This document shows, in pieces, positions 1 through 64,000 of a stretch of 64,000 nt of DNA. The position numbers and the translations under genes were made by a program. How positions within the stretch are numbered: position 1 is the first letter of the stretch; each line of letters begins with the position of its first letter. The notes under the pieces were generated by a model. It did no database searches and was not told where the DNA came from. It was given only the letters and a program-made list of their open reading frames with translations. This DNA is from Candidatus Nomurabacteria bacterium. Lineage in GTDB: Bacteria > Patescibacteriota > Minisyncoccia > Phycocordibacterales > UBA918. The DNA lies in the NCBI GenBank assembly GCA_020631995.1, contig JACKGJ010000001.1:97753-161752 (forward strand), in the 5' to 3' direction.

Positions 1-740
1 GATTGTTTAACATCTTTCCTAGCACGGTCAGTAAAAATATCAGACAGTCTTTGTAATTCACTTTTTCTTTGAACAAATTGACGAACTGCTGAGATGTTGG
101 TAATCGTATCAACACCTTCACCTCTAGATTTTGAAGAAGCCTCGGCATAAGTTACCACTAGAGGACGGCGTCTTTTTACAGCGAAAATATTGAAAGCGAG
201 GACCACTATAAACATAGCTAGTAGAATTGAACCTACCCTTACATCAATAGAAAAAAACAAGACCAACGTAACGACCAAACCAATAAACTCAGAAAAAAAT
301 GTCCATAGTATCTGGAACATAATTCCAGCAGCACTATCGACCGCATTAGAAATCTTATTGGATAATGCTCCAGCAAAGCGATTACTAAAGTAGACATGGC
401 TATGCTTAGTCATGTATTCAAATAACTCATTGTAGCCATCTTTGTGAAATTTAATAATCCAACCAATAGCTGTAAAGCCACTTAATCTATAAAACAAACT
501 GTTCCCTATATAGGCCAGCAAAAACACACCTCCCCAATGTATAAGAACTTCTTTTTGTTCAACTAAAGTCTGTGCGGATGTGAAAGCATCAACCAATTTG
601 GCAGATACATAAAAAATTAAGATATTCAGTGTCTCAGCCACTAAAACCAGCAAAAAAGAGGCAATTCCAAGAAATTTATATTTACTACCTAAGTACCACA
701 AAAAATACAGTGGTGTATTGGGTATTTTTTGCTCTGACAT
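1..740 (-). CDS. ABC exporter, N-terminal transmembrane domain (gene continues past window start)
   Basis: Not in ORF track (no stop in window). Own translation from ATG at 738-740: MSEQKIPNTPLYFLWYLGSKYKFLGIASFLLVLVAETLNILIFYVSAKLVDAF...SNRFAGALSNKISNAVDSAAG...; frame open to position 1; resembles MsbA-type ABC membrane domains. Confidence 0.6.
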   Translation of the reverse strand, partial: MSEQKIPNTPLYFLWYLGSKYKFLGIASFLLVLVAETLNILIFYVSAKLVDAFTSAQTLVEQKEVLIHWGGVFLLAYIGNSLFYRLSGFTAIGWIIKFHKDGYNELFEYMTKHSHVYFSNRFAGALSNKISNAVDSAAGIMFQILWTFFSEFIGLVVTLVLFFSIDVRVGSILLAMFIVVLAFNIFAVKRRRPLVVTYAEASSKSRGEGVDTITNISAVRQFVQRKSELQRLSDIFTDRARKDVKQ

Positions 741-825
741 TAGTAAAATATAGCATAGAGGGCAAGCCTTCGGCCCACTCACCTACGTTCCATCCAATCC
801 TTACTTATGCTAGTATTTTGCCACC

Positions 826-897
826 GCGCGATTAGCTCAGTGGTAGAGCGCTTCATTGACATTGAAGAGGTCGGAAGTTCAATCCTTCCATCGCGCA
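826..897 (+). tRNA. tRNA-Val (anticodon GAC)
   Basis: Cloverleaf folded by eye: acceptor GCGCGAT/ATCGCGC, D arm GCTC-AGTGGTA-GAGC, anticodon loop TTGACAT, T arm GGAAG-TTCAATC-CTTCC, discriminator A. Confidence 0.9.
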
Positions 898-912
898 CAA
901 TTTAAAAACAAT

Positions 913-949
913 CCGACAGAGGCCTGTGGCCTCTGTCGGGTTGTTTTTT
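913..949 (+). terminator. rho-independent terminator after tRNA-Val
   Basis: 12-bp stem CCGACAGAGGCC/GGCCTCTGTCGG followed by a T run. Confidence 0.75.
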
Positions 950-972
950 ACCTTATATAGGAACAAAAACCT

Positions 973-1845
973 TTAGCCAATCGCCTTCCTGGCTGCTTCC
1001 AAAGCCCCTTCCTTACTCCTCGCCACGAAAAGAAAACCTGCCTTGTGACAAAATACTGCGTCAGACACGTCTGACACTTTCGCTAATTCCTCGTCGCGCA
1101 AACCACCCCACTCTGCCGGAAATTTAACTCTGGTTTCGAACGAATCGTGACTCTTACGAACCATTGCCGCTGACCACCTATCTCCTTCTTCACTAGGATA
1201 AACTGCCACAAAAACTTCAGGATAATCAATCAGGTGAAAAGTTGAAACGGATTTATCAAAAATTAACACTTGTTTATTAATGGCTTCTGTATAAATCGAC
1301 TCTACATATTGTTTTTGGGCAATATCACCTTTAGTTTGCAAGATAGCTCTCAAAATAGTATCTCGAGCAAAAGCACAGGCTTCGGTAAATCCGATATCGT
1401 CATCAGCAATACTTCCCCAGACTGGACGCCAAAGTGACATTAAATCTTGCAGAGTAATTGGCGCAATATTTTTGTCATTAAGGTCATAGAGAGAGATACC
1501 AACATCATTAGCATCTATAGGTAGTACAAAGCGTCTTTCAATATCAGCTGCGGCCTCTGGACTCCCCGCCACCTGTTCACCATAGTGTTTCCAAATCAAA
1601 CCAAATGCAGCATAAGGAATTCCATTGTCCCGGACTGGGGCGCCATTTTGGTGATGATCAAAACGTTGTTTCTCTGCATCATAAACTCCTCCCACATCGA
1701 CTACAATGTCACCTGAGGCGATTATTTCCTCATCACGAGTTCGTATTACCTCAACATTTTCGACCCCAAAATGTAGTTGCAGGGTGGCGACTGCAAATAT
1801 ATCGTCAGAATGAAAACTACCACTATGAGTTATGATCTTTTGCAT
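973..1845 (-). CDS. MYG1/UPF0160 family metal-dependent hydrolase
   Basis: 290 aa; N-terminus MQKIITHSGSFHSDDIFAVATL matches the MYG1 GSFHxDE motif; DHHQ motif present. Confidence 0.8.
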   Translation of the reverse strand: MQKIITHSGSFHSDDIFAVATLQLHFGVENVEVIRTRDEEIIASGDIVVDVGGVYDAEKQRFDHHQNGAPVRDNGIPYAAFGLIWKHYGEQVAGSPEAAADIERRFVLPIDANDVGISLYDLNDKNIAPITLQDLMSLWRPVWGSIADDDIGFTEACAFARDTILRAILQTKGDIAQKQYVESIYTEAINKQVLIFDKSVSTFHLIDYPEVFVAVYPSEEGDRWSAAMVRKSHDSFETRVKFPAEWGGLRDEELAKVSDVSDAVFCHKAGFLFVARSKEGALEAARKAIG

Positions 1846-1876
1846 ATCGCTTCACTATACAATATATTGGTCACTT

Positions 1877-3064
1877 ATGAAGATTTTATCTATCGAAACC
1901 TCCTGCGACGAAACAGCCGTAAGCCTTATCGAGGTCATAGGTGACTTTCCTAATGCTGAGTACAAGATTCTGGGAAACGCTCTGTTCTCGCAAATTGATA
2001 TTCATCGTGAATACGGTGGTGTATTCCCAGCAGTGGCTAAACGCGAACATGCCAAGACATTGGTCCCTATGCTCAAAAAAACCCTTGATGAAGGATTCTC
2101 TGAGACATCCAACAAATCTACAAACTCGACAATACCATCGATTGAAATTATGGCCGAGTTACTTGAGAGAGAGATAGGGTTGTTTGATGAACTTAAAAGT
2201 TACTATGAGACTCACAACAAACCCGATATTGACCTGATTGCAGTCACTGCTGGCCCTGGCCTTGAACCTACCCTTTGGGTTGGAGTGAATTTCGCCAAAG
2301 CTCTGGCTTTACTCTGGAACATACCTGTTGTCGGAGTGAATCATATGGAGGGTCATGTGCTGTCTTCTGTGTTTGATGGTGAGCACTTAGCAAAACTACA
2401 ATTCCCTGCGCTGTCACTTTTAATCTCAGGTGGACATACCGAACTAATTAAAATGGACGACTGGTCTAGTTACCAAAAAGTTGGACAGACCCGCGACGAC
2501 GCTGTTGGAGAAGCCTTTGATAAGGTTGCAAGATTGGTGGGACTCCCATATCCGGGTGGTCCAGAAATAAGTCGCTTAGCGAGCGAAGCTCGAGGCGTCA
2601 ACTTGTCTTTGTTCCAGAAACTCCCGCGCCCGATGCTCGACTCTAAAGATTTAGATTTCTCTTTCTCAGGTCTTAAGACAGCTGTACGATACGCAGTACA
2701 AGACAAAGAACTAACCGGAGATGAGATTCGTTCTGTGGCGAGAGAATTTGAAGACGCTGTCACTGAAGTACTGCTTAAAAAGACTGAGGAAGCAATCAAT
2801 ACATATAATATTAAGTCACTAATCCTTGGTGGCGGTGTATCAGCCAATAGCTACATCCGCAATACCTTCACTGAGTTCTTTAAGCGTGAATATCCAGACC
2901 TTACGTTATATCTACCTGACCCTAAACTATCTACCGATAACAGCATAATGATTGCCCTCGCAGGGCACAGAAGAGCCTCTGAGGCGCTAGCACCCAACAC
3001 TGAGGCTCTTGCTACACTTGTCGCTTCTGGCAACCGCTCACTTTCAGAGGAGTCGAGTCTGTGA
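1877..3064 (+). CDS. tsaD: tRNA N6-adenosine threonylcarbamoyltransferase TsaD (Kae1/Gcp family)
   Basis: MKILSIETSCDETAV start, NHMEGH metal motif. Start moved to the internal ATG at 1877 because the track start at 1832 would overlap the divergent MYG1 gene. Ends in TGA. Confidence 0.85.
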   Translation: MKILSIETSCDETAVSLIEVIGDFPNAEYKILGNALFSQIDIHREYGGVFPAVAKREHAKTLVPMLKKTLDEGFSETSNKSTNSTIPSIEIMAELLEREIGLFDELKSYYETHNKPDIDLIAVTAGPGLEPTLWVGVNFAKALALLWNIPVVGVNHMEGHVLSSVFDGEHLAKLQFPALSLLISGGHTELIKMDDWSSYQKVGQTRDDAVGEAFDKVARLVGLPYPGGPEISRLASEARGVNLSLFQKLPRPMLDSKDLDFSFSGLKTAVRYAVQDKELTGDEIRSVAREFEDAVTEVLLKKTEEAINTYNIKSLILGGGVSANSYIRNTFTEFFKREYPDLTLYLPDPKLSTDNSIMIALAGHRRASEALAPNTEALATLVASGNRSLSEESSL

Positions 3065-3079
3065 TAAATTGACTAAGTT

Positions 3080-5269
3080 ATGGAACCCAAAGAAAACGCT
3101 ATAAATCCAGACTTTTTGAAGCCCTATTCCCCTCAGGACAATGAGAAGAATTTGTATAAAAAGTGGGAGGAATCAGGATACTTCAATCCTGATGTCTGTA
3201 TTGAGAGAGGAATCACTGCATCTGATGCTGAGACATTCTCTATTGTGCTTCCTCCACCAAACGTGACTGGAGTACTTCATATGGGTCACGCAGCCATGTT
3301 GGCCGTTGAGGATCTACTAGTGCGTTACCACCGAATGCTCGGCAAGCGTACCTTGTGGATTCCTGGCACCGACTCAGCAGCCATCGCTACTCAGTCAAAG
3401 GTAGAAGGTGAAATCTATAAAAAAGAAAAAAAGACACGACATGATATCGGCCGTGATGAACTCCTTAAAAGAGTAGGAGAATTTGCTGAAGCTAGCAAAG
3501 ACACAATCATTAGTCAGACCAAGAGTATGGGCTCGAGTTTAGACTGGAGTCGTTATGCATACACACTAGATGAAACGCGGTACAAAGCGGTAATGGAAGC
3601 TTTCATGCGGATGTATGATGCCGGACTTATTTACCGTGGTGAGAGGATTGTTAACTGGGACCCAAAGGGACAAACGACCATTTCTGATGATGAGATTGTT
3701 CATGAAGAACGTAAAGAGAAATTCTACTACTTAAAGTACGGACCATTCACTATTGGTACATCACGACCCGAGACAAAGTTTGGTGACAAGTATGTAGTGA
3801 TGCATCCAGACGACGCTCGATATAAGGAGTATGAGCATGGCCAAACGCTTGAACTCGAGTGGATTAATGGACCAATTACCGCCACTGTAATCAAGGATGA
3901 GGCAATTGATATGGAGTTTGGTACTGGTGTAATGACAATCACTCCGTGGCATGATGCAACTGACTTTGAGATTGCAGGTCGTCATAACTTAGATAAGGAA
4001 CAAGTTATTGATGAGCGTGGAATACTACTTCCTATTGCTGGTGAATTTGCAGGTCAACATATTAAGAAGGCGCGTGAAAACATTCTCGAAAAACTTCGCA
4101 GTAAAGGTCTACTGGAGAAAGAAGAGGACTATACACACAACGTTTCAACTGCAGAACGTACCGGCGAGGTTATCGAGCCACAAATTAAGGCCCAGTGGTT
4201 TATTGCAGTTAACAAGAAAGTTGAGTTCCCTGACGGAAGAGTGATGACCCTTAAGGAGCGTATGCGTGAAGCTGTCGAAGGTGAGGAAATAAAGATAGCG
4301 CCAGACCGTTTCAATAAAACCTACTATCACTGGATAGATAACTTACGTGACTGGAACATCTCTCGTCAGATTTGGTTCGGACATCGGGTTCCAGCGTGGT
4401 TCACAGGAAACGAAGTAAAAGTACAAATTGAGTCACCGGGAGAAGGTTGGGAGCAAGATCCTGACACACTGGATACTTGGTTCTCTTCTGGGCTTTGGAC
4501 TTTCTCGACTCTTGGTTGGCCAGAGGAGACAGCAGATTTCAAAACTTACCACCCAACCACTGTCTTAGAGACAGGTTACGACATTTTATTCTTCTGGGTA
4601 GCAAGAATGATTTTGATGAGCACTTTCTTAGTAGGTGAGGTTCCTTTCAAGAATGTTTACCTACACGGTATGGTCCGAGATGGAAAAGGACAAAAAATGT
4701 CAAAGTCTAAAGGAAATATCATTGATCCTTTGGATATGATTGAAAAGTACGGTGCAGACGCAACTCGCTTATCACTAGTAGTGGGAGCTGCTCCAGGGAA
4801 TGACGTACCTCTTTCTGAAGATAAGATTCGCGGCTACAAACACTTCGCTAATAAACTCTGGAACATTAGTCGTTTTGTACTTACTAACACAGAGGGGAAA
4901 AAAGATATTGATAAGTCTTTACTTTCCCCACGTGACCAGGAAATATTAGATGGATTTTACACTGTCGCTAAAGAAGTAGGTGACGATATTGAAAAATTCG
5001 GCTTATACCTTGCAGCCGACAAAGCTTACCATTATGTATGGGATGAACTGGCTGCAAAAATACTCGAGGAATCAAAGCCAATACTAAATGGTGACGATAG
5101 TGAAGCAAAACAAGCACGCCAGCAAGTTTTAATTGAGTGTCTAATTGGTTCATTGAAACTCCTACATCCATTTATGCCGTTTGTAACTGAGGCTGTATGG
5201 CAGAGACTTCCAGAAGATATGAAGGATACTGAATTCTTGATGGTTGCAAAGTGGCCCACAAAGAACTAA
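3080..5269 (+). CDS. valS: valine--tRNA ligase (short form, 729 aa)
   Basis: PPPNVTGVLHMGHA (HIGH), KMSKSKGN (KMSKS), DTWFSSGLWTFSTLGWPE, WNISRQIWFGHRVPAW are ValRS-type class I motifs; lacks the long C-terminal coiled coil. Confidence 0.85.
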   Translation: MEPKENAINPDFLKPYSPQDNEKNLYKKWEESGYFNPDVCIERGITASDAETFSIVLPPPNVTGVLHMGHAAMLAVEDLLVRYHRMLGKRTLWIPGTDSAAIATQSKVEGEIYKKEKKTRHDIGRDELLKRVGEFAEASKDTIISQTKSMGSSLDWSRYAYTLDETRYKAVMEAFMRMYDAGLIYRGERIVNWDPKGQTTISDDEIVHEERKEKFYYLKYGPFTIGTSRPETKFGDKYVVMHPDDARYKEYEHGQTLELEWINGPITATVIKDEAIDMEFGTGVMTITPWHDATDFEIAGRHNLDKEQVIDERGILLPIAGEFAGQHIKKARENILEKLRSKGLLEKEEDYTHNVSTAERTGEVIEPQIKAQWFIAVNKKVEFPDGRVMTLKERMREAVEGEEIKIAPDRFNKTYYHWIDNLRDWNISRQIWFGHRVPAWFTGNEVKVQIESPGEGWEQDPDTLDTWFSSGLWTFSTLGWPEETADFKTYHPTTVLETGYDILFFWVARMILMSTFLVGEVPFKNVYLHGMVRDGKGQKMSKSKGNIIDPLDMIEKYGADATRLSLVVGAAPGNDVPLSEDKIRGYKHFANKLWNISRFVLTNTEGKKDIDKSLLSPRDQEILDGFYTVAKEVGDDIEKFGLYLAADKAYHYVWDELAAKILEESKPILNGDDSEAKQARQQVLIECLIGSLKLLHPFMPFVTEAVWQRLPEDMKDTEFLMVAKWPTKN

Positions 5270-5321
5270 CACGTTTTCTGTCCCCACCTACAAGTTCATA
5301 ACCACGAGTCTAGAACCTATA

Positions 5322-6020
5322 ATGAAAGAGATGGAGTTCATCAATTTCTCCATAGCGATGCTTGGCGGATTATTGCCCGCACTGTTTTGGTTATGGTTTT
5401 GGTTAAGAGAGGATAGTAAGAAGCCGGAACCGTCTGGCCTTATTCTGCGTACCTTTGTGGCGGGTATGATTGTCGTGCCCCTAGTGTTACCTCTCCAGAA
5501 ACTTGCTTTGACTTTATACTCTGGCACCTCATTAATATTAGTCTGGGTAACAATTGAAGAGACTCTTAAGTATGCACTGGCATTAGGAGTTATTCTTTGG
5601 CATAAGGCGGTTGATGAACCAATAGACTACATTGTCTATATGATTACCATTGCAATTGGTTTCGCTGCCCTTGAAAACGCACTATTTATTTGGAATCCTC
5701 TAGTAGCTGGAGATCTGTCAGGTAGCATTATTACCGGTAACTTCCGTTTCTTAGGAGCAACGCTACTCCATATTCTGGCATCAGGAACTATTGGTGTCTT
5801 CTTAGCTTTTGCATACTATCGTAGTGATACGATCAAGCTTTTAGCTGGTACTTTTGGGTTGTTCGTGGCCATTCTATTGCATACTCTCTTTAATCTTTTT
5901 ATAATGGATGCTAACGGAGAAACAATTCTCAGCATTTTCCTTACTGTTTGGGTACTTGTTATCGCACTGTTTCTCATTTTTGAAAAAGTTAAGCGCATCC
6001 GACCGAGTCGCTCTAAATAA
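5322..6020 (+). CDS. PrsW-family intramembrane protease
   Basis: Polytopic; EETLKY (EExxK), GFAALEN and HTLFN (HxxxN) motifs. Start set at MKEMEF after the valS stop. Confidence 0.7.
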   Translation: MKEMEFINFSIAMLGGLLPALFWLWFWLREDSKKPEPSGLILRTFVAGMIVVPLVLPLQKLALTLYSGTSLILVWVTIEETLKYALALGVILWHKAVDEPIDYIVYMITIAIGFAALENALFIWNPLVAGDLSGSIITGNFRFLGATLLHILASGTIGVFLAFAYYRSDTIKLLAGTFGLFVAILLHTLFNLFIMDANGETILSIFLTVWVLVIALFLIFEKVKRIRPSRSK

Positions 6021-6022
6021 TT

Positions 6023-6526
6023 ATGAAAAAACCTTCTTTCCTACAAAGACTAACCGGTGTTATACCATCAGATGATTTTGATGACGTATTGGATAATGAG
6101 ATAGATGATGAAATCGAAGTGGCTGATGATGGTAGGTTTGCTGGTGAGTCCGAGTGGCCAGGCCACAATGAGCCTGAAGCTGAGCAAGAGGGTGAATTGC
6201 CAGTTGATATGTATCAAACTCCAGATAGTATCGTTATTCGTGCCCTGGTGGCTGGTGTACTGCCTGACGACCTAGATATCGCTATCACTCGCGATATGGT
6301 GACCATCCGTGGCCGTCGTGAGGAAATCCGTGAAGCCCCAGATCAGGATTATTTTCATCACGAGCTGTTCTGGGGTAGCTTTACCCGCACCCTACTCCTC
6401 CCTGAAGAAGTTTTAATTGACGAAGCTGCCGCTAAAGAAAAACACGGTCTTTTAGAAATCATTTTGCCTAAGGTTGATAAAGACAGAAGTACCAGACTGA
6501 AGGTTAAGAGCGCCACCGTTAAGTAA
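6023..6526 (+). CDS. Hsp20/alpha-crystallin small heat shock protein
   Basis: 167 aa; alpha-crystallin domain pattern DMYQTPDSIVIRALVAGV...FWGSFTRTLLLPEEV...HGLLEIILPK; acidic N-terminus. Confidence 0.85.
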   Translation: MKKPSFLQRLTGVIPSDDFDDVLDNEIDDEIEVADDGRFAGESEWPGHNEPEAEQEGELPVDMYQTPDSIVIRALVAGVLPDDLDIAITRDMVTIRGRREEIREAPDQDYFHHELFWGSFTRTLLLPEEVLIDEAAAKEKHGLLEIILPKVDKDRSTRLKVKSATVK

Positions 6527-6542
6527 CCACACACAAAGATTA

Positions 6543-6575
6543 ACCGCCGACCCTATGGGTCGGCGGTTTGTTTGT
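6543..6575 (+). terminator. terminator after hsp20
   Basis: Stem ACCGCCGACCC/GGGTCGGCGGT followed by TTGTTTG. Confidence 0.7.
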
Positions 6576-6753
6576 ATTGCAACGATAGCATCGGATGATA
6601 ACAGGTCCTCTCAACCCCACCATCAGTAGAAAGAACACCAACACCAAAGAACTGATCAATAACAATAACGTAACCAAGACTTTCCAGAGCCGAAAGAACT
6701 GGTTCGTCAGAAGCTATTAAAGCCTCTATCTGCTTACTTAGGTCCCTATTCAC
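6553..6753 (-). CDS. hypothetical small protein (66 aa)
   Basis: GTG start preceded by AAGGGAGG 8 nt upstream; no recognisable family. Confidence 0.45.
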   Translation of the reverse strand: MNRDLSKQIEALIASDEPVLSALESLGYVIVIDQFFGVGVLSTDGGVERTCYHPMLSLQYKQTADP

Positions 6754-6965
6754 TTAACTTCCTCCCTTAAGTGACTTTTTGTACTTCCTGAAACGAAAAT
6801 CCGCCTCAGGAGGCGGATTTCGTATTCATACAAAAGCTCCCTCCTAGCGCGGATTTGAATTAGAGGACGATGTGCAGAAACTGCTCCAGGTGGCGATTGT
6901 AGTGGTGATTTTCATCACTATAATTATAGTCTCATAATTAAACCTGTCCAGAATGATGATGTGCA

Positions 6966-6993
6966 TTGAAAAATGACGCAAAACCAGTATAAT
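6966..6993 (+). promoter_or_regulatory. sigma70-like promoter of tRNA-Phe
   Basis: TTGAAA, 16-nt spacer, TATAAT; the -10 ends 9 nt before tRNA position 1. Confidence 0.55.
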
Positions 6994-7002
6994 CGTGGAA
7001 CC

Positions 7003-7075
7003 GCTTGGGTAGCTCAGTTGGTAGAGCGCTGCCCTGAAGAGGCAGATGTCGGCAGTTCGAGCCTGCCCCCAAGCA
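7003..7075 (+). tRNA. tRNA-Phe (anticodon GAA)
   Basis: Acceptor GCTTGGG/CCCAAGC, anticodon stem CTGCC/GGCAG with loop CTGAAGA, T arm GGCAG-TTCGAGC-CTGCC. Confidence 0.9.
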
Positions 7076-7290
7076 CAGAATAAAATAACCCTGCCTACGC
7101 AGGGTTATTTTATTCTGTGCTTGGGGAGGAAGCCAAAGGCTTGGCTTCCGTGCAGGCTCGAAGCGCCGCAGGATGTTTTTGTGAGCCTGTCCTAGCAAAC
7201 AAAAACCCGATGCGCCGACCAGGAAAGCGAGCTTATTTTGTAAATGTAATGATACAAAATAACCGCTATTCCGGGTCGAGTCTGCTCAAT
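7067..7290. repeat. tRNA-Phe-linked composite element (28-bp perfect palindrome, antisense copy of tRNA 3' half, extra hairpins)
   Basis: 7067-7094 pairs perfectly with 7099-7126, and the left arm includes the last 9 nt of the tRNA. 7152-7162 is the exact reverse complement of T-arm nt 7056-7066, separated by a 25-nt inserted hairpin. Hairpin TTATTTTGTA/TACAAAATAA at 7233-7262. Confidence 0.7.
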
Positions 7291-7306
7291 GATTAAAACT
7301 AGATTC

Positions 7307-7600
7307 CTACTCCCCTCCTAAACCAAAAAAGTTTTCAAACTGTGAATACCCTGGAATCTCTTTTATACTTGCACTAAATTCTCCGTTAGAAAATCCTAGC
7401 GCTTCTACATAAGGACCAATGATGTAGTAATAAACGGCAAATGGAAGTCCCACCAATAGAGCGTACCAAATCATCGTCAACCAAAAAGTGGTGGTCTGAT
7501 AACGACGTAGCTTGTGAAGCATCTGGTTGTTTTCTTCCAGCAAGACGTTCTGTTTTTCTACAGCTTTCTTTAAACTGCTTATATCTGAATCTGGTGGCAT
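7307..7600 (-). CDS. hypothetical membrane protein (97 aa)
   Basis: Track ORF; central hydrophobic helices (FWLTMIWYALLVGLPFAVYYYIIGPYV). Confidence 0.5.
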   Translation of the reverse strand: MPPDSDISSLKKAVEKQNVLLEENNQMLHKLRRYQTTTFWLTMIWYALLVGLPFAVYYYIIGPYVEALGFSNGEFSASIKEIPGYSQFENFFGLGGE

Positions 7601-7677
7601 ACAAGTACTTAATTCTGTAATTGCGCTAATTATAACACCTCTTTTGGGCTAAATATGCTAAAGTATTGCCCACAGTT

Positions 7678-7749
7678 GCCCTCGTAGCTCAATGGATAGA
7701 GCTACCCCGTCCTAAGGGGGAGATGTGGGTTCGATTCCTGCCGAGGGCA
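7678..7749 (+). tRNA. tRNA-Arg (anticodon CCT)
   Basis: Acceptor GCCCTCG/CGAGGGC, D arm GCTC-AATGGATA-GAGC, anticodon loop GTCCTAA, T loop TTCGATT; 27:43 mismatch noted. Confidence 0.8.
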
Positions 7750-7763
7750 CAAATTAAAACAAA

Positions 7764-7799
7764 ACAGCGCAGGCTTTCAGGCCTGCGCTGTTTTGTTTT
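7764..7799. terminator. bidirectional terminator (tRNA-Arg / glutaredoxin-like gene)
   Basis: Stem ACAGCGCAGGC/GCCTGCGCTGT flanked by an A run and a T run. Confidence 0.75.
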
Positions 7800-7803
7800 A
7801 AAC

Positions 7804-8037
7804 TTAAATCTTAAGTAACTCTTTTATTTTGTCTTCATCAAAGCCCACAATAATATCATCATCAATTTTTATTACCGGCACTCCCATCTGACCTGTCATT
7901 TCAATCATCTCAGTGCGCTTGTCCATATCGGACGCTACATCATGTTCGGTAAAAGCGACTTTGTTTTCTGTGAAAAATTCCTTGGCAGCGTGGCAGAAGT
8001 GACAAGTGGGCGTGCTATAAATTGTTACATTTGACAT
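7804..8037 (-). CDS. glutaredoxin-like / NrdH-like redoxin
   Basis: 77 aa from MSNVTIYSTPTCHFCHAAKEFF (CxxC) with GVPVI motif; start chosen downstream of the ftsB-like stop. Confidence 0.8.
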   Translation of the reverse strand: MSNVTIYSTPTCHFCHAAKEFFTENKVAFTEHDVASDMDKRTEMIEMTGQMGVPVIKIDDDIIVGFDEDKIKELLKI

Positions 8038-8048
8038 AGGCTCACATT

Positions 8049-8438
8049 TTACCACGGAATAAGATTACGCCAAAAACCTTGATCCTCCACCTCTGTATCT
8101 TGCTCTATACGAGCAGTTGGAGTAGGGGTGGCAGTATCACCCATTATCACAACAACCTGCTCCCCTTCCTTCGAAACATCAAAGTGGCGTCTGATTTCTG
8201 TCTCTAAACCTTGTTCATTACTTAGGTAATCTACTCTTTCCTCCAATTCCACTCTATGAGCCTTTAGTTGTTCTAATTCCTTCTCAGCGTTGTGTCGTCT
8301 ATCTCTCACATCCTGCTCAACTACGTATCTATCATAGACAGCAAAAGAGAGTGTAAACGAAGCAATAAAAAGTACTACGATAGTTAATCGTGAACTTATA
8401 ATGCTTTGCCACCAACTTTTTTTACTGAGTAAACCCAT
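8049..8438 (-). CDS. FtsB/DivIC-family septum formation initiator
   Basis: 129 aa; one N-terminal TM helix then a coiled coil (KELEQLKAHRVELEERVDYLSNEQGLETEIRRHF). Confidence 0.65.
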   Translation of the reverse strand: MGLLSKKSWWQSIISSRLTIVVLFIASFTLSFAVYDRYVVEQDVRDRRHNAEKELEQLKAHRVELEERVDYLSNEQGLETEIRRHFDVSKEGEQVVVIMGDTATPTPTARIEQDTEVEDQGFWRNLIPW

Positions 8439-8440
8439 AT

Positions 8441-8608
8441 GCTAGAATACTACCATCGTCAGTTAACGCTTGGATAAAAGCAGATTTTGAAATTTCGAGC
8501 GCAAAACAAGCTGGAATCCAAACTTTATCTAGATAAGGCTTGGATGAAGCGAAGTTTTGCAGCCGAAATTTCGAAATGTGTGTCCAATGGCTAATTGACG
8601 ATGGTATC
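8441..8608 (-). ncRNA. hairpin-rich leader/sRNA element, copy 1 (paralog of 32539-32750); a small ORF is the alternative
   Basis: About 165 nt folding into one long irregular hairpin (outer stem TACCATCGTCA/TGACGATGGTA, inner GAAATTTCG/CGAAATTTC, apical CTTATC-TA-GATAAG). Shares conserved blocks with the gatC-upstream copy. Starts just after an extended -10. Confidence 0.4.
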
Positions 8609-8610
8609 AC

Positions 8611-8616
8611 ATTGTA
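8611..8616 (-). promoter_or_regulatory. extended -10 box (TGtTACAAT) driving leader element copy 1 and the ftsB operon
   Basis: Minus-strand read AAAATGTTACAATGTGATACCATCG. Confidence 0.4.
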
Positions 8617-8638
8617 ACATTTTGAGTCAGTCCGATAT

Positions 8639-8755
8639 ATGAGTTTTCTATATAATCAAAAAACCAAAAAGGCTATAAAGTGGGTATGGATTGTGATTGC
8701 GACTTTGATTGCGATTAGTATGGTGTTTGCCTATTCTGGCGGCCTAGGAATCTAA
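8639..8755 (+). CDS. possible small hydrophobic peptide (38 aa)
   Basis: Own translation MSFLYNQKTKKAIKWVWIVIATLIAISMVFAYSGGLGI; below the track cutoff; no SD seen. Confidence 0.3.
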   Translation: MSFLYNQKTKKAIKWVWIVIATLIAISMVFAYSGGLGI

Positions 8756-8762
8756 AAAAGTT

Positions 8763-8868
8763 AAAACGGGAGAATTTGCATTCGCTTCAGCCAAATCCCT
8801 CCTGCACTATAGTTTTCTATGTTTTAGTCGTGACTTGTCCTCCAGCGAAAGCAACTTCATCCCGTTTT
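8763..8868 (-). repeat. rod-like palindromic element, family 2 (ATGAAGTTG...CTGAAGCGAA...CAAATTC core)
   Basis: Outer stem AAAACGGG/CCCGTTTT encloses a core whose reverse complement aligns with the elements at 39909-40021 and 46887-47065. Confidence 0.55.
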
Positions 8869-8927
8869 ATTCTTTTTAGAAAATATTTATCGAAATTAGC
8901 ACCACTGCCTCGGTTTTTGGCGTAATC

Positions 8928-10709
8928 TTATTCCTCTTTAATCATTTTCATGAATACTTCTTGAGGTATATGTACTCGGCCACGTTCCAACATCTTCTTC
9001 TTACCCTTCTTTTGCTTATCAAGAAGCTTATTCTTACGTGATACGTCACCACCATAAAGCTTTGCGGTAACATCCTTTCGCATCGCCGAAAGGGTCTTAG
9101 AGGCAATAAAGCGTCCCAGAGCCTTTGTTTGAATTTTTGTAACAAATTGTTGCTTAGGAAGAGTGTTATATAGTTTATCTACTAATACTCTGGCATCGGC
9201 TTCAATTCTCCTAGTGCCAACCACTCGTGAGAAAGCTGGAACAATCTCCTCAGCTACGAATACATCAAGTCGAGCCACATCTGCGGGACGCATCTCGGCA
9301 ATTTCGTAAGAAAGTGAAGCGTAACCACTGGAGGTATTCTTTAACTTATCAAAGAAACCACGCATCAATTCACGAAGAGGCATTTCGATAGTGAGGAGAG
9401 TGCGGCCATCACCGAAGATTTCTGTGTCAATAAGACTAGACTCATGGTCGTAGAGAAGGTTCATTATGTTTCCGATATAGTCAGAAGGGGTAATGATTTG
9501 TCCCAATATCCAAGGTTCACGTACCGTAACACTAGCTCCAAAGTCAGGGAAGCGTGATGCTGCATATATACTCTCTATCCTTCCGTCGTTATAAGTAATT
9601 TCATAAGCAATGGATGGTGAGGTAATAATGATTTCAATATTAAATTCGCGACGCAGTCGCTCGGTCACAATCTCTAAGTGAAGCATACCTAAGAAACCAC
9701 AACGAAAACCTCGTCCCAACACTCCAGACGATTCTTCTTCGTATGATAGTGATGAATCAGACAGACGTAGTCTATCTAGTGCTTGGCGCAAAATAGTGAA
9801 GTCATCTTGGCTGTCTGGGAAAATACTGGCCCAAACAACCGGTTGTACTTCCTTGTAACCTGGCAGTTCCTCTGCCGGACTTTTTTCATTTATAATCGTG
9901 TCGCCCACGTTTGCTATACCAGCCTCTTTAATACCAGTCACAATGTAGCCAATTTCACCAGACTCTAAAGTAGCAGTCGGTATCTCTTGTGGAGAAAGGA
10001 TTCCAACCTCTAACGCTGGGAAGCTTCGCTTCCCAGCCAAAAATCGTAACGTATCTCCTTTCTTAAAACTTCCATCGAACACTCTTAAATAAATAATTAT
10101 TCCGCGATGATTTGAGTATTGAAAGTCAAAAACCAACCCACGTGGCTTTTCGTTCACCGACGACAGAGGTGGTGGTATACGGTCACAGATTAAATCAAGC
10201 AACTCTCGCACTCCCTCCCCCGTCTTACCGGACACTTTCACTATTTCACTCTCGTCACAGTCAATTAACTTTCGTAGCTCTTCTCCCACCTCCTTTATTC
10301 TGGAGTGTGGCGCATCAATTTTGGTGAGAACCGGAATAATCACCAGGCCAAGATCTTTGGCCATCTGGAGAGTACTTAGTGTCTGTGCCTGCACACCCTG
10401 AGTAGAATCCACAAGCAGTAGCACGCCCTCAATCGCACGTAATGCTCTTGAGACCTCATAGGAGAAGTCAATGTGACCTGGTGTATCAATAAGGTTTAGG
10501 ATGTAGTCTTTGCCACCAAATTTGTGCTTCATACGGACCGGCTGCATTTTGATAGTGATGCCCCGTTCCCGCTCCAAATCCATCGAGTCGAGCACCTGAT
10601 CCTTCATTTTGCGAGCTTCCACAGTAGAAGTAACCTCAAGCATACGATCAGCTAGAGTCGACTTTCCGTGGTCGATATGCGCGATAATCCCAAAGTTTCT
10701 AATCTCCAT
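8928..10709 (-). CDS. lepA: elongation factor 4 (LepA)
   Basis: 593 aa; IIAHIDHGKSTLADRMLE G1 motif, DTPGHIDF, LepA-type C-terminus. Confidence 0.95.
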   Translation of the reverse strand: MEIRNFGIIAHIDHGKSTLADRMLEVTSTVEARKMKDQVLDSMDLERERGITIKMQPVRMKHKFGGKDYILNLIDTPGHIDFSYEVSRALRAIEGVLLLVDSTQGVQAQTLSTLQMAKDLGLVIIPVLTKIDAPHSRIKEVGEELRKLIDCDESEIVKVSGKTGEGVRELLDLICDRIPPPLSSVNEKPRGLVFDFQYSNHRGIIIYLRVFDGSFKKGDTLRFLAGKRSFPALEVGILSPQEIPTATLESGEIGYIVTGIKEAGIANVGDTIINEKSPAEELPGYKEVQPVVWASIFPDSQDDFTILRQALDRLRLSDSSLSYEEESSGVLGRGFRCGFLGMLHLEIVTERLRREFNIEIIITSPSIAYEITYNDGRIESIYAASRFPDFGASVTVREPWILGQIITPSDYIGNIMNLLYDHESSLIDTEIFGDGRTLLTIEMPLRELMRGFFDKLKNTSSGYASLSYEIAEMRPADVARLDVFVAEEIVPAFSRVVGTRRIEADARVLVDKLYNTLPKQQFVTKIQTKALGRFIASKTLSAMRKDVTAKLYGGDVSRKNKLLDKQKKGKKKMLERGRVHIPQEVFMKMIKEE

Positions 10710-10718
10710 TGTTGGCCT

Positions 10719-10724
10719 ACTCTA
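10719..10724 (-). promoter_or_regulatory. -10 box (TGTGCTAGAGT) 9 nt upstream of the lepA ATG
   Basis: Minus-strand read GATGTGCTAGAGTAGGCCAACAATG; same TGTGCTA(A/G)AGT motif upstream of tRNA-Arg and tRNA-Gln. Confidence 0.45.
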
Positions 10725-10894
10725 GCACATCAGTTTACAGTTACCAGTTTTAGTTTCTAGTGACAACAGACTTTTTTCAAAAGTAGATGCAGATGTGCTG
10801 GTTGGAAGAATTTTGAGAGGAAGCCTTAGTTAACCTAAGGTGACTGAGCAAAATTCTGAAACCAGTGCAGATGTGCTAATTTTGAAAGAAAGGC

Positions 10895-12559
10895 TTATAT
10901 AATCTCCTCCTGTGGGGCTACCACGTCAGTCTTAAGAAGCTTCTTTTGGAATGATATATAAACCTCGTGAAGTTCTGGACTTTTAAACCAAGCATAAGTA
11001 ATAACAGTACCAAACACTCCAGCACAGCCAGCCAAAAATCCTTGAATAAGGATACCCACGAAACGGGCTTGATCAACCCCCTCTACAATGAAATTAAGAG
11101 TTACGTAGGCAAAGAGTCCTCCAACTGTAGCGGCGCAAAACGCATATATAAGTGACCGTCCAATCCACCTCATTGGTATTGAAAAGGCGCGTGACATAAC
11201 AAACAGCAGAACTAACGACTGCAAGATGACTGCTAAGGTGTATCCGAAGGCGATAGCTAACACTTCTGAGCCAGTCACCCCTTCAAGTCTCATAAAGGCA
11301 GAGACCACCGTATGGATACTAGTTTCAGCTAGATAGAAAGATAAGAAACCGTAAGCTGAGGCGATAGCTAAGAGTGAACCAAGAAAAGTGACTACGAAAG
11401 GTACCAGAGTTTTGCCCCCAGCATAGAAAGCTCGTATCACTACTAAGTTAATGGCCTGAGCAAGAAGTGATATGACTAGAAGTGCCAAAACTGCCGCAGT
11501 GAGCCGTGTGTCGGCCCAGTCGAAAGCACCACTACCAAGCACTACACGCACTATCTGTGCACGCAAAACAACAATGAGTGCAATAGCTGGAACTGACCAA
11601 AAGACAATATGCCGGAGTGAGGTTGTTATATGCAGAGAGAATTCTGCACGCATTTGCTTACCATAAAGTTCAGCCAACATTGGAAAAGCAGCTACCGAAT
11701 AAGACACCCCAATGATAGCAAGTGGTACAGATTGAAGGTTGTACGCAAACTGGAATATAGCTACCGACCCCACCGTCATCGCACTCGCTAGCCCCACCAA
11801 GAACAACAGTACGATTTGTTGCATCGAGAGGGTAAGAGCTCGCGGGATTGATAGAGTCAGGATTCTGCCAATTTCCTGCCAATTGAACTTGAAGGCTAGA
11901 CCAATAGATAACTCACTCCGTCTAACAAACGGCCACTGCACAATGAGATGAAGAAAAGCACCTAATACAACACCAAGTCCAAGTCCAAGAAGTCCGAAGA
12001 GTGGATAAAGGAAAAGAATACCGATGATAATACCGAAGTTGTATGTGAGTGGTGAGATGGCATAGAGCACAAATCTGTGACCGAGCTGAGTCACCACTCC
12101 GAAGAGGCTTGAGATACCAAGCAGAAATGGTTGAAGGAGTAGTAGTTGGGAAAGCAGGACAAGAGACCCAGTATCCTCAATACCTGGAAACAACTTTGGT
12201 ACAAAGTATGGAGCCGAAAAGAATGCTAATATCCCAAACAACGAGTAGGCTAAAAGAAACAAGGTAAAGACTTGAGATAAGAGGTGACTCCCCTCTTTTC
12301 CCGCTCGAGTTACAAACGGTATCAAGACATAGACCGACAAGGTCGATGCGAACAGTACAAACAGTAAGTCTGGTAAACGGAAAGCTGCGTAATAAATATC
12401 GAGCTCGGCACCAGCACCAAACTGATGAGCTAAGAGACGATCGCGCAGTAATGCCAGGAGCTGTGAACCGATGGCGAACATCGCCAACACGTACGCAGCC
12501 TGATGTAGGCCACGTACCTCTTGATACATTAGAGCAAAGACTCGCCGTACCATAAGCAA
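10895..12559 (-). CDS. murJ: lipid II flippase MurJ (MviN family)
   Basis: 554 aa polytopic; N-terminal pattern SQLLALLRDRLLAHQFGAGAELDIYYAAFRLPDLLF typical of MurJ. Confidence 0.85.
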   Translation of the reverse strand: MLMVRRVFALMYQEVRGLHQAAYVLAMFAIGSQLLALLRDRLLAHQFGAGAELDIYYAAFRLPDLLFVLFASTLSVYVLIPFVTRAGKEGSHLLSQVFTLFLLAYSLFGILAFFSAPYFVPKLFPGIEDTGSLVLLSQLLLLQPFLLGISSLFGVVTQLGHRFVLYAISPLTYNFGIIIGILFLYPLFGLLGLGLGVVLGAFLHLIVQWPFVRRSELSIGLAFKFNWQEIGRILTLSIPRALTLSMQQIVLLFLVGLASAMTVGSVAIFQFAYNLQSVPLAIIGVSYSVAAFPMLAELYGKQMRAEFSLHITTSLRHIVFWSVPAIALIVVLRAQIVRVVLGSGAFDWADTRLTAAVLALLVISLLAQAINLVVIRAFYAGGKTLVPFVVTFLGSLLAIASAYGFLSFYLAETSIHTVVSAFMRLEGVTGSEVLAIAFGYTLAVILQSLVLLFVMSRAFSIPMRWIGRSLIYAFCAATVGGLFAYVTLNFIVEGVDQARFVGILIQGFLAGCAGVFGTVITYAWFKSPELHEVYISFQKKLLKTDVVAPQEEII

Positions 12560-15031
12560 CTATTGGTCCGTTTCGTTAATTTCAGTTGCAGTGTTATCAG
12601 ATGGTACCGGATTTGGTGAAGTGACCAAACCGCTTTGAAGATCACTTTCAGTCACTGGACCGTCTTCTGGGTCACGCTCGGGCACAACTTCACCTTCGGT
12701 TAGAGATTGTGAGAGTGAACCATTTTCTCGTAACTGTGTAATTAGATCATCAACAACGGTATTTGATTCATTTAACCCACGAACCACCATCAACTGCTCA
12801 ATTGCCGCTTCAACCTTACCTTGCTCAGCATAACCAAGAGCTAAGAAATATCGTGCATTCGCATATTGTGGATCTAGTAGCACTGCCTGTTCAAAAGCAG
12901 TAACTGCCTCATTTAGTTGATTGTTGGAAGCTAATAAAACTCCTAATTGATATCGGCGTGCAGGATTTTGTGGTTCTAATTGAGCAATACCATTCACAAT
13001 AACAATCGCTCGCTCAACATTTCCATCATTAATATCAAGCTGAGCTAGGAAGAACAGTGCCTCAGTGAAGTTACCTTTCTTGCGTACTGCCTCTTCTGCA
13101 CCAACTCGAGCCAAGGCTGTATCACCAGAAGATATTGCTAAATCAGCTTCTAACAAATCAAGAATCGGATTTTGAGGGTCATATGTTTTTGCTGTAGCAA
13201 ATGACTCACGCGCCCTATCTCCCGCACCCTCAAGACCAATCAGTGATAAGACCGAGTAAACTTGTCCAGCTAATTGATGATTGAAAGGATCAGTCGGGTC
13301 AAGTGTGATAGCTGTGTTGGCAGCTTCGATTGCTCTAGATGCTGATTCCTGGAAGATTTGTTGTTCAGTAGCACTTGGTTCGGAGACACCAAGGATCGTG
13401 CGCATTCTGGATAGGTTGTGGAAAGCAATCTGTTGAGCAAAAACATCATTAGCAGAGATATTAAATGCCCCTACGATCTTATCGTTCAGAGAATCTACAG
13501 TATCCCCTTCTGCAACCGTACCCATTGCATGATTAAACTTATATACTGCCAGCATCTCAGTAGCTCCTGCGTAAGCGACATAACCAGTAGCAGAAACTGC
13601 ACTAACTGCTAACACAATAAGAACGATGCCGTAAGCTTTTCCTTTGGAAGCATTAATAACAATCGAGCGGACTGGCATTAATCTGAGGTAGGAAGCCAAG
13701 AAAATACCTGTGGTAATAGCACCAAGCAATAAAATACTTGGTGGTGGAACATATACCAGACTCATTACTAATAGATACACACTAGAAGTTAATGACGATA
13801 GACCAATGAAGTGCCAGAATTGATCAGTTGTCGGAGCTCTCATAACGAAGCGAGAACCACTCCAAATTAGTCCTCCTATAAATATTAAGTAGGCAATAAC
13901 ACCAGCCAAACCAGTACCGATTATTGATGTTGCAACATAACTAAAGCCGGAATCAAATGGGGTGTTCCAAAATATAGTTTGGTTAATAGCTTGGTCCTTA
14001 TGAACTCGCCACACATCTACAAAACGATTGGGACCGGCGCCTAGGAGTAAATTATCTTCATACACAGCGCGGGTAATATCCACCGTCGCACTCATTGATG
14101 GTCTTACTTCAAGGAAGGATATATTCAACTTTTCACCAATCATTGCTCCTAGAGTATTCCCACCCAAAATGAATATAACTGCCATTACAAAGATCACAAC
14201 AGCAGAAATTAATATATCGAATGAATCCTTTTGATCGTCACGTCCATCCTTTTTCCAGATATGGCGCACCAGGTGATACAAACCGATTACTCCACTAACG
14301 ATCGCCAAGACCCACCAAGCTGGTACGAAATTTATAACTGCAAGCATCAAGAGAGACAAAACCATCACACCCATTGCAATATTGCGTCCAGTGCGACTAA
14401 GTGGCAGTTGTTGAAGAGCCATTAAAACCAAAAGTACAATTAGTCCATACAAGATAGCTAAACCATTCCAACTACCTACTAGCGAAGATGTTGGACTATT
14501 GAATACAGAAAATGACAACACTTCTGGGCCAAATATGATTCTAATGATATGAAAGAGTGATAACACGATCGCAGAAAAAATCAGTACGCCATACAAGCGA
14601 ATCACCATTTGCTTACTATGATGAAACGAAGCAGTCACCGTTACTATCAATGCAACCAAGAAAGCGAAGTAAGCAGTGTAACTATCAAGTCCGTTCCCAA
14701 AAAGGGCGTCTCGAGTATCACCAGAAAGTAAGGCTGAAACGAAGGTTACAACTGCAATACTCCATACACCTAATAAAATTGGAGAGAAACGCAAATTTAG
14801 ACTACCTTCACGCAACATTGCCATCACGATGAACAACATTGCTAACACAACAGCTAAAGTAATCAACAATACTTTACCTCCAGAAAAAGGAACAAAAGTT
14901 GAGGGGATAAATAAGATTGGTAATAGTCCCCCAACAGCTACCAAAATAACCTGAGCAATAGCGAGTAATTTTTCAGCTAACTTATCCTTGGTGGAAGTGG
15001 CAGAAGCAGGGTGAAACATTGGTAAATCCAT
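12560..15031 (-). CDS. large polytopic membrane protein with C-terminal TPR repeats (O-antigen-ligase/Wzy-like topology suspected)
   Basis: 823 aa; about 450 aa of TM helices, then TPR-like repeats (DPQNP..., EPQNPARRYQLGVLLASNNQLNEAVTAFEQAVLLDPQYANARYFLALGYAEQG). Confidence 0.6.
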   Translation of the reverse strand: MDLPMFHPASATSTKDKLAEKLLAIAQVILVAVGGLLPILFIPSTFVPFSGGKVLLITLAVVLAMLFIVMAMLREGSLNLRFSPILLGVWSIAVVTFVSALLSGDTRDALFGNGLDSYTAYFAFLVALIVTVTASFHHSKQMVIRLYGVLIFSAIVLSLFHIIRIIFGPEVLSFSVFNSPTSSLVGSWNGLAILYGLIVLLVLMALQQLPLSRTGRNIAMGVMVLSLLMLAVINFVPAWWVLAIVSGVIGLYHLVRHIWKKDGRDDQKDSFDILISAVVIFVMAVIFILGGNTLGAMIGEKLNISFLEVRPSMSATVDITRAVYEDNLLLGAGPNRFVDVWRVHKDQAINQTIFWNTPFDSGFSYVATSIIGTGLAGVIAYLIFIGGLIWSGSRFVMRAPTTDQFWHFIGLSSLTSSVYLLVMSLVYVPPPSILLLGAITTGIFLASYLRLMPVRSIVINASKGKAYGIVLIVLAVSAVSATGYVAYAGATEMLAVYKFNHAMGTVAEGDTVDSLNDKIVGAFNISANDVFAQQIAFHNLSRMRTILGVSEPSATEQQIFQESASRAIEAANTAITLDPTDPFNHQLAGQVYSVLSLIGLEGAGDRARESFATAKTYDPQNPILDLLEADLAISSGDTALARVGAEEAVRKKGNFTEALFFLAQLDINDGNVERAIVIVNGIAQLEPQNPARRYQLGVLLASNNQLNEAVTAFEQAVLLDPQYANARYFLALGYAEQGKVEAAIEQLMVVRGLNESNTVVDDLITQLRENGSLSQSLTEGEVVPERDPEDGPVTESDLQSGLVTSPNPVPSDNTATEINETDQ

Positions 15032-15087
15032 AAACGTTGTAGGTAAACTAAATTATTAAACTTTAATAAGCTAATTTTAACACAACA

Positions 15088-15110
15088 CAAAACCCCCTTG
15101 CGGGGGTTTT
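15088..15110 (-). terminator. terminator of rnpB
   Basis: AAAACCCCCGCAAGGGGGTTTTGTG on the minus strand. Confidence 0.75.
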
Positions 15111-15506
15111 GGTGTTCATAAGCCGGATTCTGTGCCGTCACAGGCAAGCCTGTGACGGCGATGGTCATATACCTGGGATGAATGTTGCCATCCACCTCTT
15201 GCGGCTCTCAACTCTAGAAACAAAAGCATCTAGAGAAGCACGGCCTTGCATACGGGTAGGAATTTTGCCGTTTCACCTGACTGTTTCCAGCCAACTAACC
15301 CTTACGGGTCTCTTTGCCTCTCAGCGCAGACGTCTCTGCTCGCATCCCTCTCAAGTACAACACATAAATGCTATGCGCTTGAGCGACGGGTGTTACCCGC
15401 TACCTGTTTACGACCGAAGTCGTGTATGTCCGGACTTTCCTCCCCCCATCACTTTTAAGTATGTTACAAAAACCTACGCAAAAGTGATGGGGGGCGACCA
15501 TCGAAC
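15111..15506 (-). ncRNA. rnpB: RNase P RNA, bacterial type A
   Basis: Minus strand contains GGAGGAAAGTCCGGAC (CR-I) and ACAGAATCCGGCTTATGAAC (CR-V/P4) at the expected spacing. TATAAT box at 15513-15518. Track ORFs 15109-15531 and 15246-15458 are artefacts of this RNA. Confidence 0.9.
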
Positions 15507-15512
15507 TTTAAT

Positions 15513-15518
15513 ATTATA
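15513..15518 (-). promoter_or_regulatory. -10 box (TATAAT) of rnpB
   Basis: Minus-strand read CAATTGTATAATATTAAAGTTCG. Confidence 0.5.
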
Positions 15519-15532
15519 CAATTGTTTTTAAT

Positions 15533-16033
15533 TTAACGCAAATCTGACGGCAACTTATTTTCTGGAATAGTAACCTTATCACCCACATTTATATTGAAAG
15601 TGGAGGTAAAGAAAGCATTCACCTCCACCACAAAGCGTGCAGGCACAGGAGAATAATACGTAGCGGGGTATGATTCAGGCCGCACATTTCTTTCTATATG
15701 GACTATTTTCTGGTTGTTATTTATCCAAATAATATCTAGTGAGATTAATGTGTCTTTCATCCAAAATCCGTGTCTCCCCTCCTTTTCAAAGACAAAAAGC
15801 ATACCTTCGTTTTCAGGTAGCGCACTCACTCCAGACAGTCCCTTCTCTCGTTCTTCTGGTGTAACTACTGTAGTTACCAGAACTGGCACATCACGTAAAA
15901 AGACTGATGACTTTTGTACTCCATATAAATAATTAAGCACAGGACCACTGTAGTTTTGGTGCAAAAAAAACACGACACCAAAAATTGTCAGGATAATGAT
16001 CACATCTATTAAAATGCGGAGAATGGAAGACAC
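15533..16033 (-). CDS. DUF192 family protein
   Basis: 166 aa; signal anchor, then GLSGVSALPENEGMLFVFEKEGRHGFWMKDTLISLDIIWI... typical of DUF192/COG1430. Confidence 0.75.
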   Translation of the reverse strand: MSSILRILIDVIIILTIFGVVFFLHQNYSGPVLNYLYGVQKSSVFLRDVPVLVTTVVTPEEREKGLSGVSALPENEGMLFVFEKEGRHGFWMKDTLISLDIIWINNNQKIVHIERNVRPESYPATYYSPVPARFVVEVNAFFTSTFNINVGDKVTIPENKLPSDLR

Positions 16034-16128
16034 GAGTTCATACTAGCACTTTCAAGTCATTCAAATGTGTGACGCTTGAAATATTTGGGGATATATGGTA
16101 TGGTGTGCGCAAGCTTTTGATACTTGTG

Positions 16129-16342
16129 TGGTGTGAGAAAGCTTACAGTGCTTTCGCAAGACCTTTTGAGATATTTTGTAATTCCGAGCTTGTCGAGGAA
16201 GAAACAAAATATACAAAAGGTGTACCGCATCCGTAGGATGAGGAAGCCTGGGAGGCTTTCGCAAGACCTTGCCTGACAATTTATGAGGCGTATAAGCCTC
16301 TATCAATAAATGTCGATAAGGTGTACAGCGACTGTAAGTCGC
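16129..16342 (-). repeat. two tandem copies of the family 1 hairpin core (not tRNA-linked)
   Basis: Minus-strand reads CATCC-TAC-GGATG-C-GGTACACC + long hairpin ACCTTTTGTATATTTTGT/ACAAAATATCTCAAAAGGT + GGTCTTGCGAAAGC..., and GCGAC-TTACA-GTCGC-T-GTACACC + ACCTTATCGACATTTAT/ATAAATTGTCAGGCAAGGT + GGTCTTGCGAAAGC... Confidence 0.65.
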
Positions 16343-16483
16343 AACTACCTCAAGTTTCACCTAATATTACTATCCGCACACCCCTACAGCTACTTTACAT
16401 ACTATTAGAAGAGCGCTTGACGGCGCGATGAAAAGTGACGAGGGTAAACAAGGAGCGCAAGATGCGCTTCTAAAATTAAAATA

Positions 16484-17764
16484 ATGCAAACAAAATATTC
16501 CCGACCAGCCAGAAGTGGCGGTCGCCGTCCGTTTTCGGGTGGTGGCGCAACACGTTCAAGTGGAGGAGCATCACGACGTTTTTCAAGTGGAGGACGCTCT
16601 CAAGGTGGTTCTCGTTATCCATCTCGCGGTGGAGGTGGTGGAGGTGGACGTCGTAAGACCCCAACCTTTGACCCATCAAAATTTATAAATACTAATCCCC
16701 AGTCAGAAACTGAGGAAGTATACGAAGCAAAGAACCGTTTTTCCACTTTTGGTTTAAACGACCGCTTTGCTCGTGCCATCGTTGCCAACGGACTAGAAAT
16801 ACCTTCTCCAATTCAGGACCAGGTTATTCCACTTATTCTTGATGGTCACGATGTTATCGGACTAGCTGAAACTGGTACTGGTAAGACTGCTGCTTTCTTG
16901 GTTCCTTTGATTGAAAAGACTCTGCGTGATTATTCACGTCAGACTCTAATTTTAGCTCCAACTCGTGAACTTGCTATCCAGATTGAAGCTGAGCTTCGTA
17001 AGTTGGCTAGTAAAGAACGTATCTACTCAACAGTATGTGTTGGTGGTACCAGTATGCACCCACAAGTGCGCGCACTTCGTCGAAAAAACCATTTCGTTAT
17101 CGGTACTCCAGGGCGTGTCTTGGACCTAATCGAAAGAGGTTATATTAAGACCGAGAGCTTCAGTGCTGTCGTTCTTGATGAAGCTGACCGTATGCTTGAT
17201 ATGGGATTCATTACCGACATTCGTGAAATCTTAAAATCAATTCCAAAAGAACGTGACACCCTCTTCTTCTCTGCCACCATCACTGATGATGCTAAGAAGT
17301 TGGTTAACGACTTTATGAAGGACCCGAAGACTGTTTCAGTAAAGAAAAAGGATGTTATCAATAGCATCAAGCAAGATGTGGTCACTCACGGACATCATAA
17401 TAAGTTCGAAACACTAGCTAACCTTTTGAAACAACCAGAATTTGCTCGTGTAATTATCTTCGGAGCAATGAAACACAGTGTTGAAAAGCTGGCTAATGAA
17501 CTTACTGCCGCTGGAATCAAATCAGAATCGATTCACGGCAACAAGAGCCATCCACAACGACAACGTGCTTTAACCTCTTTCAAGAGTGGTCGGGTACAAG
17601 TATTGGTAGCGACAGACGTAGCTGCTCGTGGTATCCACGTCGACAACGTCACTCACGTTATAAACTACGATTTACCTAATACTTTTGAAGATTACGTACA
17701 CCGTATCGGTCGTACTGGTCGTGGCTCTAAGCGAGGTATCGCTCTCACTTTCGTAGCCGGTTAA
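16484..17764 (+). CDS. DEAD-box ATP-dependent RNA helicase with N-terminal Arg/Gly/Ser-rich tail
   Basis: AETGTGKT, VLDEADRMLDMGF, SAT, HRIGRTGR motifs; the first ~60 aa are RGG/RSS repeats. Confidence 0.9.
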   Translation: MQTKYSRPARSGGRRPFSGGGATRSSGGASRRFSSGGRSQGGSRYPSRGGGGGGGRRKTPTFDPSKFINTNPQSETEEVYEAKNRFSTFGLNDRFARAIVANGLEIPSPIQDQVIPLILDGHDVIGLAETGTGKTAAFLVPLIEKTLRDYSRQTLILAPTRELAIQIEAELRKLASKERIYSTVCVGGTSMHPQVRALRRKNHFVIGTPGRVLDLIERGYIKTESFSAVVLDEADRMLDMGFITDIREILKSIPKERDTLFFSATITDDAKKLVNDFMKDPKTVSVKKKDVINSIKQDVVTHGHHNKFETLANLLKQPEFARVIIFGAMKHSVEKLANELTAAGIKSESIHGNKSHPQRQRALTSFKSGRVQVLVATDVAARGIHVDNVTHVINYDLPNTFEDYVHRIGRTGRGSKRGIALTFVAG

Positions 17765-17789
17765 ACGACTATAGACTGAAGAACAACAA

Positions 17790-17822
17790 AAACCGACAGC
17801 ATAGCTGTTGGTTTTTGTTTTA
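17790..17822 (+). terminator. terminator after the helicase
   Basis: Stem ACCGACAGC/GCTGTTGGT plus TTTTTGTTTT. Confidence 0.65.
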
Positions 17823-17824
17823 CC

Positions 17825-18481
17825 TTACAAACATACGCCATCAGCCCATAGACCACGCTCCCCTTCCTTAGCTTTCTTCTCTGCTTCCATAAACTCAGCT
17901 TGATACTGATACGGTAGGTTGTAGGTATATTCATAAGCAAAACCTTGGCGGATAAGTTCTAGGTTTATAAAGTAACCATCAGCTCTAAGAACGTAGCCAA
18001 GCATTCGTCCATATTTATCACGTGTACCTTCCTGAGAATCTATCTCTATATAGACATTCTCGCCTTGAAGCCACGCGCGAGTTTGATCCGAGGCCTCCTT
18101 TCCAAAACATTGTACTGGCTTTGAAGGATGAACGGTTTCAGGAGTATCGATTCCAATCAATCTCACGGTTTCATTTACACCGTCTTTCTCAATAACTATG
18201 GTATCTCCATCGATGACTCGAACAACAGGATAAAGTACTCGCTCTCCAACAATTGCATCAGCCACAGAGGCTGATTGTGTTTTTGTAATCTGTTTTTGGT
18301 CTTCAAATAATGAATCCATTATTTCCTCCTCTTCTACATTTTCTTCCAGAATAATCTCTGCACTCTTTTCTAATAGTTCCTCTGCCTCCCGTGGACTCAA
18401 AAGTCCCGCAATGAGGGTAATAGTGAAGATTATACTTAGTACAGCAGAGATGCCTTTGATTTTCATTGGGCCATTATACAA
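17825..18481 (-). CDS. secreted thermonuclease (SNase/micrococcal nuclease family)
   Basis: Signal anchor; VVRVIDGDTIVIEKDGVNETVRLIGIDTPET...DKYGRMLGYV SNase motifs. Confidence 0.85.
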   Translation of the reverse strand: MYNGPMKIKGISAVLSIIFTITLIAGLLSPREAEELLEKSAEIILEENVEEEEIMDSLFEDQKQITKTQSASVADAIVGERVLYPVVRVIDGDTIVIEKDGVNETVRLIGIDTPETVHPSKPVQCFGKEASDQTRAWLQGENVYIEIDSQEGTRDKYGRMLGYVLRADGYFINLELIRQGFAYEYTYNLPYQYQAEFMEAEKKAKEGERGLWADGVCL

Positions 18482-18533
18482 AGACCGGCGGTGATAAACC
18501 GTCGGTCTTTGTATAACATAACTACAATATTTA

Positions 18534-19253
18534 CTATTTCTCTAGCTTCACACTAAGCTCCAGTGTCACGATGTCACCAATAATATTATCGGTAATTGTT
18601 TCCGCGACAGAAGCAGAACCTTGGCTAATACCCCACTTAGTTCTATCAATTTCAAGGTTAGCAGTAGCCCAGACTTCATTATTTTCGTTTACCACTACCT
18701 TCATTGGGAACTGCACCTCGTTAGTCTGACCCTTCAGAGTCAAGTTACCAGTTGCGGTGTAATCAGAGTGGTCAGGGCTTGGTAAGACCTTAGGAGTAAC
18801 GTCAGTAATGGTGAACGTTGCAGTACTGTGTGTATCAGCATCAAAGAACCGCTCACCTTTCAAGTGTGCTTCTAAGGCACTTTCTTGCCCAGCCTTACCA
18901 CCACCCAGTGATGTTATCTTGAGAGAATTAATATCGACAACAAATTCTCCAGTTAAACTCGAGTCTTCTAGGGTTATCTGTCCGCTCTGGATAGAAAAAT
19001 TGCCTCGATGTACATAACCAGCAATAGCTGGTTTACCAGCTGCGAAATTAATGACCGAGCTTTCACTATCTACCTCATAACGTCCGGGCTCCATCGTAGC
19101 AGTCGAAGAATTTGGTATCTCTGAAAGTGTCTCCATCTCAGTCTCATTTTGAGCACTAAACTCGTTTGGGGCGTCCGATGAACGTGACATAAGCCAATAA
19201 CCTGCTGACGCAGCCACCAATATCACTACTAAAATCAATACTGTTTTATTCAT
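18534..19253 (-). CDS. YceI-like domain protein
   Basis: 239 aa; signal anchor plus YceI-like pattern (INFAAGKPAIAGYVHRGNFSIQSGQITL...FVVDINSLKT). Confidence 0.7.
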   Translation of the reverse strand: MNKTVLILVVILVAASAGYWLMSRSSDAPNEFSAQNETEMETLSEIPNSSTATMEPGRYEVDSESSVINFAAGKPAIAGYVHRGNFSIQSGQITLEDSSLTGEFVVDINSLKITSLGGGKAGQESALEAHLKGERFFDADTHSTATFTITDVTPKVLPSPDHSDYTATGNLTLKGQTNEVQFPMKVVVNENNEVWATANLEIDRTKWGISQGSASVAETITDNIIGDIVTLELSVKLEK

Positions 19254-19350
19254 ATGTTTTCAATTAAATCTTAATTACGTACTAACTAATTAGACAAATG
19301 CCCAACTAGCTTGACCAACTGTCCTAGTTCATACGATTTCTTGATCTGTA

Positions 19351-19842
19351 TTATTTCGCCAAAAATCGGTGCATCACCCTAAGCAGATAGGCTACGATAA
19401 ATATGGCAGAAATATATCCTATTAAATAGGTTGTGAAATCATATGGCAAACGACCAGCTAGACCTAGCAGTGTAGCACCCCACCACGAAGTGAAGGATAC
19501 ACTAGCTCCCAACCAAAGTGGTACCCAACGCTTAGTTAAAGCCACTGCATTTACGATGATAGCAACAAACATCAGGTCCTTGATCCAAATCTTTTCACTG
19601 GACCAAATGAAATTATTCCCTTGACTTAAGTGATACCAAAACATCGCAATGACTGACACGAGCATTATCGCCATACCAACTCGTATCATCGTATAATTCA
19701 CATGCATCAGTGCACGTTCATCGTCGCTAACTTTTTTATCTTTAAGAGCTCGGGTGATTTGAAATTCTGCAATAGTAGCCCCTCCAGTTCCCAATATAGT
19801 TGCAACAACGTGCGACGCAACAATGATTTGATATATATCCAT
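19351..19842 (-). CDS. hypothetical polytopic membrane protein
   Basis: 163 aa, 4-5 hydrophobic helices. Confidence 0.6.
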   Translation of the reverse strand: MDIYQIIVASHVVATILGTGGATIAEFQITRALKDKKVSDDERALMHVNYTMIRVGMAIMLVSVIAMFWYHLSQGNNFIWSSEKIWIKDLMFVAIIVNAVALTKRWVPLWLGASVSFTSWWGATLLGLAGRLPYDFTTYLIGYISAIFIVAYLLRVMHRFLAK

Positions 19843-20028
19843 ATCGTTTGATTATATCAGCCTAACTATTGTAGATAGTTAATAACTACAATAATGTTTA
19901 CGGATAGTTCTTATACACCATCAGTTATTTGCAGTGCGATATTGGTGTTATGCTATATGTATAAACGTGCGTCAAGGCTGGAAGTACGTTTTTAATAATT
20001 AATAACCTTAATCGGTTACAAATAAATT

Positions 20029-20235
20029 ATGAACAAACTTAACATTATGGACTGGGTGGCACTTACCCTCGTAATTGTCGGTGGCCTCAATTGGGGATTA
20101 GTAGGGGCGTTCAGTTTTAATCTTGTAGAGACAATATTTGGTGGTATGTCTGCAGTATCACAAATTATCTACATCCTCGTAGGAGTGTCAGCTATCTACG
20201 TAGCTGCAATATCAATGAAACTTTCCAAACAATAG
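20029..20235 (+). CDS. DUF378 family membrane protein
   Basis: 68 aa; WVALTLVIVGGLNWGLVGAFSFNLV is the DUF378 signature. Confidence 0.75.
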   Translation: MNKLNIMDWVALTLVIVGGLNWGLVGAFSFNLVETIFGGMSAVSQIIYILVGVSAIYVAAISMKLSKQ

Positions 20236-20253
20236 GCTAGTTTCTGATAAAAG

Positions 20254-20283
20254 AAAAAGCCCTGATAATCAGGGCTTTTTCTT
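20254..20283. terminator. bidirectional terminator
   Basis: AAAAAGCCCTGATAATCAGGGCTTTTT. Confidence 0.8.
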
Positions 20284-20288
20284 TTCAT

Positions 20289-20693
20289 TTAAAACCAAGC
20301 TTTTGCAATAAGGTAAATGACGCTAGAAACAGTTCCACAAAGCAATGTTCCCCAAATCATATCAACTACAACAAAGTGCACTGTCCAATCAGATAGGGTG
20401 GCGAGATTAGTTAGGTCATACAAACCATATCCAATAAGACCAAATAATGCACCGTATAGGAATGCTGTACCTAGACCTAAGGTATGCGGGTATACCAACA
20501 CACTCACACCAACGCCCATCAATAAGTATGCCAACAAAGCCGGTAAGTAGCGCACATTCCAATCGCCTTCGGGAGTCAGACGTGCGATTGAACCAATCTC
20601 TGACTTAAAGAAGTTTCCAGCAAAATAAAACCAGATGAAATCTAGGATAATAAAAAGTACCGCCCCCACAATAGTTAATATAACAATTTGCAT
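20289..20693 (-). CDS. membrane protein (DUF2177-like)
   Basis: 134 aa, four TM helices; family call from memory only. Confidence 0.6.
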   Translation of the reverse strand: MQIVILTIVGAVLFIILDFIWFYFAGNFFKSEIGSIARLTPEGDWNVRYLPALLAYLLMGVGVSVLVYPHTLGLGTAFLYGALFGLIGYGLYDLTNLATLSDWTVHFVVVDMIWGTLLCGTVSSVIYLIAKAWF

Positions 20694-20703
20694 AGTTTTT
20701 TAA

Positions 20704-20922
20704 TTAAAGTTTTTCAATTTCTCTTAAATCTTTATCAGGAATATAAAGCACAGCTACTCCGACTAAAATACCTAATATTGCTGTCCAGAAGTGATGTCCA
20801 CCAAACAGCCAAATATCCACAGCGTCTAAAACATACCAGATTCCTCGCCAAATCAGCACTAGACCAAGGACAATAGAAAGGTTGCGAGTAAAGTACCCAA
20901 TTGGTTTTTGAATCTGCTTCAT
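20704..20922 (-). CDS. hypothetical small membrane protein
   Basis: Start set at MKQIQK because TATAAT lies 5 nt upstream (GCTATAATTTTGGATG); two TM helices. Confidence 0.5.
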   Translation of the reverse strand: MKQIQKPIGYFTRNLSIVLGLVLIWRGIWYVLDAVDIWLFGGHHFWTAILGILVGVAVLYIPDKDLREIEKL

Positions 20923-20970
20923 CCCAAAATTATAGCACCAGTGCACATACACCCGCTTATTTTGATGCTC

Positions 20971-22215
20971 CTAGGCGTGATTACCGGCAATGTAGCCAGT
21001 TGTCCAACATAGCTGCAGTGAAAACCCGCCAGACGGACGTTTGATGTTGAGTAAATCACCAACAATAAATATGTTTGGTGAACGCAGTGAACGAAAGGTA
21101 CGCATATCCATTTCTGTTAGAGGTACACCACCGTCGGCTACCACCGCTTTATCATAACCCATAAGCCCTGAGATATTAACCGGAAGTGTTTTAAACGTAT
21201 CAATCAGTGACCGCCTTTCTTCTCGCGTAATGCTATGAACTTTCTTCTCAGGGTCGATACTTGGAACCAGTGCCAATAGTCCGTCCGCTGTACCAGGTGG
21301 CAAAAGCTCGCGTATTACGTTTTTAAGCAGTTTATTTTTATAATCTTCAAAATAGTCAACTAACATTTTGTCCGACTCACCAACATCAAGTTTAGGAAAA
21401 AGGTCAATGCGCGCCGTGACAGGACCAGTATGAAGTAAGTCGGAGACCGCTCCGGCAGAGTTCAAAATAGTTGGGCCTGATAAACCGAAGTGAGTTAAAA
21501 GAATGTCACCACTACTAGCAAAACATTTTTTATTGCCCTGATAAAAAGTGATCTTGGTAGCAGTGAGAGTTTTCCCCATCAAAGTACGTATCCAAGCATC
21601 CCGAGCCTTCAGGGGAACAATCGTGGGTGTTGGTTCTTTTACTGTATGTCCAAGTTCACGAAGCCAAGCGAAACCATCTCCGGTCGAACCAGTCTCCGGA
21701 TGCGACACTCCTCCACTGGCAAATATATAAGAGTCAGCCGTGTATTCCCCGCCACTTGCAACAACACTCTTTATCAAACCGTCAGCAACGAGGATCTGTC
21801 TAACTGGTGTACCAAGTCTTAAATCAACATTTTCATTTGCTACGTATTCAGTAAGGGTAGACACCACATCAGGAGCCTTCTCACTCTTAGGGAAGACCCG
21901 CTTACGCTCCTCAACTTTAAGTGGCAACTTCCTAGACTCAAAAAATTTAAAAGTTTCTTTCACCCCAAACTCAGAAAAGGCAGAATACAAAAACTGTTCT
22001 GACGAACCATAGTTTGAAAGCAGTACCTTGAGGTCCTCCTCGGCATTAGTGATGTTACAGCGCCCCCCTCCTGAAATACTGAGCTTCTTTCCGACTTTTT
22101 TATTCTTCTCAAAAAGTAGTACCTTGCGTCCACGCTCAGCCGCACGACCAGCCGCCATCAGGCCAGCCGCCCCTCCTCCTATTACAATGACATCAAAATG
22201 ATGAGTGTTATCCAT
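20971..22215 (-). CDS. FAD-dependent oxidoreductase, HI0933/aminoacetone-oxidase family
   Basis: DVIVIGGGAAGLMAAGRAAERGRKVLLFEKNKKVGKKLSISGGGRCNITN is the HI0933-like N-terminus. Confidence 0.85.
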   Translation of the reverse strand: MDNTHHFDVIVIGGGAAGLMAAGRAAERGRKVLLFEKNKKVGKKLSISGGGRCNITNAEEDLKVLLSNYGSSEQFLYSAFSEFGVKETFKFFESRKLPLKVEERKRVFPKSEKAPDVVSTLTEYVANENVDLRLGTPVRQILVADGLIKSVVASGGEYTADSYIFASGGVSHPETGSTGDGFAWLRELGHTVKEPTPTIVPLKARDAWIRTLMGKTLTATKITFYQGNKKCFASSGDILLTHFGLSGPTILNSAGAVSDLLHTGPVTARIDLFPKLDVGESDKMLVDYFEDYKNKLLKNVIRELLPPGTADGLLALVPSIDPEKKVHSITREERRSLIDTFKTLPVNISGLMGYDKAVVADGGVPLTEMDMRTFRSLRSPNIFIVGDLLNIKRPSGGFSLQLCWTTGYIAGNHA

Positions 22216-22272
22216 AAAGCTGGAACTATAGCTTAATTTATGGATTTAGTCTCACCCAATCAAATCTAAGCT

Positions 22273-22506
22273 TTATAGCAGTCCTTCGAGACTAGCAGTA
22301 TAACTTCTAATGAAAGCTGGAATGATAAACAATAGTGCAATAAGTGGTAGTACCACCATTGCAATAGTTACCCACATAGTTATTTGAAAGTAGCGTCGAG
22401 TTTTTTCAACTGATACATACACTGCATCAATTTTCGTTTCGAGCTCTGAAAGCTTACTTTGAATATTTGGTTCCATATACTTAAGTATAGCAAGCTTCAC
22501 AGACAC
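22273..22506 (-). CDS. hypothetical small membrane protein
   Basis: 77 aa, one TM helix. Confidence 0.45.
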   Translation of the reverse strand: MSVKLAILKYMEPNIQSKLSELETKIDAVYVSVEKTRRYFQITMWVTIAMVVLPLIALLFIIPAFIRSYTASLEGLL

Positions 22507-22763
22507 CTATCTGCTTTATTAGCTCCATATTTTATTAAAATGAGTTTGTCTTCTTTCTTCCAGCTTTTAATTTCAGCTTCACGTTTTAAAGCCAGGGAAC
22601 GACTTGAGTGTTCCTCTGTATAGACGAACTTAACCACCTTCCTCGCACGAGTATAGTGGCCTCCTTTTCCATTTTTATGTGCCTCAAAACGACGCTCGAG
22701 ATTATTAGTAATGCCGGTATATAAGGACCCATCACCGCACAGAAGAATATATACAAAATACAC
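22497..22763 (-). CDS. GIY-YIG nuclease superfamily protein (UPF0213-like)
   Basis: YFVYILLCGDGSLYTGITNNLERRFEAHKNG GIY-YIG motif. Confidence 0.85.
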   Translation of the reverse strand: MYFVYILLCGDGSLYTGITNNLERRFEAHKNGKGGHYTRARKVVKFVYTEEHSSRSLALKREAEIKSWKKEDKLILIKYGANKADRCL

Positions 22764-22799
22764 AGCCTTATTTGGCGTGAGATTAATGAGGAGCTTTTT

Positions 22800-22922
22800 T
22801 TAGTGGTTGCCACGATTCTTTCCTCCTCGCTCCATTCGAGACGCTACTCGACGTGGCTCCTGTTGAATATCAGAATGCTTAGTTGAACGAACCTCACTGG
22901 AATCTTGATGCTTTTTGCTCAT
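22800..22922 (-). CDS. possible small basic protein (40 aa)
   Basis: Own translation MSKKHQDSSEVRSTKHSDIQQEPRRVASRMERGGKNRGNH; TATAAT upstream, no SD. Confidence 0.25.
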   Translation of the reverse strand: MSKKHQDSSEVRSTKHSDIQQEPRRVASRMERGGKNRGNH

Positions 22923-22980
22923 AATTTTATTTTATTCAATTTAATTATAGCAGAATTTTAAACTGAAGATTTTCCTTTTG

Positions 22981-23196
22981 TTAAATATAATTTTCAAACT
23001 CCTCGACAACCTCCTCCAAAATTTCTCTCTCTACATCATCAATACGTCCCTTATGCAGTTTTGCTAGTACGGTATGGATTTCCTCGGGACGGTATCCTTT
23101 ATCTTTAAGTCGCAGAGCTTCTTTGAGCACCAAGTTATCCATTGGGGTGCTGTCCTTAAGGGCAGTGGTAAACATTTTTGCGAAAGGGTGGGTCAT
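22981..23196 (-). CDS. hypothetical small protein (71 aa)
   Basis: Track ORF trimmed to MTHPFAKMF... because its 5' part overlaps tRNA-Gln. Confidence 0.5.
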   Translation of the reverse strand: MTHPFAKMFTTALKDSTPMDNLVLKEALRLKDKGYRPEEIHTVLAKLHKGRIDDVEREILEEVVEEFENYI

Positions 23197-23223
23197 GTTA
23201 TGAATGTTTACCTCTTTATTTTG

Positions 23224-23294
23224 CTGCCGGACCAGGGCTCGAACCTGGATACCATGGACCAAAACCATGTGTCCTACCATTAGACGATCCGGCA
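23224..23294 (-). tRNA. tRNA-Gln (anticodon TTG)
   Basis: Acceptor TGCCGGA/TCCGGCA (U1-A72), anticodon stem CATGG/CCATG with loop TTTTGGT, T arm CCAGG-TTCGAGC-CCTGG, discriminator G. Confidence 0.85.
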
Positions 23295-23418
23295 ATATGG
23301 TTCGGCTACTTTAGCACATTAGTGAAGTTTTTTCATTTTTCAGCAGTTTGAGTATTTTGTAAAATTGAGTATGATTGTTTAGACATAGTTCCTATCACCA
23401 CATACCCGGGAGAGTTCA

Positions 23419-23775
23419 ATGAATGACGTCGTCAGACTTTTACTTCAAATTGAAAAACTTCCTGAAGCATCTTTCAAACCTGGTGCTTCACCCTCTTCAA
23501 GAACAAAAGAGCTTTCACTACTCGACACCCTGTTACCTGTCCTGACCATGTCTGATGTGCCGGCAGTGGCTCGTAAATGCATAAGAAAACCTGAGAGTTT
23601 GAGTATGCATTACCAGCTTCGCAATAACGGCCATCACAACGTGTTCATAACCTATAACAGAAATACTCAGGAAGTGTCTATGACAGTGAACGGACAAACA
23701 ATATCACCATCACCTAGCTCGACAGATGACCTGATGCTTATCCTTAAGCAGTTACTTGAGGGGAAAGGACCATAA
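23419..23775 (+). CDS. hypothetical protein (118 aa)
   Basis: Track ORF followed by GC-rich hairpin GGCCGGCGCAAAGATTTGCGCCGGCC. Confidence 0.55.
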   Translation: MNDVVRLLLQIEKLPEASFKPGASPSSRTKELSLLDTLLPVLTMSDVPAVARKCIRKPESLSMHYQLRNNGHHNVFITYNRNTQEVSMTVNGQTISPSPSSTDDLMLILKQLLEGKGP

Positions 23776-23828
23776 AGGCCGGCGCAAAGATTTGCGCCGG
23801 CCTAAATTACCCTTATTTTTAGAAACCT

Positions 23829-24749
23829 TTAAACTCTAAGGTACCGTGATACTGCGAGCGCACTAGATATAAGTCCCATCACAATACCGGAACCGGCAAT
23901 CACTAGGAAAATATACCCGAAGTTACTAATAAAGTAGCTTAGGATATTAAATTGGAAGAAACTTTCTGTACCAGGCCCAAGCCAGATTAGGATTGGGTAC
24001 ATAATTATTAGTGAAACCACACCAGATACTAAACCGTAAAGAATACCTTGAAGCATAAAAGGACCACGAATGAAGGTGTTAGACGCCCCTACCAAACGCA
24101 TCACTGAAATTTCCTCACGAGAGGTGTAGATGGCAAGGCGGATAGTGTTAAAGGTAATAGCAACTGATGCAACGATAAGTACCAACATCGCTATGATACT
24201 AGCTCTCTCTACCACATTAATAATAGAAGAGAGCTTCTCAATCGCCTCGCGGTTTTTAACAAAGTTCACTCGGTCGATAACAGGTGATTGTGGTGATTCA
24301 GCAGACTGCTGTTCATCTAAAAAGAGGGCGATGCCTTCATACTGTCCAGTATTGTTAGCACGAATAGCTAGAGATGCCCCAAGTGGATTCTCCCCCAACT
24401 CTTCGAGAGCTTGAATGGTGAGTTCGTCACCACTGTGACGTTCACGAAACTCTACCAAAGCCTGTTCACGGGACGTATAGTTTACCTCAGCCACTTCTGG
24501 CAGCGCTTCAAGCCGAGTCTGGAGGGCTTGAATATCTGACTCTGGTGCTTCCACGGTGAAGTATACGTTGATATCAACCTTGCTTTCAATTTGAGCCAGT
24601 GACGCGCCAAGAATCTGATCTATCATCATAATACTGCCAATCACAAAGAGAGCGACAGTCATTACAAATACTGAAGACAATGACACAAAAGCATTTCGCC
24701 AAAACCCAATCCCTCCTGCTCTGATGATTCGTTTAAACGCTACCCACAT
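23829..24749 (-). CDS. ftsX: cell division permease FtsX
   Basis: 306 aa; TM1, large extracytoplasmic loop, three C-terminal TMs; directly downstream of ftsE. Confidence 0.85.
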   Translation of the reverse strand: MWVAFKRIIRAGGIGFWRNAFVSLSSVFVMTVALFVIGSIMMIDQILGASLAQIESKVDINVYFTVEAPESDIQALQTRLEALPEVAEVNYTSREQALVEFRERHSGDELTIQALEELGENPLGASLAIRANNTGQYEGIALFLDEQQSAESPQSPVIDRVNFVKNREAIEKLSSIINVVERASIIAMLVLIVASVAITFNTIRLAIYTSREEISVMRLVGASNTFIRGPFMLQGILYGLVSGVVSLIIMYPILIWLGPGTESFFQFNILSYFISNFGYIFLVIAGSGIVMGLISSALAVSRYLRV

Positions 24750-24779
24750 AAAAATTTAAATTTAAATACCAAAATGAAA

Positions 24780-25463
24780 TTATAAGACGTACTTCCCACT
24801 AGCATCATCGCGCACAATCTTGCCACTATCCATAGTAAGGACACGACGACCCAGCTCGTCTATGACGCCCTTATTGTGTGTAGTCATTATGACCGTTGTA
24901 CCGAGATCATTAATCTTCTTTAAAATCTGCACCACTTCATAAGTAGCAATAGGGTCTAAGTTACCAGTTGGCTCATCAGCAATGATGATGTCCGGCTGAT
25001 TCACGATAGCGCGGGCTATTGCGACTCTTTGTTTTTCACCACCAGATAATTCGTGGGGGAAATTAAATATTTTGTCTTCAAGGTCAACCAGAGCCAATGC
25101 CTGCGGAACGTTTTCTGTAATTTCCTCGTCGGTGCGACCATTTGCCTCCATAGCAAAAGCAATATTCTCAAAAGCAGTCTTATGCGGAAGAAGCTTGAAG
25201 TCTTGAAACACAGTACCAATCTTTCGTCTATATTTAGGCAACTTGCCACGAGGAATCTTATGAATATCTATAGATTCGTAAAAGACCGTTCCCTCGGATG
25301 GTTTATCCTCAGCAATCAACAATTTAAGTAGGGTGGACTTACCAGCGCCGGAGTGTCCGACGATGGAAACAAATTCGTGTGGCGCAACTTGAAAAGTAAT
25401 ATCTTCTATAGCTACGGAATTTCCCCCACTGTACCATTTGGAAACTTTATCGAAGTAAATCAT
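24780..25463 (-). CDS. ftsE: cell division ATP-binding protein FtsE
   Basis: GHSGAGKST Walker A, LSGGEKQRVAIARA signature, IIIADEPTG Walker B. Confidence 0.9.
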   Translation of the reverse strand: MIYFDKVSKWYSGGNSVAIEDITFQVAPHEFVSIVGHSGAGKSTLLKLLIAEDKPSEGTVFYESIDIHKIPRGKLPKYRRKIGTVFQDFKLLPHKTAFENIAFAMEANGRTDEEITENVPQALALVDLEDKIFNFPHELSGGEKQRVAIARAIVNQPDIIIADEPTGNLDPIATYEVVQILKKINDLGTTVIMTTHNKGVIDELGRRVLTMDSGKIVRDDASGKYVL

Positions 25464-25548
25464 GAATTTAAATTCTAGGTTGCCGGTTATAGATTCTACT
25501 TACAAAGATGGAGTTATCTAACTTCACTAACACAACCTATACATTGTA

Positions 25549-26433
25549 TTACAGCTCACGCTCTGCGTCTATGAATTCCTGTATATTGCCGTTCAAAACT
25601 GCCTCAATATTGCGAACTTCCACACCTGTGCGGTGATCCTTAACCATCTGATAGGGATGTAGTACGTAGGAGCGAATCTGACTACCCCATTCGATTTTCA
25701 CGGTTTTTTCTACCGAAAGACCTTTAAGCTCTCTCTCCTTTTGCTCTTCAAGAAAGGCAAATACTTTCCCCGAGAGAAGAGCTAGTGCCTTATCACGATT
25801 TTGTTGTTGGCTACGTTCAGATGAGGTGTGAACAGTGAGTCCAGTTGGTCTATGTGTTGCTCGCACAGCCGTCTCACGCTTGTTCACGTTTTGTCCGCCC
25901 GCTCCCCCACTACGAGCAAAAGTAATTTCAACTTCGTCATCTGTTAAGGGAATTTCTTCTGACGTCTCTACGGCCGGAGAAACCTCGACAAGAGTGAAAG
26001 ACGTTTGTCTTTTATCATTGGCATTGAAAGGTGAGATACGTACTAAACGATGCACTCCACTTTCTCGCTTCAGAGTGCCGTACGCATCCTTACCAACGAT
26101 TTCAAATACAACGTTTCGATAACCACCATGATTGTTAGTATTCTGATCAAGCATCATTATCTGCCAACCACGGGTTTCTGCATAACGCTGATACATCTCT
26201 AGTAGAATGCGGGCAAAGTCTTCTGCATCATCCCCACCCGCTCCAGCCACGATAGTAAATACCGCACCAAGCCGGTCGTACTTACCCTTACCCTCTACTT
26301 CATCTTTAAGCAGTTGTAGCTCTTTTATCTGTGCTTGTGCGTCTTTTGGGTCATTCCAAAAATCAGCTCGAGTCATTTCGCGTTCTATCTCGGCAATTCT
26401 CTTTGCTACTTTAGATTTATCGTGAAGGGTCAT
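25549..26433 (-). CDS. prfB: peptide chain release factor 2 (short, 294 aa, no frameshift site)
   Basis: SPF tripeptide (RISPFNAND) and GGQ ([16 protein letters not shown]). Start at MTLHDKSK, 2 nt after the upstream stop. Confidence 0.85.
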
Positions 26434-26435
26434 AA

Positions 26436-26933
26436 TTAGATCGACGGAGAATACTGACGACCCATAGGTAGTGGCTCTGGTGTGACAGCCATAAGCCATT
26501 TAGAACATTTGCCTAGTTCATCACAGGTCCAACGCTTTTCAAACTCGGTGCGAGACAGACGTGTCTCTGGACCGTGCCATGGGTCATTTAAAAGCACTTC
26601 ATTATCAGAAAGACCGACAACTACCGCATAATGGTCTTCGTTATATTCTTTCTCTAGGTATCGGATGATACTCGGGGCTCTAAATGTAGTCAACAAATAT
26701 GAAATTTCTCCGAGCGTTGCCTCATTGTTCATATAAACATAAAAATCGTTTTGACGGGCAACCTCTAACATATGCTGTATTGAAGTGCCTTTATCTGAAG
26801 TAGTCTTTAATTGTTCAGATAGTGTTGATTCAGACTGACGCATTCCGTAATATGCTAAAACCATCTGCAGAGCAGTGGGGCCACAAGTGTATATTGTGTC
26901 TTGTTTGAAGTACGGAACTTGAAGGCTACGCAT
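26436..26933 (-). CDS. peptidase C39-like (papain-fold cysteine peptidase) domain protein
   Basis: [25 protein letters not shown] (catalytic Cys context) and DHYAVVVG (His). Confidence 0.7.
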
Positions 26934-27072
26934 AGGGATATTATACCAGCATTGTTTGAGGTGGTTTTAGGGAATGTAGGCCACCTAGAAAATTAACCCG
27001 GAATCAAAATATTGTAATTTGCGTTTGCTTAGTATTTTGTTATGCTTTGCACGCAAACGGAGAGATTCGATT

Positions 27073-27145
27073 GCCATCTTAGCTCAGTTGGTAGAGCGCA
27101 TCCATGGTAAGGATGAGGTCCCCAGTTCAATCCTGGGAGATGGCT
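27073..27145 (+). tRNA. tRNA-Thr (anticodon GGT)
   Basis: Acceptor GCCATCT/AGATGGC, anticodon stem CATCC/GGATG with loop ATGGTAA, T arm CCCAG-TTCAATC-CTGGG. Confidence 0.9.
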
Positions 27146-27147
27146 CA

Positions 27148-27186
27148 GAATGAAAAAACCACCGTTATGGGTGGTTTTTTCATTCT
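27148..27186 (+). terminator. terminator after tRNA-Thr
   Basis: AGAATGAAAAAACCAC/GTGGTTTTTTCATTCT. Confidence 0.8.
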
Positions 27187-27202
27187 TCTTGAACTTAGTT
27201 AC

Positions 27203-27997
27203 CTAGTCAGAAATAGAAACTGAGTTAACTAATTCAATTCTTTTTACATCTACTCCAGTTTCAGACATCTGACCTTGTACACGTGCTGGCATAGTCTCTT
27301 TCAGAAGAGACTCATCACAAGCAGCGGTATCACCCTCAGCGTTCACGCAGACAGTGTCAGCATCCATAAATAGTGGTACGGCGTGCCCTAGTACTCCCGC
27401 CTCTTCATAAACCAAGTGCCAGTAATTGGAATCGAGTGGGGCTGGAACTTGCTTCAAAAGAAAACCGGACTTATCGAAAGAAAATTCTCCCTGTGGTCCG
27501 CTTTCTGCATTACCACAAGTAATATCAGTAATCTGCCACAAACCATCTTTAGCAACCATATCAACTATGGCCTGACCTGTCTGACCATCAGTCGTTGACA
27601 TCACGAGTATCTGAGCCACCTCCTCTTGCTGATAAACAGGAATAGTACGTAGACCTTCAGGTATTCCAACCTGACAAAGTACTGGATCGGTAGTTTCATC
27701 ACTTAGCTGACCTTCCTGTGCCTTAAGCTTTTCTTTAAGTTCTGGACCTACCTGCTCGTAGTCTAGTAGACCTAGAACAAAAGGTTCATTAGGACCAACG
27801 GTACGTGCCCCGAGCCAATCTTCGTAAAAATCTAAAGTAACGTTTATTGGGTCTCCAGCTACTCCCTTCCAAGGTTCCTTAATTAAAGAACCTCCGCCTG
27901 AGGTAAGCCATACAATCAAGCCAATAATAAGCAGTACACCCGCAACCAACAATACTGGTAACAATTTACTACGATCAAAATATCTACTCATAAACAT
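27203..27997 (-). CDS. hypothetical membrane-anchored extracytoplasmic protein
   Basis: 264 aa; N-terminal TM (LLPVLLVAGVLLIIGLIVWL); no family recognised. Confidence 0.6.
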   Translation of the reverse strand: MFMSRYFDRSKLLPVLLVAGVLLIIGLIVWLTSGGGSLIKEPWKGVAGDPINVTLDFYEDWLGARTVGPNEPFVLGLLDYEQVGPELKEKLKAQEGQLSDETTDPVLCQVGIPEGLRTIPVYQQEEVAQILVMSTTDGQTGQAIVDMVAKDGLWQITDITCGNAESGPQGEFSFDKSGFLLKQVPAPLDSNYWHLVYEEAGVLGHAVPLFMDADTVCVNAEGDTAACDESLLKETMPARVQGQMSETGVDVKRIELVNSVSISD

Positions 27998-28011
27998 ATT
28001 TTTCTATGATA

Positions 28012-28608
28012 TCACACCTTTTTACTTATAGTATGGGCAAGTATTATACCAATAATTGCCCCACCAAAGTTAAAAATCAAGTCTAACATAGCGTTTTCGT
28101 AGCCACCAACGCCATGGTGTTCTAAATTCATAGCTATCAAAAACTCCATTATTTCATTCATTGCCGAGACTCCCATTGAGGCCATTACTGCTAAGAGTAT
28201 AAGTATCCAAGCAGGACCAGTGGACCTAAGAGTGTTTTTGAGAATATGCAGAAAAACCACAGCCATAACACCATAGAGGTACGCGTGCACTACTTGGTCA
28301 TATTTTAGAATATAAAAATCACCACCCAAATCAAGAAAAGGATAGATGCGGTATGCAAACAGAGCCCCGTCTACTGTTTGTACCGAACCACCTAAGATAT
28401 GCATCAGTCCCCAGATACTTATTAACCACAATATATATGATGGAAACTTGGTTATGTGAAGCGTACCAAAAAGTAGCGCAAAGGCAGCAATAATGACACC
28501 GACATAAATCATAAATTCCAAATTGGAATCTTGGAGAAAATACACACCACCAAGCAACAAGTACAAGGCAATGAAACCTAGAACAAAACGATGCTCTGAA
28601 AGTTGCAT
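28012..28608 (-). CDS. hypothetical polytopic membrane protein
   Basis: 198 aa, about 6 TM helices. Confidence 0.6.
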   Translation of the reverse strand: MQLSEHRFVLGFIALYLLLGGVYFLQDSNLEFMIYVGVIIAAFALLFGTLHITKFPSYILWLISIWGLMHILGGSVQTVDGALFAYRIYPFLDLGGDFYILKYDQVVHAYLYGVMAVVFLHILKNTLRSTGPAWILILLAVMASMGVSAMNEIMEFLIAMNLEHHGVGGYENAMLDLIFNFGGAIIGIILAHTISKKV

Positions 28609-28830
28609 ACGTACTAAGAAATTATACTAACCACTTCACGTGCAAAGGTGAGAACGAGATTGAGTCCAGTAATCATAAAATCCACAAACAATTCCAATAG
28701 CTTGAGTAAGAAGTTGAGAAAAGTTTTGATGATAGCAATAAGGCTGTCCATAGGTAGATTTTATCATATGTTTATTGAAAGAAGGGACTTGGTCATGAAA
28801 ATTTTACTGCGTAAAATTTCTCGACCCGTG

Positions 28831-29076
28831 AAAAGCAAAACTGTTTGCTTTTCACCGCTTGGCTACGGCATCGCTCCGGTCTTCAAGTCCCTATACCAGC
28901 AAAGCAGTTGTTTGTGAGGGGACTTGAAACTTACAGTTTCAGTACACCTTTTCGATATTCCCCTTCACAAGTTCTGGGAATATCTGAAAAGGTCTTCAAG
29001 TCCCACAAGACAGTTCCCCGAACTGTCTTTTTCGCTCACACAAAATAAAAGCCCCCATTAGGGGGCTTTTATTTTG
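28831..29076 (+). repeat. tRNA-Asp-linked composite element (family 1 core plus copies of the tRNA-Asp T-arm/acceptor 3' half)
   Basis: GAAACT-TAC-AGTTTC hairpin, GTACACC, long hairpin ACCTTTTCGATATTCCCC/GGGAATATCTGAAAAGGT. Then TTCAAGTCCC, a 26-nt hairpin and TTCGCTCACACAAAATA, which together are the reverse complement of tRNA-Asp nt ~29071-29096. Extra GGGACTTGAA/TTCAAGTCCC copies at 28882-28926. Confidence 0.7.
29044..29076. terminator. bidirectional terminator next to the tRNA-Asp 3' end
   Basis: AAATAAAAGCCCCCATTAGGGGGCTTTTATTTTG. Confidence 0.75.
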
Positions 29077-29150
29077 CGCGAGCGAAGGGACTTGAACCCT
29101 CAACCTCTGCCGTGACAGGGCAGCGCTCTAACCAGTTGAGCTACGCCCGC
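29077..29150 (-). tRNA. tRNA-Asp (anticodon GTC)
   Basis: Acceptor GCGGGCG/CGCTCGC (G4:U69), anticodon stem CTGCC/GGCAG with loop CTGTCAC, T arm GAGGG-TTCAAGT-CCCTT, discriminator G. Confidence 0.9.
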
Positions 29151-29221
29151 AAAACGCTATATAAGCGGGCAAAGTATAGCCTGTTCAGACCGCTTTTTCA
29201 ATAGCCACGTAATATCGGTCA

Positions 29222-29384
29222 AATTTGTGTCGACGGGAGGGATGAAGCTTACAGCTTCCGTACACCTTTTCGATATTTCCTTTCATTACTTCAGGAAATA
29301 TCTGAAAAGGTCATCATTCTCTCCCGCGCACAAAATCACTCTTGCGCAAAGCTCCATGCATTCGCTTTACGCTCGGTGTTTTTG
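29222..29384 (+). repeat. tRNA-Met-linked composite element (family 1 core plus direct and inverted copies of the tRNA 3' half)
   Basis: 19-nt exact direct repeat TTTGTGTCGACGGGAGGGA at 29224-29242 and 29381-29399 (the latter inside the tRNA). GAAGCT-TAC-AGCTTC hairpin, GTACACC, 17-bp hairpin, then inverted copy TCATCATTCTCTCCCGCGCACAAAAT at 29311-29336. Confidence 0.7.
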
Positions 29385-29458
29385 TGTCGACGGGAGGGAA
29401 TGATCCTCCGACCTCGGCTTTATGAGTGCCGCGCTCTAACCAACTGAGCTACGTCGAC
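29385..29458 (-). tRNA. tRNA-Met or tRNA-Ile2 (anticodon CAT), elongator type
   Basis: Acceptor GTCGACG/CGTCGAC, D stem GCTC/GAGC (Y11:R24), anticodon loop CTCATAA, T arm GGAGG-ATCATTC-CCTCC (unusual A54/T58). Confidence 0.8.
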
Positions 29459-29500
29459 GTGTCAAGAGAATAGCATTAGACCACCCCTTGTTCAACCCAT

Positions 29501-29532
29501 AAACCAAAAAGCTACGCACAGCGTAGCTTTTT
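29501..29532 (-). terminator. terminator after the intron-containing tRNA
   Basis: AAAAAGCTACGC-TGT-GCGTAGCTTTTTGG on the minus strand. Confidence 0.75.
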
Positions 29533-29540
29533 GTTTCTTG

Positions 29541-29872
29541 TTGCGGGGCCTGGAATTGAACCAGGGTCTGGAGGTTCTGTTATTCGCTCACTTTCATGAG
29601 TGCATGGACTATCCCATATTCCTGGATTAAAATATCCTTAGGAACTCTCCATTATAGTCTCTGAACCTTCCGTCTGCTTTCGCAGAGGGCTTGGCTGCCG
29701 ATTGCCGAATCTTTACTTTTTTAAAGCATTCACACTCACCCTCTCAGGTCATGTTGTAGCAAGCAAAGCTCTAACGGTATTCCAGCAATTTAGAAGATTT
29801 TTCCATACCGCATTACTGCGATAGGTCACAGTTTCCTATGAGCCTCCCGAGGTACCACTCCTCTACCCCGCT
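29541..29872 (-). tRNA. tRNA(CAT) with initiator-like features, interrupted by a group I intron (exons 29872-29838 and 29576-29541)
   Basis: Spliced sequence gives AGCGGGG-TA-GAGG-AGTGGTA-CCTC-G-GGAGG-CTCATAA-CCTCC-AGAC-CCTGG-TTCAATT-CCAGG-CCCCGCA-A. Features: 1:72 mismatch (A:A) and A11:T24. Confidence 0.8.
29577..29837 (-). ncRNA. group I self-splicing intron (261 nt, no ORF) in the anticodon loop after CAU
   Basis: 5' exon ends in U and the intron ends in G. P1 UCAU/GUGA; P2 hairpin AUCGCA-GUAA-UGCGGU. Classical P/Q/R/S elements: AAAUUGCUGGAAU, AAUCGGCAGCC, GGUUCAGAGACUAUAAUGG, GGGAUAGUCC. Confidence 0.8.
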
Positions 29873-29974
29873 GTGTGCTGAAAGATTGTACCACTTACTA
29901 CCTAAAAGTCCAGCATTATCTCTTTGTGTAAGAAGCCTAAAATTTAGACGATTTCGAGGCACGCGAGGAAAATG

Positions 29975-30115
29975 GCACGAGCCGTATATGGACATACGGT
30001 GTGAGAAAGTCTAGGAGACTTTTGCAAGAGGTTGGCAGCTATTCTGACGCAAGGAAGAATAGCGACAACCTAAACAGCTTCTGTAAGAAGTGACATTTTG
30101 TCGAAGCGTAACAAA
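29975..30115 (-). repeat. hybrid repeat: CGTATATGGACATACG hairpin (family 2) plus a divergent family 1 core
   Basis: GTGTGAGAAAGTCTAGGAGACTTTTGCAAGAGG parallels 16129-16160. Hairpin GGTTGGCAGCTATTC/GAATAGCGACAACC replaces P3. CTTC-TGTAA-GAAG replaces P2. Confidence 0.45.
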
Positions 30116-30142
30116 GAAAGCGACAAATTTTAGACTTCTTGG

Positions 30143-30787
30143 CTAGATGAAGTTGAATTCGTCGAACACCATCTTATACTCCGCTACAGTCTGTCTCGCC
30201 TCCTTTTGACTTAAATTGAAATCCGCCCCCTCGTGCGCAATTTTATTTCGCACATTATGGGCACGCCAAGCTTGATTAATAGTTGTGAAAGAAGTCGGAG
30301 AGGCGCTTTTCAATTTTTCGCCAATGGTAGTACCGGCGTACCCTAGAGTATTTAAAAGTTCGTCCAAAATTATATCTGCTTCGATAATAGCGAGTTTCCA
30401 ATCATTTGGTCTTTCACTGTCGCTATGCACAAGCACATCCTGCCAGCGCAAGTTTTTCACATCCTTTTTGTGTATCTTTGCAAAGGCCTCTTCCTGTCTT
30501 TTTAAGATTTCAGCAAATACTTCACCAAGCTGATTGTGTTTTATATATGCATAAATGATGCCAAAGATAAGCAAGAATGAGGCAAACCAAGACAATACAA
30601 CAAAAACATTCCACGCATCAGAAAGCCAAGCGAACACCGCGCCTGGTGACCAATTCGAAACCACTCCTCCACCTGCACCACCGTCGCCTGCTCCTCCCCC
30701 GCCAAACAAGAAAGCAAAGACGTAGTCTATGAACGCAAAAAAATCCAGTGAATACTCGTTAAATAAGATGTCGTTATTATCAGGCAC
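30143..30787 (-). CDS. hypothetical membrane protein with C-terminal HEPN-like (Rx4H) helical domain
   Basis: 214 aa; Gly-rich segment, one or two TM helices, C-terminal AWRAHNVRNKIAHEGADFNLSQKEARQTVAEYK. Confidence 0.6.
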   Translation of the reverse strand: MPDNNDILFNEYSLDFFAFIDYVFAFLFGGGGAGDGGAGGGVVSNWSPGAVFAWLSDAWNVFVVLSWFASFLLIFGIIYAYIKHNQLGEVFAEILKRQEEAFAKIHKKDVKNLRWQDVLVHSDSERPNDWKLAIIEADIILDELLNTLGYAGTTIGEKLKSASPTSFTTINQAWRAHNVRNKIAHEGADFNLSQKEARQTVAEYKMVFDEFNFI

Positions 30788-30823
30788 AGATTTATTTTAT
30801 CACAAACCAAACTCTAGATAATA

Positions 30824-32242
30824 TCAAGCCTGCCTATCATCAAAGACCTTTTTTCCAATATCAAATAGCCTCGCTTCACCGTTATGTGGCGCAATGTACT
30901 GCACTCCGACCGGTAGCATCTTACCCTCTCTCTCTACTTCCTCCATTGGTAGACTCATAGCTGGTACACCAGTGAGGTTCACTGGTACGGTAAAGATATC
31001 TTGTCGATACATCGATAGAGGATCTTCCTTTTCTCCAAGCTTAAAGGCTGGGGTTGGTGCAGTTGGAGTAATAACTAAATCAACATTTGAGAAGACTTGG
31101 GAGAGTTCTTCACGCATCAAGGTACGCACTGCTTCTGCTTTACCATAATAGGCATCATAGTAACCAGAAGAAAGCACATAGGTACCAAGTAGTATGCGAC
31201 GCTTGGCCTCAGGACCAAAGCCTTGGGCACGTGACTCGAGATAGGTATCCAGAAGGTCTTCCCCTTCTTTCCGCACCCCATAACGGATACCGTCGTAGCG
31301 AGCAAGGTTAGATGACACTTCAGCCGGCATAACGATGTAGTAAGCGGCAAGTCCAGCTTCGAAGAGTGGTAATTCAATATCGACAATCTTGTGTCCGTCC
31401 TTTTTTAAAGATTCAAGATGAGCTTCGAAACGCTCCATCACGTCACGGTCAATACCATCTTTCAAAAAAGACCTTGGTACACCAATGGTGTAAGTTTCCT
31501 TTACAGGTACCTCTGGATAGGTGTCTGACGAAACAGTAGTCATATCACTCTCGTCTTGCCCTTTCATAACATTAAGAACCACCTCTGCATCAGCCACGGA
31601 GTTTGCCAGTACGCCCGCCTGATCAAGAGAAGAACCCATAGCCATTAGGCCAAAACGAGACACCGCACCATATGTTGGTTTTATACCCACGAGCCCACAA
31701 TAACTAGCAGGCTGGCGGATAGAGCCTCCTGTGTCTGTACCAATAGCAATCGGTACCGCTCCCATCGCTACAGCCGCCGCTGAACCTCCACTGGAGCCCC
31801 CTGGTACTCGGCTAGTGTCGTGTGGATTCTTAGTTGGACCGAAGGCAGAAGTTTCAGTTGAGCCACCCATTGCAAACTCATCTAGATTAGTACTACCGAC
31901 AATAACCGCGCCTGCGGCTTTTAGCTTTTCAATAATGGTAGCGTCATAGGAAGCAATGTAATTTTCTAAAATCCGTGAAGCACCAGTCGCCCGCTTTCCC
32001 TTTACTAAAATATTATTCTTAACCGCAATTGGCACACCAAGCAACGGCTTTGACTCGTAGTCCTTTTTACCAAAGGCTTCTGTGGCACTTTCGGCCACCT
32101 CCTTAGCATCGTCATATACATCTAAAAAAGCGTGGATTTCTGTATCTTTTTCATTTATTACCTTCATTGTGTCAGCCAAGGCTCCTACCGGAGTCTCGTC
32201 ACCTTCAATGAATTGTTGTCTTAGCTGTGTAATAGTCTTCAT
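30824..32242 (-). CDS. gatA: Asp/Glu-tRNA(Asn/Gln) amidotransferase subunit A
   Basis: 472 aa; amidase signature GGSSGGSAAAVA; follows gatC. Confidence 0.95.
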   Translation of the reverse strand: MKTITQLRQQFIEGDETPVGALADTMKVINEKDTEIHAFLDVYDDAKEVAESATEAFGKKDYESKPLLGVPIAVKNNILVKGKRATGASRILENYIASYDATIIEKLKAAGAVIVGSTNLDEFAMGGSTETSAFGPTKNPHDTSRVPGGSSGGSAAAVAMGAVPIAIGTDTGGSIRQPASYCGLVGIKPTYGAVSRFGLMAMGSSLDQAGVLANSVADAEVVLNVMKGQDESDMTTVSSDTYPEVPVKETYTIGVPRSFLKDGIDRDVMERFEAHLESLKKDGHKIVDIELPLFEAGLAAYYIVMPAEVSSNLARYDGIRYGVRKEGEDLLDTYLESRAQGFGPEAKRRILLGTYVLSSGYYDAYYGKAEAVRTLMREELSQVFSNVDLVITPTAPTPAFKLGEKEDPLSMYRQDIFTVPVNLTGVPAMSLPMEEVEREGKMLPVGVQYIAPHNGEARLFDIGKKVFDDRQA

Positions 32243-32244
32243 AA

Positions 32245-32538
32245 TTATGAGTCGGGATTAAGAATCTTTTTGACTTTGAGATAATCACCGATTTTTTCAG
32301 GAAATGCTGATACTAAAGCATCTGTGTCCTCTTTTGATTTCTCCACCACCACATCCTCACGCATCACATTCTTAACAACACCAGGAGTCTTTTTTAATTC
32401 CAAGTCAGAAACAATCCGGTTAACCGCACCAACATAATCCAAAATAGATTCTATTTCGGTCTGAAATTTAGTTACCTCCTCATCGCTCATCTTTACTCGA
32501 GAGAGGTTGCCAAGTTGTAGTATCTCTTCCTTAGTCAT
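32245..32538 (-). CDS. gatC: Asp/Glu-tRNA(Asn/Gln) amidotransferase subunit C
   Basis: 97 aa; typical GatC size and position (LSRVKMSDEEVTKFQTEIESILDYV). Confidence 0.85.
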   Translation of the reverse strand: MTKEEILQLGNLSRVKMSDEEVTKFQTEIESILDYVGAVNRIVSDLELKKTPGVVKNVMREDVVVEKSKEDTDALVSAFPEKIGDYLKVKKILNPDS

Positions 32539-32750
32539 CTGTTAGAAATTATTGCTTACTTATATGAGCCCGCTCCAGCGAGAAAGATATACCATTTCCA
32601 GTTAACGCTCCTACATTAAAACCTTTCATAATTTCGAGCGAAAGACGAGCTGGAGTCCGAGCTTTATCTAAATAAGGCGAGGACGAAGCGAAGTTTTGTA
32701 GCCGAAATTCTGCAAGGTTTATGGGGTGTTTAACTGAGGATGGTATAGGT
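32539..32750 (-). ncRNA. hairpin-rich leader/sRNA element, copy 2 (paralog of 8441-8608)
   Basis: Conserved blocks ATACCATC, GAATTTCGGCTnCAAAACTTCGCTTC, CCTTATnTAGATAAAG, TCCAGCT, CGCTCGAAATT, AGCGTTAACTG, ATGGTA shared with copy 1. Outer stems ATACCAT/ATGGTAT and CAGTTAA/TTAACTG. Confidence 0.4.
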
Positions 32751-32754
32751 GGCA

Positions 32755-32760
32755 TCATAG
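32755..32760 (-). promoter_or_regulatory. extended -10 box (TGcTATGAT) for leader element copy 2 and gatCA
   Basis: Minus-strand read GCGCTGATGCTATGATGCCACCTATACCAT; lies at the 3' end of ligA. Confidence 0.4.
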
Positions 32761-32762
32761 CA

Positions 32763-34778
<2,016 letters not shown>

Positions 34779-34861
34779 TTAACCTTGATTCTACCCTTAT
34801 TTTATAAGGAAAAAAAGCTCTGTTTCTCAGACAATTAGTTGAAACCTGCCCATTAGCTAAA

Positions 34862-35093
34862 CATCTAAAATTGGAGGCAGTTGTGCACCACAAGAGTACT
34901 TCCATTTTTATACTCCTTCCAGTCGTTAAAAATTTGGTCGTCGGTTGGAGGGATTTTTACGAGAGAGACGTATATAGATATACGGTGACTAAGACAACTT
35001 TCTGAAGCAAACGCATCACGGGCATTTCGTTTTTATAGTCGCACTGCGGCGCTCCTTAAAAACTAGTCACAATTCGCCCATTTGGGGGATTTA
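34862..35093 (+). repeat. family 2 rod-like element with extra module (shares a 46-nt identical block with 46914-46959)
   Basis: 34886-34931 is identical to 46914-46959 (CACCACAAGAGTACTTCCATTTTTATACTCCTTCCAGTCGTTAAAA). Contains CGTATATAGATATACG hairpin, CTGAAGC motif and CAATTCG end. Confidence 0.6.
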
Positions 35094-35096
35094 GTC

Positions 35097-35213
35097 TAAA
35101 CCTTAAAACTGGATGAGTGGCGAGGAGTTTAGGCGAACGAGTTGCGAGTGGGACATATTGTCCAACGAGCAACACGTTAGCCGTGACGACAAAGCCAGTC
35201 GCCAGTTTTAAGG
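35097..35213 (+). repeat. palindrome-ended element related to family 2
   Basis: 16-nt arms TAAACCTTAAAACTGG / CCAGTTTTAAGGTTTA enclose ATGAGTGGCGAGGAG...GGGACATATTGTCC...GACGACAAAG; abuts the stop of the last pilin-like gene. Confidence 0.5.
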
Positions 35214-35214
35214 T

Positions 35215-35871
35215 TTAGTACTCAATGGTGATTTCGCGTTGGATAGTGAAGATTGAATCCAACTGATCACAAGGTCGATTATAACCACGTGCAAAAATCA
35301 CTGTACAAATAGTTCCAGCGGTACATTCAATTGTTCCTAGCCCTTCATCAGTCAAATTATAAGAAAGGTCACTGTCAGCATCACGTAAGTCAGCAACATA
35401 AAGACTTGGTTCTGCACACTGGGTACTGTTTATAGTGTACTGATACTGATAGTTATATAAAAGACGGTCACTATTGTTAAACAGAGTAGTGGCTTGTACG
35501 CCAGGGGGGATATTCGGATTCATACCAGCACAAGCAACCGAAGGTGGCCAAGCGCCACTTTCTCTTAAAAATTGTTGCTTGGTTGTTGGTTGAGCTCTAT
35601 GATAACGCATACACTCGAGTCCGATCTGTGCTGACTGAAACGCTTTTTCTGATTCAATAGCAGTTACAGCCAAGAGATATTGTTTGGTTGTAACAAAGAG
35701 CAGTGATAGACCAATGGCCAGAACCACACTTACGACCACTAGAGTAATAAGTAGTGCAAAACCTCTGTTAGATTCTAGTTTTGTAGAAAGCCTGTTAGAG
35801 GAAAATAGCTTTGCATTTTTTTGCAAATGGGCAACTAAAAACTTTAAGTTAAAAACTGATTTAAGGTTCAT
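35215..35871 (-). CDS. PilX-like minor pilin / pilus-associated protein
   Basis: 218 aa; N-terminal NRGFALLITLVVVSVVLAIGLSLLF prepilin-like hydrophobic segment (no Glu5); last gene of the minor pilin set. Confidence 0.55.
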   Translation of the reverse strand: MNLKSVFNLKFLVAHLQKNAKLFSSNRLSTKLESNRGFALLITLVVVSVVLAIGLSLLFVTTKQYLLAVTAIESEKAFQSAQIGLECMRYHRAQPTTKQQFLRESGAWPPSVACAGMNPNIPPGVQATTLFNNSDRLLYNYQYQYTINSTQCAEPSLYVADLRDADSDLSYNLTDEGLGTIECTAGTICTVIFARGYNRPCDQLDSIFTIQREITIEY

Positions 35872-36508
35872 AATAAATATTATAAATATAACTTTCGAGA
35901 GTCACACTGTCAGAAGGATCATCGCCCCAAGAAACTTCTGATCGTACTCTAGCCAATGAATCGCTTACAGTGATTGAGAGTTCACGAGTATAGATTGTAG
36001 GTGTCCCTCCTGATGCCCGTTGTTTCAGTGGTACTCGAGCGCCTTCGTATTTATTAATTGCACAGTTACTACCACTACAGCGATAAAAACTACTGGTAGT
36101 AATAGATCCATCGTCACCGATTTGTACCCCGCACCTATCATCACCCCCTACAGGACACAAAGAAGCTATTGTGGTCATATTACCCCAAACATCTCCTAAG
36201 TCATTATATCCACTTGCATCCAACGCATCATCCTCGCGCAATTTAACTAGAGCCTCAATACCCTCTTGTGCCAAAAATACCGCCAACGTATTATCTTTTG
36301 ATTCAATCGCTCGCTTGAGTCCAGAATGAGCAATGGTAAGGGGACCCACTAATGCAATTAAGAGAACAGTAATTGCCACCAAGACTTCAACTAGTGAATA
36401 ACCCATCTGTTTAGTTGACAGTGACTCTGTGTGTTTAGAAGCAAAAAAACGCAAAACGATTTTTCGCGTATTGAGAACTAGAGACTTTATACTAAAACCT
36501 GTTTTCAT
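35861..36508 (-). CDS. prepilin-type minor pilin (PilV-like)
   Basis: QMG/YSLVEVLVAITVLLIAL class III signal peptide with Glu5. Confidence 0.65.
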   Translation of the reverse strand: MKTGFSIKSLVLNTRKIVLRFFASKHTESLSTKQMGYSLVEVLVAITVLLIALVGPLTIAHSGLKRAIESKDNTLAVFLAQEGIEALVKLREDDALDASGYNDLGDVWGNMTTIASLCPVGGDDRCGVQIGDDGSITTSSFYRCSGSNCAINKYEGARVPLKQRASGGTPTIYTRELSITVSDSLARVRSEVSWGDDPSDSVTLESYIYNIYYEP

Positions 36509-37134
36509 AAATCAAGCACTCGCTTAGTGATAGTAGTTTGGAGCATAAATCCTGATCCAGTCTGTCCAATACCAGCCACCTCTCCCTCTATAAAGATAGT
36601 AACATTTGGTTGAAGTAAGTTACCATCATCTTCCTTACGAGCGGTATTGGATACATTGAAGTGCATATTGGTTATATCAACTGTCGGATTAGTTAGCCTT
36701 ACCCACGAACCAGTACCAATTTTTCGTTCGATAGCTCCGCTAGATGAATTAAAACGATACGCAATACGTCTATTATTATCCCCGTCGGTCAGACTCTTGC
36801 CTCCCTCGATTATTGATAAATAAGTCCCTTTATTGCAACCTTGATGAGTATCAGCATCACCAGTGGTTTCTGTCCCGCTTGAACAATAGAATGCAAAACC
36901 AGTCCTGAGTTCACGTGCCATACTGTCTAGAGCAAACTGGATGTTACTAACTGATTCTTGGGTATTTTGAGCCTTAGCATTAGCGTTGATCAAAACCAGC
37001 AAGGCACCGATACCCATAGTGAGAACAACAGTAAAGAGGGCCATAGAAACCAGGAGTTCTATTAGGGAGAAACCTTTCTGAGAGACAGATTTCTGAACCA
37101 TTGTGACATCTAGTGAAAACTTGAAACCTAACAT
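36505..37134 (-). CDS. prepilin-type minor pilin (PilW-like)
   Basis: QKG/FSLIELLVSMALFTVVL class III signal peptide. Confidence 0.65.
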   Translation of the reverse strand: MLGFKFSLDVTMVQKSVSQKGFSLIELLVSMALFTVVLTMGIGALLVLINANAKAQNTQESVSNIQFALDSMARELRTGFAFYCSSGTETTGDADTHQGCNKGTYLSIIEGGKSLTDGDNNRRIAYRFNSSSGAIERKIGTGSWVRLTNPTVDITNMHFNVSNTARKEDDGNLLQPNVTIFIEGEVAGIGQTGSGFMLQTTITKRVLDL

Positions 37135-37136
37135 AA

Positions 37137-37727
37137 TTATTCGACAGTTATTTGGCCCGCAGTGTTTACTCGTACTAAACGACTTCCAGTATCGTTCAAT
37201 GTTGTAACTCCTATCACGCCCTCTGAAACGGTACCGTTATTCATTACAGCATCGAAATTGGGTCGCCTAAACGTAACTGACAGAGCACTCAAGGCGCAAT
37301 TTGAGCCATTACAAAGTTGGTTAATAGCGAAACGTGTATCCAATCTTCTAGTCTCTAATTCTTCGCCTTCATCATAGTAGCCGTCTTCATCACTGTCACG
37401 AAAAATGATATAGGTACCTGGCTCTGCCGTAGCAAAATATATTCCATATGGACGCCTGAATTCACCACTACTTCCAGTAGCTGATAGAGAGCGTGTTTGA
37501 ACTTCTCTGAGTTCCAATGCAATTTGAAAACTTTGGTTTTTAAGAAGAATCAAATTATTAAATGCTCCATAACGAATAGTTACAATGCCAGTAATTAAAC
37601 CGATAATTGCAGCAGTAACCAAAACCTCGAGGATGGAAAATCCGTTAGTCCCAAAAGGCAGATTACCTTTGAAACCCTTTCTCCTCCCTTTTAGGGTTAA
37701 GTAATATTGATTGTTAGAGGTTTCCAT
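37137..37727 (-). CDS. prepilin-type minor pilin (FimT/GspH-like)
   Basis: TNG/FSILEVLVTAAIIGLITG class III signal peptide. Confidence 0.65.
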   Translation of the reverse strand: METSNNQYYLTLKGRRKGFKGNLPFGTNGFSILEVLVTAAIIGLITGIVTIRYGAFNNLILLKNQSFQIALELREVQTRSLSATGSSGEFRRPYGIYFATAEPGTYIIFRDSDEDGYYDEGEELETRRLDTRFAINQLCNGSNCALSALSVTFRRPNFDAVMNNGTVSEGVIGVTTLNDTGSRLVRVNTAGQITVE

Positions 37728-38535
37728 AGAGTATCAAAATGGACTCCAGTACATTGGCATTAAAAAAGTAAACCATCACAAATGCCATAATCAAAAATGG
37801 CGCGAAGGGCACTTCACTTTTCATCTTAACACGACGAGTAGTACCAAAGCCGAGATACTTGTGTAGATTTATTTGTTGAAAGAGAATCAATGAAACACTT
37901 ATTAAAGCGCCCACCCAAAATGACCAAACTACTAATGAAAATAAGTCGCTTATTCCCACCAGCATCGCAAGACTCACTGCTAACTTAGCATCTCCTAGAC
38001 CAAGCCAGCGTCCGCCGGAAAACCACCATAATGAAAAGAAAAAAAGAAAAGCGACTAAACCTGAAAATAGCGATCCATAAAGCATACTCATACTGTTAAT
38101 TAACCACGCCTCATAGCCAACAATCAATAGAGCTAATATTGCTAAGATAAACGATAGTTCGTCAGGAATGATCATATGATATAGATCATAAATAACTACC
38201 ACCACTAAAACTGACATAAATAATGCAAGCAACAAGAAAACAACCAAATCAGCAGTACTAAGATAGGCCAAGAGAAATGTACCCGCGGTCAGCACCTCTA
38301 CCAAAGCGTAACGATATGGAATAAAAGACTGGCAAGAGCGACATCGCCCCCTAAGGATTAGATATGATAACAGTGGAAACAGCTCGTACCATTTAAGAGT
38401 AGTACCGCAAGACAAACAATGAGATCGATCATTTAGAGATCGGTTGGTATGAAAGCGGTAAATTACAACATTGAGAAAACTACCAATAATAAGTCCGAAC
38501 AACAACACAGTAAAAATGAAAAACCATTCTGGCAT
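37714..38535 (-). CDS. pilD: prepilin peptidase (A24 family, PilD)
   Basis: 273 aa; N-terminal GSFLNVVIYRF...CLSCGTTLKWYELFPLLSYL...RCRSC zinc-binding loop; polytopic with conserved Asp-containing segments. Confidence 0.85.
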   Translation of the reverse strand: MPEWFFIFTVLLFGLIIGSFLNVVIYRFHTNRSLNDRSHCLSCGTTLKWYELFPLLSYLILRGRCRSCQSFIPYRYALVEVLTAGTFLLAYLSTADLVVFLLLALFMSVLVVVVIYDLYHMIIPDELSFILAILALLIVGYEAWLINSMSMLYGSLFSGLVAFLFFFSLWWFSGGRWLGLGDAKLAVSLAMLVGISDLFSLVVWSFWVGALISVSLILFQQINLHKYLGFGTTRRVKMKSEVPFAPFLIMAFVMVYFFNANVLESILILYGNL

Positions 38536-38584
38536 AGGCTAAGTATACCCCCGACATCGGTCCTGAAGTGATGTTGTATGTAGA

Positions 38585-38622
38585 AAACTAAAACAAAAAC
38601 ACCCCACAAGTGGGGTGTTTTT
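38585..38622 (-). terminator. terminator after the second major pilin gene
   Basis: AAAAACACCCCACTTGTGGGGTGTTTTTG on the minus strand. Confidence 0.8.
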
Positions 38623-38649
38623 GTAGATACTATGTAGTACGTCTCCGGA

Positions 38650-39072
38650 TTACGGACAAACAGTGACTGCAGTAGTACTCCAACCAGATGTGTAGCTTTT
38701 TGCTTGACCTGTAGAGTCAACACAATAGTAATGTGCTGTATTAGACATCATACGTGCCTTCATAGCCCATTGAGTAGCGTTACTACTACAAACAGCATTA
38801 CCAGTTCCAGCCGAGGAATTAGCACCCGCTAACATAGTACCGATACCACCCGCTGCTGTACAAACGTTCGTATAAGCACGACCGTTGTTCTCATAATAAA
38901 GTTCTGCTTGTGCACGTGCATTGTTCAAATTGGACTTAGTAGCCGCGTCAGCTCCCTTATCACGAGCACTATTGAGTGAGGCCAACACTACTGAGGCCAA
39001 AATACCAATGATGGCAATAACCACTAGGAGCTCTATTAAGGTGAAACCGCGCCTGTATATTTGTTTAATCAT
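38650..39072 (-). CDS. pilA: type IV major pilin paralog 2
   Basis: MIKQIYRRG/FTLIELLVVIAIIGILASVVLASLNSARDKG; own TATAAT promoter and terminator. Confidence 0.85.
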   Translation of the reverse strand: MIKQIYRRGFTLIELLVVIAIIGILASVVLASLNSARDKGADAATKSNLNNARAQAELYYENNGRAYTNVCTAAGGIGTMLAGANSSAGTGNAVCSSNATQWAMKARMMSNTAHYYCVDSTGQAKSYTSGWSTTAVTVCP

Positions 39073-39210
39073 AAATGTAAATAATTACTTTATTTCATTT
39101 TACACCCTAGGAATTATAAAAAATTAAGGTATGTGAATAACTGAAGCTAAAGATAGATAATAAATTCAATCCATTTTTGACATCACATCAAAAACTCCTG
39201 AAGCCTTATA

Positions 39211-39240
39211 ACAAAAAACAGTGCCGAGGCACTGTTTTTG
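39211..39240 (-). terminator. terminator after the first major pilin gene
   Basis: CAAAAACAGTGCCTCGGCACTGTTTTTTG on the minus strand. Confidence 0.8.
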
Positions 39241-39283
39241 ACGCCAAAGGGGCGATCTATTGATTTAACTAAGCTAAACCTTT

Positions 39284-39685
39284 CTAACTAGCAGGACAAG
39301 CTGTTGATCCTGTAGTAATAGAGCTTGTGGTTGTAACAGCCTTTCCAGTCGAGTCAACACAGTACGAAGAAGTTGAAGCACTTGAAAGACCAGCGAAAGC
39401 TGCCCATACGTCAGCAGTGTCATTACACTCTCCACCAGCTGCAGTTACACCTTGTGCAACATTAGTGTCACTACAAACTCCTAAGTAACTACCACTGTTA
39501 TTATCGTAAAACAATTCAGCCTGTGCGCGAATGTTATTAAGGTTCGACTTTATGGCTGCGTCTTCTCCCTTGTCACGAGCACTGTTGAGTGAAGCCAACA
39601 CTACTGAGGCCAAAATACCAATGATGGCAATAACTACGAGGAGCTCGATGAGGGTGAAACCTCTTTTAAGTTTGTTCTTTATCAT
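39284..39685 (-). CDS. pilA: type IV major pilin paralog 1
   Basis: MIKNKLKRG/FTLIELLVVIAIIGILASVVLASLNSARDKG; C-terminal Cys pair. Confidence 0.85.
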   Translation of the reverse strand: MIKNKLKRGFTLIELLVVIAIIGILASVVLASLNSARDKGEDAAIKSNLNNIRAQAELFYDNNSGSYLGVCSDTNVAQGVTAAGGECNDTADVWAAFAGLSSASTSSYCVDSTGKAVTTTSSITTGSTACPAS

Positions 39686-39908
39686 ATAACTAATTATTTT
39701 ATAACTTTCCCGCTCCAGACATCAGCTGTGTGTCTCGAACAGAACATCCGTTTAATGGATACTATCAATTCTATAGCTATTCTTGGCCATTTTGTTCGAT
39801 GTGTGTGGATAAGACTAGTTTTTTAATGCTCTAGTTTTAAACTTAGAATGTAGTTTTGAAAAATCTGCATATAAACTTTCACAGTTGATCACGACTTAAA
39901 CTAACAGA

Positions 39909-40021
39909 GGATTTTTGGATGCAGTTGTACCAGCTACAAGGAGTTTCGTGCGGAAGGCGTATATGGACATACGACGACCAAGCGAAACGACTGAAGCTGG
40001 TGCAAATGCGCCGAAAATACC
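39909..40021 (+). repeat. family 2 rod-like element (compact copy) between pilC and the pilin gene
   Basis: GGATTTTTGG/CCGAAAATACC outer arms. ATGCAGTTGTACCAGC pairs with GCTGGTGCAAATGCG. Apical CGTATATGGACATACG hairpin. GACCAAGCGAAACGACTGAAGC core. Confidence 0.6.
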
Positions 40022-40023
40022 TG

Positions 40024-41232
40024 TTAGATTGAGGCGGTCATATTGTAGATAGGCAAAAGAACAGACGCCAACAAGGTTCCTACACCAAGACCAAGCATAA
40101 CAATCATTACTGGTTCAATCAGTCCAATCAAAGTGTCGACAGCATTGTTAACCTCACGTACGTAGAACGTTGCTAGTGTCTTCATAATTTCCGAAAGATT
40201 TCCAGTCTCTTCCCCAACTTTGGCCATCTGTGAAAGTACGCCAGGAATTTCAGGATATTCGGATAATGCATCAGCAAATGATCGTCCACCCTTAACTTCT
40301 ACTAAAGTATTTTGTAGGATTTCTTTATAGACAGCGTTGTCTACCACTTCAGCTGTAACTTCGAGTGCCTGCACCATAGAGATTCCACTTTGAAGCATTG
40401 TGGCTAAGTTGTCACAAATGCGGGCAAGATAAAGCTTTTGATAAAGGTCACCCAAATATGGCAAAGTGATTTTTAGCTCATCATAGGCTCGGAGTCCAAC
40501 TGGAGTTTTTATAAAACGCCAAAGGAACACTCCACCAATAGACGCAAGTGCTAATATCACTCCTATGTAATCAGTAAGGACAGTAGATATGGCTATGACA
40601 ATCTTTGTATAGATAGGCAATTCTTGACCGGAATCAAGAAGAATTTGACTAATACGAGGAATCACCATTGTTAGCATCAGACCCATCACAAGTATGAATA
40701 CACCAACAACGAAAGCTGGGTACACAAGAGCGTTTCGAGCTTTTGTTATCACCTGGTAGGTTCTGTCTAGATAATCCGCCAAGTAACCGAACGATTGTTC
40801 TAGAGAGCCAGACTCCTCACCAGCTCGTATCATATTTATATAGAAATCACTAAAGACATCGGGGTGTGCAGACATAGAACGTGAAATTGAACTACCAGCC
40901 TGCAAGTCATCGGCAATATCATTCAACACCTTTTGCATCTGCGGATTCTCAGCCTCAGTACCTAAAAGACGAAATATTCTAAGAGCAGACACCTGAGCAT
41001 CAAAAAGGGTGGCCAACTGACGGGACAGTATAACCACCTCCTTGTTTGATATACGTTGAAACCAATTAATTTCAAAATTTAAAAATTGTTGCTTCTCTTC
41101 TACCGGATCAATTGATATCACTGTATATCCGCGTTTTTGCACAGTCGCAATTGCAGCATCGATATTGCCAGCCTCGACAGTACCGTCACGCTTTACGTTA
41201 GTTTGGTCAATGGCTTTATAGGAGAACAACAT
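40024..41232 (-). CDS. pilC: type IV pilus platform protein PilC (GspF family)
   Basis: 402 aa; duplicated T2SS-F domain architecture with three TM segments. Confidence 0.9.
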   Translation of the reverse strand: MLFSYKAIDQTNVKRDGTVEAGNIDAAIATVQKRGYTVISIDPVEEKQQFLNFEINWFQRISNKEVVILSRQLATLFDAQVSALRIFRLLGTEAENPQMQKVLNDIADDLQAGSSISRSMSAHPDVFSDFYINMIRAGEESGSLEQSFGYLADYLDRTYQVITKARNALVYPAFVVGVFILVMGLMLTMVIPRISQILLDSGQELPIYTKIVIAISTVLTDYIGVILALASIGGVFLWRFIKTPVGLRAYDELKITLPYLGDLYQKLYLARICDNLATMLQSGISMVQALEVTAEVVDNAVYKEILQNTLVEVKGGRSFADALSEYPEIPGVLSQMAKVGEETGNLSEIMKTLATFYVREVNNAVDTLIGLIEPVMIVMLGLGVGTLLASVLLPIYNMTASI

Positions 41233-41375
41233 AGTTATAGCTATAGTTTAAGGTGAAAAGCTGAAAGTTCAAAGGTATAAAGCTGTGTTTAACTTAAATA
41301 GTATGACAGAGAGTTTTGGATGTGCGATGTCTAGAGAACCTATAAATGAGACTCAGTAGTTTTCATCGTTTAAAT

Positions 41376-42446
41376 TTAGATGAGACGTTCGAGACCTTTA
41401 GGATTTACAGAATATGCAAAAGCATTTTCAACCGTAATCTCACCTTTCTTAACCATATTCACTAGTGAACGGTTCATATCAATCATCCCATGTTCGAGAC
41501 CAGTCTCAATTACTGTCTGCACCTCATGTGTACGTCGCTCACGAATCAGGTTAGCGATAGCGCTGTTGTTTATCAAGAGTTCGTAAGCAGGTACCATACC
41601 TCCTTGGATACGAGGAACTAAGCGTTGCGAAAAAATACCAGTGAGCGATCCAGCCAACTGCACACGTATCTGGTCTTGCTGACCAGCTGGAAAACTATCG
41701 ATAATACGATCAATCGTCTGTGACGCGTTATTTGTGTGCAAAGTTGAAAATACCAAATGTCCTGTCTCGGCAGCAGTTACAGCGGTTGCAATCGTTGCCG
41801 GATTACGCATCTCCCCCACAAGAATCACATCAATGTCTTGGCGGAAAATGGCATTCAGGCCGGTAGCGAAGTCGACAGTATCAGTACCAACCTCGCGTTG
41901 TTCGATTAATGCCTGATCTGGTGTATACACATACTCAATAGGATCTTCAATAGTGACGATATGGTCAGGACGACTTTTATTAATCAACTGAATCATCGCC
42001 GCCAATGTAGTTGACTTACCTTGGCCGACTGGACCTACACAAAGAAAGAAGCCCTGAGGTCTTTCGGTAAAGCTTGCAAGGATTGGGGGTAGGTTTAACT
42101 CTTCTAAAGATTTTATTTCGTTTGGAATATGACGGAGCGCAACAGCTGGAGTACCTTGTTGGTGATAAGCATTGCCACGGAAACGCACCCCATCTGGGGC
42201 AGCGAAAGAAAAGTCTACTTCCTTGTCATTTGTAAACTCAGCTCCCTTCTGTTCAGAAAGGAGCACGCCACAAAAACCCATCACGTCTTCTGATGTCAAA
42301 ACAGGCTTCTTCACCAACGGCACTAACGAGCCCATTACCCTAACTACAGGATGAGACCCGACCGACAAGTGTATATCAGAACCTTTTTCCGATACTACGA
42401 TATCTATTAAATCTGCTAGTTCTTTTCTGTAATCTACATTGGCCAT
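41376..42446 (-). CDS. pilT: twitching motility/retraction ATPase PilT
   Basis: 356 aa; GPVGQGKSTT Walker A, ILVGEMRN Asp box, FSTLHTN His box. Confidence 0.9.
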   Translation of the reverse strand: MANVDYRKELADLIDIVVSEKGSDIHLSVGSHPVVRVMGSLVPLVKKPVLTSEDVMGFCGVLLSEQKGAEFTNDKEVDFSFAAPDGVRFRGNAYHQQGTPAVALRHIPNEIKSLEELNLPPILASFTERPQGFFLCVGPVGQGKSTTLAAMIQLINKSRPDHIVTIEDPIEYVYTPDQALIEQREVGTDTVDFATGLNAIFRQDIDVILVGEMRNPATIATAVTAAETGHLVFSTLHTNNASQTIDRIIDSFPAGQQDQIRVQLAGSLTGIFSQRLVPRIQGGMVPAYELLINNSAIANLIRERRTHEVQTVIETGLEHGMIDMNRSLVNMVKKGEITVENAFAYSVNPKGLERLI

Positions 42447-42532
42447 AATTTAAAATTAAAAAGTCAAAATTTAGAATGATAATTAAACATATAAAGGTTT
42501 ACGCTTGACGGTATGTATCAAAAGAGGGCATA

Positions 42533-42898
42533 TTATTTACTACATAACTCCTCCACACGCTTGACCACCTCGCTAGGTATTACTTCGGCTTTTATAATGT
42601 AACCCACGGCGCCAGCCTCATTTGCAGCTGACTGGTCTCCCGCTTCACTTTGATTTGAGAGAACCACGTATTTAGTGCTATTCGTTAAACCTAATTTTTT
42701 AATCTCTTCCAAAAGATCAAGTCCACTCATTCCTGGCATTATCATATCCAACAGAACAACATCGTAATCAGCTTCCTTTATAGACCTCATAGCCTCAGTA
42801 GCATCTGTTGCAGTATCAACTTGATGGCCAGATTCAATGAATTTGGTAGCGTACATATCCCTAAGAAAGGCATCATCATCTACCAGTAAGAGTTTCAT
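42533..42898 (-). CDS. single-domain response regulator (CheY-like receiver)
   Basis: MKLLLVDDD..., DVVLLDMIMPGMSG, terminal GYIIKA; start set at the internal ATG. Confidence 0.8.
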   Translation of the reverse strand: MKLLLVDDDAFLRDMYATKFIESGHQVDTATDATEAMRSIKEADYDVVLLDMIMPGMSGLDLLEEIKKLGLTNSTKYVVLSNQSEAGDQSAANEAGAVGYIIKAEVIPSEVVKRVEELCSK

Positions 42899-43145
42899 TG
42901 CATTATAAGTAAGACGCGGAAAATAAACTCCGCATACCCACACTTAAAAAGCTGTTAATATGGTTTCGACCAGACATCTCTAGATCAAGAGTCGCACGAT
43001 CGTTTCTTCCTAAAACATCCATACCATTCATTATACAACATCACTTTTGGCATAGTGTTGGAGGTGGGTATAGTAAAAACTTCGCTCGCCTGATTCTCTA
43101 CTATCTAAATCTTCATAAAGAAGGACACACGAGCTATACCCACGA

Positions 43146-44999
43146 TCAATCTGGTTCGTTCAACTTGATGTCATTAGTTACATCCTTAGTTTCTGGAGGT
43201 ACAGATTGTTCCCCAGGCTGTACTGGCAGAGTAGTATCGTCAGGTAAAAAGTCCTTTCCGATCGCTGCTTCAGATCCTACTTTAGTACCGAAAGTATTTA
43301 CTTCCTCATAAGGAATAACACCATCCAAAGCTTTCAAAATAGCGTCTTCTTTCATACTCATAAAACCCTCTGCACGAGCTACTTTATATATATCCTCTTC
43401 ACTGCCTTCACGTAAGATCAGATTTTGTATTTCCTGATTAATTTCCAATACCTCCATTACAGCGACACGTCCCTTAGTACCAGCTGCACAACCTGGAACT
43501 GGTACCGGGTGATAGATGTTTTCAAAAGGAGGAATACGATCTCGAAAAGCAGTAGGTAGACTTTCAAATTCCTTATCAAACATCCGTTTAGTGCTCTCGT
43601 CTACTGGAGTAGCCTGTCCAGGCTTACAAAGTCGTCTGGAGAGACGTTGTGCAATAGCTAGTTTCAGAGTTGGCGCAATCAAGTACGGATCCACTCCCAT
43701 ATCAATAAGGCGTGGTATTACTCCAATCGCATTGTTGGTGTGAATCGTAGAAAGTACCAAGTGACCAGTAAGAGCTGCTTGAATAGCTAGTTGAGCAGTC
43801 TCTTTATCACGTATCTCCCCCACCAATATCACGTCCGGGTCTTGACGAAGTGCAGTCCGGAGACCATTCGCAAAAGTATAACCAATCTCTGGACGCACTT
43901 GTGACTGCGATACACCATCGATGTTGTACTCAATAGGATCTTCAAGGGAGAGTACGTTTTTTGTGGCACGATCAATTTCAGATAACATTGCGTAAAGGGT
44001 AGTCGACTTTCCACTACCAGTCGGACCAGAGATCAAAATAATTCCGTAAGGTTCCTTTATCATTCGACGAATAGTTGCAAGATGATACTTAGATATACCT
44101 GTGAGTTCCAGAGTGTGAATTCCTTTTTCGTTATCTAAAATACGCATCACTACTTTTTCTCCATGACTGGTAGGAAAAGTGGAGACACGAAAGTCAATTT
44201 TACGTCCGTCGAAAGTCGCAGAAAATCGTCCATCTTGAGGCTTACGTCTTTCATCGAGACGCATAGAGGAAAGAATTTTGATACGAGCCACAACGGCAGA
44301 CTGTACATTACGTGGAAGCTCAATACTGGTTTGCAAGAGACCATCAACTCGAAAACGTACTCGCACCTTACCATTAGTTGGTTCAATATGAACGTCAGAC
44401 GCTCCACCATCCACAGCATAACGGAGAATAGTTGCAACGATTTTTGTTACCGGAGCATCCTCCTTAATGTGTTCAGCAGATAATTTCTCTCCTTCAACAG
44501 ACTCACTTTTTCTCTCGGCAATTTCTTGATCTAATTCACCCTCGAGAGAAGTTAAAGCTTGTCCGACTTCTCCAGTGAGGTTTTCGTAACCAGACAATAA
44601 TTTTTGCAGGTCCTCTTTCAACAAAAAAATAAACTTATAAGGTATACCGTGCTTAGTACTGACAAAGTTCAAAACCTCACGTAAACGAAAATCATCGGGG
44701 TTATTGACCCCGACCATTAAGGTGTCGTTCTCGAGTCTAAGAGGCACTATCTCATAATTTTTTGCCGCCTCAACAGGAATAAACTCTAAAACATTCTGTG
44801 GCACAGATTCATCCTCAATAGGAGTATGGGCAGGAATATTATAATAACGAGCCAGCCGATCGCGAACCACTTCTTTCGGTACGCCAGCCGACAGAAGCGC
44901 TGTCTCTGGTGACATTCCCTGTTCCACCTGCTTACTCACCGCTAAAGCAGTAGCGGGTGTAATTACACCTTCTTTCTCTAATTCGTTTAAAAAATCCAT
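43146..44999 (-). CDS. pilB: type IV pilus assembly ATPase PilB (GspE family)
   Basis: 617 aa; N-terminal GSPII_E_N-like domain, GPTGSGKSTT Walker A, ILVGEIRD, STIHTN. Confidence 0.9.
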   Translation of the reverse strand: MDFLNELEKEGVITPATALAVSKQVEQGMSPETALLSAGVPKEVVRDRLARYYNIPAHTPIEDESVPQNVLEFIPVEAAKNYEIVPLRLENDTLMVGVNNPDDFRLREVLNFVSTKHGIPYKFIFLLKEDLQKLLSGYENLTGEVGQALTSLEGELDQEIAERKSESVEGEKLSAEHIKEDAPVTKIVATILRYAVDGGASDVHIEPTNGKVRVRFRVDGLLQTSIELPRNVQSAVVARIKILSSMRLDERRKPQDGRFSATFDGRKIDFRVSTFPTSHGEKVVMRILDNEKGIHTLELTGISKYHLATIRRMIKEPYGIILISGPTGSGKSTTLYAMLSEIDRATKNVLSLEDPIEYNIDGVSQSQVRPEIGYTFANGLRTALRQDPDVILVGEIRDKETAQLAIQAALTGHLVLSTIHTNNAIGVIPRLIDMGVDPYLIAPTLKLAIAQRLSRRLCKPGQATPVDESTKRMFDKEFESLPTAFRDRIPPFENIYHPVPVPGCAAGTKGRVAVMEVLEINQEIQNLILREGSEEDIYKVARAEGFMSMKEDAILKALDGVIPYEEVNTFGTKVGSEAAIGKDFLPDDTTLPVQPGEQSVPPETKDVTNDIKLNEPD

Positions 45000-45044
45000 T
45001 TTGTGGTTATTTATTACACCAGAACGTCAATCATTAAAGAATAA

Positions 45045-45329
45045 TTAATCAGAAAAAGGATTAGGACGTCCAGATGAAACGGCTTCTGGACTAGTTTCGA
45101 AGGACACTAAAGAGCGGAATTTTGCATTATCGAAAAAATCACGGGATAGACTGATGTTTTGAATCTCATTGAGTCGCAAGAGAAATTCTGTTGCAAGAAA
45201 CTCGCCTTCACTTACACCACCGTCTACTTCGAGATTAGATTCACTGTTAAGTGTAAAAATGTAATACCCAGCATAAAGTACCCCAGCCAGAATTGTAAAA
45301 ATTAAAATGTTTTTAACTAAGGATGACAT
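45045..45329 (-). CDS. hypothetical pilus-cluster membrane protein (94 aa)
   Basis: One TM helix; in the position where PilP-like genes occur; no family recognised. Confidence 0.5.
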   Translation of the reverse strand: MSSLVKNILIFTILAGVLYAGYYIFTLNSESNLEVDGGVSEGEFLATEFLLRLNEIQNISLSRDFFDNAKFRSLVSFETSPEAVSSGRPNPFSD

Positions 45330-45338
45330 AATTTATCT

Positions 45339-45962
45339 TTAATTTGCAGGAAGTGCATAAGTTTCCACTAATAACGAATACTGTATCAAATTAACGTTGG
45401 TTTCCTCAAGATTGAACTCAAACTCAACTAACTTTAGTGGGTAAGCGTTGCGCTCCAGGTCACGCAACATTTCCTTAATTTGTTCATAACTACCAACCAC
45501 TTCGACCTGGAATCTTTGTGCCATAAATACACCGTTCTTATTTTCTGACAACTCTTCACCAGATGGAGTAACGGTACTTGGTTCGTTAGATACACTACCT
45601 TCATCACTATTAGAAGAAAGGAAAGTCGTAACTGGAATTACCTTCTCAGGGATTATATCCAAGAGCAACATTTGATTCCGAGAGACTATGTTAGAAATAT
45701 CACTGGCCACTAAAGTAGCGTCAATTTCCCTTGGCAGATACCGCTCTAATACTGTTCGATCATAATCACTTAATGCATCAGCCTGATTAATGAGAGTTTG
45801 TAAATGCTGATTATAGCGACCAATATTCTCCATAGCGGTCTGATACGCCGCTACCTCACTTTGAGCAATACGAATAGAGTCAATTTTAGGCTTCACAACA
45901 CTAACAGCGATAACTATCGCTACGACCAACAATGTAATTTGTATACCAACTTGAAATCTCAT
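45339..45962 (-). CDS. pilO: PilO-like pilus assembly protein
   Basis: 207 aa; N-terminal TM plus coiled coil; gene order pilM-pilN-pilO. Confidence 0.55.
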   Translation of the reverse strand: MRFQVGIQITLLVVAIVIAVSVVKPKIDSIRIAQSEVAAYQTAMENIGRYNQHLQTLINQADALSDYDRTVLERYLPREIDATLVASDISNIVSRNQMLLLDIIPEKVIPVTTFLSSNSDEGSVSNEPSTVTPSGEELSENKNGVFMAQRFQVEVVGSYEQIKEMLRDLERNAYPLKLVEFEFNLEETNVNLIQYSLLVETYALPAN

Positions 45963-45964
45963 AA

Positions 45965-46729
45965 TTATTGATTGACTTCTACAGTGGACGTTGCAACTAT
46001 CTGCTCATTATCAGTCACAGGGGGAGCTACAGAATCCGTCGTAGAAGTAGCGCTATCGATTATCACTATGTTTTCCATATCTTCCCCTACCTCCACATTT
46101 GTTACAACTCCAGTCTCTTGTGCGGGCTGATAAGCGATACTAGATATGTCCCTCGTGTCTGAGAAGACGAATGACAGCGTGGCTGAACCGAGTAAGTTAT
46201 TAGTGCCACCCTCTCCCCCACCTATACTGTAATCATACTCAATGACTTTAGCTTCTTTAAGCAAACTACTATTACCAAGAAGATTACGTTGACTAATTAT
46301 TTCGGTGAAATTATCTGCACGACCAGTTAAATCAATTTGGAATTTATTATTTGGTAAGTGCTGATAATGCATACCAGAAAAATAAATATTGGAAGCAACT
46401 ATCGCCTCAATGTCGTCAAAAATACGTGACGGTGCAGAAGAATTATTCAAAAGCGCTTCGGCAGTAGCTAGCCTCTTATGCAGTTGCTTAATACTCTCGA
46501 TGTCACCCAAAGAGAATCTTTGCCTTTCTACTACCAATTGATCCCGCAGTGAAGAAACATCTCGATTCACTATCGCTCCATACGCATACACTCCAATGAC
46601 TGAGAACAACGTACTAAAAAAAACTATATAGCTTATATAAGCCAATATATAGATACGCCGAGTACTCTTAGTGCGTTGCACTGTTTTTACTCCGCTCTTT
46701 GGTATAAAAGAAGTACCTTCAGATGCCAT
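45965..46729 (-). CDS. pilN: PilN-like pilus assembly protein
   Basis: 254 aa; basic N-terminus, single TM (IYILAYISYIVFFSTLFSVIGVYAYGAIV), coiled coil; TATAAT 9 nt upstream of ATG. Confidence 0.55.
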   Translation of the reverse strand: MASEGTSFIPKSGVKTVQRTKSTRRIYILAYISYIVFFSTLFSVIGVYAYGAIVNRDVSSLRDQLVVERQRFSLGDIESIKQLHKRLATAEALLNNSSAPSRIFDDIEAIVASNIYFSGMHYQHLPNNKFQIDLTGRADNFTEIISQRNLLGNSSLLKEAKVIEYDYSIGGGEGGTNNLLGSATLSFVFSDTRDISSIAYQPAQETGVVTNVEVGEDMENIVIIDSATSTTDSVAPPVTDNEQIVATSTVEVNQ

Positions 46730-46738
46730 ATGTATTTC

Positions 46739-46744
46739 ATTATA
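46739..46744 (-). promoter_or_regulatory. -10 box (TATAAT) 9 nt upstream of the pilN-like ATG
   Basis: Minus-strand read GGCGTATAATGAAATACATATGGCA. Confidence 0.45.
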
Positions 46745-46886
46745 CGCCTACTCTGCAAATCGCTTTTATACTCTCTGTGGACAAGGTTTATAAACACTGG
46801 ACGTTCAGTCACTGCAACTTCACCTACCCCTGCGACCATACAGACAACTTTTGTAAAATTAAAATGAGGATGTGACATTATCTAAT

Positions 46887-47065
46887 AAATCCTCCAAATG
46901 AGATGAAGTTGTTCACCACAAGAGTACTTCCATTTTTATACTCCTTCCAGTCGTTAAAACTTTGGTCGTTTGCTGGAGGGAGGACTACGCGGAAGACGTA
47001 GAAAGAACTACGGCGACCAAGTAGTCCGACTGAAGCGAAGACAAATTCGCTCATTTGGAGGATTT
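46887..47065 (+). repeat. family 2 rod-like element (long copy) between pilM and pilN
   Basis: Perfect 16-nt arms AAATCCTCCAAATGAG / CTCATTTGGAGGATTT. ATGAAGTTG...GACCAAG...GACTGAAGCGAAGACAAATTCG core. 46-nt block identical to 34886-34931. Overlaps the pilM stop by 2 nt. Confidence 0.65.
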
Positions 47066-48161
47066 ATTGGAACTTGCGGAGCGCGGCGCCTAACGCCACC
47101 CCAAAAGATGGACCAATCTCCTTAAGGGTATCCTCCATAAATGCTGGATAAGCAACCTTGGCAAAGGGATGAGATAACTCTACAGGCCGAGCAAAGCGGT
47201 CTTTAATATATTCCAAAGCGTACGGAGACGCAGAAACGCCACCCGTAATAACGATACGACCAATCTGCTCATTCAAACGAGCTTCGTACTGTCCAATCAA
47301 TCTACCGAATTCAGAAAGTGAAGTTTCAAGAACTGAAGTCATACACTGATGTATGACCGGACCTTGTTCAACATTTCGATCAAAAGAACGTTTCTGATTT
47401 TCTGCGTCTTCAAAATTTATATTTAAACGCTCTGCAACCAATCGTGTTATTTCACGACCACCTTGACCAACACGATGCAGTCGTTCCAGCATACCACCAC
47501 GCACAATGTACAACTTAGAACTCTTCGCACCAATATCAATAACAGCGAGTGTTGTATCCTTCTGTCTCCACAGAGCCCGAATCAAACTAAACGCTTCTAT
47601 TTCCGCCGCTTCTCCTGTCATACCGATTGAAGAAAATAGTTCTCGGTGTTCTGCTAGGGCTTTATTTTCTATAGCAGCGATGAGTACTTCTTTAAAATTA
47701 CTTTTGTTCTCACCCACTGACGGCAGTTCAGACCAATCAAGCGTAACGTCTGTTAGAGGTAGCGGTACATACTTCCGTGCCTCTACTGGAATACGTGTAG
47801 TGATATCTTCTTGTGGACCGATAGCAACTGGAATGACGGTTAAAAAGCTGGAATAGAGAGACATAGCTAAAGCACCGCTGTGTCCCGTGACTCCAGATTC
47901 ACGGATGACGTCTGTCACAGCTTCTACTTTTTTATCTTTCGGCAAATTCACTATCTCGCCTAAAGGTTTAGCATCATAAGGACCGAGCTGTAACTCACCA
48001 TAAGTGCGCAACATTACAGTACGTGGCGTCTCTTCTATCTCCACAACCTTTATAGAAGCGCTACCAATATCAATACCTACAGTAGTTGGACCAGCGTCTT
48101 TCGCCACCTTTTTCACTCCCCCAAAGATTTTTTTAAAAGAAAAGACCATACTTTGTAACAA
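47064..48161 (-). CDS. pilM: type IV pilus assembly protein PilM (actin-like ATPase fold)
   Basis: 365 aa; VGIDIGSASIKVVEIEE phosphate-1 motif, VIDIGAKSSKLYIV, ITGGVS. Confidence 0.85.
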   Translation of the reverse strand: MLQSMVFSFKKIFGGVKKVAKDAGPTTVGIDIGSASIKVVEIEETPRTVMLRTYGELQLGPYDAKPLGEIVNLPKDKKVEAVTDVIRESGVTGHSGALAMSLYSSFLTVIPVAIGPQEDITTRIPVEARKYVPLPLTDVTLDWSELPSVGENKSNFKEVLIAAIENKALAEHRELFSSIGMTGEAAEIEAFSLIRALWRQKDTTLAVIDIGAKSSKLYIVRGGMLERLHRVGQGGREITRLVAERLNINFEDAENQKRSFDRNVEQGPVIHQCMTSVLETSLSEFGRLIGQYEARLNEQIGRIVITGGVSASPYALEYIKDRFARPVELSHPFAKVAYPAFMEDTLKEIGPSFGVALGAALRKFQ

Positions 48162-48228
48162 ATTTAAAAATTAGAGTGCAAAAAATCAAAGTTACAAGTT
48201 AAAATTTAAAAATGACATTATTACTATA

Positions 48229-48849
48229 ATGTTAACACACAAAATGCGGACATTATTTTTAAAATTATGTGAGTATGTTTTTCCTGAGAGAGATGAGCAC
48301 CGCATCGTGCGCAACCTAAGGCCAGACGACCTTTTGCTTCACCTTTGTCCAATTACTCGAGGTGATATAGTTTCGTTATTACCCTTTAATGAGCCTGTCG
48401 TTCGAGCAGTTGTACACGAAGCTAAATTTCAGCATAACGAAAAAGCCTGGGAATTGCTTGGTGAGGTACTAAAGCAGTATTTAAAGCACTGTGGAAAAAA
48501 CACTCTTCTCATACCGATTCCCTTATCAGAAAAGAGACGTCGTGCGCGTAAATATAACCAGGTGGAGGAAATCACTAAGTGTGCACATAAACTTTTGCCA
48601 CACCTGGAAATTAGCACCGACACACTGTTCCGAAAACGAGACACTGTGCCACAAACAACTCTGTCACGCAAAGATAGACTTAAAAACATCACGGGTGCCT
48701 TCGGCGTCCGTGATGTTGCTTCAATAAAAAACCACAATGTCATTGTCATCGATGATGTATCCACCACTGGCGCTACTCTCACTGTTGCTAAACAGGCTTT
48801 AGATAAGCATCACCCTACCTCTATCACACTACTTTCTCTAGCGCGTTAG
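48229..48849 (+). CDS. comF: ComF-family protein (phosphoribosyltransferase fold, ComFC-like)
   Basis: 206 aa; C-terminal PRTase motif VIVIDDVSTTGATL; divergent from pilM. Confidence 0.8.
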   Translation: MLTHKMRTLFLKLCEYVFPERDEHRIVRNLRPDDLLLHLCPITRGDIVSLLPFNEPVVRAVVHEAKFQHNEKAWELLGEVLKQYLKHCGKNTLLIPIPLSEKRRRARKYNQVEEITKCAHKLLPHLEISTDTLFRKRDTVPQTTLSRKDRLKNITGAFGVRDVASIKNHNVIVIDDVSTTGATLTVAKQALDKHHPTSITLLSLAR

Positions 48850-50053
48850 CCAAACGCTTAAGCGCCAACCTAAAAGCTACTATACGCATCGTCACGCCAG
48901 ATTCCTCAGCATTCTTATATATGACATTAGCCTGTGGGATCAGTGTCTCTTTTAATCTTTCCAACACAACTTCCTCACTCCAATGTTCATTCTTTTTGTT
49001 CTGTTCCCACTCCAAAGTCGAAACCACTACTCCTCCAGCATTCGCCAAAATATCCGGCACAACTTTTATTCCCCGTTTTCTTAAAATCTCATCGGCTTCT
49101 GGTGTAGTTGGTCCGTTTGCCAGTTCCAATACCATCTTTGCTTGTACCCGCTCTGCATTTTCTTCGGTTAATTGGTTCTCGAGAGCAGCTGGTATCAATA
49201 CATCCACTGACAATTCCAACAACTCAGCATTAGTGAACATCTGGACGTCTGGAAAACCCTTCAGAGAGCGATGTTCTGCTTTATACTTCTCCACCGCTTC
49301 TGGATCGAGTCCGTCTTCATTATAAATAGCATCCTTCGAGTCCGACATTGCTACCACCTTGTGACCGTGACTCACGAATGTGCGAGCAGCATTTCCTCCC
49401 ACATTACCCATTCCCTGAACCGCTACCGAGACACTTCTTGGAAGATTGAGTTTTTCTTTTAATGCTTCAAATACATAGTACCCACCCTGACCTGTTGCCG
49501 CTCCTCTTCCTTCTGAACCACCCTGATCGACCGGCTTACCGGTGAAAGAAGCACCAGACGTGTCACCGGTCAGTTTTGCATATTCGTCTGACATCCATGA
49601 CATTATTTCTGGCGTGGTGTTCACGTCGGGTGCAGGCACGTCTACCTCAGGACCTAGGTTACGATACAGTGCTCGGACAAATCCCCGTGACAGACGCTCG
49701 AGCTCTCCGGAAGAAAGTATATCCGGATCTACTACCACTCCACCTTTACCTCCCCCCATTGCTATATCAGCCACTGCTGTCTTCATAGTCATCCATAGTG
49801 CCAGTGCACGCACCTCATCTAAGTCAGCCTCTGGATGAAAACGGATTCCGCCCTTATATGGACCACGCAGGCCCGAGTGTTGCACTCGATACCCCTCAAA
49901 GAATCGGGTCGAACCATCATCCATAGTCAATGGTATCGTCACAGTAATCTCCCTCTCTGCTCGTGAGAGTCGATCGATAAGCTCATTCGAAAAATCACCA
50001 CCCTTTGCCGCTAAATGAAGTTGTCTCTGAGCACTTTCAAACGGATTTACCAT
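48824..50053 (-). CDS. gdhA: Glu/Leu/Phe/Val dehydrogenase (glutamate dehydrogenase-like)
   Basis: 409 aa; GPYKGGIRFHP and GGGKGG motifs, Rossmann VAVQGMGNVGG. Confidence 0.9.
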   Translation of the reverse strand: MVNPFESAQRQLHLAAKGGDFSNELIDRLSRAEREITVTIPLTMDDGSTRFFEGYRVQHSGLRGPYKGGIRFHPEADLDEVRALALWMTMKTAVADIAMGGGKGGVVVDPDILSSGELERLSRGFVRALYRNLGPEVDVPAPDVNTTPEIMSWMSDEYAKLTGDTSGASFTGKPVDQGGSEGRGAATGQGGYYVFEALKEKLNLPRSVSVAVQGMGNVGGNAARTFVSHGHKVVAMSDSKDAIYNEDGLDPEAVEKYKAEHRSLKGFPDVQMFTNAELLELSVDVLIPAALENQLTEENAERVQAKMVLELANGPTTPEADEILRKRGIKVVPDILANAGGVVVSTLEWEQNKKNEHWSEEVVLERLKETLIPQANVIYKNAEESGVTMRIVAFRLALKRLANALEKVV

Positions 50054-50216
50054 GAAAATATAATTATTTAAGTATGATTATCATACATCACAGGGTCATA
50101 TTAACGTACAGATGACCTTTTCCGAGTATTATTAAGTTATACACAGTTCTAGTTGGCAAGGCAAAAAAGGCCATTTTCAGTGCTAGACTATTCACATAAC
50201 AGTAATTTATACCGAA

Positions 50217-50471
50217 ATGCCAAAAGCTAATTCAGCGTTTATGAAGCCAATGAACATCAGTCCAGAGTTGGCTGAGGTAGTTGGAAAAGGTCCAATGCCA
50301 CGTTCAGAGGTAGTAAAGGCCATCTGGGTCTACATCAAGAAGCACGATTTACAAAATCCTCAGAATAAACGAAATATCCTCGCTGACGACAAACTAAAGC
50401 CTGTCTTTGGTGGGAAGGACGAGGTAACAATGTTTGAGATGACTAAACTCGTCTCAGCACACCTCTCGTAA
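50217..50471 (+). CDS. SWIB/MDM2 domain protein
   Basis: 84 aa; ISPELAEVVGKGPMPRSEVVKAIWVYIKKHDLQNPQNKRNILADDKLKPVFG matches the SWIB consensus. Confidence 0.8.
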   Translation: MPKANSAFMKPMNISPELAEVVGKGPMPRSEVVKAIWVYIKKHDLQNPQNKRNILADDKLKPVFGGKDEVTMFEMTKLVSAHLS

Positions 50472-50610
50472 TTTATTCCAAAGTTGGCGCAGGGCTTGTT
50501 GTTCCTTCGCTAAAAACCTTGCTGGAGTTTTTCTCCCACTCGGTTTCTAGCTTCAGTCCACAACTTCGCCTTGCATCCAATTTTGAAACAAATTGTAATT
50601 TGAGACAAAG

Positions 50611-50650
50611 TAAAAAGGCGCCGACAGCATATAGCTGTGGCGCCCTTTTG
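50611..50650 (-). terminator. terminator after the 58-aa ORF
   Basis: GGGCGCCACAGCTATATGCTGTCGGCGCCTTTTT on the minus strand. Confidence 0.75.
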
Positions 50651-50659
50651 CTGACTTGG

Positions 50660-50836
50660 TCAGCAAACGTCGATGCGTTTCTGCGGCTCGTCAGAGTGAT
50701 GACACCCTGGCAACCGTCTTGGATGGACCTCTTTTGGATCCAAGTCCCCGTCGGCGACTGCGCGCCAAAGTTCTGAAGGTGGGCCACACTCAGCCACACC
50801 TTCACCATTGCTTCCAAGGTCAGTTTTATCGGCCAT
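50660..50836 (-). CDS. small Cys/His-containing protein (58 aa), G+C-rich
   Basis: Below the track cutoff. Own translation MADKTDLGSNGEGVAECGPPSELWRAVADGDLDPKEVHPRRLPGCHHSDEPQKRIDVC. AAGGAG 7 nt upstream; terminator downstream. The overlapping 132-aa track ORF is in another frame. Confidence 0.5.
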   Translation of the reverse strand: MADKTDLGSNGEGVAECGPPSELWRAVADGDLDPKEVHPRRLPGCHHSDEPQKRIDVC

Positions 50837-51109
50837 TTTTTACTCCTTGTTGTTGATCGTTTCTTGCTCAAAGTACTAAACCCTCTCCTTAAGACAAAGG
50901 GCCAACCCGTTTCCGGATTGGCTCTTTGTTTCTTGGAGTGTTACCACTACACGCGAGCCAACCCGATTCTATTTCCGAGAATCGCCAGAGACACAAAGAA
51001 AAACCAATTTAGTTTCCCAGTATGCCCTGTTGTCGACTTGCCTGCCATAAAGTGAATATAACTCCGTCTCACAGAACAGTCAACCGAGAGTAGTGCCTAG
51101 TGTGGATAA

Positions 51110-51346
51110 TCTAGAATATTACATCCTCCTTGATTCACTGCGTTCATCTGCGGAGGATGTGAGATTCGGTCACTCTTATGGATATTTTGTATTACTTCGC
51201 TCACAAAATATCTCATTCGCTCAACCCCACCTCACTCGCCTCCGGCATCGTTCCGGTTTTCGAATCTCACCGCGAGACACGCAGGTGTCTCGCTCATCCT
51301 CCGCGAATACAAAAAAGTCGCCAAATGGCGCGCTAATTTGTATTCG
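51110..51346 (+). repeat. tRNA-Ser(ACU)-linked composite element
   Basis: 19-nt exact direct repeat GCGGAGGATGTGAGATTCG (51150-51168 vs 51346-51364 in the tRNA). Hairpin GGATATTTTGT/ACAAAATATC. GGCATCGTTCCGGTTTT module. Inverted copy CGAATCTCAC, 25-nt hairpin, ATCCTCCGCGAATACAAA (18-bp perfect with 51337-51354). Confidence 0.7.
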
Positions 51347-51433
51347 CGGAGGATGTGAGATTCGAACTCACGGGCGGTTTTACCCGCCGGCGGTTTAGTA
51401 AACCGCTGGTTTAAACCACTCACCCAATCCTCC
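51347..51433 (-). tRNA. type II tRNA, Ser-like, anticodon reads ACT (unusual)
   Basis: Acceptor GGAGGAT/ATCCTCC, discriminator G, anticodon stem GCGGT/ACCGC with loop TTACTAA, long variable arm GGCGG-GTAAAA-CCGCC, T arm GTGAG-TTCGAAT-CTCAC. Confidence 0.7.
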
Positions 51434-51493
51434 ATTTGTTTATGCAATGTGACTGAGGGAATTTCTCTCATTACTTTCGAGTGAGCGAGCGAA

Positions 51494-51677
51494 ATGGAAA
51501 TTTATTTACATTTCCGAACGAACGCTGAAAGAAAGCTTGCTTACAGAGCAGTACACCTTTTGGATATTTTATTTCACTTTGCTCATAAACTATCTCAAAA
51601 GGTCTTCGAATCCCTCCTTTTCTCGCAGAATATAATCACAAAAAGCTCCGAGCATTCGCTTTTTGTTCTTTATTCTG
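51494..51677 (+). repeat. tRNA-Ser(GCU)-linked composite element
   Basis: GTACACC plus hairpin ACCTTTTGGATATTTTAT/ATAAACTATCTCAAAAGGT. Then TTCGAATCCCTCCTTTTC(t)CGCAGAATA at 51605-51632, a near-perfect reverse complement of tRNA nt 51671-51697. Loop motif AAGCTCCGAGCATTCGCTTT shared with the Met locus. Confidence 0.7.
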
Positions 51678-51764
51678 CGGAAAAGGAGGGATTCGAACCC
51701 TCGAGGGTTTTAACACCCTACCTCCTTAGCAAGGAGGCACATTCGACCACTCTGACACTTTTCC
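51678..51764 (-). tRNA. tRNA-Ser (anticodon GCT)
   Basis: Acceptor GGAAAAG/CTTTTCC, discriminator G, anticodon stem CCTCC/GGAGG with loop TTGCTAA, long variable arm, T arm GAGGG-TTCGAAT-CCCTC. Confidence 0.85.
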
Positions 51765-51879
51765 TTATGCGACATACTACGTTATTTCAGATACCTTTTC
51801 AAATACTTACGCACCGCACCATCTTTTCAAATCTTTCCTAATCTGCGATTATTGAATCAGTACAGCAAGGAGTATCGTC

Positions 51880-52140
51880 ATGACCGAAGTTTTGAAACCT
51901 ATGACCTATGGGTGTATCGTATGCGGACAGAAAAGCACCCGCCTTCTATCCTGCGATAATCCTGACCATCAGGAAATCGTCGCAGAAATGATGGACACGA
52001 ACGCCGGCATTCCAACAATGGCAAGGGAGGAACCGTCCCGGGATGTCGAGGACTGTGAAGTGTATGACTGGATCATGAGTCAGCCCGAGATTCCTACAAA
52101 TCACTTGATGGAAAGTCCTATCGGGATGAATATCAAATGA
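51880..52140 (+). CDS. hypothetical small CxxC protein (86 aa)
   Basis: AAGGAG 8 nt upstream; MTYGCIVCGQKSTRLLSCDNPDH; followed by hairpin GGCCATGC...GCATGGCC. Confidence 0.55.
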   Translation: MTEVLKPMTYGCIVCGQKSTRLLSCDNPDHQEIVAEMMDTNAGIPTMAREEPSRDVEDCEVYDWIMSQPEIPTNHLMESPIGMNIK

Positions 52141-52164
52141 ACACCAGCTCTACAATGAAATAAC

Positions 52165-52200
52165 GGCCATGCCTCCCTCGGGAAGCATGGCCGAAATTTG
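52165..52200 (+). terminator. terminator after the 86-aa ORF
   Basis: GGCCATGC-CTCCCTCGGGAA-GCATGGCC then GAAATTTGTTTT. Confidence 0.6.
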
Positions 52201-52212
52201 TTTTGCACCCAC

Positions 52213-53409
52213 CTACTTAATCACACTCGCCACCGCCTTAACTAATCCTGGAGTCATAACTGATGGAATTATATTGTCTGCACTTGGCTTCTTCACGAGT
52301 GAAGCGATTTTCTTAGCAGCAGCGAGTTTCATTGTGTCAGTAATCGCTTTAACATTGCGGTCCAAGGCTCCGCGAAAGATACCAGGGAAAGCGAGAGAAT
52401 TATTCACTTGATTAGGAAAATCACTGCGTCCAGTAGCAACTACGGCAGCCCCGGCACGCTTAGCGTCATCGGGGTAAATCTCTGGCACTGGATTGGCAAG
52501 CGCAAATACTACCGCCTTATCAGCCATTTTTTCTATATGGTGACGAGTGATTGTGCCTGGACCAGATACACCAATAATGACATCAGCGTCAGTCACTGCC
52601 TCCATTACCTCACCCTTAACGTGTCGGGGGTTGGTAATCTTGGAAAGCTCTTTTTTATACCCTGAAAGTCCTGGTCGCCCGGCCACGATCACACCACTAC
52701 GGTCAGTCACGATGACATCTTCTACTTTCGCTTCATAAAGTAGTTTTGCAATCGCGCATCCTGCGGCCCCCGCACCCACAATCACCACCTTCATATCCTC
52801 CATCTGCTTCCCTACTACTTTCGCAGCATTGATGAGTCCAGCTAGCACTACGATTGCTGTGCCGTGTTGATCATCATGCATCACTGGAATTTCGAGCTCT
52901 GCCTTCAGTCGCTCTTCAATAATAAAACACTGTGGAGCAGCAATATCCTCAAGATTGATTCCACCAAAAGTCGGTGCAATGGCTTTAACTACCTTAATTA
53001 TTTCTTCTGAGTCGTGTACATCAAGCACAATCGGAAAAGCGTCTACATTCGCCATCGCCTTAAAAATTGCACACTTACCTTCCATTACCGGCAAGGCTCC
53101 CAAAGGACCGAGATTACCAAGCCCCAAGACCGCAGTACCGTCTGATACTACTGCCACCGTGTTGCGCTTAATAGTATAGTCACGGGCTTCTTTTGGTTTC
53201 TTAGCTAAGTGCGAAGAAACCGCGCCAACACCTGGTGTATAGAGAGTACTCCAGTCATCTTTGGTCTTTAACTCCACCTTACTCACTACCTCAAGTTTAC
53301 CTTTTAACTTTTTATGCAGGGATAGAGCTAATTTGTTGTAGTCTTTTTTACTAGACACTTTTCTAACTGGTGTTTTTTTCTTCATAATAACCGTAACAGT
53401 ATACGCCAT
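52213..53409 (-). CDS. NAD(P)-dependent malic enzyme
   Basis: 398 aa; YTPGVGAVS, VVSDGTAVLGLGNLGPLGALPVMEGKCAIFK, GAGAAG Rossmann motifs; exact start uncertain (53409 or 53385). Confidence 0.9.
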   Translation of the reverse strand: MAYTVTVIMKKKTPVRKVSSKKDYNKLALSLHKKLKGKLEVVSKVELKTKDDWSTLYTPGVGAVSSHLAKKPKEARDYTIKRNTVAVVSDGTAVLGLGNLGPLGALPVMEGKCAIFKAMANVDAFPIVLDVHDSEEIIKVVKAIAPTFGGINLEDIAAPQCFIIEERLKAELEIPVMHDDQHGTAIVVLAGLINAAKVVGKQMEDMKVVIVGAGAAGCAIAKLLYEAKVEDVIVTDRSGVIVAGRPGLSGYKKELSKITNPRHVKGEVMEAVTDADVIIGVSGPGTITRHHIEKMADKAVVFALANPVPEIYPDDAKRAGAAVVATGRSDFPNQVNNSLAFPGIFRGALDRNVKAITDTMKLAAAKKIASLVKKPSADNIIPSVMTPGLVKAVASVIK

Positions 53410-53420
53410 TGATGCAATTT

Positions 53421-53458
53421 ACAAAAAGAAAAGGCGGGTGCGCATTGCACCCGCCCTT
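53421..53458 (-). terminator. terminator after the tandem cold-shock-domain gene
   Basis: AAGGGCGGGTGCAATGCGCACCCGCCTTTTCTTTTTG on the minus strand. Confidence 0.8.
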
Positions 53459-53466
53459 GTCCAACA

Positions 53467-53958
53467 TCAGTGGACTGACGCACTTTCCCTGTCGCTAACA
53501 GGCTTGCGTCGAGGTCTCCCGACCTGCTTCGTAACAACCTTCGGCAACCGAACTTCGGTTGCCGAGTAGCGGTTATCGGCGTCGACGGCGACCAAGACCT
53601 CGACTTCCATATCCGCCTCGGGAGTGATACCCACACGTTTGGCAGGAATCACGTGCAAGAAGACATCCTTCTTCAATTCAGCGCAGACCACAAAACCATA
53701 ACCCTTGTCGTCATTAAAGAACTTCACAGCGCCGCGATACCATGGAAAAGTGATTGTCGTTGCAGTTAATCCGCGATTTTCGCGTTGGTACGAAACCATC
53801 ACCATCGCACCTTCTTTCAACTGTGACTCATACTTTTGGCCAACTTCCTTCCCGATATAGATGTCACCTTTATTGGTAACAATAAAACCGAAGCCGTTCT
53901 TTTTGCTAAAAAACTTCACGGTTCCGGCGATCTCGCCTGATTCACACTTCACCAACAT
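53467..53958 (-). CDS. tandem cold-shock-domain protein
   Basis: Two CSD cores: GTVKFFSKKNGFGFIV and GAVKFFNDDKGYGFVV; basic C-terminal tail. Confidence 0.8.
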   Translation of the reverse strand: MLVKCESGEIAGTVKFFSKKNGFGFIVTNKGDIYIGKEVGQKYESQLKEGAMVMVSYQRENRGLTATTITFPWYRGAVKFFNDDKGYGFVVCAELKKDVFLHVIPAKRVGITPEADMEVEVLVAVDADNRYSATEVRLPKVVTKQVGRPRRKPVSDRESASVH

Positions 53959-54074
53959 GCAGATTCTCCCTTGGATAAACTATGACGAGGCACAAGAGCC
54001 GAAGCTCGGTGCTTACTATTCCATATTTAATTATGTTTGTCAATATCATTTCGCATTGTTATTATTAGGCTCAT

Positions 54075-56255
54075 ATGAATCCTTCTGACCGATTAGCTGA
54101 ACATTTCCGAATCGACACCGCTCACCAAAAAGCCCTGAAAAAGCTCAGGATTGAAACCGTATCTGACCTCCTTCATCATCTCCCCTCACGTTATGAGGAC
54201 ATTAGTGATATTCAGTCAGTCTCTGGCCTTACAACCGGTAGTGAAGCAGTGGTATACGGTCAACTCGGTGGCCTCAAGGCACGTAAAGCTTGGAAGAGTA
54301 AACGGCCAATTGCTGAAGGGTGGCTTGAAGATGGAACGTCTCGCATCAAAGTGATGTGGTTTAACCAACCCTACCTCGCTAAGATGTATAAGGACGGACA
54401 GTATGTGAAAGCGTCGGGGAAAGTTACCGGAGTTGGAGACAAAATGTATATAGCCAACCCAGAACTCGAACCATTAGAATCACTCCCTATTGACCGACAC
54501 GATTCAATTTTCAAAAACACTGAGAACATCGACGATACTATTTATCCAGTCTACAAAGAAACAAAGGGAGTCACTAGTCGTTGGTTCTATCACACGGTAA
54601 TGAAGTGCTTTGAAGCCGGAGTACTAGAAAAGGTCACGGACCCTATCCCTACCAAAATATTGGAACGATACAAGCTCTATGAACTAAAGACTGCTCTTCG
54701 CTATATCCACTCACCCAAGAAACTAGATCATGCAACCGGTGCACGCAAGCGCTTTGCTTTTGAAGAAGTTTTCTATATCCAAGTCCAAAAAGCGATGGAG
54801 CGCGCTACGGTCTCGGCTGCCACTTCCTACAACATTGATGCTACGGGAGACAATGTAGAGGAATTTATTTCTCGTTTTCCCTTCCCTCTCACTCGCGCTC
54901 AACAAAGAGCAATTGATGAAATTCTAAAAGACTTCAGTGGACAACATGCAATGTCCCGACTCCTTGAAGGTGACGTAGGAAGCGGTAAAACAGCCGTGGC
55001 TGCAACTACAGCGTACGCTGTAGTGACTTCGCGTCCGCCTGAGGGACGTGGAACTAAAAGTGGAATCGACTATGGAAACCTTCAGGTGGCCTATATGGCG
55101 CCAACTGAAATTCTGGCCAAACAACACTTTGAAAGCTTTATCGAATACTTCGAACACCTTCCAATTCAAATCGGACTCATTACCGGTAGCGGTTGCTACA
55201 AGTTCCCGTCAAAATCCGACCCCACTAAACCTACCAAAATTTCTAAAGCTCAACTAATGAAGTGGGTTAAAAATGGTGAGGTGCCGATACTTATTGGTAC
55301 ACATGCGCTTATTTATAAAAGTGTGGAGTTTAAGCACCTGGCTTACGTCATTATTGACGAGCAACATCGTTTCGGTACCAACCAGCGTAAAGCCTTAACT
55401 AAAAAAGGCGCTCCAATGCCTCATCTTTTATCAATGACGGCTACCCCTATCCCTCGTACGCTTTCTCTCACCATTTACGGAGATCTGGACCTAACCTTAC
55501 TCGATGAGATGCCCAAAGGTCGCAAGCAAGTAATCACGAAGATAATCGGACCAAATCAACAAGAACCAATGTATGAACACGTTAAGGGTGAACTTAAAGC
55601 TGGAAGACAAGCCTACGTTATATGTCCACGTATTGATGAGCCGGACCCAGAAAAAGAAAATGCCTTAAACCTCAAGAGTGTAATCTCGGAAGCTGAACGC
55701 CTACGCACCCACGTCTTTAAGAATGCTCAGATAGATGTTCTTCATGGCAAAATGACGCCATCAGAAAAAGACAAAGTGATGAAACGTTTTCTTGACCACG
55801 AGAGTGATGTGTTGGTAGCAACTTCGGTGGTTGAAGTGGGTGTTAATGTGCCAAACGCTACCAACATCATTATTGAAGGTGCAGAACGTTTTGGACTTTC
55901 GCAGTTACACCAGCTTCGCGGTCGTGTCATTCGTGGTACATACCAGCCATACTGCTTTGCTGTTACAGAATCAAAAAGTGAAAAGACGCGTGACCGATTG
56001 AAGGCGCTCTCTACCGCCAAGAACGGTTTCGAACTCTCTGAATACGACCTACAATTCCGAGGTGCAGGTGAACTATATGGCTCCAAGCAATCCGGACTTT
56101 CTGACCTAGGTATGGAAGCACTAAAAAATCTGAAACTAGTAGAGGCTGCTCGGGCCGAAGCTCGCACCTTAGTTGAGACAGATCCAGAACTTAAAAAACA
56201 CAACAAAATAGCCGAGCGCGTCACCACACTCGGCCTAAATCTTCATTTGGAATAG
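54075..56255 (+). CDS. recG: ATP-dependent DNA helicase RecG
   Basis: 726 aa; wedge domain then GDVGSGKT, DEQHRFG, helicase C motifs (QLRGRVIRG). Confidence 0.9.
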   Translation: MNPSDRLAEHFRIDTAHQKALKKLRIETVSDLLHHLPSRYEDISDIQSVSGLTTGSEAVVYGQLGGLKARKAWKSKRPIAEGWLEDGTSRIKVMWFNQPYLAKMYKDGQYVKASGKVTGVGDKMYIANPELEPLESLPIDRHDSIFKNTENIDDTIYPVYKETKGVTSRWFYHTVMKCFEAGVLEKVTDPIPTKILERYKLYELKTALRYIHSPKKLDHATGARKRFAFEEVFYIQVQKAMERATVSAATSYNIDATGDNVEEFISRFPFPLTRAQQRAIDEILKDFSGQHAMSRLLEGDVGSGKTAVAATTAYAVVTSRPPEGRGTKSGIDYGNLQVAYMAPTEILAKQHFESFIEYFEHLPIQIGLITGSGCYKFPSKSDPTKPTKISKAQLMKWVKNGEVPILIGTHALIYKSVEFKHLAYVIIDEQHRFGTNQRKALTKKGAPMPHLLSMTATPIPRTLSLTIYGDLDLTLLDEMPKGRKQVITKIIGPNQQEPMYEHVKGELKAGRQAYVICPRIDEPDPEKENALNLKSVISEAERLRTHVFKNAQIDVLHGKMTPSEKDKVMKRFLDHESDVLVATSVVEVGVNVPNATNIIIEGAERFGLSQLHQLRGRVIRGTYQPYCFAVTESKSEKTRDRLKALSTAKNGFELSEYDLQFRGAGELYGSKQSGLSDLGMEALKNLKLVEAARAEARTLVETDPELKKHNKIAERVTTLGLNLHLE

Positions 56256-56295
56256 AGTGCCGATGAATATTTTGGGTCAATGATAGAATAAAATT

Positions 56296-57024
56296 ATGTT
56301 AGACATTATTTCCAGAGCCTGCCTACACCCGATTGATTACTCGGGAATACTACGCACAACTACGTTGCAGTTTAAAGAGAAAATTCAAGAAACCGATAAC
56401 ACATACTCATTCATATTTACAGCATCTAAACTACCAAACTGGAAGGCTGGACAACACGCTATCTTTACCCTACCCGAGGCTTATGTCGAAGGTAAAACCT
56501 GGCGACCATTTTCAGTAGCCTCTGCACCGAGTGAGAACGTTATTAGAATTGGCACCATAGTTCCGCCTGAGCCAAGTAGTTTCAAACAAAAACTAGTGTC
56601 TCTGCAACCTGGTGACAAAGTGAGAATGTTTGGACCATACGGTGAACTTTGTCTTAAGTCTAATATGAAGAAAATAGTTGCCGTCGCCGGTGGTATAGGT
56701 ATCACACCGTTTAGGGCAATCATCTGTGATTTGGCGAACAATGGAAAGAATGTAGACTTTCATTTGATTTACTCCGCTAAATCGGAACACGTGTATAAAA
56801 ATGAGCTTGAAAACTGGAAACATAAACTCCCTAATCTGAAAATTACCTACACCACCACAGCAGATGAAGTAAACGCTGAACTACTAAATGAGGTAGACAA
56901 TAGTAAGGATACTCACTTTTTACTCTCAGGTGCTCCCGGAATGATTGAAGCACTAAGAAAAAACCTCATAGATAACCAAGTCACCAAGAACCACATAATC
57001 AACGACCCATTTAAAGGATATTAG
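56296..57024 (+). CDS. ferredoxin-reductase-type FAD/NAD(P)-binding oxidoreductase
   Basis: RPFSVAS (RxYS-type FAD motif) and GGIGITPF (NAD(P) motif). Confidence 0.75.
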   Translation: MLDIISRACLHPIDYSGILRTTTLQFKEKIQETDNTYSFIFTASKLPNWKAGQHAIFTLPEAYVEGKTWRPFSVASAPSENVIRIGTIVPPEPSSFKQKLVSLQPGDKVRMFGPYGELCLKSNMKKIVAVAGGIGITPFRAIICDLANNGKNVDFHLIYSAKSEHVYKNELENWKHKLPNLKITYTTTADEVNAELLNEVDNSKDTHFLLSGAPGMIEALRKNLIDNQVTKNHIINDPFKGY

Positions 57025-57052
57025 TAACCCTGCGTGGCGTTTAAAAACTCTG

Positions 57053-57126
57053 TCCGCCCTCTTGGATTTGAACCAAGGACCCCAGAGGTATAAGCTCTGT
57101 GCTCTAACCAACTGAGCTAAGGGCGG
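57053..57126 (-). tRNA. tRNA-Ile (anticodon TAT)
   Basis: Acceptor CCGCCCT/AGGGCGG (C1:G72), D arm GCTC-AGTTGGTTA-GAGC, anticodon stem CAGAG/CTCTG with loop CTTATAC, T arm CTTGG-TTCAAAT-CCAAG. Confidence 0.8.
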
Positions 57127-57257
57127 ACACAACCTTCAAATCGCACACGAATTAGACCCTACTTTATAGCATCTTAAGACACTGTGCAAAACTGAACATT
57201 TTTATCAAATGCGCTGATACAATAGTTTTAACCTTTTAACAAGTTAAATAAATCATA

Positions 57258-57677
57258 ATGAGTCAAAGAACTATGCACGAAGTGGCCAAGTTTGCGAGCG
57301 GTTTAGTAGCCGCTGATTTAGCAACCAACATCTGGTTTGCATATAGTGACATCCTTCCTATTACCACTATGGGTGTCACCATAACCGAATCAATGATCTG
57401 GCCAGCAATTGTCTTCGATATTGCAGCTCTATCATTCTTGGTCCACTACGCCTGGAGAATTGGCAACATACCATCTCTTCGTGAGCGCAGTTACTTAATG
57501 CTTGCCGGCCTTGTTTTCGCTAGTGTAGCTGTGATTCACTTTGCTCGCATTCTATTTGATGTAGATGTAGCAGTAATGGGTTACGAGGCTCCACACTGGA
57601 TCTCTTGGACCGCTAGCATCGTCACCGCTTACTTGGCCTATATGAGTTTCCGTCTAGCTACTCGGTTGAAGGCGTAA
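57258..57677 (+). CDS. hypothetical membrane protein (139 aa)
   Basis: Four hydrophobic helices; terminator downstream. Confidence 0.6.
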   Translation: MSQRTMHEVAKFASGLVAADLATNIWFAYSDILPITTMGVTITESMIWPAIVFDIAALSFLVHYAWRIGNIPSLRERSYLMLAGLVFASVAVIHFARILFDVDVAVMGYEAPHWISWTASIVTAYLAYMSFRLATRLKA

Positions 57678-57700
57678 CGTTAGAGGTAGTTTAAAAAGAA

Positions 57701-57731
57701 ACCGGCAGTCCTTATGGACTGCCGGTTTTTT
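57701..57731. terminator. bidirectional terminator (57258 gene / ftsH)
   Basis: ACCGGCAGTCC-TTAT-GGACTGCCGGT flanked by A and T runs. Confidence 0.8.
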
Positions 57732-57750
57732 AGTTTAATTGTCTATGTTT

Positions 57751-59769
57751 TTAGACCTCCTTGCCTTTCATATGGTCCGCATCGAATTCAATAGCTCTTG
57801 TGGGGTCACCTAGTCTCTCTTCTTCTAGACGTTGATCGCGATAGAAATCTCTTATCTCCACTCCCTCTGCCTTAAGTATCGCTTCGTACTCCTCGCGCTC
57901 CAAAGTCTCCACTTCCAAAAGACGCATAGAGATGGCATCAAGTGCCTTACGATTCTGAGACAAGATTTCCTTTGCGGTTTCCATTCCTGTCGATATCAGT
58001 TTTGAAACTTCCTCATCAATCGACTTAGCTACATCAGGAGAATAACCACGGTCTTCTCCCACTCCACCACCAATCAAACGTCCACCAGAACCTTCAAAGG
58101 CCACAGCACCGAGCTTATCGCTCATACCATACTTAGTGACCATATCGCGAGCAAGATTTGCCACAACCTGCAAGTCATTTGATGGACCGGTGGTTAGGTC
58201 ATCAAATATCATCACCTCTGCCACATACCCGCCCAAAGTCATAGCAATATCGTCAATAAACTCCTTACGAGAATGCATCTTCCGGTCTTGATCCGGAAGC
58301 TTCAAAGTATATCCAGCTGCTCGTCCACGAGAGATAATAGATATTTTCTGTACTGGGTCAGCATATGGCAAGACTGAAGCAACTAGAGCGTGACCAGCTT
58401 CGTGATAGGCAGTTACCTCCCTTTCTTTTTTAGAGAGTAAGTGACTTTTGCGCTCTGGACCAAGCATCACCTTTTCAATCGAACGAATAATATCAAACTG
58501 GGACACCGTCTTACGTTCTTCGCGCGCAGCCAAGATAGCTGCTTCGTTCATTAGAGATTGTAGGTCAGCTCCAGAGAATCCAGGGGTACGTGTAGCGACT
58601 GTGGCTAGATTCACATCTTCTGCTAGTGGCTTCTTGCGCGCATGTATCTTCAAAATGGCCTCACGGTCATCACGGTCAGGTAGGTCAATGGTGACACGCC
58701 GATCGAAGCGACCAGGGCGCACGAGGGCCGGGTCTAATACATCTGGACGGTTAGTAGCCGCCATCACAATCACCTTTTCAGTTGGCTCAAAACCATCCAT
58801 TTCCACCAGTATCTGGTTTAGCGTTTGTTCACGCTCATCGTTTCCGCCACCTATACCAGTACCACGGATGCGTCCTACCGCATCAATTTCATCTACAAAG
58901 ATAATGGCTGGAGCCGCCTTCTTCGCCATCTGGAATAGATCACGTACTCGACTTGCTCCAACACCGACAAACATCTCTACGAATTCTGAACCAGAGATTG
59001 AAAAGAAAGGCACACCAGCCTCACCTGCTACCGCACGTGCCAGTAAGGTCTTTCCAGTACCAGCCGGACCCATCAAGAGTACTCCCTTAGGAATTTCTGC
59101 ACCGATATCTAGAAACTTTTTCGGGTTCTTCAAGAAGTCCACAATCTCTTCGAGTTCTTGCTTCGCTTCTTTAGCACCGGCAACATCTTTAAAAGTCACT
59201 TTCTGTGATTGATCATTAGGGTCAATCACTCTAGCTTTGGACATTCCAAAGTTCAGTGCCTGCATTCCAGCTCCACGCATTGAGCGGGTGAAGAACCAGA
59301 TAATTAGGAGGAGAAAAATTATCGGGAAGATAAAAGGAGCAAAGGTAGAGAGGTAGTATGAGAAGCCAGTCTCCTTCTGCACATCAATAGTCACACCTGC
59401 AATCTGCTCTGAAGTCACACCAAGGTTAGCGAGTGTTTCTGTGATAGAGGCATCGGTTTCTTTCTTGCCTTCAGCCTTAGGTTTAGAATCATCCTTGTAT
59501 GAAACTTCGAGCTTCGAACCTCGTACAATAATCTCACTGACCTCACCAGCCTTCACACCTTCAGCTATCGCTGATAATGAAGCCTCTACCGGTTCTTCCT
59601 GACGTTCTGCTATATATGAATACCCAGCTACGACCAGCATCAACACTAAAATCGTCGACAACATATTGTTCCAGAAATTGCCTGGACCAACCGGCATCTT
59701 CTTCATAAGGTCAGATGAACGGTTCTTCTTCTCCCCTTCCTTTTTGTTCTTAATTTTTTTATCACTCAT
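57751..59769 (-). CDS. ftsH: ATP-dependent zinc metalloprotease FtsH
   Basis: GPAGTGKT Walker A, AAA SRH region, HEAGHA zinc motif. Start at MSDKKIKN, supported by TATAAT 10 nt upstream. Confidence 0.95.
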
Positions 59770-59779
59770 ATTGCAGGTG

Positions 59780-59785
59780 ATTATA
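59780..59785 (-). promoter_or_regulatory. -10 box (TGTATAAT) 10 nt upstream of the ftsH ATG
   Basis: Minus-strand read TTTTCTGTATAATCACCTGCAATATGAGT. Confidence 0.45.
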
Positions 59786-59832
59786 CAGAAAACGCCCGCA
59801 TTTGCGAGCGTTTCCACAAGATAGTCAGACCA

Positions 59833-60000
59833 TCAAAGGTGCCTCTGTACCGAAGAAATCAGGTCGGCCCAACTTTGGCGGTCGAGAATCAGTCGGAGCT
59901 CTTTTTCATCACCCCTCTCCCCTCGTTCGCGAGCAACAACCGAGAGTCTGTCCCCAGACACACGTCCTACCTGGACCTCCAAAGTACGACCGTTGGACAT
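59833..60000 (-). CDS. possible small protein (55 aa) in a G+C-richer spacer
   Basis: MSNGRTLEVQVGRVSGDRLSVVARERGERGDEKELRLILDRQSWADLISSVQRHL. Three overlapping track ORFs on both strands here, so coding status is uncertain. Confidence 0.3.
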   Translation of the reverse strand: MSNGRTLEVQVGRVSGDRLSVVARERGERGDEKELRLILDRQSWADLISSVQRHL

Positions 60001-60098
60001 GAATTTAGTAACACCTTCTGTATTTGGCACGGCACTCTCCTGTGGTTTGTTTACATTAACTGCTTTGCAGACTATAGTTTCTAGAATAAAAGTCAAAT

Positions 60099-60545
60099 AT
60101 GAGCGACCTGATTAGAAATAAAAAAGTTGGATTTAACTTTGAACTCCTCGAACGCTATGAAGCGGGCGTGGAACTTTTAGGTACCGAAGTGAAGTCTTTG
60201 CGTAATGGTCAGGGCAAACTTGAAGGCTCGCATATAATAGTGCGGGGAGATGAAGCTTACTTAGTAGGCGCCTCCATACCAGCCTTTCAGAAGGCCAATG
60301 CCCCGAAGGACTATGAGCCAGAGCGGGTTCGTAGATTATTGTTGAAGAAAAAAGAGATTTTGGAGTTATTCACAGAGAGTGAAAAGCGTGGTTTGACAGT
60401 AGTGCCAGTTCGGTGGTATAATAAAGACAGTAAGTTGAAACTCGAAATCGCAGTTGGTCGTGGAAAAAAGAAGTACGACAAACGCGAGGCAATCAAGGGT
60501 CGCGACACCAAGCGATCCATCGAGCGGATATTAAAAGGTGAATAA
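60099..60545 (+). CDS. smpB: SsrA-binding protein SmpB
   Basis: 148 aa; NKKVGFNFELLERYEAGVELLGTEVKSLR typical SmpB N-terminus; tmRNA downstream. Confidence 0.95.
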   Translation: MSDLIRNKKVGFNFELLERYEAGVELLGTEVKSLRNGQGKLEGSHIIVRGDEAYLVGASIPAFQKANAPKDYEPERVRRLLLKKKEILELFTESEKRGLTVVPVRWYNKDSKLKLEIAVGRGKKKYDKREAIKGRDTKRSIERILKGE

Positions 60546-60546
60546 G

Positions 60547-60609
60547 CTCAGTTACTAAGTAGTGGTTAGCAACAAGAATTTATATTCTTGCTACTACTTA
60601 GTAACTGAG
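60547..60609 (+). terminator. long hairpin/terminator after smpB
   Basis: 17-bp stem CTCAGTTACTAAGTAGT / ACTACTTAGTAACTGAG with an inner stem. Confidence 0.55.
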
Positions 60610-60642
60610 TTATGTTTGGCACTTGGAAACGGGGAGGAAGAG

Positions 60643-60906
60643 ATGGAAACTGTACTTTACGAAAATGAGGAGATAGAACTGGGGGCAACAACACAAACTC
60701 CCTTCTGTAACACAATGGAGGCCAAACGTCTGGCCATCATTGAAATGCAGAAAGGACTTACACCCTACGATGAGAAAGTTGTGCTTGACTACCTTGAGCA
60801 CTGCAGTGAATTTCGTCTTTCTGAACTTTTTTCCGGTGAAGAGCTGGAAGAGATCAGGGAGAACATCGCGGTCGACTTGTTGGTGTTGAAAATGATTCTT
60901 CATTGA
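60643..60906 (+). CDS. hypothetical acidic protein (87 aa)
   Basis: Start METVLYENEE preceded by GGGGAGGAAG; the upstream part of the track ORF lies inside the smpB terminator hairpin. Confidence 0.5.
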   Translation: METVLYENEEIELGATTQTPFCNTMEAKRLAIIEMQKGLTPYDEKVVLDYLEHCSEFRLSELFSGEELEEIRENIAVDLLVLKMILH

Positions 60907-60994
60907 CGAGCTGGACCCACTACCCACACATGCGATGGCGGCCAACACCCGCCCTCGCATTCCCTCAAAGCACGGAATAATTTCTTTATTTTGA

Positions 60995-61374
60995 GGGGAT
61001 GACAGGCATCGACGGTTTGCATCGTTCATCCACGCAATGCCGAAATTGGAATCAATTCGTTAAGAGGTTCCATCTGTATCTGCAAACAAAGCAATACCAA
61101 GTCCGTTCTCATACGGATTCGCCTTCGCTCGAGCGTAAGTTCGCGTAGGTGACGCTAACCCGCCCTATGTCTAATAAGGTGGCGTTAGTGGAATAGCATT
61201 AGGCTCTAGATAATTAATTTGTTCCATTAGTTATCCGAATTGTTAGGGACTGCTCGCAGTGAGGTTTTGCTAAATTTTTCACTCACTACGCTAAGATTAA
61301 AACTTAGCTATGCATTGTAGAAGTGTATGGACGACCATTCTCGGACGGGAGTTCAACTCTCCCCATCTCCACCA
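60995..61374 (+). ncRNA. ssrA: tmRNA (SsrA)
   Basis: 5' GGGGATGACAGGCATCGACGG, 3' GGACGGGAGTTCAACTCTCCCCATCTCCACCA with G3:U70. Tag ORF 61082-61138 encodes ANKAIPSPFSYGFAFARA*. Confidence 0.92.
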
Positions 61375-61380
61375 AATCTG

Positions 61381-61420
61381 AAGCAAAACGAGCCTTATTT
61401 TATAAGGCTCGTTTTGCTGT
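61381..61420 (+). terminator. terminator after tmRNA
   Basis: AAGCAAAACGAGCCTT-ATTTTAT-AAGGCTCGTTTTGCT. Confidence 0.75.
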
Positions 61421-61464
61421 ATTTGGGAGAGATGTTTGGGAGATAACTAAGTCATCTTTCTTAT

Positions 61465-62082
61465 TTAATTTTTACCACCTTTCACTAATAGCCAGATTGA
61501 AAATGCCATCTCTCCAAAAATACTTGGAATAGCTACTAATGTTAAAAAGATACCAGCATACAAATGATAGTTCTCTAGCAAAAAGTGTGCCCCCGTATCA
61601 ACTATATACATTACACCAGCCGCAAAAAGCAGATACGGAATAAAGGTTATATGTTTGACGATACGACTGAGACACAAAAGATGCACTCCAAAGAATAATA
61701 GGCCAATGAGCCAAATGTTATTAAAAACTGTCACTTGAGCCAGTATTGCCTGAGCACTGTCTTCAACAAAAACATTAAGTAGGGCAAAAACAGCAACTCC
61801 CATAATAATGGCGTGTGCTAGACGAAAATAGGTACTCGGTAGTGAAAGTGGGTGTGATTTATAGAGATCGTAAAGTGCCCAAGCTACAATGACATCAAAC
61901 ACAGCTGTAATAAGGAACGCCATAATACCAACACGAACTATAAAAGACTGTTCAGCTATGGCCTCAAGTGGGCTCTGAAGTAATAGGTCAAGAACAAAAA
62001 AATTGGCAAAGATGGCAGCAACAAAAATGACTAGATAGCTACTACCAGCAATCAATGCGAGTTGTCGTGATGATATGAGCAT
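61465..62082 (-). CDS. polytopic membrane protein (DUF4386-like)
   Basis: 205 aa, 6 TM helices; family call from memory only. Confidence 0.6.
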   Translation of the reverse strand: MLISSRQLALIAGSSYLVIFVAAIFANFFVLDLLLQSPLEAIAEQSFIVRVGIMAFLITAVFDVIVAWALYDLYKSHPLSLPSTYFRLAHAIIMGVAVFALLNVFVEDSAQAILAQVTVFNNIWLIGLLFFGVHLLCLSRIVKHITFIPYLLFAAGVMYIVDTGAHFLLENYHLYAGIFLTLVAIPSIFGEMAFSIWLLVKGGKN

Positions 62083-62212
62083 ATAAATAAACTATACACT
62101 AAACTAAATATCCTTCCTGACCAAAATCCACTGTTTTAAAATTTATAGACTTACTAAAAGAAAAGGCGTCCCGCATACACGGAACGCCCTTTTGAGTTCA
62201 TTCAACCCGAGC

Positions 62213-63367
62213 TCAGGATGTGGGTAACCTAGTTGCCGAAAGAAGGCCCTCATTTACCCAGCTATGAAATCCTTGTTCCATAGAACTATTATCAGAATTT
62301 CTCTCAAGAGAGTTAATTTTGTGAACAACCTGTTCTATCTGCAGGGCTGAGGTAGTGCCAGCTACTACCACCGCCACTATCCATACGACGGCCAAGACAA
62401 CTGTTTTTTGGACGGTAAAGAAATTACGTTTAACCAAGAGACTAGCGCCAACCACAATAAGAACAATCAGCGGGATCGCCAAGGCAACAAACGATGAGAC
62501 TATCACTACCGCTCCGAGTGCACTACCTTGTATTATCTCAAGCACAATTTGAACTTCTTCAGGAAATAAAATCTTATCGGATAGAAGAACTACGCTGTAT
62601 CCAGATACCATGCCTGCAATTCCTAAGGCACCACCTACTATGAAAGCAATACCGACAACATATCGAGCTAGAACAATAATAAACTTAACTAAAGCACCCA
62701 GCACCTGAAACAACTTATTTAAAAGATTACGCAAGTTTATCCAAATACCGTTGGCTGTCTCAAAATCAGTCTCCTCTATGCTTTTAATATTTTTTTTTAC
62801 CCTTTCTGTTATCTCCTTTAATGTCACCCTCTCTCCTCGCATGGCGTACTTATCGGCAGTTGTGGTAGCTACTGGGACAACTAGCCACAAAATAATATAG
62901 GCCAGAATACCTAAACCATTGAAGAAAATTGATATTACAAAAACAAGCCTGACAATCACTGGATCAATGTCGAAGTATCTAGCTATCCCGGATGCAATAC
63001 CAGCAATAATGGCATCGTCTGTATCTCGGTATAATCTTTTCTTCGGTTCATCACCAGATTGTTCGGTATCCTCCGAACCATCAACCCTTTCTCCAGGATT
63101 CTCACCTTCACCAAAATCAGCTGGACTGCCCATTTCACTGATTACTAACTCAACATCAGTCGGTGTCACTGCTATTTTTTCATTTTTCTTCTGTGCGATA
63201 AATTTTTCCGCAATTGCACGCTCAACATCCTCAATAATTTCTTGCGCATCGTCACTGCTCGCAAGATTACTTTTAATTTGCTCTAGATATAACACTAGGA
63301 TGTCATAGGCTTCTTGTTCAATAGCAAATACGACGCTACCGATTGTGATATTAATTACTTTTTTCAT
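62213..63367 (-). CDS. PspC-domain membrane protein
   Basis: KRLYRDTDDAIIAGIASGIARYFDIDPVIVRLVFVISIFFNGLGILAYIILWLVVP is a PspC domain; overlaps the padR stop (operon). Confidence 0.8.
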   Translation of the reverse strand: MKKVINITIGSVVFAIEQEAYDILVLYLEQIKSNLASSDDAQEIIEDVERAIAEKFIAQKKNEKIAVTPTDVELVISEMGSPADFGEGENPGERVDGSEDTEQSGDEPKKRLYRDTDDAIIAGIASGIARYFDIDPVIVRLVFVISIFFNGLGILAYIILWLVVPVATTTADKYAMRGERVTLKEITERVKKNIKSIEETDFETANGIWINLRNLLNKLFQVLGALVKFIIVLARYVVGIAFIVGGALGIAGMVSGYSVVLLSDKILFPEEVQIVLEIIQGSALGAVVIVSSFVALAIPLIVLIVVGASLLVKRNFFTVQKTVVLAVVWIVAVVVAGTTSALQIEQVVHKINSLERNSDNSSMEQGFHSWVNEGLLSATRLPTS

Positions 63368-63713
63368 AGTGTTTAATTAAAGTGTTTACCGAATCATCTA
63401 GTGATTTCCATGAGGCTTCTAATTGTTGCAATATCTCCTTTCCCTGTTCAGTCATTGTGTACATCTTTCGTGGTGGACCACTTTTACTTTCTTGCCATTC
63501 ATACTCCACTAAACCAGAACTCTTAAGCCGAGAAAGAAGTGGATAGAGTGTTCCCTCCACCACCAAGAGATTAGCGTTTTTGAGTTGCTTCAGGATATCT
63601 GGTGCGTAGGTTGGTTTAGCACCAATTATTAAAAGTACCGGAAACTCAAGAAAGCCCTTTCGCATCTGCGACTTAGCATTTTCTATATTGTATTGTGGCT
63701 TTTCATCACTCAT
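63351..63713 (-). CDS. PadR-family transcriptional regulator
   Basis: LVVEGTLYPLLSRLKSSGLVEYEWQESKSGPPRKMYTMTEQG winged-helix PadR signature. Confidence 0.85.
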   Translation of the reverse strand: MSDEKPQYNIENAKSQMRKGFLEFPVLLIIGAKPTYAPDILKQLKNANLLVVEGTLYPLLSRLKSSGLVEYEWQESKSGPPRKMYTMTEQGKEILQQLEASWKSLDDSVNTLIKHYEKSN

Positions 63714-63875
63714 ATTCGGAGTGTATCATGTGGTACTTTGTATTGCAAGGTACCTTATTAACATGTGTTATTCCCTATTTTCAAGTTAGTTATAGTTACG
63801 AAGAATCCACCACTTCTGTTTGACACAGAAACGAACTGGGGACACTATATTAAAGGCAACGAGGAGGCAACGGCC

Positions 63876-64000
63876 ATGGAAAGTGCGGACGACATTTGGT
63901 GGGTGGTGAGCATGATCATTTTCGTATTGGGAGTTACCGCCATCCCATCAGCTTGGTGGCTCACAAAATGTGACTCACTGCGCCGGTGGCACAGCCGGTT
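63876..64000 (+). CDS. hypothetical membrane protein, 5' fragment (runs off the window)
   Basis: GAGGAGG 9 nt upstream of the ATG; MESADDIWWVVSMIIFVLGVTAIPSAWWLTKCDSLRRWHSR...; G+C-richer than its surroundings. Confidence 0.4.
   Translation, partial: MESADDIWWVVSMIIFVLGVTAIPSAWWLTKCDSLRRWHSR

Follow-up and report, generated by a model that had tools for sequence, protein, structure and literature searches.

Directly behind 5 of the 10 tRNA genes in the window (the whole 64,000-nucleotide stretch of DNA analysed here), those for Asp, Met, Ser-GCT, Ser-ACT, and Phe, lies an antisense copy of the tRNA's own 3' part, and these loci belong to a family of small structured repeats that extends across the Patescibacteria. 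Within the scope of Rfam 15 and the open-access literature, the conserved hairpin element is undescribed and constitutes a new family supported by covariation. As the best explanation, which we put forward tentatively on the basis of sequence comparison, the element may be a non-autonomous integrating mini-element in which a hairpin formed by the sense and antisense tRNA copies (X:antiX) would serve as the attachment site and rebuild the tRNA 3' half.

Architecture of the element and its structured module

The elements are about 75–250 nt in size and sit directly 3' of tRNA genes on the tRNA-sense strand, where they follow the order tRNA(A+X1)–loop/terminator–antiX–M–X2, X1 being the tRNA's own 3' part from T54 onward. 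AntiX, which adjoins the 5' side of the module M, is the Watson-Crick antisense of a segment of the neighbouring tRNA that starts at T54, spans the acceptor 3' strand, and extends into the trailer; it is frequently split by a small variable hairpin (hp3). X2 adjoins the 3' side of M and is a sense copy of the same tRNA segment. Both junctions of M fall at T54, the start of the T-loop, and this boundary is constant over dozens of tRNAs and genomes. In all copies, M consists of GACC, a P3 hairpin with a bulged A, GGUGUAC, and a P2 hairpin with the loop CUGUAAG; the GUAC after P3 is invariable, and the only constant ends of the element are GACC and the P2 hairpin. The same core is paired with about 20 different tRNAs, and in the surveyed loci every antiX is followed by an M variant. 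The copies are gene-less, and mosaic, nested, and tandemly duplicated forms occur.

The core is a structured module with strong covariation: 186 double-change cells were counted compared with 42 in shuffles, and none of 500 shuffles reached as high a value. The asymmetry of the G.U/G.T pairs (39:13, 43:9, and 97:32) identifies the tRNA-sense strand as the functional one; the core had originally been written out on the other strand, and the structured strand is its reverse complement. As the loop lengths of the various copies are no multiples of three, the core is not a coding motif, and a protein-coding reading was discarded. A sigma-70 promoter reading (CTTACA-18-GATATT) was also discarded, as the match is weak and leaves the conserved spacer and the covariation unaccounted for.

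Direct repeats between X1 and X2 comprise 13–32 nt of tRNA sequence, with exact runs of 19–32 nt that reach into the trailer (19 nt at Met and Ser-ACT, and 23 and 32 nt at the related loci L035 and L007, respectively), and they score at least 20 in about 17 of the 31 tRNA-linked copies. The tRNA is usually more similar to X2 than to antiX.

Copies within the window

For the Asp and Met loci, all parts of the elements given in the preliminary description were recovered (Table 1). At Asp, the two portions of antiX are the reverse complement of the trailer and acceptor 3' strand (TTCGCTCACACAAAATA, 29031–29047) and that of the T-stem 3' strand and T-loop (TTCAAGTCCC, 28995–29004), with GGTC at 28991–28994. 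The terminator behind this tRNA forms the apex of the X1:antiX palindrome, a hairpin of about 36 bp with a computed dG of −67 kcal/mol (z −15.3), and X2 overlaps the 3' arm of P2. The second unit behind tRNA-Asp contains another GGGACTTGAA (28882–28891), a GC-rich variant start GACCGGAGCGAUGCCG (28866–28880), and two AT-rich hairpins ending in AUGACC, and it carries a third direct copy (CAAGTCCCTTC, 28782–28793) that abuts DNA conserved in the relative L099; two or three nested or serial units are stacked at this tRNA. At Met, the hairpin at the apex of the X1:antiX palindrome is not terminator-like, and its loop motif recurs in the Ser-GCT unit at 51640–51664; the family consensus of this loop-hairpin motif is GAAUACUUGGA, and it is also present in many CPR loci. 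The Met direct copy is identical over 19 nt (TTTGTGTCGACGGGAGGGA, 29224–29242 = 29381–29399), and X2 and antiX close a three-way junction via P1 (dG −48.2, z −8.2 by folding). The trailer part of the Met antiX is closer to the L099 trailer than to the window's own Met trailer, and it fits X1 and L099 better than X2.

Table 1. Positions of the elements and their parts in the window
Feature	Position	Strand	Details
tRNA-Asp(GTC), X1 from T54	29076–29150	−	ARAGORN; Rfam tRNA, 69.8 bits
Asp apex, intrinsic bidirectional terminator	29043–29075	−	A-tract, GC hairpin, U-tract; terminator scan, fold
antiX of tRNA-Asp	28995–29047	−	split by 26-nt hp3, 29005–29030
Module M, Asp copy	28923–28994	−	cmsearch with model R1: 81.5 bits, E 7e-18
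X2 of tRNA-Asp	28914–28927	−	short direct copy of T-loop and T-stem 3' strand (TTCAAGTCCCCTCA)
Second, diverged unit behind tRNA-Asp	28779–28891	−	partial P3-like match, 28797–28822 (cmsearch)
tRNA-Met(CAT), X1	29384–29458	−	ARAGORN, Rfam
Met apex hairpin	29344–29372	−	loop is conserved motif GAAUGCAUGGA
antiX of tRNA-Met, diverged	29313–29339	−	TCATCATTCTCTCCCGCGCACAAAATCAC
Module M, Met copy	29241–29312	−	cmsearch: 82.8 bits, E 4e-18
X2 of tRNA-Met	29221–29246	−	direct copy including 5 nt of trailer
tRNA-Ser(GCT) unit	51454–51764	−	tRNA 51677–51764; loop hairpin 51640–51664; antiX 51605–51632; M 51532–51604; X2 remnant 51454–51465
tRNA-Ser(ACT) unit	51150–51433	−	tRNA 51346–51433, then terminator-like hairpin
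antiX of tRNA-Ser(ACT)	51295–51313 and 51259–51271	−	split by hp3, 51272–51294
Ser-ACT variant start	51243–51257	−	AACCGGAACGAUGCCG; P3-like hairpin 51179–51215
X2 of tRNA-Ser(ACT)	51150–51168	−	19 nt exact
tRNA-Phe unit	7003–7265	+	tRNA 7003–7076; terminator 7087–7106
antiX of tRNA-Phe	7107–7126 and 7150–7162	+	first part 20 nt exact; split by hp3, 7127–7149
Phe diverged module		+	P3-like hairpin 7228–7265
Two tandem canonical units without tRNA link	16100–16345	+	GGUGUGAG-hp3-CGCAAGACC-P3-GGUGUAC-P2
Diverged canonical unit, antisense to tRNA operon	29990–30094	+	cmsearch: 36.9 bits, E 6.5e-7

The core GTACACCTTTTCGATATT matches the window five times at up to 3 mismatches, where 0.08 matches are expected, and a sixth, diverged core copy at 30028–30094 was found by cmsearch beyond these five exact cores, making six full copies of the core module. 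The core had been described as shared between tRNA loci, which is correct for three of the five exact cores, whereas those at 16160–16244 and 16265–16345 precede a DEAD-box helicase gene. The latter two form a tandem pair that lies behind a conserved promoter-like site and before the helicase ORF (16484–17764); the relative L074 has one unit at this locus, and a 9-nt AAGGTGTAC repeat borders the additional unit of the window. In the unit antisense to the tRNA operon, the P3 sequence is nearly all replaced by compensated pairs. That paralogues of the same genome differ by many compensated pairs (for example, P3 at 30028–30094 compared with 16265–16345) looks like long-term structural selection and not recent transposition.

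The tRNAs for Phe and Ser-ACT also have an inverted copy behind them, and their modules are diverged. At Ser-GCT, the P2 loop holds a 70-nt nested insert (51468–51539); a search for it as another repeat family gave no second copy among the sequences of the window and related loci. The direct copy reported on the far side of the module is strong at Met and Ser-ACT, short at Asp (about 13 nt), and reduced to a remnant at Ser-GCT.

Match between each element and its own tRNA

That the flanks match the cognate tRNA, as the first reading of the sequence had proposed, is far from chance. When the downstream regions were aligned locally to reverse-complemented tRNA 3' halves, the best scores were 32–49 for the own tRNA at all five loci (Asp, Met, Ser-GCT, Ser-ACT, and Phe) compared with 12–20 for other tRNAs. 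At related CPR loci, about 50 of 115 tRNAs score at least 22 against their own 3' half, compared with 3 in a mismatched control. At nine of nine non-Watson-Crick acceptor pairs, including the Ala G3.U70 pair, antiX carries the Watson-Crick partner of the 3' strand, and the 5' arm of the element does not copy the tRNA 5' strand. Furthermore, antiX complements the genomic trailer and not CCA, indicating that it derives from DNA, and on this ground we excluded a primer-binding-site or retroelement origin.

The nine-of-nine result, together with the lack of any Rfam tRNA-model match on the element, weakens the earlier suggestion of a tRNA-mimicking non-coding RNA and led us to reject a tRNA or tRNA-like mimic for charging. 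A decayed tandem tRNA copy or a T-loop intron was rejected on the same strand test and on in silico excision, as deletion of the element never reconstituted a tRNA. The right flank consists of the acceptor 3' strand plus trailer, which excludes an IS200/IS605-style insertion into the antisense strand of the tRNA, and has no complement of the variable and anticodon region. Pairing of the 5' flank with the 3' flank is not a general rule (the median score against the own flank, 13, is the same as in the control) and holds only in tRNA-linked copies.

Distribution and turnover among relatives

A genome scan with the exact pattern yielded 95 loci, all in Patescibacteria (CPR) MAGs and spread over several named CPR candidate groups. 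A cyanobacterial origin, to which the group I intron in a tRNA had seemed to point, was rejected on this distribution. The pattern had no match in 2.9 million viral contigs, and phage carriage was dismissed for this reason. Copy number per genome is low, roughly that of the tRNA genes. About 40% of the exact-pattern copies have no tRNA inside the retrieved locus; canonical copies carry GGGUGAG...CGCAA at the antiX position. Neighbouring tRNAs are co-oriented with the element in 54 cases as opposed to 7, and ORF neighbours are unbiased.

Both occupied and empty alleles, as looked for in mobile DNA, were found at orthologous sites for tRNA-Ser(GCT), which lies beside a malic-enzyme gene. The site is occupied in five loci (the window, L104, L107, L108, and L111) and cleanly empty in three (L106, L109, and L110), and in L106 the conserved downstream DNA resumes 9 nt past the tRNA. 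Between the window/L104 and L107/L108/L111, X1, antiX, and X2 of this tRNA have changed together, and the L111 copy is a mosaic. In L099, a whole segment is replaced, with a LAGLIDADG gene and a foreign tRNA-Asp at the site. Sense copies of tRNA 5' parts flank some copies (L058, L043, L076, and L033); judged from their sequences, these look like products of tandem duplication plus deletion and not of integration. Left junctions with such fragments fall at varied positions with GAG/GGG microhomology, and L043 has a tandem duplication of about 75 nt. In L068, the element lies in frame inside a pilin-like leader ORF.

Searches for known families and linked genes

In cmscan searches against Rfam 15 at the gathering score, the window and 15 related loci gave only tRNA, tmRNA, and group I intron matches, and permissive scans (E ≤ 10 and E ≤ 5) of 28700–29950 and of L022 4780–5200 gave nothing credible on the element, which excludes a known RNA family within Rfam 15. 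The open-access full-text literature yielded no description of such an element, in agreement with the original remark that no element of this design was known. A T-box or tRNA-sensing riboswitch was ruled out, since there is no Rfam T-box match and the downstream genes are tRNAs or unrelated housekeeping genes. The family has neither family-wide terminal inverted repeats nor a short target-site duplication, and its flanks vary from locus to locus and copy the adjacent tRNA; it is therefore not a classical MITE, an alternative that the preliminary description had named as a possible refutation. TIGR-Tas systems have been reported from parasitic bacteria (PMC12045711), and an RNA-guided system of this type was rejected as the copies are single or double and have no neighbouring effector gene.

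A Pfam scan of 34 window ORFs (including 30 of the 42 ORFs of at least 150 aa) and the neighbours of the 95 loci revealed no transposase, integrase, or RT and no phage gene near the element. No recurrent recombinase was found among ORFs lying up to 2.5 kb from the 95 loci, where the neighbour clusters were housekeeping families only, and neither the 64-kb window nor the surroundings of these loci yielded a RAYT or IS200/IS605 (HUH Y1) gene. Inspection of the element by eye gave no visible attC R''/R' or dif-like consensus. Of the two marks of a tRNA-integrating element, the one present is the tRNA 3' part repeated in direct orientation on either side of the insert; the other, an integrase or recombinase in or beside the element, was not found among the ORFs covered.

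Origin and possible function

How could a gene-less unit acquire both a sense and an antisense copy of the tRNA that it adjoins? We suggest that the unit X–loop–antiX–M may be non-autonomous mobile DNA that enters a tRNA gene by recombination at the edge of the T-loop, either homology-driven or catalysed by a host recombinase. The incoming X would provide the new tRNA 3' half, trailer, and often terminator, and the resident 3' half would be displaced downstream as X2. When single-stranded, X and antiX could fold into a duplex copy of the target, a hairpin-form attachment site comparable to CTX-phage attP(+) or integron attC, M forming the other, structured loop of a dumbbell. A working tRNA would remain only where the integrated X fits the tRNA 5' half, which would enforce the cognate match, and later gene conversion may keep X1, antiX, and X2 in step. 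The polarity of an attachment site predicts co-orientation with tRNA neighbours and no bias towards ORFs, and the strand-asymmetric G.T pairs and the covariation are compatible with a single-stranded DNA hairpin in this role. Against the mini-element, no recombinase was identified and no circular or excised form was seen, and the matching of antiX to about 20 tRNAs needs re-templating, gene conversion, or many specialised sublineages. The compensated differences between paralogues, the copies with no tRNA in the retrieved locus, the flanking sense copies of tRNA 5' parts, the frequent lack of a terminator ahead of the element, and the low copy number also count against it.

Serial site-specific integration scars, one of three candidates in the preliminary description, come closest to this explanation. 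The flanking direct repeats, the serial Asp units, and the occupied and empty alleles agree with it. The loci are nevertheless no scars of larger islands, as the whole insert is a conserved structured unit of 75–250 nt with no linked integrase. We regard it as very improbable, and already largely refuted, that these loci are decayed attL/attR scars of ordinary large integrative elements or prophages that used the tRNA genes. Direct repeats of the tRNA 3' half that start in the T-loop are an established trait of tRNA-integrating elements (as in the sublocation classes reported by Williams 2002), and the gene and foreign tRNA at the L099 site point in the same direction, but the insert is only 150–600 nt, always has the same conserved structured module inside, and lacks integrase or phage genes nearby and matches in viral contigs, and integrase scars leave the inverted copy unexplained.

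Replication errors offer a rival account that we consider unlikely, in which the element neither moves nor is under selection as a whole. Here M would be a spacer hairpin long conserved in CPR tRNA operons, and the sense and antisense tRNA fragments would be by-products of template switching at hairpins, later homogenised by gene conversion; palindromes would be extended at terminators, tandem-inversion-duplication-like events would occur, and M copies would recombine unequally. The varied, microhomologous junctions of the sense tRNA 5' fragments, the L043 duplication, the repeat bounding the window's extra unit relative to L074, and the centring of the palindromes on hairpins all suit such events. 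They do not predict a T54 boundary that stays constant at either end of M over many tRNAs and genomes, an M variant after every antiX, or the clean empty site of L106.

A stronger rival, possible if still somewhat doubtful, takes the element for a cis-acting RNA domain that lies in tRNA transcripts and benefits the host, in a 3' external or internal transcribed spacer; the antisense processing or regulatory device of the preliminary description lives on in it. The three segments X1, antiX, and X2 would compete for pairing in the manner of an attenuator, each pairing excluding the others. Prompt folding and processing of the tRNA would lead to the antiX:X2 three-way junction, otherwise antiX would invade the tRNA 3' half, and the outcome would set processing, decay, or read-through to the next tRNA or gene, with M as a protein-binding or tertiary-structure scaffold. 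There is no intrinsic terminator between tRNA and element in 22 of the 31 tRNA-linked copies, which makes an RNA role quite possible, but strong intrinsic terminators stand ahead of the element in the other 9, including Asp and Phe in the window. Element and tRNAs share a strand, the G.U asymmetry and the covariation suit RNA, and the concerted changes in X1, antiX, and X2 at Ser(GCT) are as expected of pairing partners; however, antiX is frequently decayed, as at Met, so that pairing is not tightly maintained. The paralogues have diverged deeply with their structure kept, P1 closes a stable three-way junction, the copies at 16100 follow the promoter-like site as a 5' leader, and the P2 loop UGUAA may fit the generic T-loop pentanucleotide pattern. 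Against these points, presence at the same tRNA is patchy among close relatives, and copies lie antisense to operons (30028–30094) and within an ORF (L068).

More specific still, and held with little confidence, is a choice between two devices. Either a new class of gene-less mobile DNA, a dumbbell or circle of about 200 nt, would integrate into and excise from tRNA T-loops by means of host enzymes, its stem a self-carried duplex of the tRNA-gene 3' half and its second loop M, and would rewrite 3' ends and terminators across Patescibacteria, or X1, antiX, and X2 would form an RNA switch whose three partners could read out the folding or processing state of the preceding tRNA.

Patescibacteria genomes are tiny and have very little repetitive DNA, and the module nonetheless recurs several times in 64 kb. 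If mobile, it would rank with the smallest integrating elements that are self-contained and would enter an essential gene without harm, by bringing along a hairpin copy of its target from which the gene is rebuilt; this would explain turnover of tRNA 3' ends, trailers, terminators, and even whole tRNA genes. If an RNA device, it would add a new form of regulation or quality control linked to tRNAs. In both cases, it is a new family that genome annotators currently miss and a possible marker for CPR contigs.

Comparison with known systems

Structured MITE-like repeats, such as REP/BIME, REPINs with RAYT, Correia, ERIC, Rickettsia palindromic elements, cyanobacterial small dispersed repeats, and fungal mitochondrial double-hairpin elements, are also short, gene-less, hairpin-forming, and intergenic, are sometimes nested or within genes, vary in presence, and are often co-transcribed. 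In contrast to them, the present element has no fixed terminal inverted repeats or short target-site duplication, its flanks are locus-specific tRNA copies, its copy number is low, and its core is conserved across several CPR candidate groups and not one species. The distal repeats of E. coli tyrT and the GC-rich palindromes of Neurospora mitochondria are tRNA 3'-end copies or palindromes beside tRNA genes, for which processing roles have been proposed; unlike the present family, they are not known to have a conserved multi-hairpin module or T54-bounded sense and antisense pairs, and they are confined to single loci or organelles.

With tRNA-targeting islands and prophages, the element shares direct repeats that start in the T-loop, the supply of a new gene 3' end, and serial stacking, whereas it is gene-less, only 0.1–0.3 kb long, has an inverted att copy, and serves about 20 tRNAs with one core. 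The CTX-phage type of IMEX (integrative mobile elements exploiting Xer) and the integron attC site resemble it in another way. There, two inverted copies on one DNA strand pair to give a folded, duplex attachment site, which recombines with a chromosomal target in double-stranded form; the reaction is carried out by host or trans-acting recombinases and depends on structure in one strand only. The integrated form keeps an inverted copy beside the regenerated target, and the order A–X1–loop–antiX–M–X2 is the layout so expected, the likeness being one of anatomy alone. The present element differs in having as its target the tRNA T-loop and 3' half in place of dif or attI, in a stem that copies the tRNA of each locus and not a fixed XerC/XerD or R''/R' consensus, and in carrying no cargo gene.

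Antisense and Sense Copies of the tRNA 3' Half

A preliminary description of the window had placed, behind tRNA-Asp and tRNA-Met, structured elements that carry sense and antisense copies of each tRNA's own 3' half; the sequences it quoted were found in place, including the identical 19-nt stretches at the Met locus (table below). For each tRNA, the 3'-terminal 25 nt together with the next 10 nt of trailer were compared, in both orientations, with the 390 nt downstream of every tRNA. Against a background of 12–20 for other tRNAs, inverted copies of the own tRNA scored 40 for Phe, 32 for Asp, 34 for Met, 38 for Ser(ACT) and 49 for Ser(GCT), and direct copies scored in the same way gave 39 for Met and 38 for Ser(ACT). 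Because unrelated tRNAs match so much less well, the observation stands, and it extends further: tRNA-Phe and tRNA-Ser(ACT), absent from the earlier list, are built alike, with a 23-nt hairpin between the acceptor and T-stem parts of their inverted copies, and in related CPR loci (given L numbers here) the antisense copy is present at ~50 of 115 tRNAs, compared with 3 in a mismatched control.

The order on the tRNA-sense strand is the tRNA (5' part A, then X1, which runs from T54 to the tRNA 3' end), a trailer, a loop hairpin, the antisense copy (antiX), a conserved structured module (M, comprising hairpins P3 and P2) and a downstream sense copy (X2). The loop hairpin is either a true intrinsic terminator (e.g. 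Asp and Phe) or carries the conserved loop GAAUACUUGGA (e.g. Met and Ser(GCT)). The antiX segment is the reverse complement of the trailer, acceptor 3' strand, T-stem 3' strand and T-loop, often split near position 65/66 by a small variable hairpin (hp3); in nearly all of the ~50 cases it ends at T54, abutting GACC, the remainder abutting a GC-rich variant, GNCCGGAGCGAUG. At nine of nine non-Watson-Crick acceptor pairs, antiX complements the 3' strand and in no case carries the actual 5'-strand base, so it is a true inverted duplicate, or antisense segment, and a decayed tRNA copy is ruled out. X2 follows P2 directly or after an additional hairpin ending UGUGAC, is recognizable in ~17 of 31 tRNA-linked copies, and is mostly nearer the tRNA sequence than antiX. 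Predicted folds support this A-X1-loop-antiX-M-X2 layout: the Asp locus forms a ~36-bp X1:antiX hairpin from which hp3 branches off, with P3 and P2 after it (dG −67 kcal/mol, z −15.3), and in the Met element, folded alone, antiX:X2 closes a three-way junction (z −8.2). Copies with no tRNA nearby have GGGUGAG-hp3-CGCAA where antiX would stand. At many loci (e.g. L094, L090, L091, L035 and L007) a conserved trailer motif, A-CGAACGAA-GUGAG, begins 1–3 nt past the 3' end of various tRNAs in various genomes; allowing up to 2 mismatches, 0.78 Mb contains 33 matches. Canonical elements likewise start with GUGAG.

Besides 10 tRNAs and a tmRNA, ARAGORN and Rfam place in the window a group I intron within one more tRNA. 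With up to 3 mismatches allowed, the window has five copies of the core string GTACACCTTTTCGATATT (0.08 expected), and a search with a covariance model of M returned six full modules and three partial P3-like hairpins.

Location of the features in the window and in related loci
Feature	Location (strand)	Description
Identical 19-nt stretches	29224-29242; 29381-29399	Met locus
Core copies, tRNA-linked (n = 3)		behind tRNA-Asp, tRNA-Met and tRNA-Ser(GCT)
Core copies, not tRNA-linked (n = 2)	16160-16345	tandem pair
Full module copy	30028-30094	nearly all P3 pairs swapped for compensated pairs
Conserved stretch	16040-16100 (+)	strongly conserved with L074; promoter-like TTGAAA-17-TATGGT just upstream of tandem elements
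Promoter-like site	29173-29201 (-)	TTGAAA-17-TATACT, 10/12 matches; between Met element and tRNA-Asp
Segment replaced in L099	29330-28775	Met element, tRNA-Asp and Asp elements
Replacing segment	L099 6400-7150	free-standing LAGLIDADG homing-endonuclease ORF, very different tRNA-Asp, plain terminator
Intron-split tRNA gene	29540-29900 (-)	uncalled by ARAGORN; Rfam Intron_gpI 29585-29849, 61.4 bits
tRNA-Ser(ACT)	51346-51433 (-); L104 2222-2309	unusual anticodon; 240 nt downstream of tRNA-Ser(GCT); own terminator, antiX, hp3, 19-nt direct copy
Insert in Ser(GCT) P2 loop	51468-51539; L111 ~4600-4670	70 nt
Type IV pilus/competence-type cluster	35000-48200	large; PilM, two T2SSE ATPases, T2SSF, prepilin peptidase
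tmRNA	60995-61374	tag ANKAIPSPFSYGFAFARA
tRNA-Thr(CGT)-like gene	L033 4480-4650 (+)	~54-nt T-arm insert; uncalled by ARAGORN
Element in pilin-like ORF	L068 4709-4900	in frame within extended N-terminal leader of type IV pilin-like ORF (...KRSVKPSHG/FTLIELLVV)

The exons of the intron-split gene resemble, by eye, a tRNA with a CAU anticodon; the gene heads an operon running on to tRNA-Met and tRNA-Asp, and a similar group I intron is found in L010. Because of the promoter-like site before it, tRNA-Asp is probably a separate transcription unit, and the site upstream of the tandem elements would make these the 5' leader of a DEAD-box helicase gene. In the pilin-like ORF, the 3' arm of hp3 supplies G-F-T codons and the 5' arm is an inverted copy of them.

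Structure and Strand of the Conserved Module

An alignment of 96 distinct copies resolves M, on the tRNA-sense strand, into GACC-P3(bulged A)-GGUGUAC-N-P2(loop CUGUAAG), where P3 is a long hairpin of ~8 + 8 bp flanking a bulged base and P2 has a 5-bp stem capped by a loop of 7 nt. Paired cells make up 96.4%, falling to 56% when partners are shifted by one column; cells changed on both sides number 186 compared with 42 in shuffles (0 of 500 reach 186), and all five P2 pairs covary. Folding the reverse complement of the GTACACC strand makes G.U (G.T) pairs 3–5 times commoner than folding the other strand (39 versus 13 in P3, 43 versus 9 in P2, and 97 versus 32 in the hairpin region beyond). This asymmetry identifies the structured strand as that of the neighboring tRNA, with which the orientation of tRNA neighbors (54 co-oriented, 7 opposite) is consistent; ORF neighbors are unbiased. 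Just below the P3 apex (alignment columns ~21–47), ~70% of copies have a conserved GAG...CGAA strand pair, e.g. UGAGCGAAGCGAAA, a candidate that may represent a tandem G.A or kink-turn-like protein-binding motif.

The main rival to a mobile origin is a device acting at the RNA level, in which alternative pairing of X1, antiX and X2 could link the way a tRNA folds or is processed to decay or read-through. These segments have the classic three-part design for alternative pairing and co-vary, and 22 of the 31 tRNA-linked copies have no terminator-like feature between tRNA and element, so the element must often be co-transcribed. However, strong terminators precede it at Asp and Phe, the Met antiX is decayed, and certain copies lie antisense to operons or within an ORF. 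The two readings are compatible, since an element that moves can function in RNA as well.

Range of the Family

A pattern search of one genome per species gave 95 loci, every one in a Patescibacteria (CPR) MAG, which rules out a cyanobacterial family; the named groups are Saccharibacteria, Paceibacteria, Kaiserbacteria, Lloydbacteria, Nomurabacteria, Taylorbacteria and Vogelbacteria. The window itself is identical to contig JACKGK010000003.1 of GCA_020632025.1. No copies occur in the viral contigs scanned. The family is conserved across several named CPR candidate groups and is unannotated; Rfam 15, at gathering and permissive thresholds, has no family matching the copies in the window or canonical ones elsewhere, and we found no description of such an element in open-access full text. 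Housekeeping genes make up the ORFs adjoining the 95 loci, and no recombinase, transposase or reverse transcriptase recurs among them; 34 window ORFs compared with Pfam (including 30 of the 42 of at least 150 aa) are all ordinary, with no recombinase.

Turnover among Relatives

Eight loci syntenic with tRNA-Ser(GCT) were fetched through malic-enzyme homologues, of which L112 stops short of the tRNA region. The window, L104 (95% malic-enzyme amino-acid identity to the window), L107 (90%), L108 (88%) and L111 (86%) carry M, and L106 (92%), L109 (85%) and L110 (83%) lack it; in L106 the downstream DNA conserved in other genomes resumes 9 nt past the tRNA. Such empty sites in close relatives also count against an RNA-level device. 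In every occupied genome antiX and X2 fit that genome's own tRNA-Ser 3' half (CCCTCCUUUUCCGC in the window, CCUUUCGGCUCCGC in the others) despite common quirks, an extra U in antiX and a GAAAUUCC T-loop variant in X2, so the three tRNA-derived segments evolve in concert, with gene conversion as the putative cause. The P2-loop insert is missing in L104 and has no further copy among the sequences compared, and L111 is a mosaic of a window-like left part and an L107-like M variant. The tRNA-Ser(ACT) gene occurs only in the window and L104, being absent from L106–L111; it may have arisen by recent duplication or be a tRNA carried by an element.

At the 16100 locus the window has two units and L074 one, the extra 101 nt being bounded by repeated AAGGTGTAC. 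In L099, whose neighboring protein is 92% identical, tRNA-Met and ~50 nt beyond are retained, and the exchange that follows points to replacement of a whole tRNA gene. The element therefore comes and goes among relatives, nests, duplicates and recombines module by module. Upstream of a few copies stand, instead, sense copies of a downstream tRNA's 5' part: a 30-nt exact repeat in L058, a ~75-nt tandem duplication in L043, and tRNA pseudogene copies interrupted by the element in L076 and L033. The T-arm insert of the tRNA-Thr-like gene in L033 holds GACC...CUGUAA, a miniature relative of M, and upstream lies a second copy of its 5' part with a full element between D-arm and anticodon arm.

A third reading, passive template switching and unequal recombination about an old spacer hairpin, accounts for microhomology junctions and tandem duplications but leaves the constant T54 boundaries without explanation. 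As for the serial-integration scars put forward in the preliminary description, the idea is partly supported: the direct repeats and patchy occupancy fit integration at tRNAs, whereas scars of large islands are essentially excluded.

A Proposed Small Integrating Unit

The anatomy yields two concrete, testable mechanistic proposals. Beside the RNA-level device, the reading we favor as the likelier is a unit of circular order X-loop-antiX-M that would recombine, where X begins, with a tRNA gene, for which A-X1-loop-antiX-M-X2 is exactly the expected product. This one assumption would explain why both junctions lie at T54, why the element keeps a fixed orientation to tRNAs, why the direct repeat extends into the trailer and why no gene is linked. 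It would also explain why the trailer and loop on the tRNA side pair with antiX but the trailer beyond X2 is different, as in L016 and at Met, where antiX fits X1 and L099 better than X2. Folded as a single strand, X with antiX would give a double-stranded copy of the target. A self-folded duplex of this kind is the principle of CTX-phage attP(+), used with XerCD, and of integron attC sites, and a hairpin attachment site would account for selection on the structure of one strand. A functional tRNA would result only where X fits the resident 5' half; as non-fitting integrations would break the tRNA, selection would enforce cognate pairing. We observe the anatomy and its strand, covariation, cognate matches, mosaicism and patchy occupancy, and we infer a circle or hairpin intermediate, a recombinase and the direction of events. 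The weak points of the integrating unit are that it has neither an enzyme nor a free form, that it gives no account of antiX retargeting to ~20 tRNAs, that paralogues are deeply diverged yet compensated, and that many copies are distant from tRNAs.

Comparison with Known Systems

In its proposed working, the closest likeness is to hairpin-att integrating elements and tRNA-targeting islands, and in appearance to structured MITE-type repeats. The element differs from the first in showing no dif or attC consensus by eye, from the islands in having no integrase, and from MITE-type repeats in having neither fixed terminal repeats nor a short target duplication. We classify it as a small non-autonomous, structure-dependent repeat or mobile element, the design of which is unusual in that it carries both strands of the target tRNA's 3' half.

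Follow-up and report, generated by a model that had tools for sequence, protein, structure and literature searches.

A group I intron interrupts an initiator-type tRNA(CAU) gene in Candidatus Nomurabacteria (Patescibacteria)

Group I introns in the anticodon loops of bacterial tRNAs are classical elements, and the subgroup typical of them, IC3, is compact and devoid of a P5abc-type extension. One of these introns, found in the tRNA-Ile(CAU) gene of Azoarcus, also bears a P1 extension and a GNRA-capped P2 and P9, as does the intron described below. The Azoarcus intron is 205 nt long and lacks peripheral domains (PMC13168695), and its guide sequence is reported to pair with CAU (PMC2241849). The intron of cyanobacterial tRNA-fMet is inserted at 33/34 (PMC13011429). 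A length of 655 nt for an fMet intron at this site is given in Table S5 (PMC13011429), which coincides with the 655 nt of the intron of Synechocystis PCC 6803, where the homing endonuclease I-Ssp6803I is encoded (PMC1995217).

As regards bacteria of the CPR, their tRNAs with group I introns were noted as hard to detect in 2021 (PMC8172020). Subsequently, the survey of Nakagawa et al. (2026), covering 95 complete Patescibacteria genomes, described 22 tRNA introns, located at 35/36 in Asn, Asp and Tyr and at 33/34 in Met and Phe, with three divergent tRNA-Thr introns at 36/37 listed apart; no Patescibacteria tRNA intron was classed as IC, two initiator-like genes with introns, named 'Met (CAT)', were included from Microgenomatia, and the authors considered that draft genomes may reveal more (PMC13011429). 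A preliminary description of the locus treated here had been aware of no account of such introns in this kind of reduced-genome lineage, but they were noted in 2021 (PMC8172020) and surveyed in 2026 (PMC13011429); the novelty of the element is thus much weaker than was first thought.

The locus lies in a 64-kb stretch of DNA (the window, meaning the whole sequence analysed) from Candidatus Nomurabacteria (Patescibacteria, Parcubacteria group), in which an initiator-type tRNA(CAU) gene on the minus strand is split by a group I intron (Table 1). The covariance model RF00028 (Intron_gpI), whose gathering score is 50, assigned 61.4 bits to the intron (E = 3.8e-13 for the 64 kb), the match extending from 29585 to 29849 on the minus strand and over model positions 1-253, that is, the full model. 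It was the only group I match within the window. The insert of 261 nt, which had been placed after U36 and whose last base is G, was found at the same coordinates on the minus strand, and the exons spliced in silico are recognized by ARAGORN as a tRNA-Met(CAU) of 71/72 nt with a normal cloverleaf, in agreement with the canonical 71-nt tRNA with anticodon CAU proposed in the preliminary description. The half of the tRNA in the 5' exon recurs, unchanged or almost so, in relatives, 19 of them with the intron and 14 without it. The intron had also been described as having no ORF inside; indeed, no ORF longer than 40 aa, and none that is credible, was found in or across it on either strand, nor did this check reveal a homing endonuclease. 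The covariance model, the covariation among 19 sequences, the intron-less alleles equal to the ligated exons and the tRNA identity elements all place a group I intron after U36. Thus, a group I intron which splits an initiator-type tRNA(CAU) at this point and would be excised by self-splicing is the best explanation for the locus, and a very probable one.

Table 1. Position of the interrupted tRNA gene, of the structural elements of its intron and of adjacent features in the window.
Feature	Position	Strand	Description
Promoter-like site	29885..29912	-	UGGACU-16 nt-UACAAU (TGGACT-16-TACAAT), TG before the -10 box; 9/12 consensus matches
5' exon	29838..29872	-	35 nt, tRNA positions 1-36, AGCGGGGUAGAGGAGUGGUACCUCGGGAGGCUCAU (...GGCUCAU), anticodon CAU at its end
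Group I intron	29577..29837	-	261 nt, without ORF; runs AGGAAACUGUGACC...GAAUAACAG; RF00028 match, covariation
P1 extension	29837-29830	-	First 8 nt of the intron, AGGAAACU; GAAA cap
Internal guide sequence	29824..29829	-	GUGACC; forms P1 with exon G30/G31-U36; U36.G wobble at the 5' splice site
P2 hairpin	29806..29823	-	UAUCGCA-GUAA-UGCGGUA; double changes in 7/7 pairs; 96% of cells paired
P3, 5' strand	29793..29797	-	UCUUC, partner GGAGA; 4/5 pairs with double changes; 100% paired
P4, 5' strand	29782..29787	-	UGCUGG, partner UCGGCA 29701-29696; invariant, 100% paired; P/Q elements
P5 and P5abc-like extension	29705..29777	-	73 nt; helices 5-9
P6/P6a hairpin	29670..29689	-	CC-C-UCUGC-GAAA-GCAGA-C-GG; helices 10-11; double changes in 6/7 pairs
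P7, 5' strand	29655..29661	-	G(A)GACUA with bulged A, partner UAGUCC; invariant, 100% paired; R/S elements
P3, 3' strand	29646..29650	-	GGAGA, partner UCUUC; helix 3
P8 hairpin	29619..29644	-	UUCCU-AA-GGAU...AUCC-AGGAA; double changes in 6/9 pairs; distal part varies in length
J8/7	29618-29612	-	UAUGGGA, directly before the P7 3' strand; invariant columns
P7, 3' strand	29606..29611	-	UAGUCC; invariant columns
P9 hairpin	29587..29600	-	CUCAU-GAAA-GUGAG; 5/5 pairs with double changes
Intron 3' end	29577..29579	-	C-A-G; terminal G (29577) invariant; C and A with U-G at 29604-29603 form P9.0
3' exon	29541..29576	-	36 nt, tRNA positions 37-73, AACCUCCAGACCCUGGUUCAAUUCCAGGCCCCGCAA (AACCUCC...CCCCGCAA); CCA not encoded
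G+C-rich hairpin between A-run and U-run	29505..29533	.	8 nt past the tRNA; scored on the + strand
Elongator-type tRNA(CAU)	29384..29458	-	Uninterrupted; G1-C72, C11:G24; RF00005 61.4 bits; 83 nt downstream

The exact splice junction can be read from relatives which lack the intron. The intron-less alleles in L013 (6077-6147), L008 (4067-4137), L015 and L019 correspond to the predicted ligated exons, all of them showing ...GGCUCAUAACCUCC... (loop CUCAUAA), and 10 further intron-less homologues were found besides these four. The allele of L013 shares 69/71 positions with the spliced product of the window and reaches 57.4 bits with RF00005. A different junction, two bases upstream, is implied by ARAGORN in intron mode (-i), which reports a tRNA-Leu(CAG) interrupted at 34/35 for the window and for nine of its homologues; the slide by two bases leaves the length of the intron unchanged. 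In group I splicing, the 5' site is preceded by a U, engaged in a U.G pair, and the last base of the intron is a G. [quoted passage not shown] Moreover, the U36.G wobble is kept in 19/19 sequences, as is the terminal G, the cloverleaf is devoid of the long variable arm needed for a tRNA-Leu, and CUCAUAA is what the intron-less alleles contain. Since these alleles match the ligated exons, the junction is fixed and no credit is left to the tRNA-Leu(CAG) call.

The secondary structure of the intron, from P1 to P9, was drawn from the sequence of the window and then tested on an alignment of 19 sequences (A1). The elements listed in the preliminary description, namely P1 as UCAU/GUGA, a P2 with a GNRA cap (GUAA) and the strings P, Q, R and S, are all present. 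In P1 (helix 1), the U.G, A-U and C-G pairs are invariant in the 19 sequences, while position 33 of the exon and its partner in the guide sequence change together (U33-A in 16 cases and C33-G in three), which means that the intron tracks its host tRNA. P7, the presumed guanosine-binding helix, builds a pseudoknot together with P3. At the 3' end, the P9.0 pair 245-269 is G-C in 14 sequences, U-A in four and A-U in one, and the pair 244-270 is U-A in 18. The P5 extension comprises P5 itself (CCG/CGG), an internal loop (UUAGAG/GAUU), an 8-bp P5a with double changes in 7/8 pairs, a distal arm capped by GAGA and an A-rich strand, UUUAAAAA; it is missing or replaced in L100, L110, L119 and L123. Helices of the P7.1/P7.2 type were not found in the intron.

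Taking the whole structure, 95.5% of the cells of the alignment are standard pairs, and double changes occur in 43/74 pairs. The covariation score was 0.407, compared with 0.168 in shuffles, and was reached by 0/500 of these, counts which are not to be taken as probabilities, the aligned sequences being akin. When the 3' partners were moved by 1-3 columns, pairing was 36-44%, a control which favours the drawn structure in that a member of the alignment itself had served to draw it. Across the alignment, no variation is seen in P4, P7, J8/7, the U36.G wobble or the terminal G, as expected for a catalytic core. The minimum-free-energy fold of the single sequence (z = -2.64) did not recover the pseudoknotted core, as is also expected for RNA of this kind, and yielded some hairpins only, i.e. 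the GAGA-capped distal arm of the P5 extension, P6a and P9.

The identity of the host tRNA can be assessed through its pairs. Bacterial initiator tRNAs are distinguished by the lack of a Watson-Crick pair at 1:72 and by G2:C71, C3:G70 and A73 (formyltransferase determinants), by three G:C pairs at 29-31:39-41 and by A11:U24, as against pyrimidine 11:purine 24 in elongators. In the spliced tRNA, the acceptor stem contains the A1.A72 mismatch, G2:C71, C3:G70 and G4:C69, followed by A73; the D stem (GAGG/CCUC) has A11:U24, and the anticodon stem (GGAGG/CCUCC) has G30:C40 and G31:C39 but A29:U41, which makes two canonical G:C pairs out of three. The mismatch, A11:U24 and the two G:C pairs had all been pointed out beforehand and were all seen again. 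The pair A29:U41 also occurs in the intron-less homologues of the clade, and is thus a lineage trait and not a defect of the copy in the window. As for position 1:72, relatives show C1.A72 or a weak U1-A72, the canonical C1.A72 being present in the more distant L110, L119 and L123. Positions 2-7 and 66-73 (GCGGGG...CCCCGCAA) are those of the acceptor of E. coli tRNA-fMet, only position 1 being different (A for C). Furthermore, the adjacent tRNA(CAU) gene is of elongator type, so that, of the two neighbours, it is the interrupted one that is of initiator type.

On these sequence features, the interrupted gene is, in all likelihood, that of an initiator tRNA. It could alternatively encode either a further elongator tRNA-Met or, as in Azoarcus, a tRNA-Ile2 whose CAU is modified to lysidine, with no change to the description of the intron; such a host would be in line with the Azoarcus intron, which occupies the identical site of a tRNA-Ile(CAU), with the anticodon stem, in which just two of three G:C pairs are found, with A.A instead of C.A at 1:72, and with the plain name 'Met (CAT)' given to similar Microgenomatia genes in the 2026 survey (PMC13011429). 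Either assignment is nevertheless unlikely in view of the initiator-like acceptor, with its 1:72 mismatch, its three G:C pairs and A73, and of A11:U24, when the adjoining tRNA(CAU) has C11:G24 and G1-C72, as well as of the canonical C1.A72 borne by the same gene in the three distant relatives. In addition, a tRNA-Ile(UAU) is found elsewhere in the window; AUA is already covered by it, so that a lysidine tRNA is not needed.

The signals surrounding the initiator-type gene were also inspected. The promoter-like site stops 13 nt short of tRNA position 1, and CTAGACA-N17-TAnAnT is found at the equivalent place upstream of the tRNA in relatives. Read on the minus strand, the hairpin beyond the gene has a 7-bp core, GCUACGC/GCGUAGC, and then UUUUUGGU; a hairpin followed by a U-run occupies the equivalent place in relatives, and the one at 29505-29533 is probably a bidirectional intrinsic terminator. 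Judging by these consensus matches, the interrupted tRNA gene looks like a transcription unit of its own. Immediately upstream are gatA and ligA, whose products are identical to NCBI proteins of Candidatus Nomurabacteria bacterium. The neighbouring genes are syntenic with those of MAGs labelled Paceibacterota, Parcubacteria, Patescibacteria and Saccharibacteria, with protein identities of 62-86%, and 7.4 kb of the window are identical to contig JACKGK010000003.1 of GCA_020632025.1. The material known from sites with this organism consists of DNA assemblies (SRR12358675, SRR12358676, SRR14493015 and ERZ27333130). The Patescibacteria affiliation of GatA, LigA and the neighbouring genes agrees with the reduced-genome lineage that had been supposed from the bare sequence.

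It may be asked whether the intron is a decaying remnant, no longer able to splice, with the gene reduced to a pseudogene and a functional initiator gene located elsewhere in the genome, of which the visible part is about 64 kb. The missing homing endonuclease and an Rfam score just 11 bits over the threshold would suit such decay. This is highly improbable, however, as all the elements of the catalytic core are invariant and compensatory changes have preserved the helices throughout 19 lineages, with GatA identities to the window of just 49-76%; moreover, the exons are conserved to the same degree as the intron-less alleles, and the promoter-like and terminator-like signals have been kept.

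A splicing-competent intron would be expected to behave like other members of its family, from which its catalysis, the initiator use of the tRNA and the roles of the promoter and the terminator are all extrapolated. Transcription from its own promoter would produce a precursor of about 340 nt, in which the guide sequence GUGACC would pair with nucleotides 30-36 of the anticodon arm, and the P1 so formed would bring the U36.G wobble to the 5' splice site. The attack after U36 would then come from a free guanosine nucleotide docked in P7. In the second step, the terminal G (29577), placed by P9.0, would take the same P7 site and the 3'-OH of U36 would attack after it, so that U36 and A37 would be joined and the loop CUCAUAA restored. 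The tRNA would finally be completed by RNase P, 3' trimming and addition of the CCA, which is not encoded.

The distribution of the intron was followed in metagenomes and in GTDB. Scanning metagenomes with GatA gave 80 loci, among the closest of which three (L009, L011 and L012, with GatA about 69% identical) carry an intron at the identical site. In GTDB, scanned with one genome per species for the core pattern ATCGGCAGCCAAG-N(8-38)-GGTTCAGAGACTA, 37 matches were obtained, 16 of them being initiator-type tRNA(CAU) genes split after U36. The same intron is therefore present at the same site in 19 other loci (three from metagenomes and 16 from GTDB species representatives). The 16 species bear the labels Parcubacteria, Paceibacteria, Saccharibacteria, Yanofskybacteria, Nealsonbacteria and Patescibacteria, the exceptions to labels of the Patescibacteria type being one MAG and one contig labelled Azotimanducaceae, which looks mis-binned; 11 of the 16 homologues pass the gathering score of RF00028 and the remaining five miss it. 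The other 21 matches in GTDB are other introns, including five at 33/34 in an Elusimicrobia tRNA(CAU); of the remainder, the majority belong to a single group outside tRNA genes.

Regarding the history of the element, 20 of the GatA-linked loci have an initiator-type tRNA, which is intron-less in 15, carries the 36/37 intron in three and, in the other two (L010 and L025), contains a group I intron at 33/34 that is different from, and looks unrelated to, the one at 36/37. The identity between introns rises with that between GatA proteins (Pearson 0.87, Spearman 0.64, for 78 non-independent pairs of 13 loci), and the synteny gatA-ORF-tRNA is kept down to 46-52% GatA identity. Inheritance of the intron appears to be mainly vertical, with its precise loss in sporadic cases. 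With respect to carriage by phages, the scan of viral contigs for the core pattern gave seven matches, none of them with a detectable tRNA, and no phage contig with the tRNA intron; the seven look like group I introns that lie within, or next to, protein-coding sequence.

The main immediate value of these results concerns annotation. ARAGORN with default settings reports eleven RNA genes in the window and misses the interrupted tRNA, and its intron mode mis-calls it as mentioned above. Together with the five of 16 homologues which remain below the Rfam gathering score, this makes genomes of the clade seem either to lack an initiator tRNA or to possess a spurious tRNA-Leu. Furthermore, if the genome had no other initiator gene, a ribozyme step would stand in the path of all protein synthesis in these cells, and the clade would offer a clean natural system in which tolerated parasites could be set against regulators. 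In the boldest form of this idea, a large clade of the Parcubacteria group would have its single initiator tRNA gene permanently split by a vertically inherited, P5abc-like ribozyme, every initiation would depend on splicing (and hence on a guanosine nucleotide, Mg2+ and RNA folding), and a throttle on protein synthesis at the RNA level would be possible in these genome-reduced cells; intron and tRNA would be co-evolving, as the guide sequence has followed the change from U33 to C33. So extensive a scenario is doubtful, and is put forward here as a speculation.

Turning to the known systems, a profile of the intron family of the window was compared by nhmmer with the introns labelled IC3, IB2 and IA1 and with the Patescibacteria set, as contained in the 2026 survey tables (PMC13011429). 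The best matches were tRNA-Asn introns of the survey (E = 3e-17 and 3e-13), and the longest alignment in that material was obtained with introns labelled IB2 from tRNA-Lys(UUU) of Actinomycetota (profile positions 24-243, E = 2e-07), the overall similarity being weak. In Table S5, these tRNA-Lys introns share with the window the succession P4 - AA - P5 - UUAGAGC...GAUU - GGCAAUC(A/G)GCAG and a P5 extension, but differ in the host tRNA, the site (34/35), P6 and P9 (PMC13011429). The matches were thus ambiguous as to subgroup, and the intron is not named IC3 here; compared with the compact IC3 form, it possesses a P5 extension supported by covariation (helices 6-9).

The closest likeness in position is that of Azoarcus, whose tRNA-Ile intron is likewise bacterial, ORF-less and inserted in the anticodon loop at 36/37, with a CAU/GUG core in P1, according to the descriptions in PMC13168695 and PMC2241849. 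By the same descriptions, on which this comparison is based, it differs in its host, tRNA-Ile and not an initiator, and in its length, 205 nt versus 261 nt here; the intron of the window, unlike that of Azoarcus, bears the 73-nt P5abc-like extension, with its A-rich strand and GAGA loop. The cyanobacterial tRNA-fMet intron resides in the same kind of host, an initiator tRNA, but at 33/34 instead of 36/37, and the Synechocystis copy encodes an endonuclease, whereas no ORF is present here. The preliminary description had named both as precedents at the same position, which holds for Azoarcus (36/37, PMC2241849) and fails for the cyanobacterial intron (33/34, PMC13011429).

Within the phylum, the introns of the 2026 survey are similar in being ORF-less, in their location in the anticodon loop and in that their tRNAs are missed or mis-called by annotation tools, while those of tRNA-Asn and tRNA-Asp have, as read from their sequences, extra helices between P7 and P3 that are absent from the window intron. 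None of the Patescibacteria introns of the survey is an initiator tRNA intron at 36/37 (PMC13011429), and the signature strings of the family described here are absent from its full Patescibacteria table and from the part of its all-bacteria table that was searched (PMC13011429). The picture drawn in 2026 from 95 complete genomes is thereby extended by an initiator tRNA split at 36/37 and by an intron family which has a P5 extension and occurs in 16 species representatives or more, as well as in metagenomic relatives; elsewhere in the phylum, there are lineages whose copy of the tRNA bears another intron, at 33/34. The kind of element is already known; what is new for the phylum is the combination of an initiator tRNA with the site 36/37, and the P5-extended family of introns.

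Many of the initiator-type tRNAs of Patescibacteria carry C33 in place of U33, a nucleotide that is near-universal in tRNAs, and in these same C33 tRNAs the T loop reads UGCAAUU. Among the related loci (designated by L numbers), this state is found both in intron-less genes (L027, L043, L055, L056, L057, L070 and L075) and in intron-containing ones (L100, L110 and L119). In the latter, the guide sequence, the intron segment which pairs with exon nucleotides of the anticodon arm to form P1, compensates for the change, with C33-G replacing U33-A. The end of the acceptor stem is also variable: the usual state of bacterial initiator tRNAs is C1.A72, the clade of the window has A1.A72 (29872 and 29541 in the window, as well as in its relatives), and Patescibacteria more distant from this clade have C1.A72 or U1-A72.

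The same species is represented in another sample by a population variant (L002) whose intron differs at two sites: a G.U pair in P5a becomes A-U, and a C-G pair in P6 becomes C.A. Moreover, contig JBLHGD010000003.1 (L097), from a MAG labelled Candidatus Azotimanducaceae, bears a Patescibacteria-type promoter, the initiator tRNA with its intron and a homologue of the 214-aa ORF of the window, and is probably a mis-binned Patescibacteria contig.

The other structured RNAs are collected in the table. A serine tRNA with A34 is unusual among bacteria; tRNA-Ser(ACU) could also read AGA if A34 were deaminated to inosine. The presence of tRNA-Ile(UAU) makes AUA decodable without a lysidine-modified tRNA(CAU), and is relevant to identifying the two CAU tRNAs of the window.

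Structured RNAs of the window and of related loci
Feature	Location	Strand	Bits	Remarks
tmRNA	window 60995-61374	+	107.8	tag peptide ANKAIPSPFSYGFAFARA
tRNA-Ser(ACU)	window 51346-51433	-		well-formed; loop UUACUAA, position 34 = A
tRNA-Ser(GCU)	window 51677-51764			normal; 240 nt from tRNA-Ser(ACU)
tRNA-Ile(UAU)	window 57052-57126	-
LOOT RNA (RF03000)	L112 4410-4526		63.3	adjoins intron-containing tRNA locus
Region of the variant intron	L002 5393-5657
Initiator tRNA with 33/34 intron	L010, about 2990-3291	-	64.6 (intron, RF00028)

Matches to the group I core pattern also included a group I-like element that is conserved and has additional helices following P7 (L089, L091, L092, L101-L104, L107-L109, L114-L117 and L120). 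It lies outside tRNA genes and, in most of these loci, begins just past the stop codon that closes an ORF with the C-terminus ...YHYEDGxYRxAYxLDRRFL. Its hosts are Acidobacteriota, Bryobacterales, Thermoanaerobaculia, an actinomycete (Sphaerisporangium), Nannocystaceae and a cyanobacterium (Stenomitos). Furthermore, Elusimicrobia tRNA(CAU) genes (L094, L098, L111, L118 and L122), which ARAGORN mis-reads as Leu or Ser, contain a group I intron at 33/34; their acceptor (GCGCCCG...) is not initiator-like.

Finally, the initiator tRNAs of L010 and L025 (the latter also on the minus strand) are interrupted at 33/34 by a different group I intron, and therefore two insertion sites in one tRNA coexist within the phylum. 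The position occupied in L010 and L025 is the classical site of the cyanobacterial fMet intron.

Follow-up and report, generated by a model that had tools for sequence, protein, structure and literature searches.

Several classes of short palindromic repeats are known from bacterial intergenic regions. The REP/BIME sequences and REPINs (REP doublets that form hairpins) of proteobacteria are extragenic imperfect palindromes that occur in many copies per genome, are co-transcribed, persist at orthologous sites, and are mobilised by RAYT transposases of the HUH Y1 type. They lie at gene 3' ends, often no more than 15 nt from the stop codon, their structure is kept by compensatory change, and the single-stranded fold is thought to be the recognised form. 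Integron attC sites are imperfect palindromes of about 60-140 nt located directly after the stop codons of ORFs, conserved in structure and poorly in sequence; the ORF-antisense strand is the one that folds into the functional form, and it is selected by means of unpaired bases. The genomes of CPR bacteria (Patescibacteria), about 1 Mb in size, are streamlined and usually held to be poor in repeats and mobile DNA. TIGR units, which have been reported in CPR bacteria, are hairpins with palindromic flanks and two internal loops, arranged in arrays beside a Tas gene and containing variable 8-12-nt spacers between short conserved boxes (PMC12045711).

The repeat superfamily described here, which on our best reading is new, was found in the window, i.e. 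the whole 64-kb stretch of DNA that was analysed, from a Paceibacterota/Kaiserbacteria-like CPR genome. The PilC protein of the window is identical to one in NCBI assembly GCA_020632025.1 (contig JACKGK010000003.1), and the relatives of the window bear the names Kaiserbacteria or Paceibacterota. Between 30 and 48 kb every gene is on the minus strand, in the order GatA, GatC, LigA (32763-34778), four minor-pilin-like genes (35215-37727), PilD, two pilins, PilC (40024-41232), PilT, a response regulator, PilB, a 94-aa gene, PilO, a PilN-like gene, and PilM (47064-48161). TATAAT- or TAGAAT-like -10 elements lie 7-12 nt before the ATG of the PilN-like gene (46730-46750), LigA (34779-34800), and LepA (10710-10735), which suggests leaderless or near-leaderless mRNAs with little free intergenic space. 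A canonical intrinsic terminator (38593-38624, minus strand), with a 14-bp G+C-rich stem followed by a T-tract, is located after the second pilin gene; the organism thus has ordinary terminators besides the repeats.

Several other features of the window were recorded in passing. A DnaA-box-like motif, TTATCCACA or TTGTCCACA on the gene strand (39804-39812 and 46776-46784), is kept upstream of the pilin and PilN-like genes in all fetched pilus loci, including L024-L036, about 35-100 nt ahead of the start codon, and may represent a regulator site common to pilus promoters. The 5' leader of the pilin gene contains a hairpin (AGACAUCAGCUGUGUGUCU, 39717-39735) that is kept across relatives, with CAGCUG in its loop. 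A group I intron (Rfam, 61 bits) occurs in a tRNA-gene-rich stretch (28925-29316, 29585-29849, and 51549-51577) in which 74-nt repeats adjoin tRNA genes, and in locus L028 (2447-3039) the tRNA gene 3' ends look duplicated after inserts. The tmRNA gene (60995-61374, 108 bits) is 450 nt downstream of smpB (60099-60545), and a 139-aa minus-strand ORF (60610-61029) has been called in the interval.

The repeats are non-coding imperfect palindromes, hereafter rods, with units of about 115-130 nt that become longer (up to 240 nt) with nested insertions. We used two family models, R1, derived from an alignment of rod B (see below) and seven copies from related DNA, and R2, derived from rod E2 and six E-type copies. 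The source alignment of R1 has a consensus rod of 35 pairs, with double-sided changes in 20 of them. R1 gave 19 sense-strand matches across related loci totalling 285 kb, and 1.05 Mb of unrelated viral DNA yielded none. Across these matches 89% of cells are paired and 30 of the 35 pairs have changed on both sides, and for the E type under R2 the corresponding values are 94% and 40 of 45, all four being figures from model-fitted alignments that lean towards the model, with many of the copies being orthologs and not independent events. As controls for R1 pairing, none of 500 shuffles scored as high, and slid registers were 29-45% paired. The models define two main subfamilies, B/A (via R1) and E (via R2), of what the model scores indicate to be one superfamily, since R2 matches B-type copies at 26-40 bits.

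The site on which the analysis centred is the 436-nt gap between the last minor pilin gene and LigA, which contains two adjacent elements. Element E2 (35097-35217, plus strand; sequence, fold, and R2 at 113.5 bits) is an intact rod of the E subfamily. Its arms of 16 nt (35097-35112 and 35202-35217) are perfect, as the original prediction had it, and extend to 17 nt with one further pair; the predicted end at 35213 falls 4 nt short of the true end at 35217. The 17-bp perfect outer stem encloses tandem G.A internal loops and an apical hairpin, GGACAUAUUGUCC, and takes in the TAA stop codon (35215-35217, minus strand) of the 218-aa minor-pilin-like gene (35215-35871, minus strand). The plus strand folds at -62.1 kcal/mol and the minus strand at -49.4 (z -9.8), and the ortholog in locus L024 is 92.8% identical. 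The interior of E2 was described earlier as related to that of its neighbour, and E2 indeed belongs to a sister subfamily, as the R2 cross-matches with B-type copies indicate.

Element A (34862-35094, plus strand; sequence and R1), whose 3' end adjoins E2, is a B/A-subfamily rod with two internal insertions. All the core features first named for it, AGTTGTGCACC, the hairpin CGTATATAGATATACG, GTGACTAAG, CTGAAGC, and CAATTCG, are present in the sequence, and the core pattern has three exact matches versus 0.76 expected. Under R1 it scores 41.9 bits over 34925-35031, compared with 70-118 bits for intact copies; the whole element folds poorly (z -2.2) and is without the 3' strand of two helices that are kept by the intact short relative (R1 98.7 bits) occupying the same site in L026. 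Together with the two insertions, the weak fold and the missing helix strands identify A as a degenerate copy. Its 46-nt module (34886-34931, plus strand) is, as had been claimed, exactly identical to 46914-46959, and sits in an insertion of about 55 nt at the same internal position in A and in rod C. In the predicted fold, its CUCCUUCCAG is able to pair with the conserved CUGGAGGGAG loop. Among 197 loci the module occurs in this genome only; a 24-nt piece of it is found at just two places, in A and C, with a chance expectation of 0, and A and C are 79% identical across 144 nt.

The copies that had been placed at about 39909 and 46887 both exist. Element B (39901-40027, plus strand; R1 110.7 bits and fold) is an intact rod whose outer stem takes in the PilC stop codon (40024-40026); its fold is -56.1 versus -39.4 kcal/mol (z -8.4), and its ortholog in L024 is 89% identical. 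Element C (46884-47068, plus strand; R1 70.9 bits, fold z -6.2) is a rod with the 55-nt insertion and a 19-nt perfect outer stem that takes in the PilM stop codon (47064-47066). E2, B, and C each fold as one long rod, and perfect outer arms of 13-19 nt are present in E2, C, and the copies from L026 and L028. In the gap between PilT and PilC (41233-41375) a decayed remnant of a B-type 5' end, ACAGAGAGTTTTGGATGTGCGATG, is still recognisable, and the same site in L024 holds 1.5 intact copies.

The models detected eight copies in the 64-kb window, and the four others lie outside the pilus cluster. One is located behind MurJ (10895-12559, minus strand; Pfam MurJ) at 10775-10893 (plus strand; R1 70.3 bits), with its 3' end 1-2 nt off the MurJ stop codon and a fold of -51.3 versus -33.3 kcal/mol. 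A second, near LepA (Pfam), at 8758-8872 (minus strand; R1 70.2 bits, fold -46.8 versus -38.9 kcal/mol), is 55 nt beyond the LepA stop codon and adjoins the stop codon of a 38-aa plus-strand ORF (8639-8755), for which one membrane helix is predicted and a weak Pfam match to SteA-like_C was found (E 1e-4). The remaining two belong to the E subfamily. That at 29928-30141 (plus strand; R2 78.5 bits) ends 1 nt from the stop codon of a 214-aa gene (30143-30787, minus strand), and that at 50470-50595 (minus strand; R2 48.3 bits; -55.8 kcal/mol on the minus strand versus -42.3 on the plus strand) adjoins the stop codon of a plus-strand gene (50217-50471) that is labelled SWIB in the annotation of L021. 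Nested in the former is a small hairpin module (30002-30033), the third copy of a sequence of about 32 nt, TGAGAAAGC...GCTTTCGCAAGACCTT, that is also present at 16134-16165 and 16239-16270. A further rod family of about 160 nt is represented by a 74% identical pair, at 8451-8607, between DivIC and a small ORF, and at 32590-32746, 16 nt past the LigA stop codon; its arms are like TACCATCGTCAGTTAAC, its interior CGAG/CGAAG loops resemble those of the E subfamily, and R1 matches it weakly (16 bits). With this pair added, the window contains about ten rods. In relatives, the Patescibacteria MAG UBA6201 (L004) has copies behind rpsF and ssb, and the rpsF-site copy recurs on a metagenome contig.

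The conserved portions of the rods are purine-rich internal loops, and the stems and outer arms vary. In the B/A subfamily the loops comprise AUGNAG after the outer stem, CUGGAGG opposite (GA)CUGAAGC, and, near the apical hairpin, GNGGAAG opposite CGACYRAG; the E type has instead CGAGG/ACAAAG and CGAG/GUGAG. The strands of the apical loop are exchanged in some copies (8758-8872 and copies in L032 and L024, for example), consistent with a roughly two-fold symmetric loop. Motifs in the rods that look like hammerhead or box C/D elements (CUGA, AUGNAG) do not fit the consensus geometry, and both readings were rejected. The frames of ORFs running through the elements are not preserved; B and E2 each contain an ATG-initiated spanning ORF, neither the frame nor the stop of which is preserved in L024 or L004, so that a small peptide was rejected. 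Public gene calls include ORFs of 44-62 aa without a Pfam match at L021 4179-4355, L024 16221-16409, and L035 9798-9932, the first two of which overlie rods and are probably spurious.

We found a strict relation between the rods and the adjacent genes. For the non-tandem copies detected by R1 or R2, which represent 11 distinct gene sites, the 3' end of the element is 0-15 nt from, or overlaps, a stop codon on the opposite strand, and at all 11 the better-folding strand is antisense to the gene with that stop codon. The copy at 8758-8872 obeys this rule only if the 38-aa ORF is real, and 8451-8607, a separate family, has no such stop codon beside it. The -10-like element of the next gene lies beyond the rod; thus the rods fill the narrow interval that separates a stop codon from the following promoter. 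The better-folding strand was the element strand in 21 of the 21 rods tested, by about 12 kcal/mol on average. When symmetric mismatches were counted in structures computed without G.U pairs, there were 26 G.U versus 9 A.C, and in the model alignment 66 versus 17. Mutational skew or background composition was rejected as the source of the G.U excess, the element strand being C-rich overall (GC skew of -0.03 to -0.16 in 15 of 16 bins of the window). The two minus-strand copies of the window adjoin plus-strand genes, and orientation therefore tracks the gene and not the direction of replication; a replication-strand bias of the IS200/IS605 kind is disfavoured, since these two other-strand copies follow the gene and not the GC skew.

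In an alternative explanation the rods are cis-acting RNA structures at host mRNA 3' ends and their repetition is secondary. A long hairpin beginning at the stop codon might shield the upstream message from 3' exonucleases, serve as an RNase III cleavage site, slow ribosomes at termination, or insulate neighbouring transcription units, and roles of this kind at 3' ends have been described for E. coli REP/BIME and ERIC sequences. Besides the location of the copies 0-15 nt past a stop codon and ahead of the next -10-like element, and an orientation that goes with the gene and not with replication, this reading can draw on the strong folding of the gene-sense strand as well (-33 to -69 kcal/mol, z -4.5 to -9) and on the strong constraint on orthologous copies described below. 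However, the excess of G.U over A.C, about 3-4 to 1, is on the strand that is not the mRNA, and it is on that strand that the conserved loops are rich in purines; a U-tract is not consistently present, ordinary intrinsic terminators such as 38593-38624 are used elsewhere, none was called at A, E2, B, or C, and many relatives have no rod at the same site, with a gap of 2-90 nt. We regard this explanation as possible and, on balance, unlikely.

The opposite assignment, in which each rod is an independent small-RNA gene antisense to its neighbour and yields a protein-binding rod with conserved purine loops, accounts for the strand-specific folding, the conserved G.U pairs, and the purine-rich internal loops of the element strand, as well as for a U-rich stretch that follows the rod on it. 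It does not account for the 5' side: no promoter-like site of the sigma-70 type was found on the element strand 5' of A, B, or C, and between the window and L024 the 70-90 nt 5' of the rod are unconserved although the rod itself is 89% identical. The next start codon is just 47-83 nt away from some rods, RNA genes do not usually occur as tandem, nested, and decayed copies, and no Rfam match was obtained. Searches with Rfam 15 at the gathering score in the window and six loci gave only tRNA, tmRNA, and the group I intron, and at E<=10 the matches to A/E2, B, and C were at chance level (12-18 bits). Independent small-RNA genes thus appear very unlikely. With regard to the molecule that folds, there are three candidates on the predicted structures, single-stranded DNA, antisense RNA, and the mRNA 3' end. 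The last fits the position of the rods, yet the favoured strand is the wrong one; antisense RNA fits the strand, yet has neither a promoter nor a conserved 5' flank; and single-stranded DNA fits the structure, yet no known pattern of exposure matches the orientation rule.

Comparison of orthologous copies provides evidence of constraint. Between the window and L024, rod B is 89% identical, compared with 51% at 4-fold sites of PilC and 83.5% for PilC DNA, and E2 is 93% identical, compared with 49% at 4-fold sites of the neighbouring minor pilin gene. The rpsF-site rods of L004 and L020 are 82% identical, with 72% identity of the rpsF protein and 49% at its 4-fold sites. Altogether, rods from equivalent sites of different genomes share 82-93% identity where synonymous sites are saturated (about 50%), and these orthologs resemble each other more than paralogs of a single genome do. 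Orthologous rods therefore outconserve adjacent coding DNA, which indicates that at least some copies are held in place by selection, and their higher identity relative to paralogs suggests that purifying selection acts on copies where they stand, which would not be expected if the element were purely selfish.

The same comparisons bear on the proposal that the elements delimit and partition the type IV pilus cluster, reflecting a mobile or recombining cluster or pilus-specific control. Copies do follow PilM, PilC, and the last minor pilin gene, so that three gaps of the cluster contain four copies, two of which (A and C) have the identical 46-nt module; nevertheless, the family is not confined to the cluster, and the same superfamily adjoins MurJ, LepA, SWIB, rpsF, and ssb. 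The window has 37 intergenic gaps of 60 nt or more, 9 of them in the cluster, and four of its eight model-detected copies are located there, a binomial P of about 0.1 that rises to about 0.2 when A and E2 are taken as one gap. The enrichment at the pilus locus is therefore not significant in the window, an outcome that over these 64 kb largely refutes the proposal.

The synteny of the cluster is likewise independent of the elements. The order PilM...PilC-pilin...LigA-GatC-GatA is identical in 11 further genomes (PilC 79-95% identical), with constant flanks (GDH/PRT upstream and LigA-GatC-GatA downstream), while the rods are present, absent, or swapped. With the window's own genome included in the count, a rod is present in the PilC-pilin gap in 7 of 11 genomes (B, C-like, or E type), in the minor pilin-LigA gap in 5 of 11, and in the PilM-PilN gap in 2 of 11; minor pilin-LigA gaps without a rod are just 2-55 nt. 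Different subtypes thus occupy one site across genomes and one subtype is found at different sites, copies occur in tandem, nested, and decayed, and presence or absence varies at orthologous sites. In addition, a copy often has its closest relatives at a different site in a different genome: the MurJ-site copy at 10775 is 73% identical to the ssb copy of UBA6201/L004, the PilC-site copy of L036 is 75% identical to an L024 copy behind a 213-aa gene, and two copies in L031 are mutual nearest relatives. Nearest relatives at other sites, combined with variable occupancy, indicate a dispersed and occasionally copied element and not a cluster boundary. Neither an integrase or transposase nor a tRNA-border signature is present at the ends of the pilus cluster. 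The rods are no sign of a mobile pilus cluster, and we consider a pilus-specific explanation of any of these kinds extremely improbable; a general post-transcriptional role at gene 3' ends is possible.

Searches for further copies and for a partner gene returned little. In GTDB genomes and JGI metagenomes (the window's genome apart), the strict core pattern gave 20 matches, of which two, in L004 and L020, are true extra copies and the others are due to chance. None of the 41 and 120 pattern matches in viral contigs was confirmed by R1, and BLAST of A+E2 against plasmids and phages gave no match. In the window and the fetched loci, together only about 0.3 Mb, we saw neither a transposase, RAYT, or reverse transcriptase nor any other candidate partner gene.

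Among the described systems, the rods fall closest to REP/REPIN or MITE repeats and, in geometry, to attC sites, while failing defining features of each. Like REP/REPINs they are extragenic and multi-copy, with hairpins of similar size that are kept by compensatory changes according to the R1 and R2 results. In contrast, the alignments reveal no GTAG-type head and one continuous rod in place of an inverted REP doublet, no RAYT gene accompanies the rods in the 0.3 Mb covered, and their conserved parts are the purine-rich internal loops; moreover, their orientation to the adjacent gene is strict, unlike that of REP/BIMEs, and their host is a CPR bacterium.

Comparison with the MITE-like elements, such as Correia elements (Neisseria), ERIC/IRU (enterobacteria), bcr1 (Bacillus cereus), and RUP/BOX (Streptococcus), gives a similarly mixed result. 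Each rod is a non-coding unit of 100-240 nt that has terminal inverted repeats and exists in several copies. Like these elements, the rods are polymorphic for presence or absence, occur in tandem and nested, and are predicted to form long RNA hairpins. However, their outer arms diverge strongly and the interior loops are kept, the reverse of classic MITEs; they have no known cognate IS, their orthologs outconserve coding DNA, and they adhere strictly to the stop-codon and antisense rule. A TA is present on both sides of most copies (TA...TA), and at the PilC site four subtypes have ATC-TA[rod]TA-GA versus ATCTAGAA at the empty site of L032. A TA target-site duplication is only suggested by these sequences, as TA is itself palindromic, the flanks are AT-rich, and the copies at 10775 and L031C are without a clear TA on one side.

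The rods also resemble attC sites in being imperfect palindromes at stop codons whose favoured strand is antisense to the gene, but they have no R''/R' cores (RYYYAAC/GTTRRRY), integrase, or cassette array, and are flanked by syntenic core genes. A resemblance to attC cores (ATCTAAC...GTTAGAT) is restricted to the PilC-site copies, where it is due to the PilC end ATC-TAA, and is absent in E2, C, and the others.

A literature search on CPR palindromic repeats, MITEs, and structured RNAs yielded nothing relevant except TIGR-Tas. As TIGR units are palindrome-flanked hairpins with two internal loops from CPR bacteria (PMC12045711), all of which applies to the rods, the latter could be guide-RNA units of a TIGR-Tas-like or other CPR RNA-guided system. 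However, the rods are mostly single, with no more than two units in tandem, their loops are conserved and their stems vary, which is the opposite of spacers, and no Pfam match to Nop/Tas was found in the rod neighbourhood. We attach almost no credence to this possibility.

Taken together, these observations lead us to favour, with moderate confidence, the reading that the rods are a non-autonomous element akin to REP/REPINs or MITEs that is recognised in the form of a folded single strand and persists at the 3' ends of genes. Under this REP/REPIN- or MITE-like reading, A (decayed) and E2 (intact) are two members of a superfamily populating the 3' flanks of genes in this genome and its relatives, and selection would maintain the rods as a fold of one particular strand. 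Copying between gene 3' ends would proceed via the folded single strand, with the fold recognised by a trans-acting, probably dimeric protein, and copies would be retained only in the narrow harmless zone from stop codon to next promoter, in one orientation. At least the long-lived copies may have a host-level role, acquired or original, at the ends of transcription units.

A bolder version, which we judge quite unlikely, is that the rods are a functional nucleic acid of a strand-specific class not previously described in CPR bacteria. Activity would reside in the strand antisense to the neighbouring gene, as antisense RNA or as ssDNA/cDNA, and a candidate dimeric protein would bind the two-fold symmetric purine loops and place the copies at stop codons. 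A possible route is SINE-like retro-insertion, in which the TAAA of the stop codon would prime on the 3'-terminal UUUA of the element, and an alternative route is hairpin-directed recombination. The host might then have put the copies to use in setting where transcription units end, in a genome with leaderless, tightly packed genes.

On the practical side, gene callers place probably spurious ORFs of 40-60 aa on the rods, and the rods could be misread as the edges of a mobile pilus island. The density in the 64-kb window corresponds to about one structured repeat per 6-8 kb. If the rule of placement and orientation is true genome-wide, the rods would represent either a mobile element that is unusually well behaved or a means, so far undescribed, by which these organisms end or insulate transcription units.

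Follow-up and report, generated by a model that had tools for sequence, protein, structure and literature searches.

A long self-complementary sequence lies between pilM and a pilN-like gene in the window, by which we mean the whole 64-kb stretch of DNA analyzed here, and it raises the question of what kind of element this is and why one of its arms ends on a stop codon. The first-pass annotation read it as a rod-like RNA element within a pilM-pilN unit, structured on the gene-sense strand and carrying a small open reading frame behind a strong Shine-Dalgarno (SD) motif. Our analysis leads to a different answer, in which the sequence, here called copy A, is one of a family of 110-240-nt hairpin repeats in Patescibacteria that is apparently undescribed.

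The 16-nt outer arms of copy A, AAATCCTCCAAATGAG and CTCATTTGGAGGATTT, are perfectly complementary, as first noticed, and their pairing reaches 22 nt at 95% when extended outward (46881-46902 with 47050-47071). The right arm does overlap the stop codon of pilM, a minus-strand gene, by 2 nt (Table 1). Both strands are predicted to fold more stably than their shuffled counterparts, the plus strand at -78.1 kcal/mol (z -9.5) and the minus strand at -71.7 kcal/mol (z -8.0). The word "rod-like" does not suit copy A itself, where a nested module of ~55 nt interrupts the rod and the minimum-energy fold is consequently branched. The G/A mismatch seen where GATGAAGTTG faces CAAATTCG is real and is conserved across the family (alignment A2, column 29 G and column 112 A). 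In a search of the whole window with the Rfam 15 covariance models, nothing reached the gathering threshold for any copy, and around copy A and the related copy in a distant genome (L016) only chance-level matches were obtained (E>0.4). The window belongs to a Kaiserbacteria-like contig of a Patescibacteria MAG; a cyanobacterial origin, for which its tRNA group I intron and pil genes had been taken as a sign, was therefore rejected.

Table 1. Positions in the window of copy A and its parts, of the neighboring genes and signals, and of the other copies of the repeat
Feature	Position	Strand	Remarks
Copy A, whole element	46887-47065	+	Long form; + is the strongly folding strand, antisense to pilM
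Copy A 5' outer arm AAATCCTCCAAATGAG	46887-46902	+	Outer helix covaries in 27 copies
Copy A conserved box GATGAAGTTG	46902-46911	+	Faces CAAATTCGC; bulged A, T.G wobble, G.A mismatch
Copy A nested ~55-nt insertion module	46912-46969	+	Holds the 46-nt block 46914-46959
Copy A core rod	46970-47049	+	Contains GCTGGAGGGAGG, CGTAGAAAGAACTACG, CTGAAGC, CAAATTCGC
GCTGGAGGGAGG in copy A core rod	46972-46983
Apical hairpin CGTAGAAAGAACTACG in copy A core rod	46997-47012
CTGAAGC in copy A core rod	47030-47036
CAAATTCGC in copy A core rod	47042-47050
Copy A 3' outer arm CTCATTTGGAGGATTT	47050-47065	+	2-nt overlap with pilM stop codon 47064-47066
pilM	47064-48149	-	TAA stop adjoins copy A; Pfam PilM_2, E=1.8e-31
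pilN-like gene	45965-46729	-	Start ATG 46727-46729; outside element
TATAAT before pilN-like gene	46739-46744
TTGTCCACA before pilN-like gene	46776-46784
Copy B	34860-35095	+	Long form, two nested modules; adjoins copy F
Copy C	39905-40025	+	Short form; adjoins pilC (T2SSF) stop codon
Copy D	8756-8876	- (folded strand)	Adjoins stop of 38-aa plus-strand ORF 8639-8755
Copy E	10770-10890	+	Adjoins murJ stop codon
Copy F	35098-35217	+	Diverged subfamily; 16-nt perfect arms; right arm includes stop of gene 35215-35871
Copy G	50473-50593	- (folded strand)	Diverged subfamily; adjoins stop of plus-strand SWIB gene 50217-50471

Searches with BLAST, nhmmer, and a covariance model recover seven related hairpins in the window (copies A-G), which together make up ~1.5% of it. 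The copies noted earlier near 8763-8868 and 39909-40021 and the block at 34886-34931 all exist, and the copies at 10770-10890, 35098-35217, and 50473-50593 come in addition. A degenerate pattern built on the conserved boxes of the repeat gave 10 matches in a one-genome-per-species collection, 9 of them in Patescibacteria, and matched 12 JGI metagenome contigs; against viral contigs it produced chance matches only, and BLAST against plasmid and phage collections returned no matches. A covariance model built from 12 short copies, R1, finds 27 copies at E<=1e-12 across Patescibacteria loci, and the relatives of the window belong to Candidatus Kaiserbacteria and other Patescibacteria. Within one genome, copies share only 60-80% identity, with no cloud of near-identical recent copies, the nested module excepted. 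Rods can also be adjacent, as are F and B in the window and others in the genomes L018 and L016, as if the end of one rod could serve the next as a target. Copy C and two hits from other genomes (L011:7744 and L029:3763) were considered as orthologs and rejected, as the genes that they abut differ.

In its short form (105-135 nt) the repeat is a single long imperfect hairpin. Variable, self-complementary, A/T-rich outer arms of 8-18 nt form its base, followed inward by a conserved helix, GATGMAGTTG paired with CAAATKCGC, that includes a bulged A, a T.G wobble, and the G.A mismatch. Further inward come a covarying 7-bp helix and purine-rich internal loops (TGGAGG and CTGAAGC), then a second covarying helix, a symmetric SSAAG/S'S'AAG loop, and an apical CGTAT...ATACG hairpin at the tip. 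Over 27 copies, 93.9% of the cells assigned to pairs are paired, against 69.9% after column shuffling (0 of 500 shuffles reach the observed value) and 35-44% in slid-register controls, and both partners have changed in 40 of 46 pairs, all figures that are somewhat inflated because the 27-copy alignment was fitted to the model. An independent alignment of 12 copies with MAFFT and RNAalifold finds 31 of the 46 pairs compensated. The outer helix by itself is 93.4% paired, with both sides changing in 28 of 31 pairs, which bears out the observation that the outer arms vary between copies yet remain complementary; that they "differ completely" was too strong, as they do differ between copies but many match a loose consensus, AAAACTTCCAAAATGAG. 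On the set of 27 copies, the covariation is overwhelming, and it extends over the whole stem and not the outer arms alone. Nor are the copies recent identical duplicates devoid of structural signal; they constitute a structured repeat family with covarying arms, unlike the terminal repeats of classical miniature inverted-repeat elements (MITEs).

The arms themselves travel. One and the same distinctive arm subtype is found at different loci of different genomes, with 79-80% identity and unrelated flanks, and because it recurs in this way the arms must be part of the moving unit. We had also considered the outer arms as host terminator stems with the core inserted in the loop, and rejected this in view of their A/T-rich composition, their loose consensus, and their joint travel with the core to other loci.

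The 46-nt block in copy A that had been reported as common to a second site is indeed shared (98% identity over 56 nt, at 34884-34941 in copy B), and it is part of a separate module of ~55 nt nested at a fixed internal site. In both A and B the insertion follows directly after GATGMAGTTG, and short forms are without it; the module is 98% identical between these copies, the surrounding rods ~70%. A third module occupies the same internal position in a rod at pilC of the genome L034, and a fourth lies in the 3' half of copy B at the paired position. Public short-read assemblies break inside the nested module. The string GGAAGGAG...ATGGAAGTACTCTTGTGGTGA, previously read as an SD motif with a six-codon frame (MEVLLW), does occur on the minus strand, at 46941-46948 and 46913-46933, but it is not a real gene. 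Its start or stop is missing in three of the four module copies, with ATG replaced by ATA in L034, the stop lost in B, and a differing sequence in B's second module. An SD-like motif precedes just 2 of the 35 genes of the window, and a TAnnnT box stands 10-20 nt before the ATG in 23 of them, a spacing which suggests that these genes are mostly leaderless; this genome makes almost no use of SD motifs.

The placement of the element in a pilM-pilN operon, directly beside pilN, likewise did not hold up. The pilN-like gene begins at 46729 with a promoter-like signal of its own, TTGTCCACA-N31-TATAAT-N10-ATG, which is located downstream of the element and conserved in six genomes, and four closer relatives have no element at this site. 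Since pilN starts behind its own signal, the element lies in the 3' region of pilM and not in a translationally coupled pilM-pilN arrangement. Several candidate reading frames were discarded along the way. The GGAGGA of the 3' arm might have been taken as the SD motif of an ATG at 46878, with the 63-aa ORF that it would open (46687-46878) being spurious and pilN starting at 46729. A MIRU-like coupling ORF through the element (58 aa, from ATGAGC to TAATG) lacks its ATG in half of the copies and differs in frame, and the 58-aa "gene" that runs through the element in the public annotation is an artifact. Rod-spanning ORFs shift frame between copies.

What the copies do share is their position relative to a gene. 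Wherever a flanking ORF could be scored, the folding strand has its 3' end against the stop codon of a gene encoded on the other strand. Counted from the first nucleotide of that stop, the outermost paired base lies within -11 to +11 nt in all 26 scorable copies and within 0 to +6 nt in 17 of them. TAA is the stop in 20-21 of the 26 abutted genes, compared with 18 of 35 window genes overall. The orientation of a copy is fixed relative to the gene that it abuts. Copies D and G were examined as possible exceptions to this rule and dismissed as such, since both adjoin plus-strand genes (the 38-aa ORF and the SWIB gene, respectively) and are inverted to match, and as both genes are on the lagging strand, it is the gene and not the direction of replication that the orientation follows. 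The copies abut ordinary core genes (pilM, pilC, murJ, a SWIB-domain gene, and pilin-like genes), with ligA and lepA as neighbors on the far side of rods, and the flanking genes in general are housekeeping genes in conserved synteny (pilM, pilC, lepA, murJ, ligA). The rods sit between the stop codon and the terminator, so that the transcript of the upstream gene includes them; a canonical GC-rich bidirectional terminator is found distal to the rod at the SWIB site, where it is conserved downstream of copy G, and in L011, L014, and L018.

The second regularity concerns the strand. The strand that folds strongly runs antisense to the abutted gene. When the stem is read in the orientation of GATGMAGTTG, it contains 117 G:U against 17 A:C cells, or 57 against 16 once three conserved wobble pairs are set aside. 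RNA parameters make this strand the more stable one in all 28 copies (mean difference 15 kcal/mol), and DNA parameters do so in 28 of 29 (mean 6.3 kcal/mol). Pairing is kept specifically on the strand antisense to the abutted gene, opposite to the gene-sense strand to which structure was first attributed. The GC skew of the window is negative along the whole plus strand, and a replication-linked mutational bias would be expected to favor A:C on that strand, opposite to what is observed. As such a bias would act the other way, the strand asymmetry would be better attributed to constraint than to mutation. A search for a promoter upstream of the folding strand gave no consistent signal.

Comparison of orthologous sites, taken from PilM homologs and their contigs, shows that copies are gained or lost between related genomes. 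The stop of pilM has a long-form rod in the window and a short-form rod of another subtype in the distant L016, and there is none in L033, L034, L035, or L036, whose PilM proteins are 91%, 86%, 75%, and 72% identical, respectively. At pilC, three different rods adjoin the stop, one each in the window, L034, and L036, and L033 and L035 have none. A rod follows lepA in UBA6201 and none does so in the window, and rod G lies between the TAA of the SWIB gene and the conserved canonical bidirectional terminator, with four relatives lacking the rod. The C-termini of the proteins are unchanged at the pilM, pilC, lepA, and SWIB sites, from which we conclude that the insertion point is the stop codon itself. 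No target-site duplication was found at the junctions of ~22 copies, and none appears when filled and empty pilM, pilC, lepA, and SWIB sites are compared, where a 2-nt TA duplication would merge with the arms; this comparison did not yield a clean target site either, because the intergenic DNA is too diverged. Copies A and G, which are recent insertions, already follow the rules of orientation and strand, an argument for tracing both rules to the element and its integration and not to slow local adaptation. Copy D differs from its UBA6201 ortholog at 6 of 134 positions, against 79-90% identity in the neighboring DNA, which suggests constraint in situ and possibly a host function. Together with the repeated occupancy of pilM and pilC, this hints at selection at the level of the host, and the repeated hits at these two gene ends hint at selection or at a richer target.

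The explanation that we favor, with somewhat less than even confidence, is that the rods are REPIN- or MITE-like, non-autonomous, strand-specific mobile hairpins that target gene ends in Kaiserbacteria and related Patescibacteria. The element would spread via a folded single-stranded intermediate of the antisense strand, which could be ssDNA (as in REPIN/RAYT, IS200/IS605, and integron attC systems) or possibly cDNA or RNA, and would integrate strand-specifically beside TAA. Leaderless promoters and terminators fill the short spacers of these compact genomes, and we infer that the stop codon is almost the only harmless target, so that insertions would survive nowhere else, which would fix both position and orientation. 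In the mRNA of the gene itself the element would be carried passively as a weaker 3'-UTR hairpin, with any influence on the stability of the message or on antisense transcription entering from outside being secondary, and the SD motif and mini-ORF would have arisen as by-products of purine-rich motifs in the nested module. Among the 25 window proteins scanned there was no transposase, RAYT, integrase, or reverse transcriptase. RAYT was likewise absent from the scanned proteins and the Pfam lists of L033-L036, which cover ~64 kb here and 8-21-kb pieces elsewhere, and no longer element sharing the ends of the rods turned up in ~209 kb, a small sample of each genome. Our confidence is held at this level because no enzyme was seen, the copies are old, copy D is conserved, and pilM and pilC have been hit repeatedly.

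A 3-nt target alone cannot explain the stop-codon siting of all 26 scorable copies, and the argument from selection that fills this gap is our own inference. In a stronger version, the rods would be strand-specific mobile or recombination elements of a new class, with a mechanistic link between integration and gene ends. A hairpin element of ssDNA or cDNA might recognize a DNA or RNA state that arises where translation or transcription ends, or an attC-like site system might act on core genes outside integrons. Integration tied to gene ends would explain the stop-codon siting and the antisense folding strand, recent insertions included. We nevertheless regard this version as unlikely.

Could the rods instead be kept by the host as insulators? 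Here the hairpin would form in RNA arriving from the opposite direction and stop it at the stop codon, which would shield the gene from antisense transcription coming from convergent read-through or, divergently, from the leaderless promoter of the next gene. This would account for a folding strand that is antisense to the abutted gene in every copy, and several local observations are in line with it: at a convergent pair, copy D is oriented in the sense direction of read-through from lepA, with GUUUUAACUUUUUU after it, copy G faces tRNA genes, most genes have their own -10 box near the ATG, and copy D is conserved beyond its flanks. However, the bidirectional terminators distal to the rods at the SWIB site and in L011, L014, and L018 would halt incoming transcription before it reached them, many copies have no U-tract after the 3' arm, and a terminator scan at copy A found none. 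Stems of at least 45 pairs with A/T-rich bases are not those of an intrinsic terminator, and a terminator role leaves the conserved internal loops and the length of 110-135 nt unexplained. We consider an insulator quite unlikely on this evidence.

Similarly improbable, to our minds, is a cis-acting element of the gene-sense mRNA, that is, a 3'-UTR hairpin that stabilizes or destabilizes the upstream message or is processed by RNase III/E, which comes close to the processing considered in the first-pass annotation. The rods are certainly co-transcribed with the upstream gene, the gene-sense strand of copy A folds strongly in its own right, the outer arms of 16-22 bp are Watson-Crick paired on either strand, and an orientation-dependent effect of ERIC near stop codons provides a precedent (PMC2229807). 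Against this, substitutions keep the pairing of the other strand, so that the 117 G:U cells become C.A mismatches in the mRNA, and the mRNA-sense fold is the weaker by the mean of 15 kcal/mol given above; the same genes in close relatives also have no rod.

A less probable proposal still, and one that we think very doubtful, is that the rods are attC-like single-strand recombination sites, with a tyrosine recombinase acting on the folded bottom strand and the rod-followed genes being excisable or exchangeable. The layout is suggestive: an imperfect palindrome of attC-like length directly after the stop of an ORF, in fixed orientation, with a folding strand antisense to the ORF and with bulged and mismatched bases in the stem. 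The folding strands of five of the seven window copies are on the leading-strand template, as in sedentary chromosomal integrons (PMC5371416). The termini often read AAAC...GTTT, reminiscent of RYYYAAC/GTTRRRY, but these boxes are found in under half of the copies (~11-12 of 27, with column pair 11-134 being C-G in 11 of 27), and the full RYYYAAC...GTTRRRY consensus fits copy C only. Moreover, the rods are flanked by housekeeping genes with conserved synteny, they are irregularly spaced and form no cassette array, the scanned proteins include no integrase, and the stem has no unpaired central spacer near its base. Finally, that the nested block encodes a translated six-codon peptide with a strong SD motif coupling or regulating pilM-pilN is scarcely credible, as GGAAGGAG-N7-ATGGAAGTACTCTTGTGGTGA stands in A and, minus the stop, in B, but the lesions of its start and stop in the other modules, the rarity of SD-like motifs, the separate promoter of pilN, and the frame shifts of rod-spanning ORFs all speak against it.

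Returning to the mobile hairpin that we favor, REPINs are its nearest precedent as mobile hairpins with compensatory changes. REPIN hairpins are kept by compensatory changes (PMC3116915). Like REPIN/RAYT elements, the rods are non-autonomous, multi-copy, extragenic hairpins without target duplication, with long persistence and vertical inheritance, and a single-strand, strand-specific mechanism is plausible for them. They differ in architecture, as in REPINs the conserved REP 25-mers are terminal and the spacer variable, whereas in the rods the outermost arms are variable and the conserved boxes internal; the rod ends also have no GTAG/CGTC tag and are variable and A/T-rich. In addition, no RAYT was found in our limited search, and the host phylum of the rods is Patescibacteria. 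To our knowledge, a strict stop-codon position and a gene-relative orientation have not been described for REPINs.

Other bacterial repeats share single traits. As imperfect palindromes of 100-160 nt in transcribed intergenic DNA, with long forms that arise from insertions at fixed internal sites, ERIC and Correia elements resemble the rods, and effects that depend on orientation close to stop codons are known for ERIC (PMC2229807). The rods, however, have no sequence similarity to them and show no TA duplication, and in ERIC and Correia elements both orientations and varying distances to genes are seen, with terminal repeats that are conserved and not covarying. With classical MITEs the rods have in common a small size (110-240 nt), numbers (7 in 64 kb and at least 27 across loci), and four polymorphic sites; they differ in arms that are inverted within a copy but vary between copies, and in that no longer parent element was found in ~209 kb. 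An attC site is likewise an imperfect palindrome defined by structure, with extrahelical or mismatched bases and a functional bottom strand (PMC2727003, PMC5027507, PMC5371416). The rods resemble it in layout only, being directly 3' of an ORF, fixed in orientation, and folded on the antisense strand. They lie beside core genes in conserved synteny with their own promoters, with no cassette arrays and no integrase in the scanned proteins, and a long, perfect outer stem takes the place of an R box with an unpaired spacer, the R-box consensus being only loosely matched. For the nested module there may be a parallel in Nostoc, in which Elhai et al. in 2008 reportedly described small dispersed repeats (SDRs) nested in other repeats: there too a tiny module sits at a fixed place in another repeat, as does the 55-nt module in A, B, and L034, but the organisms, sequences, and sizes differ and the parallel is an analogy only.

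The rods are thus of an already known kind, the hairpin-type bacterial interspersed repeat, and what is new is the strict abutment to stop codons with an antisense folding strand, the covarying termini, and the nested second module. We know of no description of a stop-abutting, gene-antisense folding rule for REP, ERIC, Correia, or other bacterial repeats. In the literature on repeats and structured RNAs in Patescibacteria we found no such family, in a search that was incomplete, so that a prior description is possible.

Repeats are considered rare in the tiny, streamlined genomes of Patescibacteria, also known as the candidate phyla radiation (CPR), and yet here a single repeat family in such genomes offers stem covariation that is among the clearest one could want. 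On the practical side, the rods disrupt short-read assemblies and yield spurious ORF calls, such as the annotated 58-aa "gene", and R1 provides a ready covariance model for the annotation of CPR genomes. If the stop-codon rule is mechanistic, the family would represent a novel form of gene-end targeting, or single-strand recombination outside integrons.

The rods, the hairpin repeats that abut gene stop codons, also occur next to one another. At two loci outside the window, L016 (6950-7090) and L018 (1795-1908), partial or tandem rods lie immediately beside complete ones, as in the F-B pair of the window; it looks as if a further rod is drawn to the end of an existing one. The rod repeat also breaks assemblies: Logan contigs L002 and L003, two independent short-read assemblies that carry the same pilM, both stop 134 nt past the pilM stop codon, with their ends within the nested 46-nt module. 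Public gene calls place a 58-aa ORF ending in TAATG across copy A, the rod at the pilM stop (L001, a publicly annotated contig, 11096-11272, equivalent to 46878-47054 on the minus strand of the window). This ORF is an artefact of the gene-sense strand of the element, which is rich in pyrimidines and poor in stops.

Several further repeats and small ORFs were found in the window (see table). The stop of the 38-aa ORF is abutted by another rod, copy D, and the surrounding DNA shares 90% identity with the related genome UBA6201. Each copy of the 157-nt repeat contains one minus-strand ORF, of 62 or 69 aa, with FRLQNFASS.PYLDK in common, and neither copy has an Rfam match; the repeat could encode a small paralogous protein or represent an RNA that lacks annotation. 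The apical hairpin of the rods, CGTATATGGACATACG, has a lone copy outside all rods, at 29980-29998. The group I intron beside the tRNA cluster agrees with the tRNA group I introns reported from Patescibacteria (PMC13011429).

Features of the window other than rods
Feature	Position	Strand	Remarks
TT(G/A)TCCACA box	46776-46784	minus	~40-60 nt 5' of pilN start
RF2-like gene and overlapping upstream ORF in a different frame	25549-26499; 26436-26933	-	PCRF and RF-1 domains
~74-nt hairpin repeat, distinct from rods	28925-28998; 29243-29316; 51549-51614		flanking tRNA genes, two clusters
Group I intron	29585-29849	-	Rfam, 61 bits; adjoins tRNA cluster
Short hairpin repeats TGAGAAAGCTTACAGTGCTTTCGCAAGACCTT	16134-16165; 16239-16270; 30002-30033
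157-nt repeat, two copies	8451-8607; 32590-32746		74% identity
38-aa ORF, unannotated	8639-8755	+	lysine-rich N-terminus, one hydrophobic helix

The genes of the window have an apparently leaderless look, because a TAnnnT box lies 10-20 nt 5' of the ATG at 23 of the 35 starts window-wide (for example, 46727-46744, minus strand), while SD-like motifs are rare, being present at only two of the 35. Stop codons among these genes are TAA (18), TGA (9), and TAG (8). The RF2-like gene and the overlapping ORF upstream of it, in a different frame, probably represent prfB with its classical +1 programmed frameshift. The TT(G/A)TCCACA box before pilN is kept in six genomes (that of the window, relatives L033-L036, and L016), and a TTATCCACA box sits 5' of the pilin gene at 39284-39685. 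Taken together, the two boxes make a candidate operator of a type IV pilus regulon.
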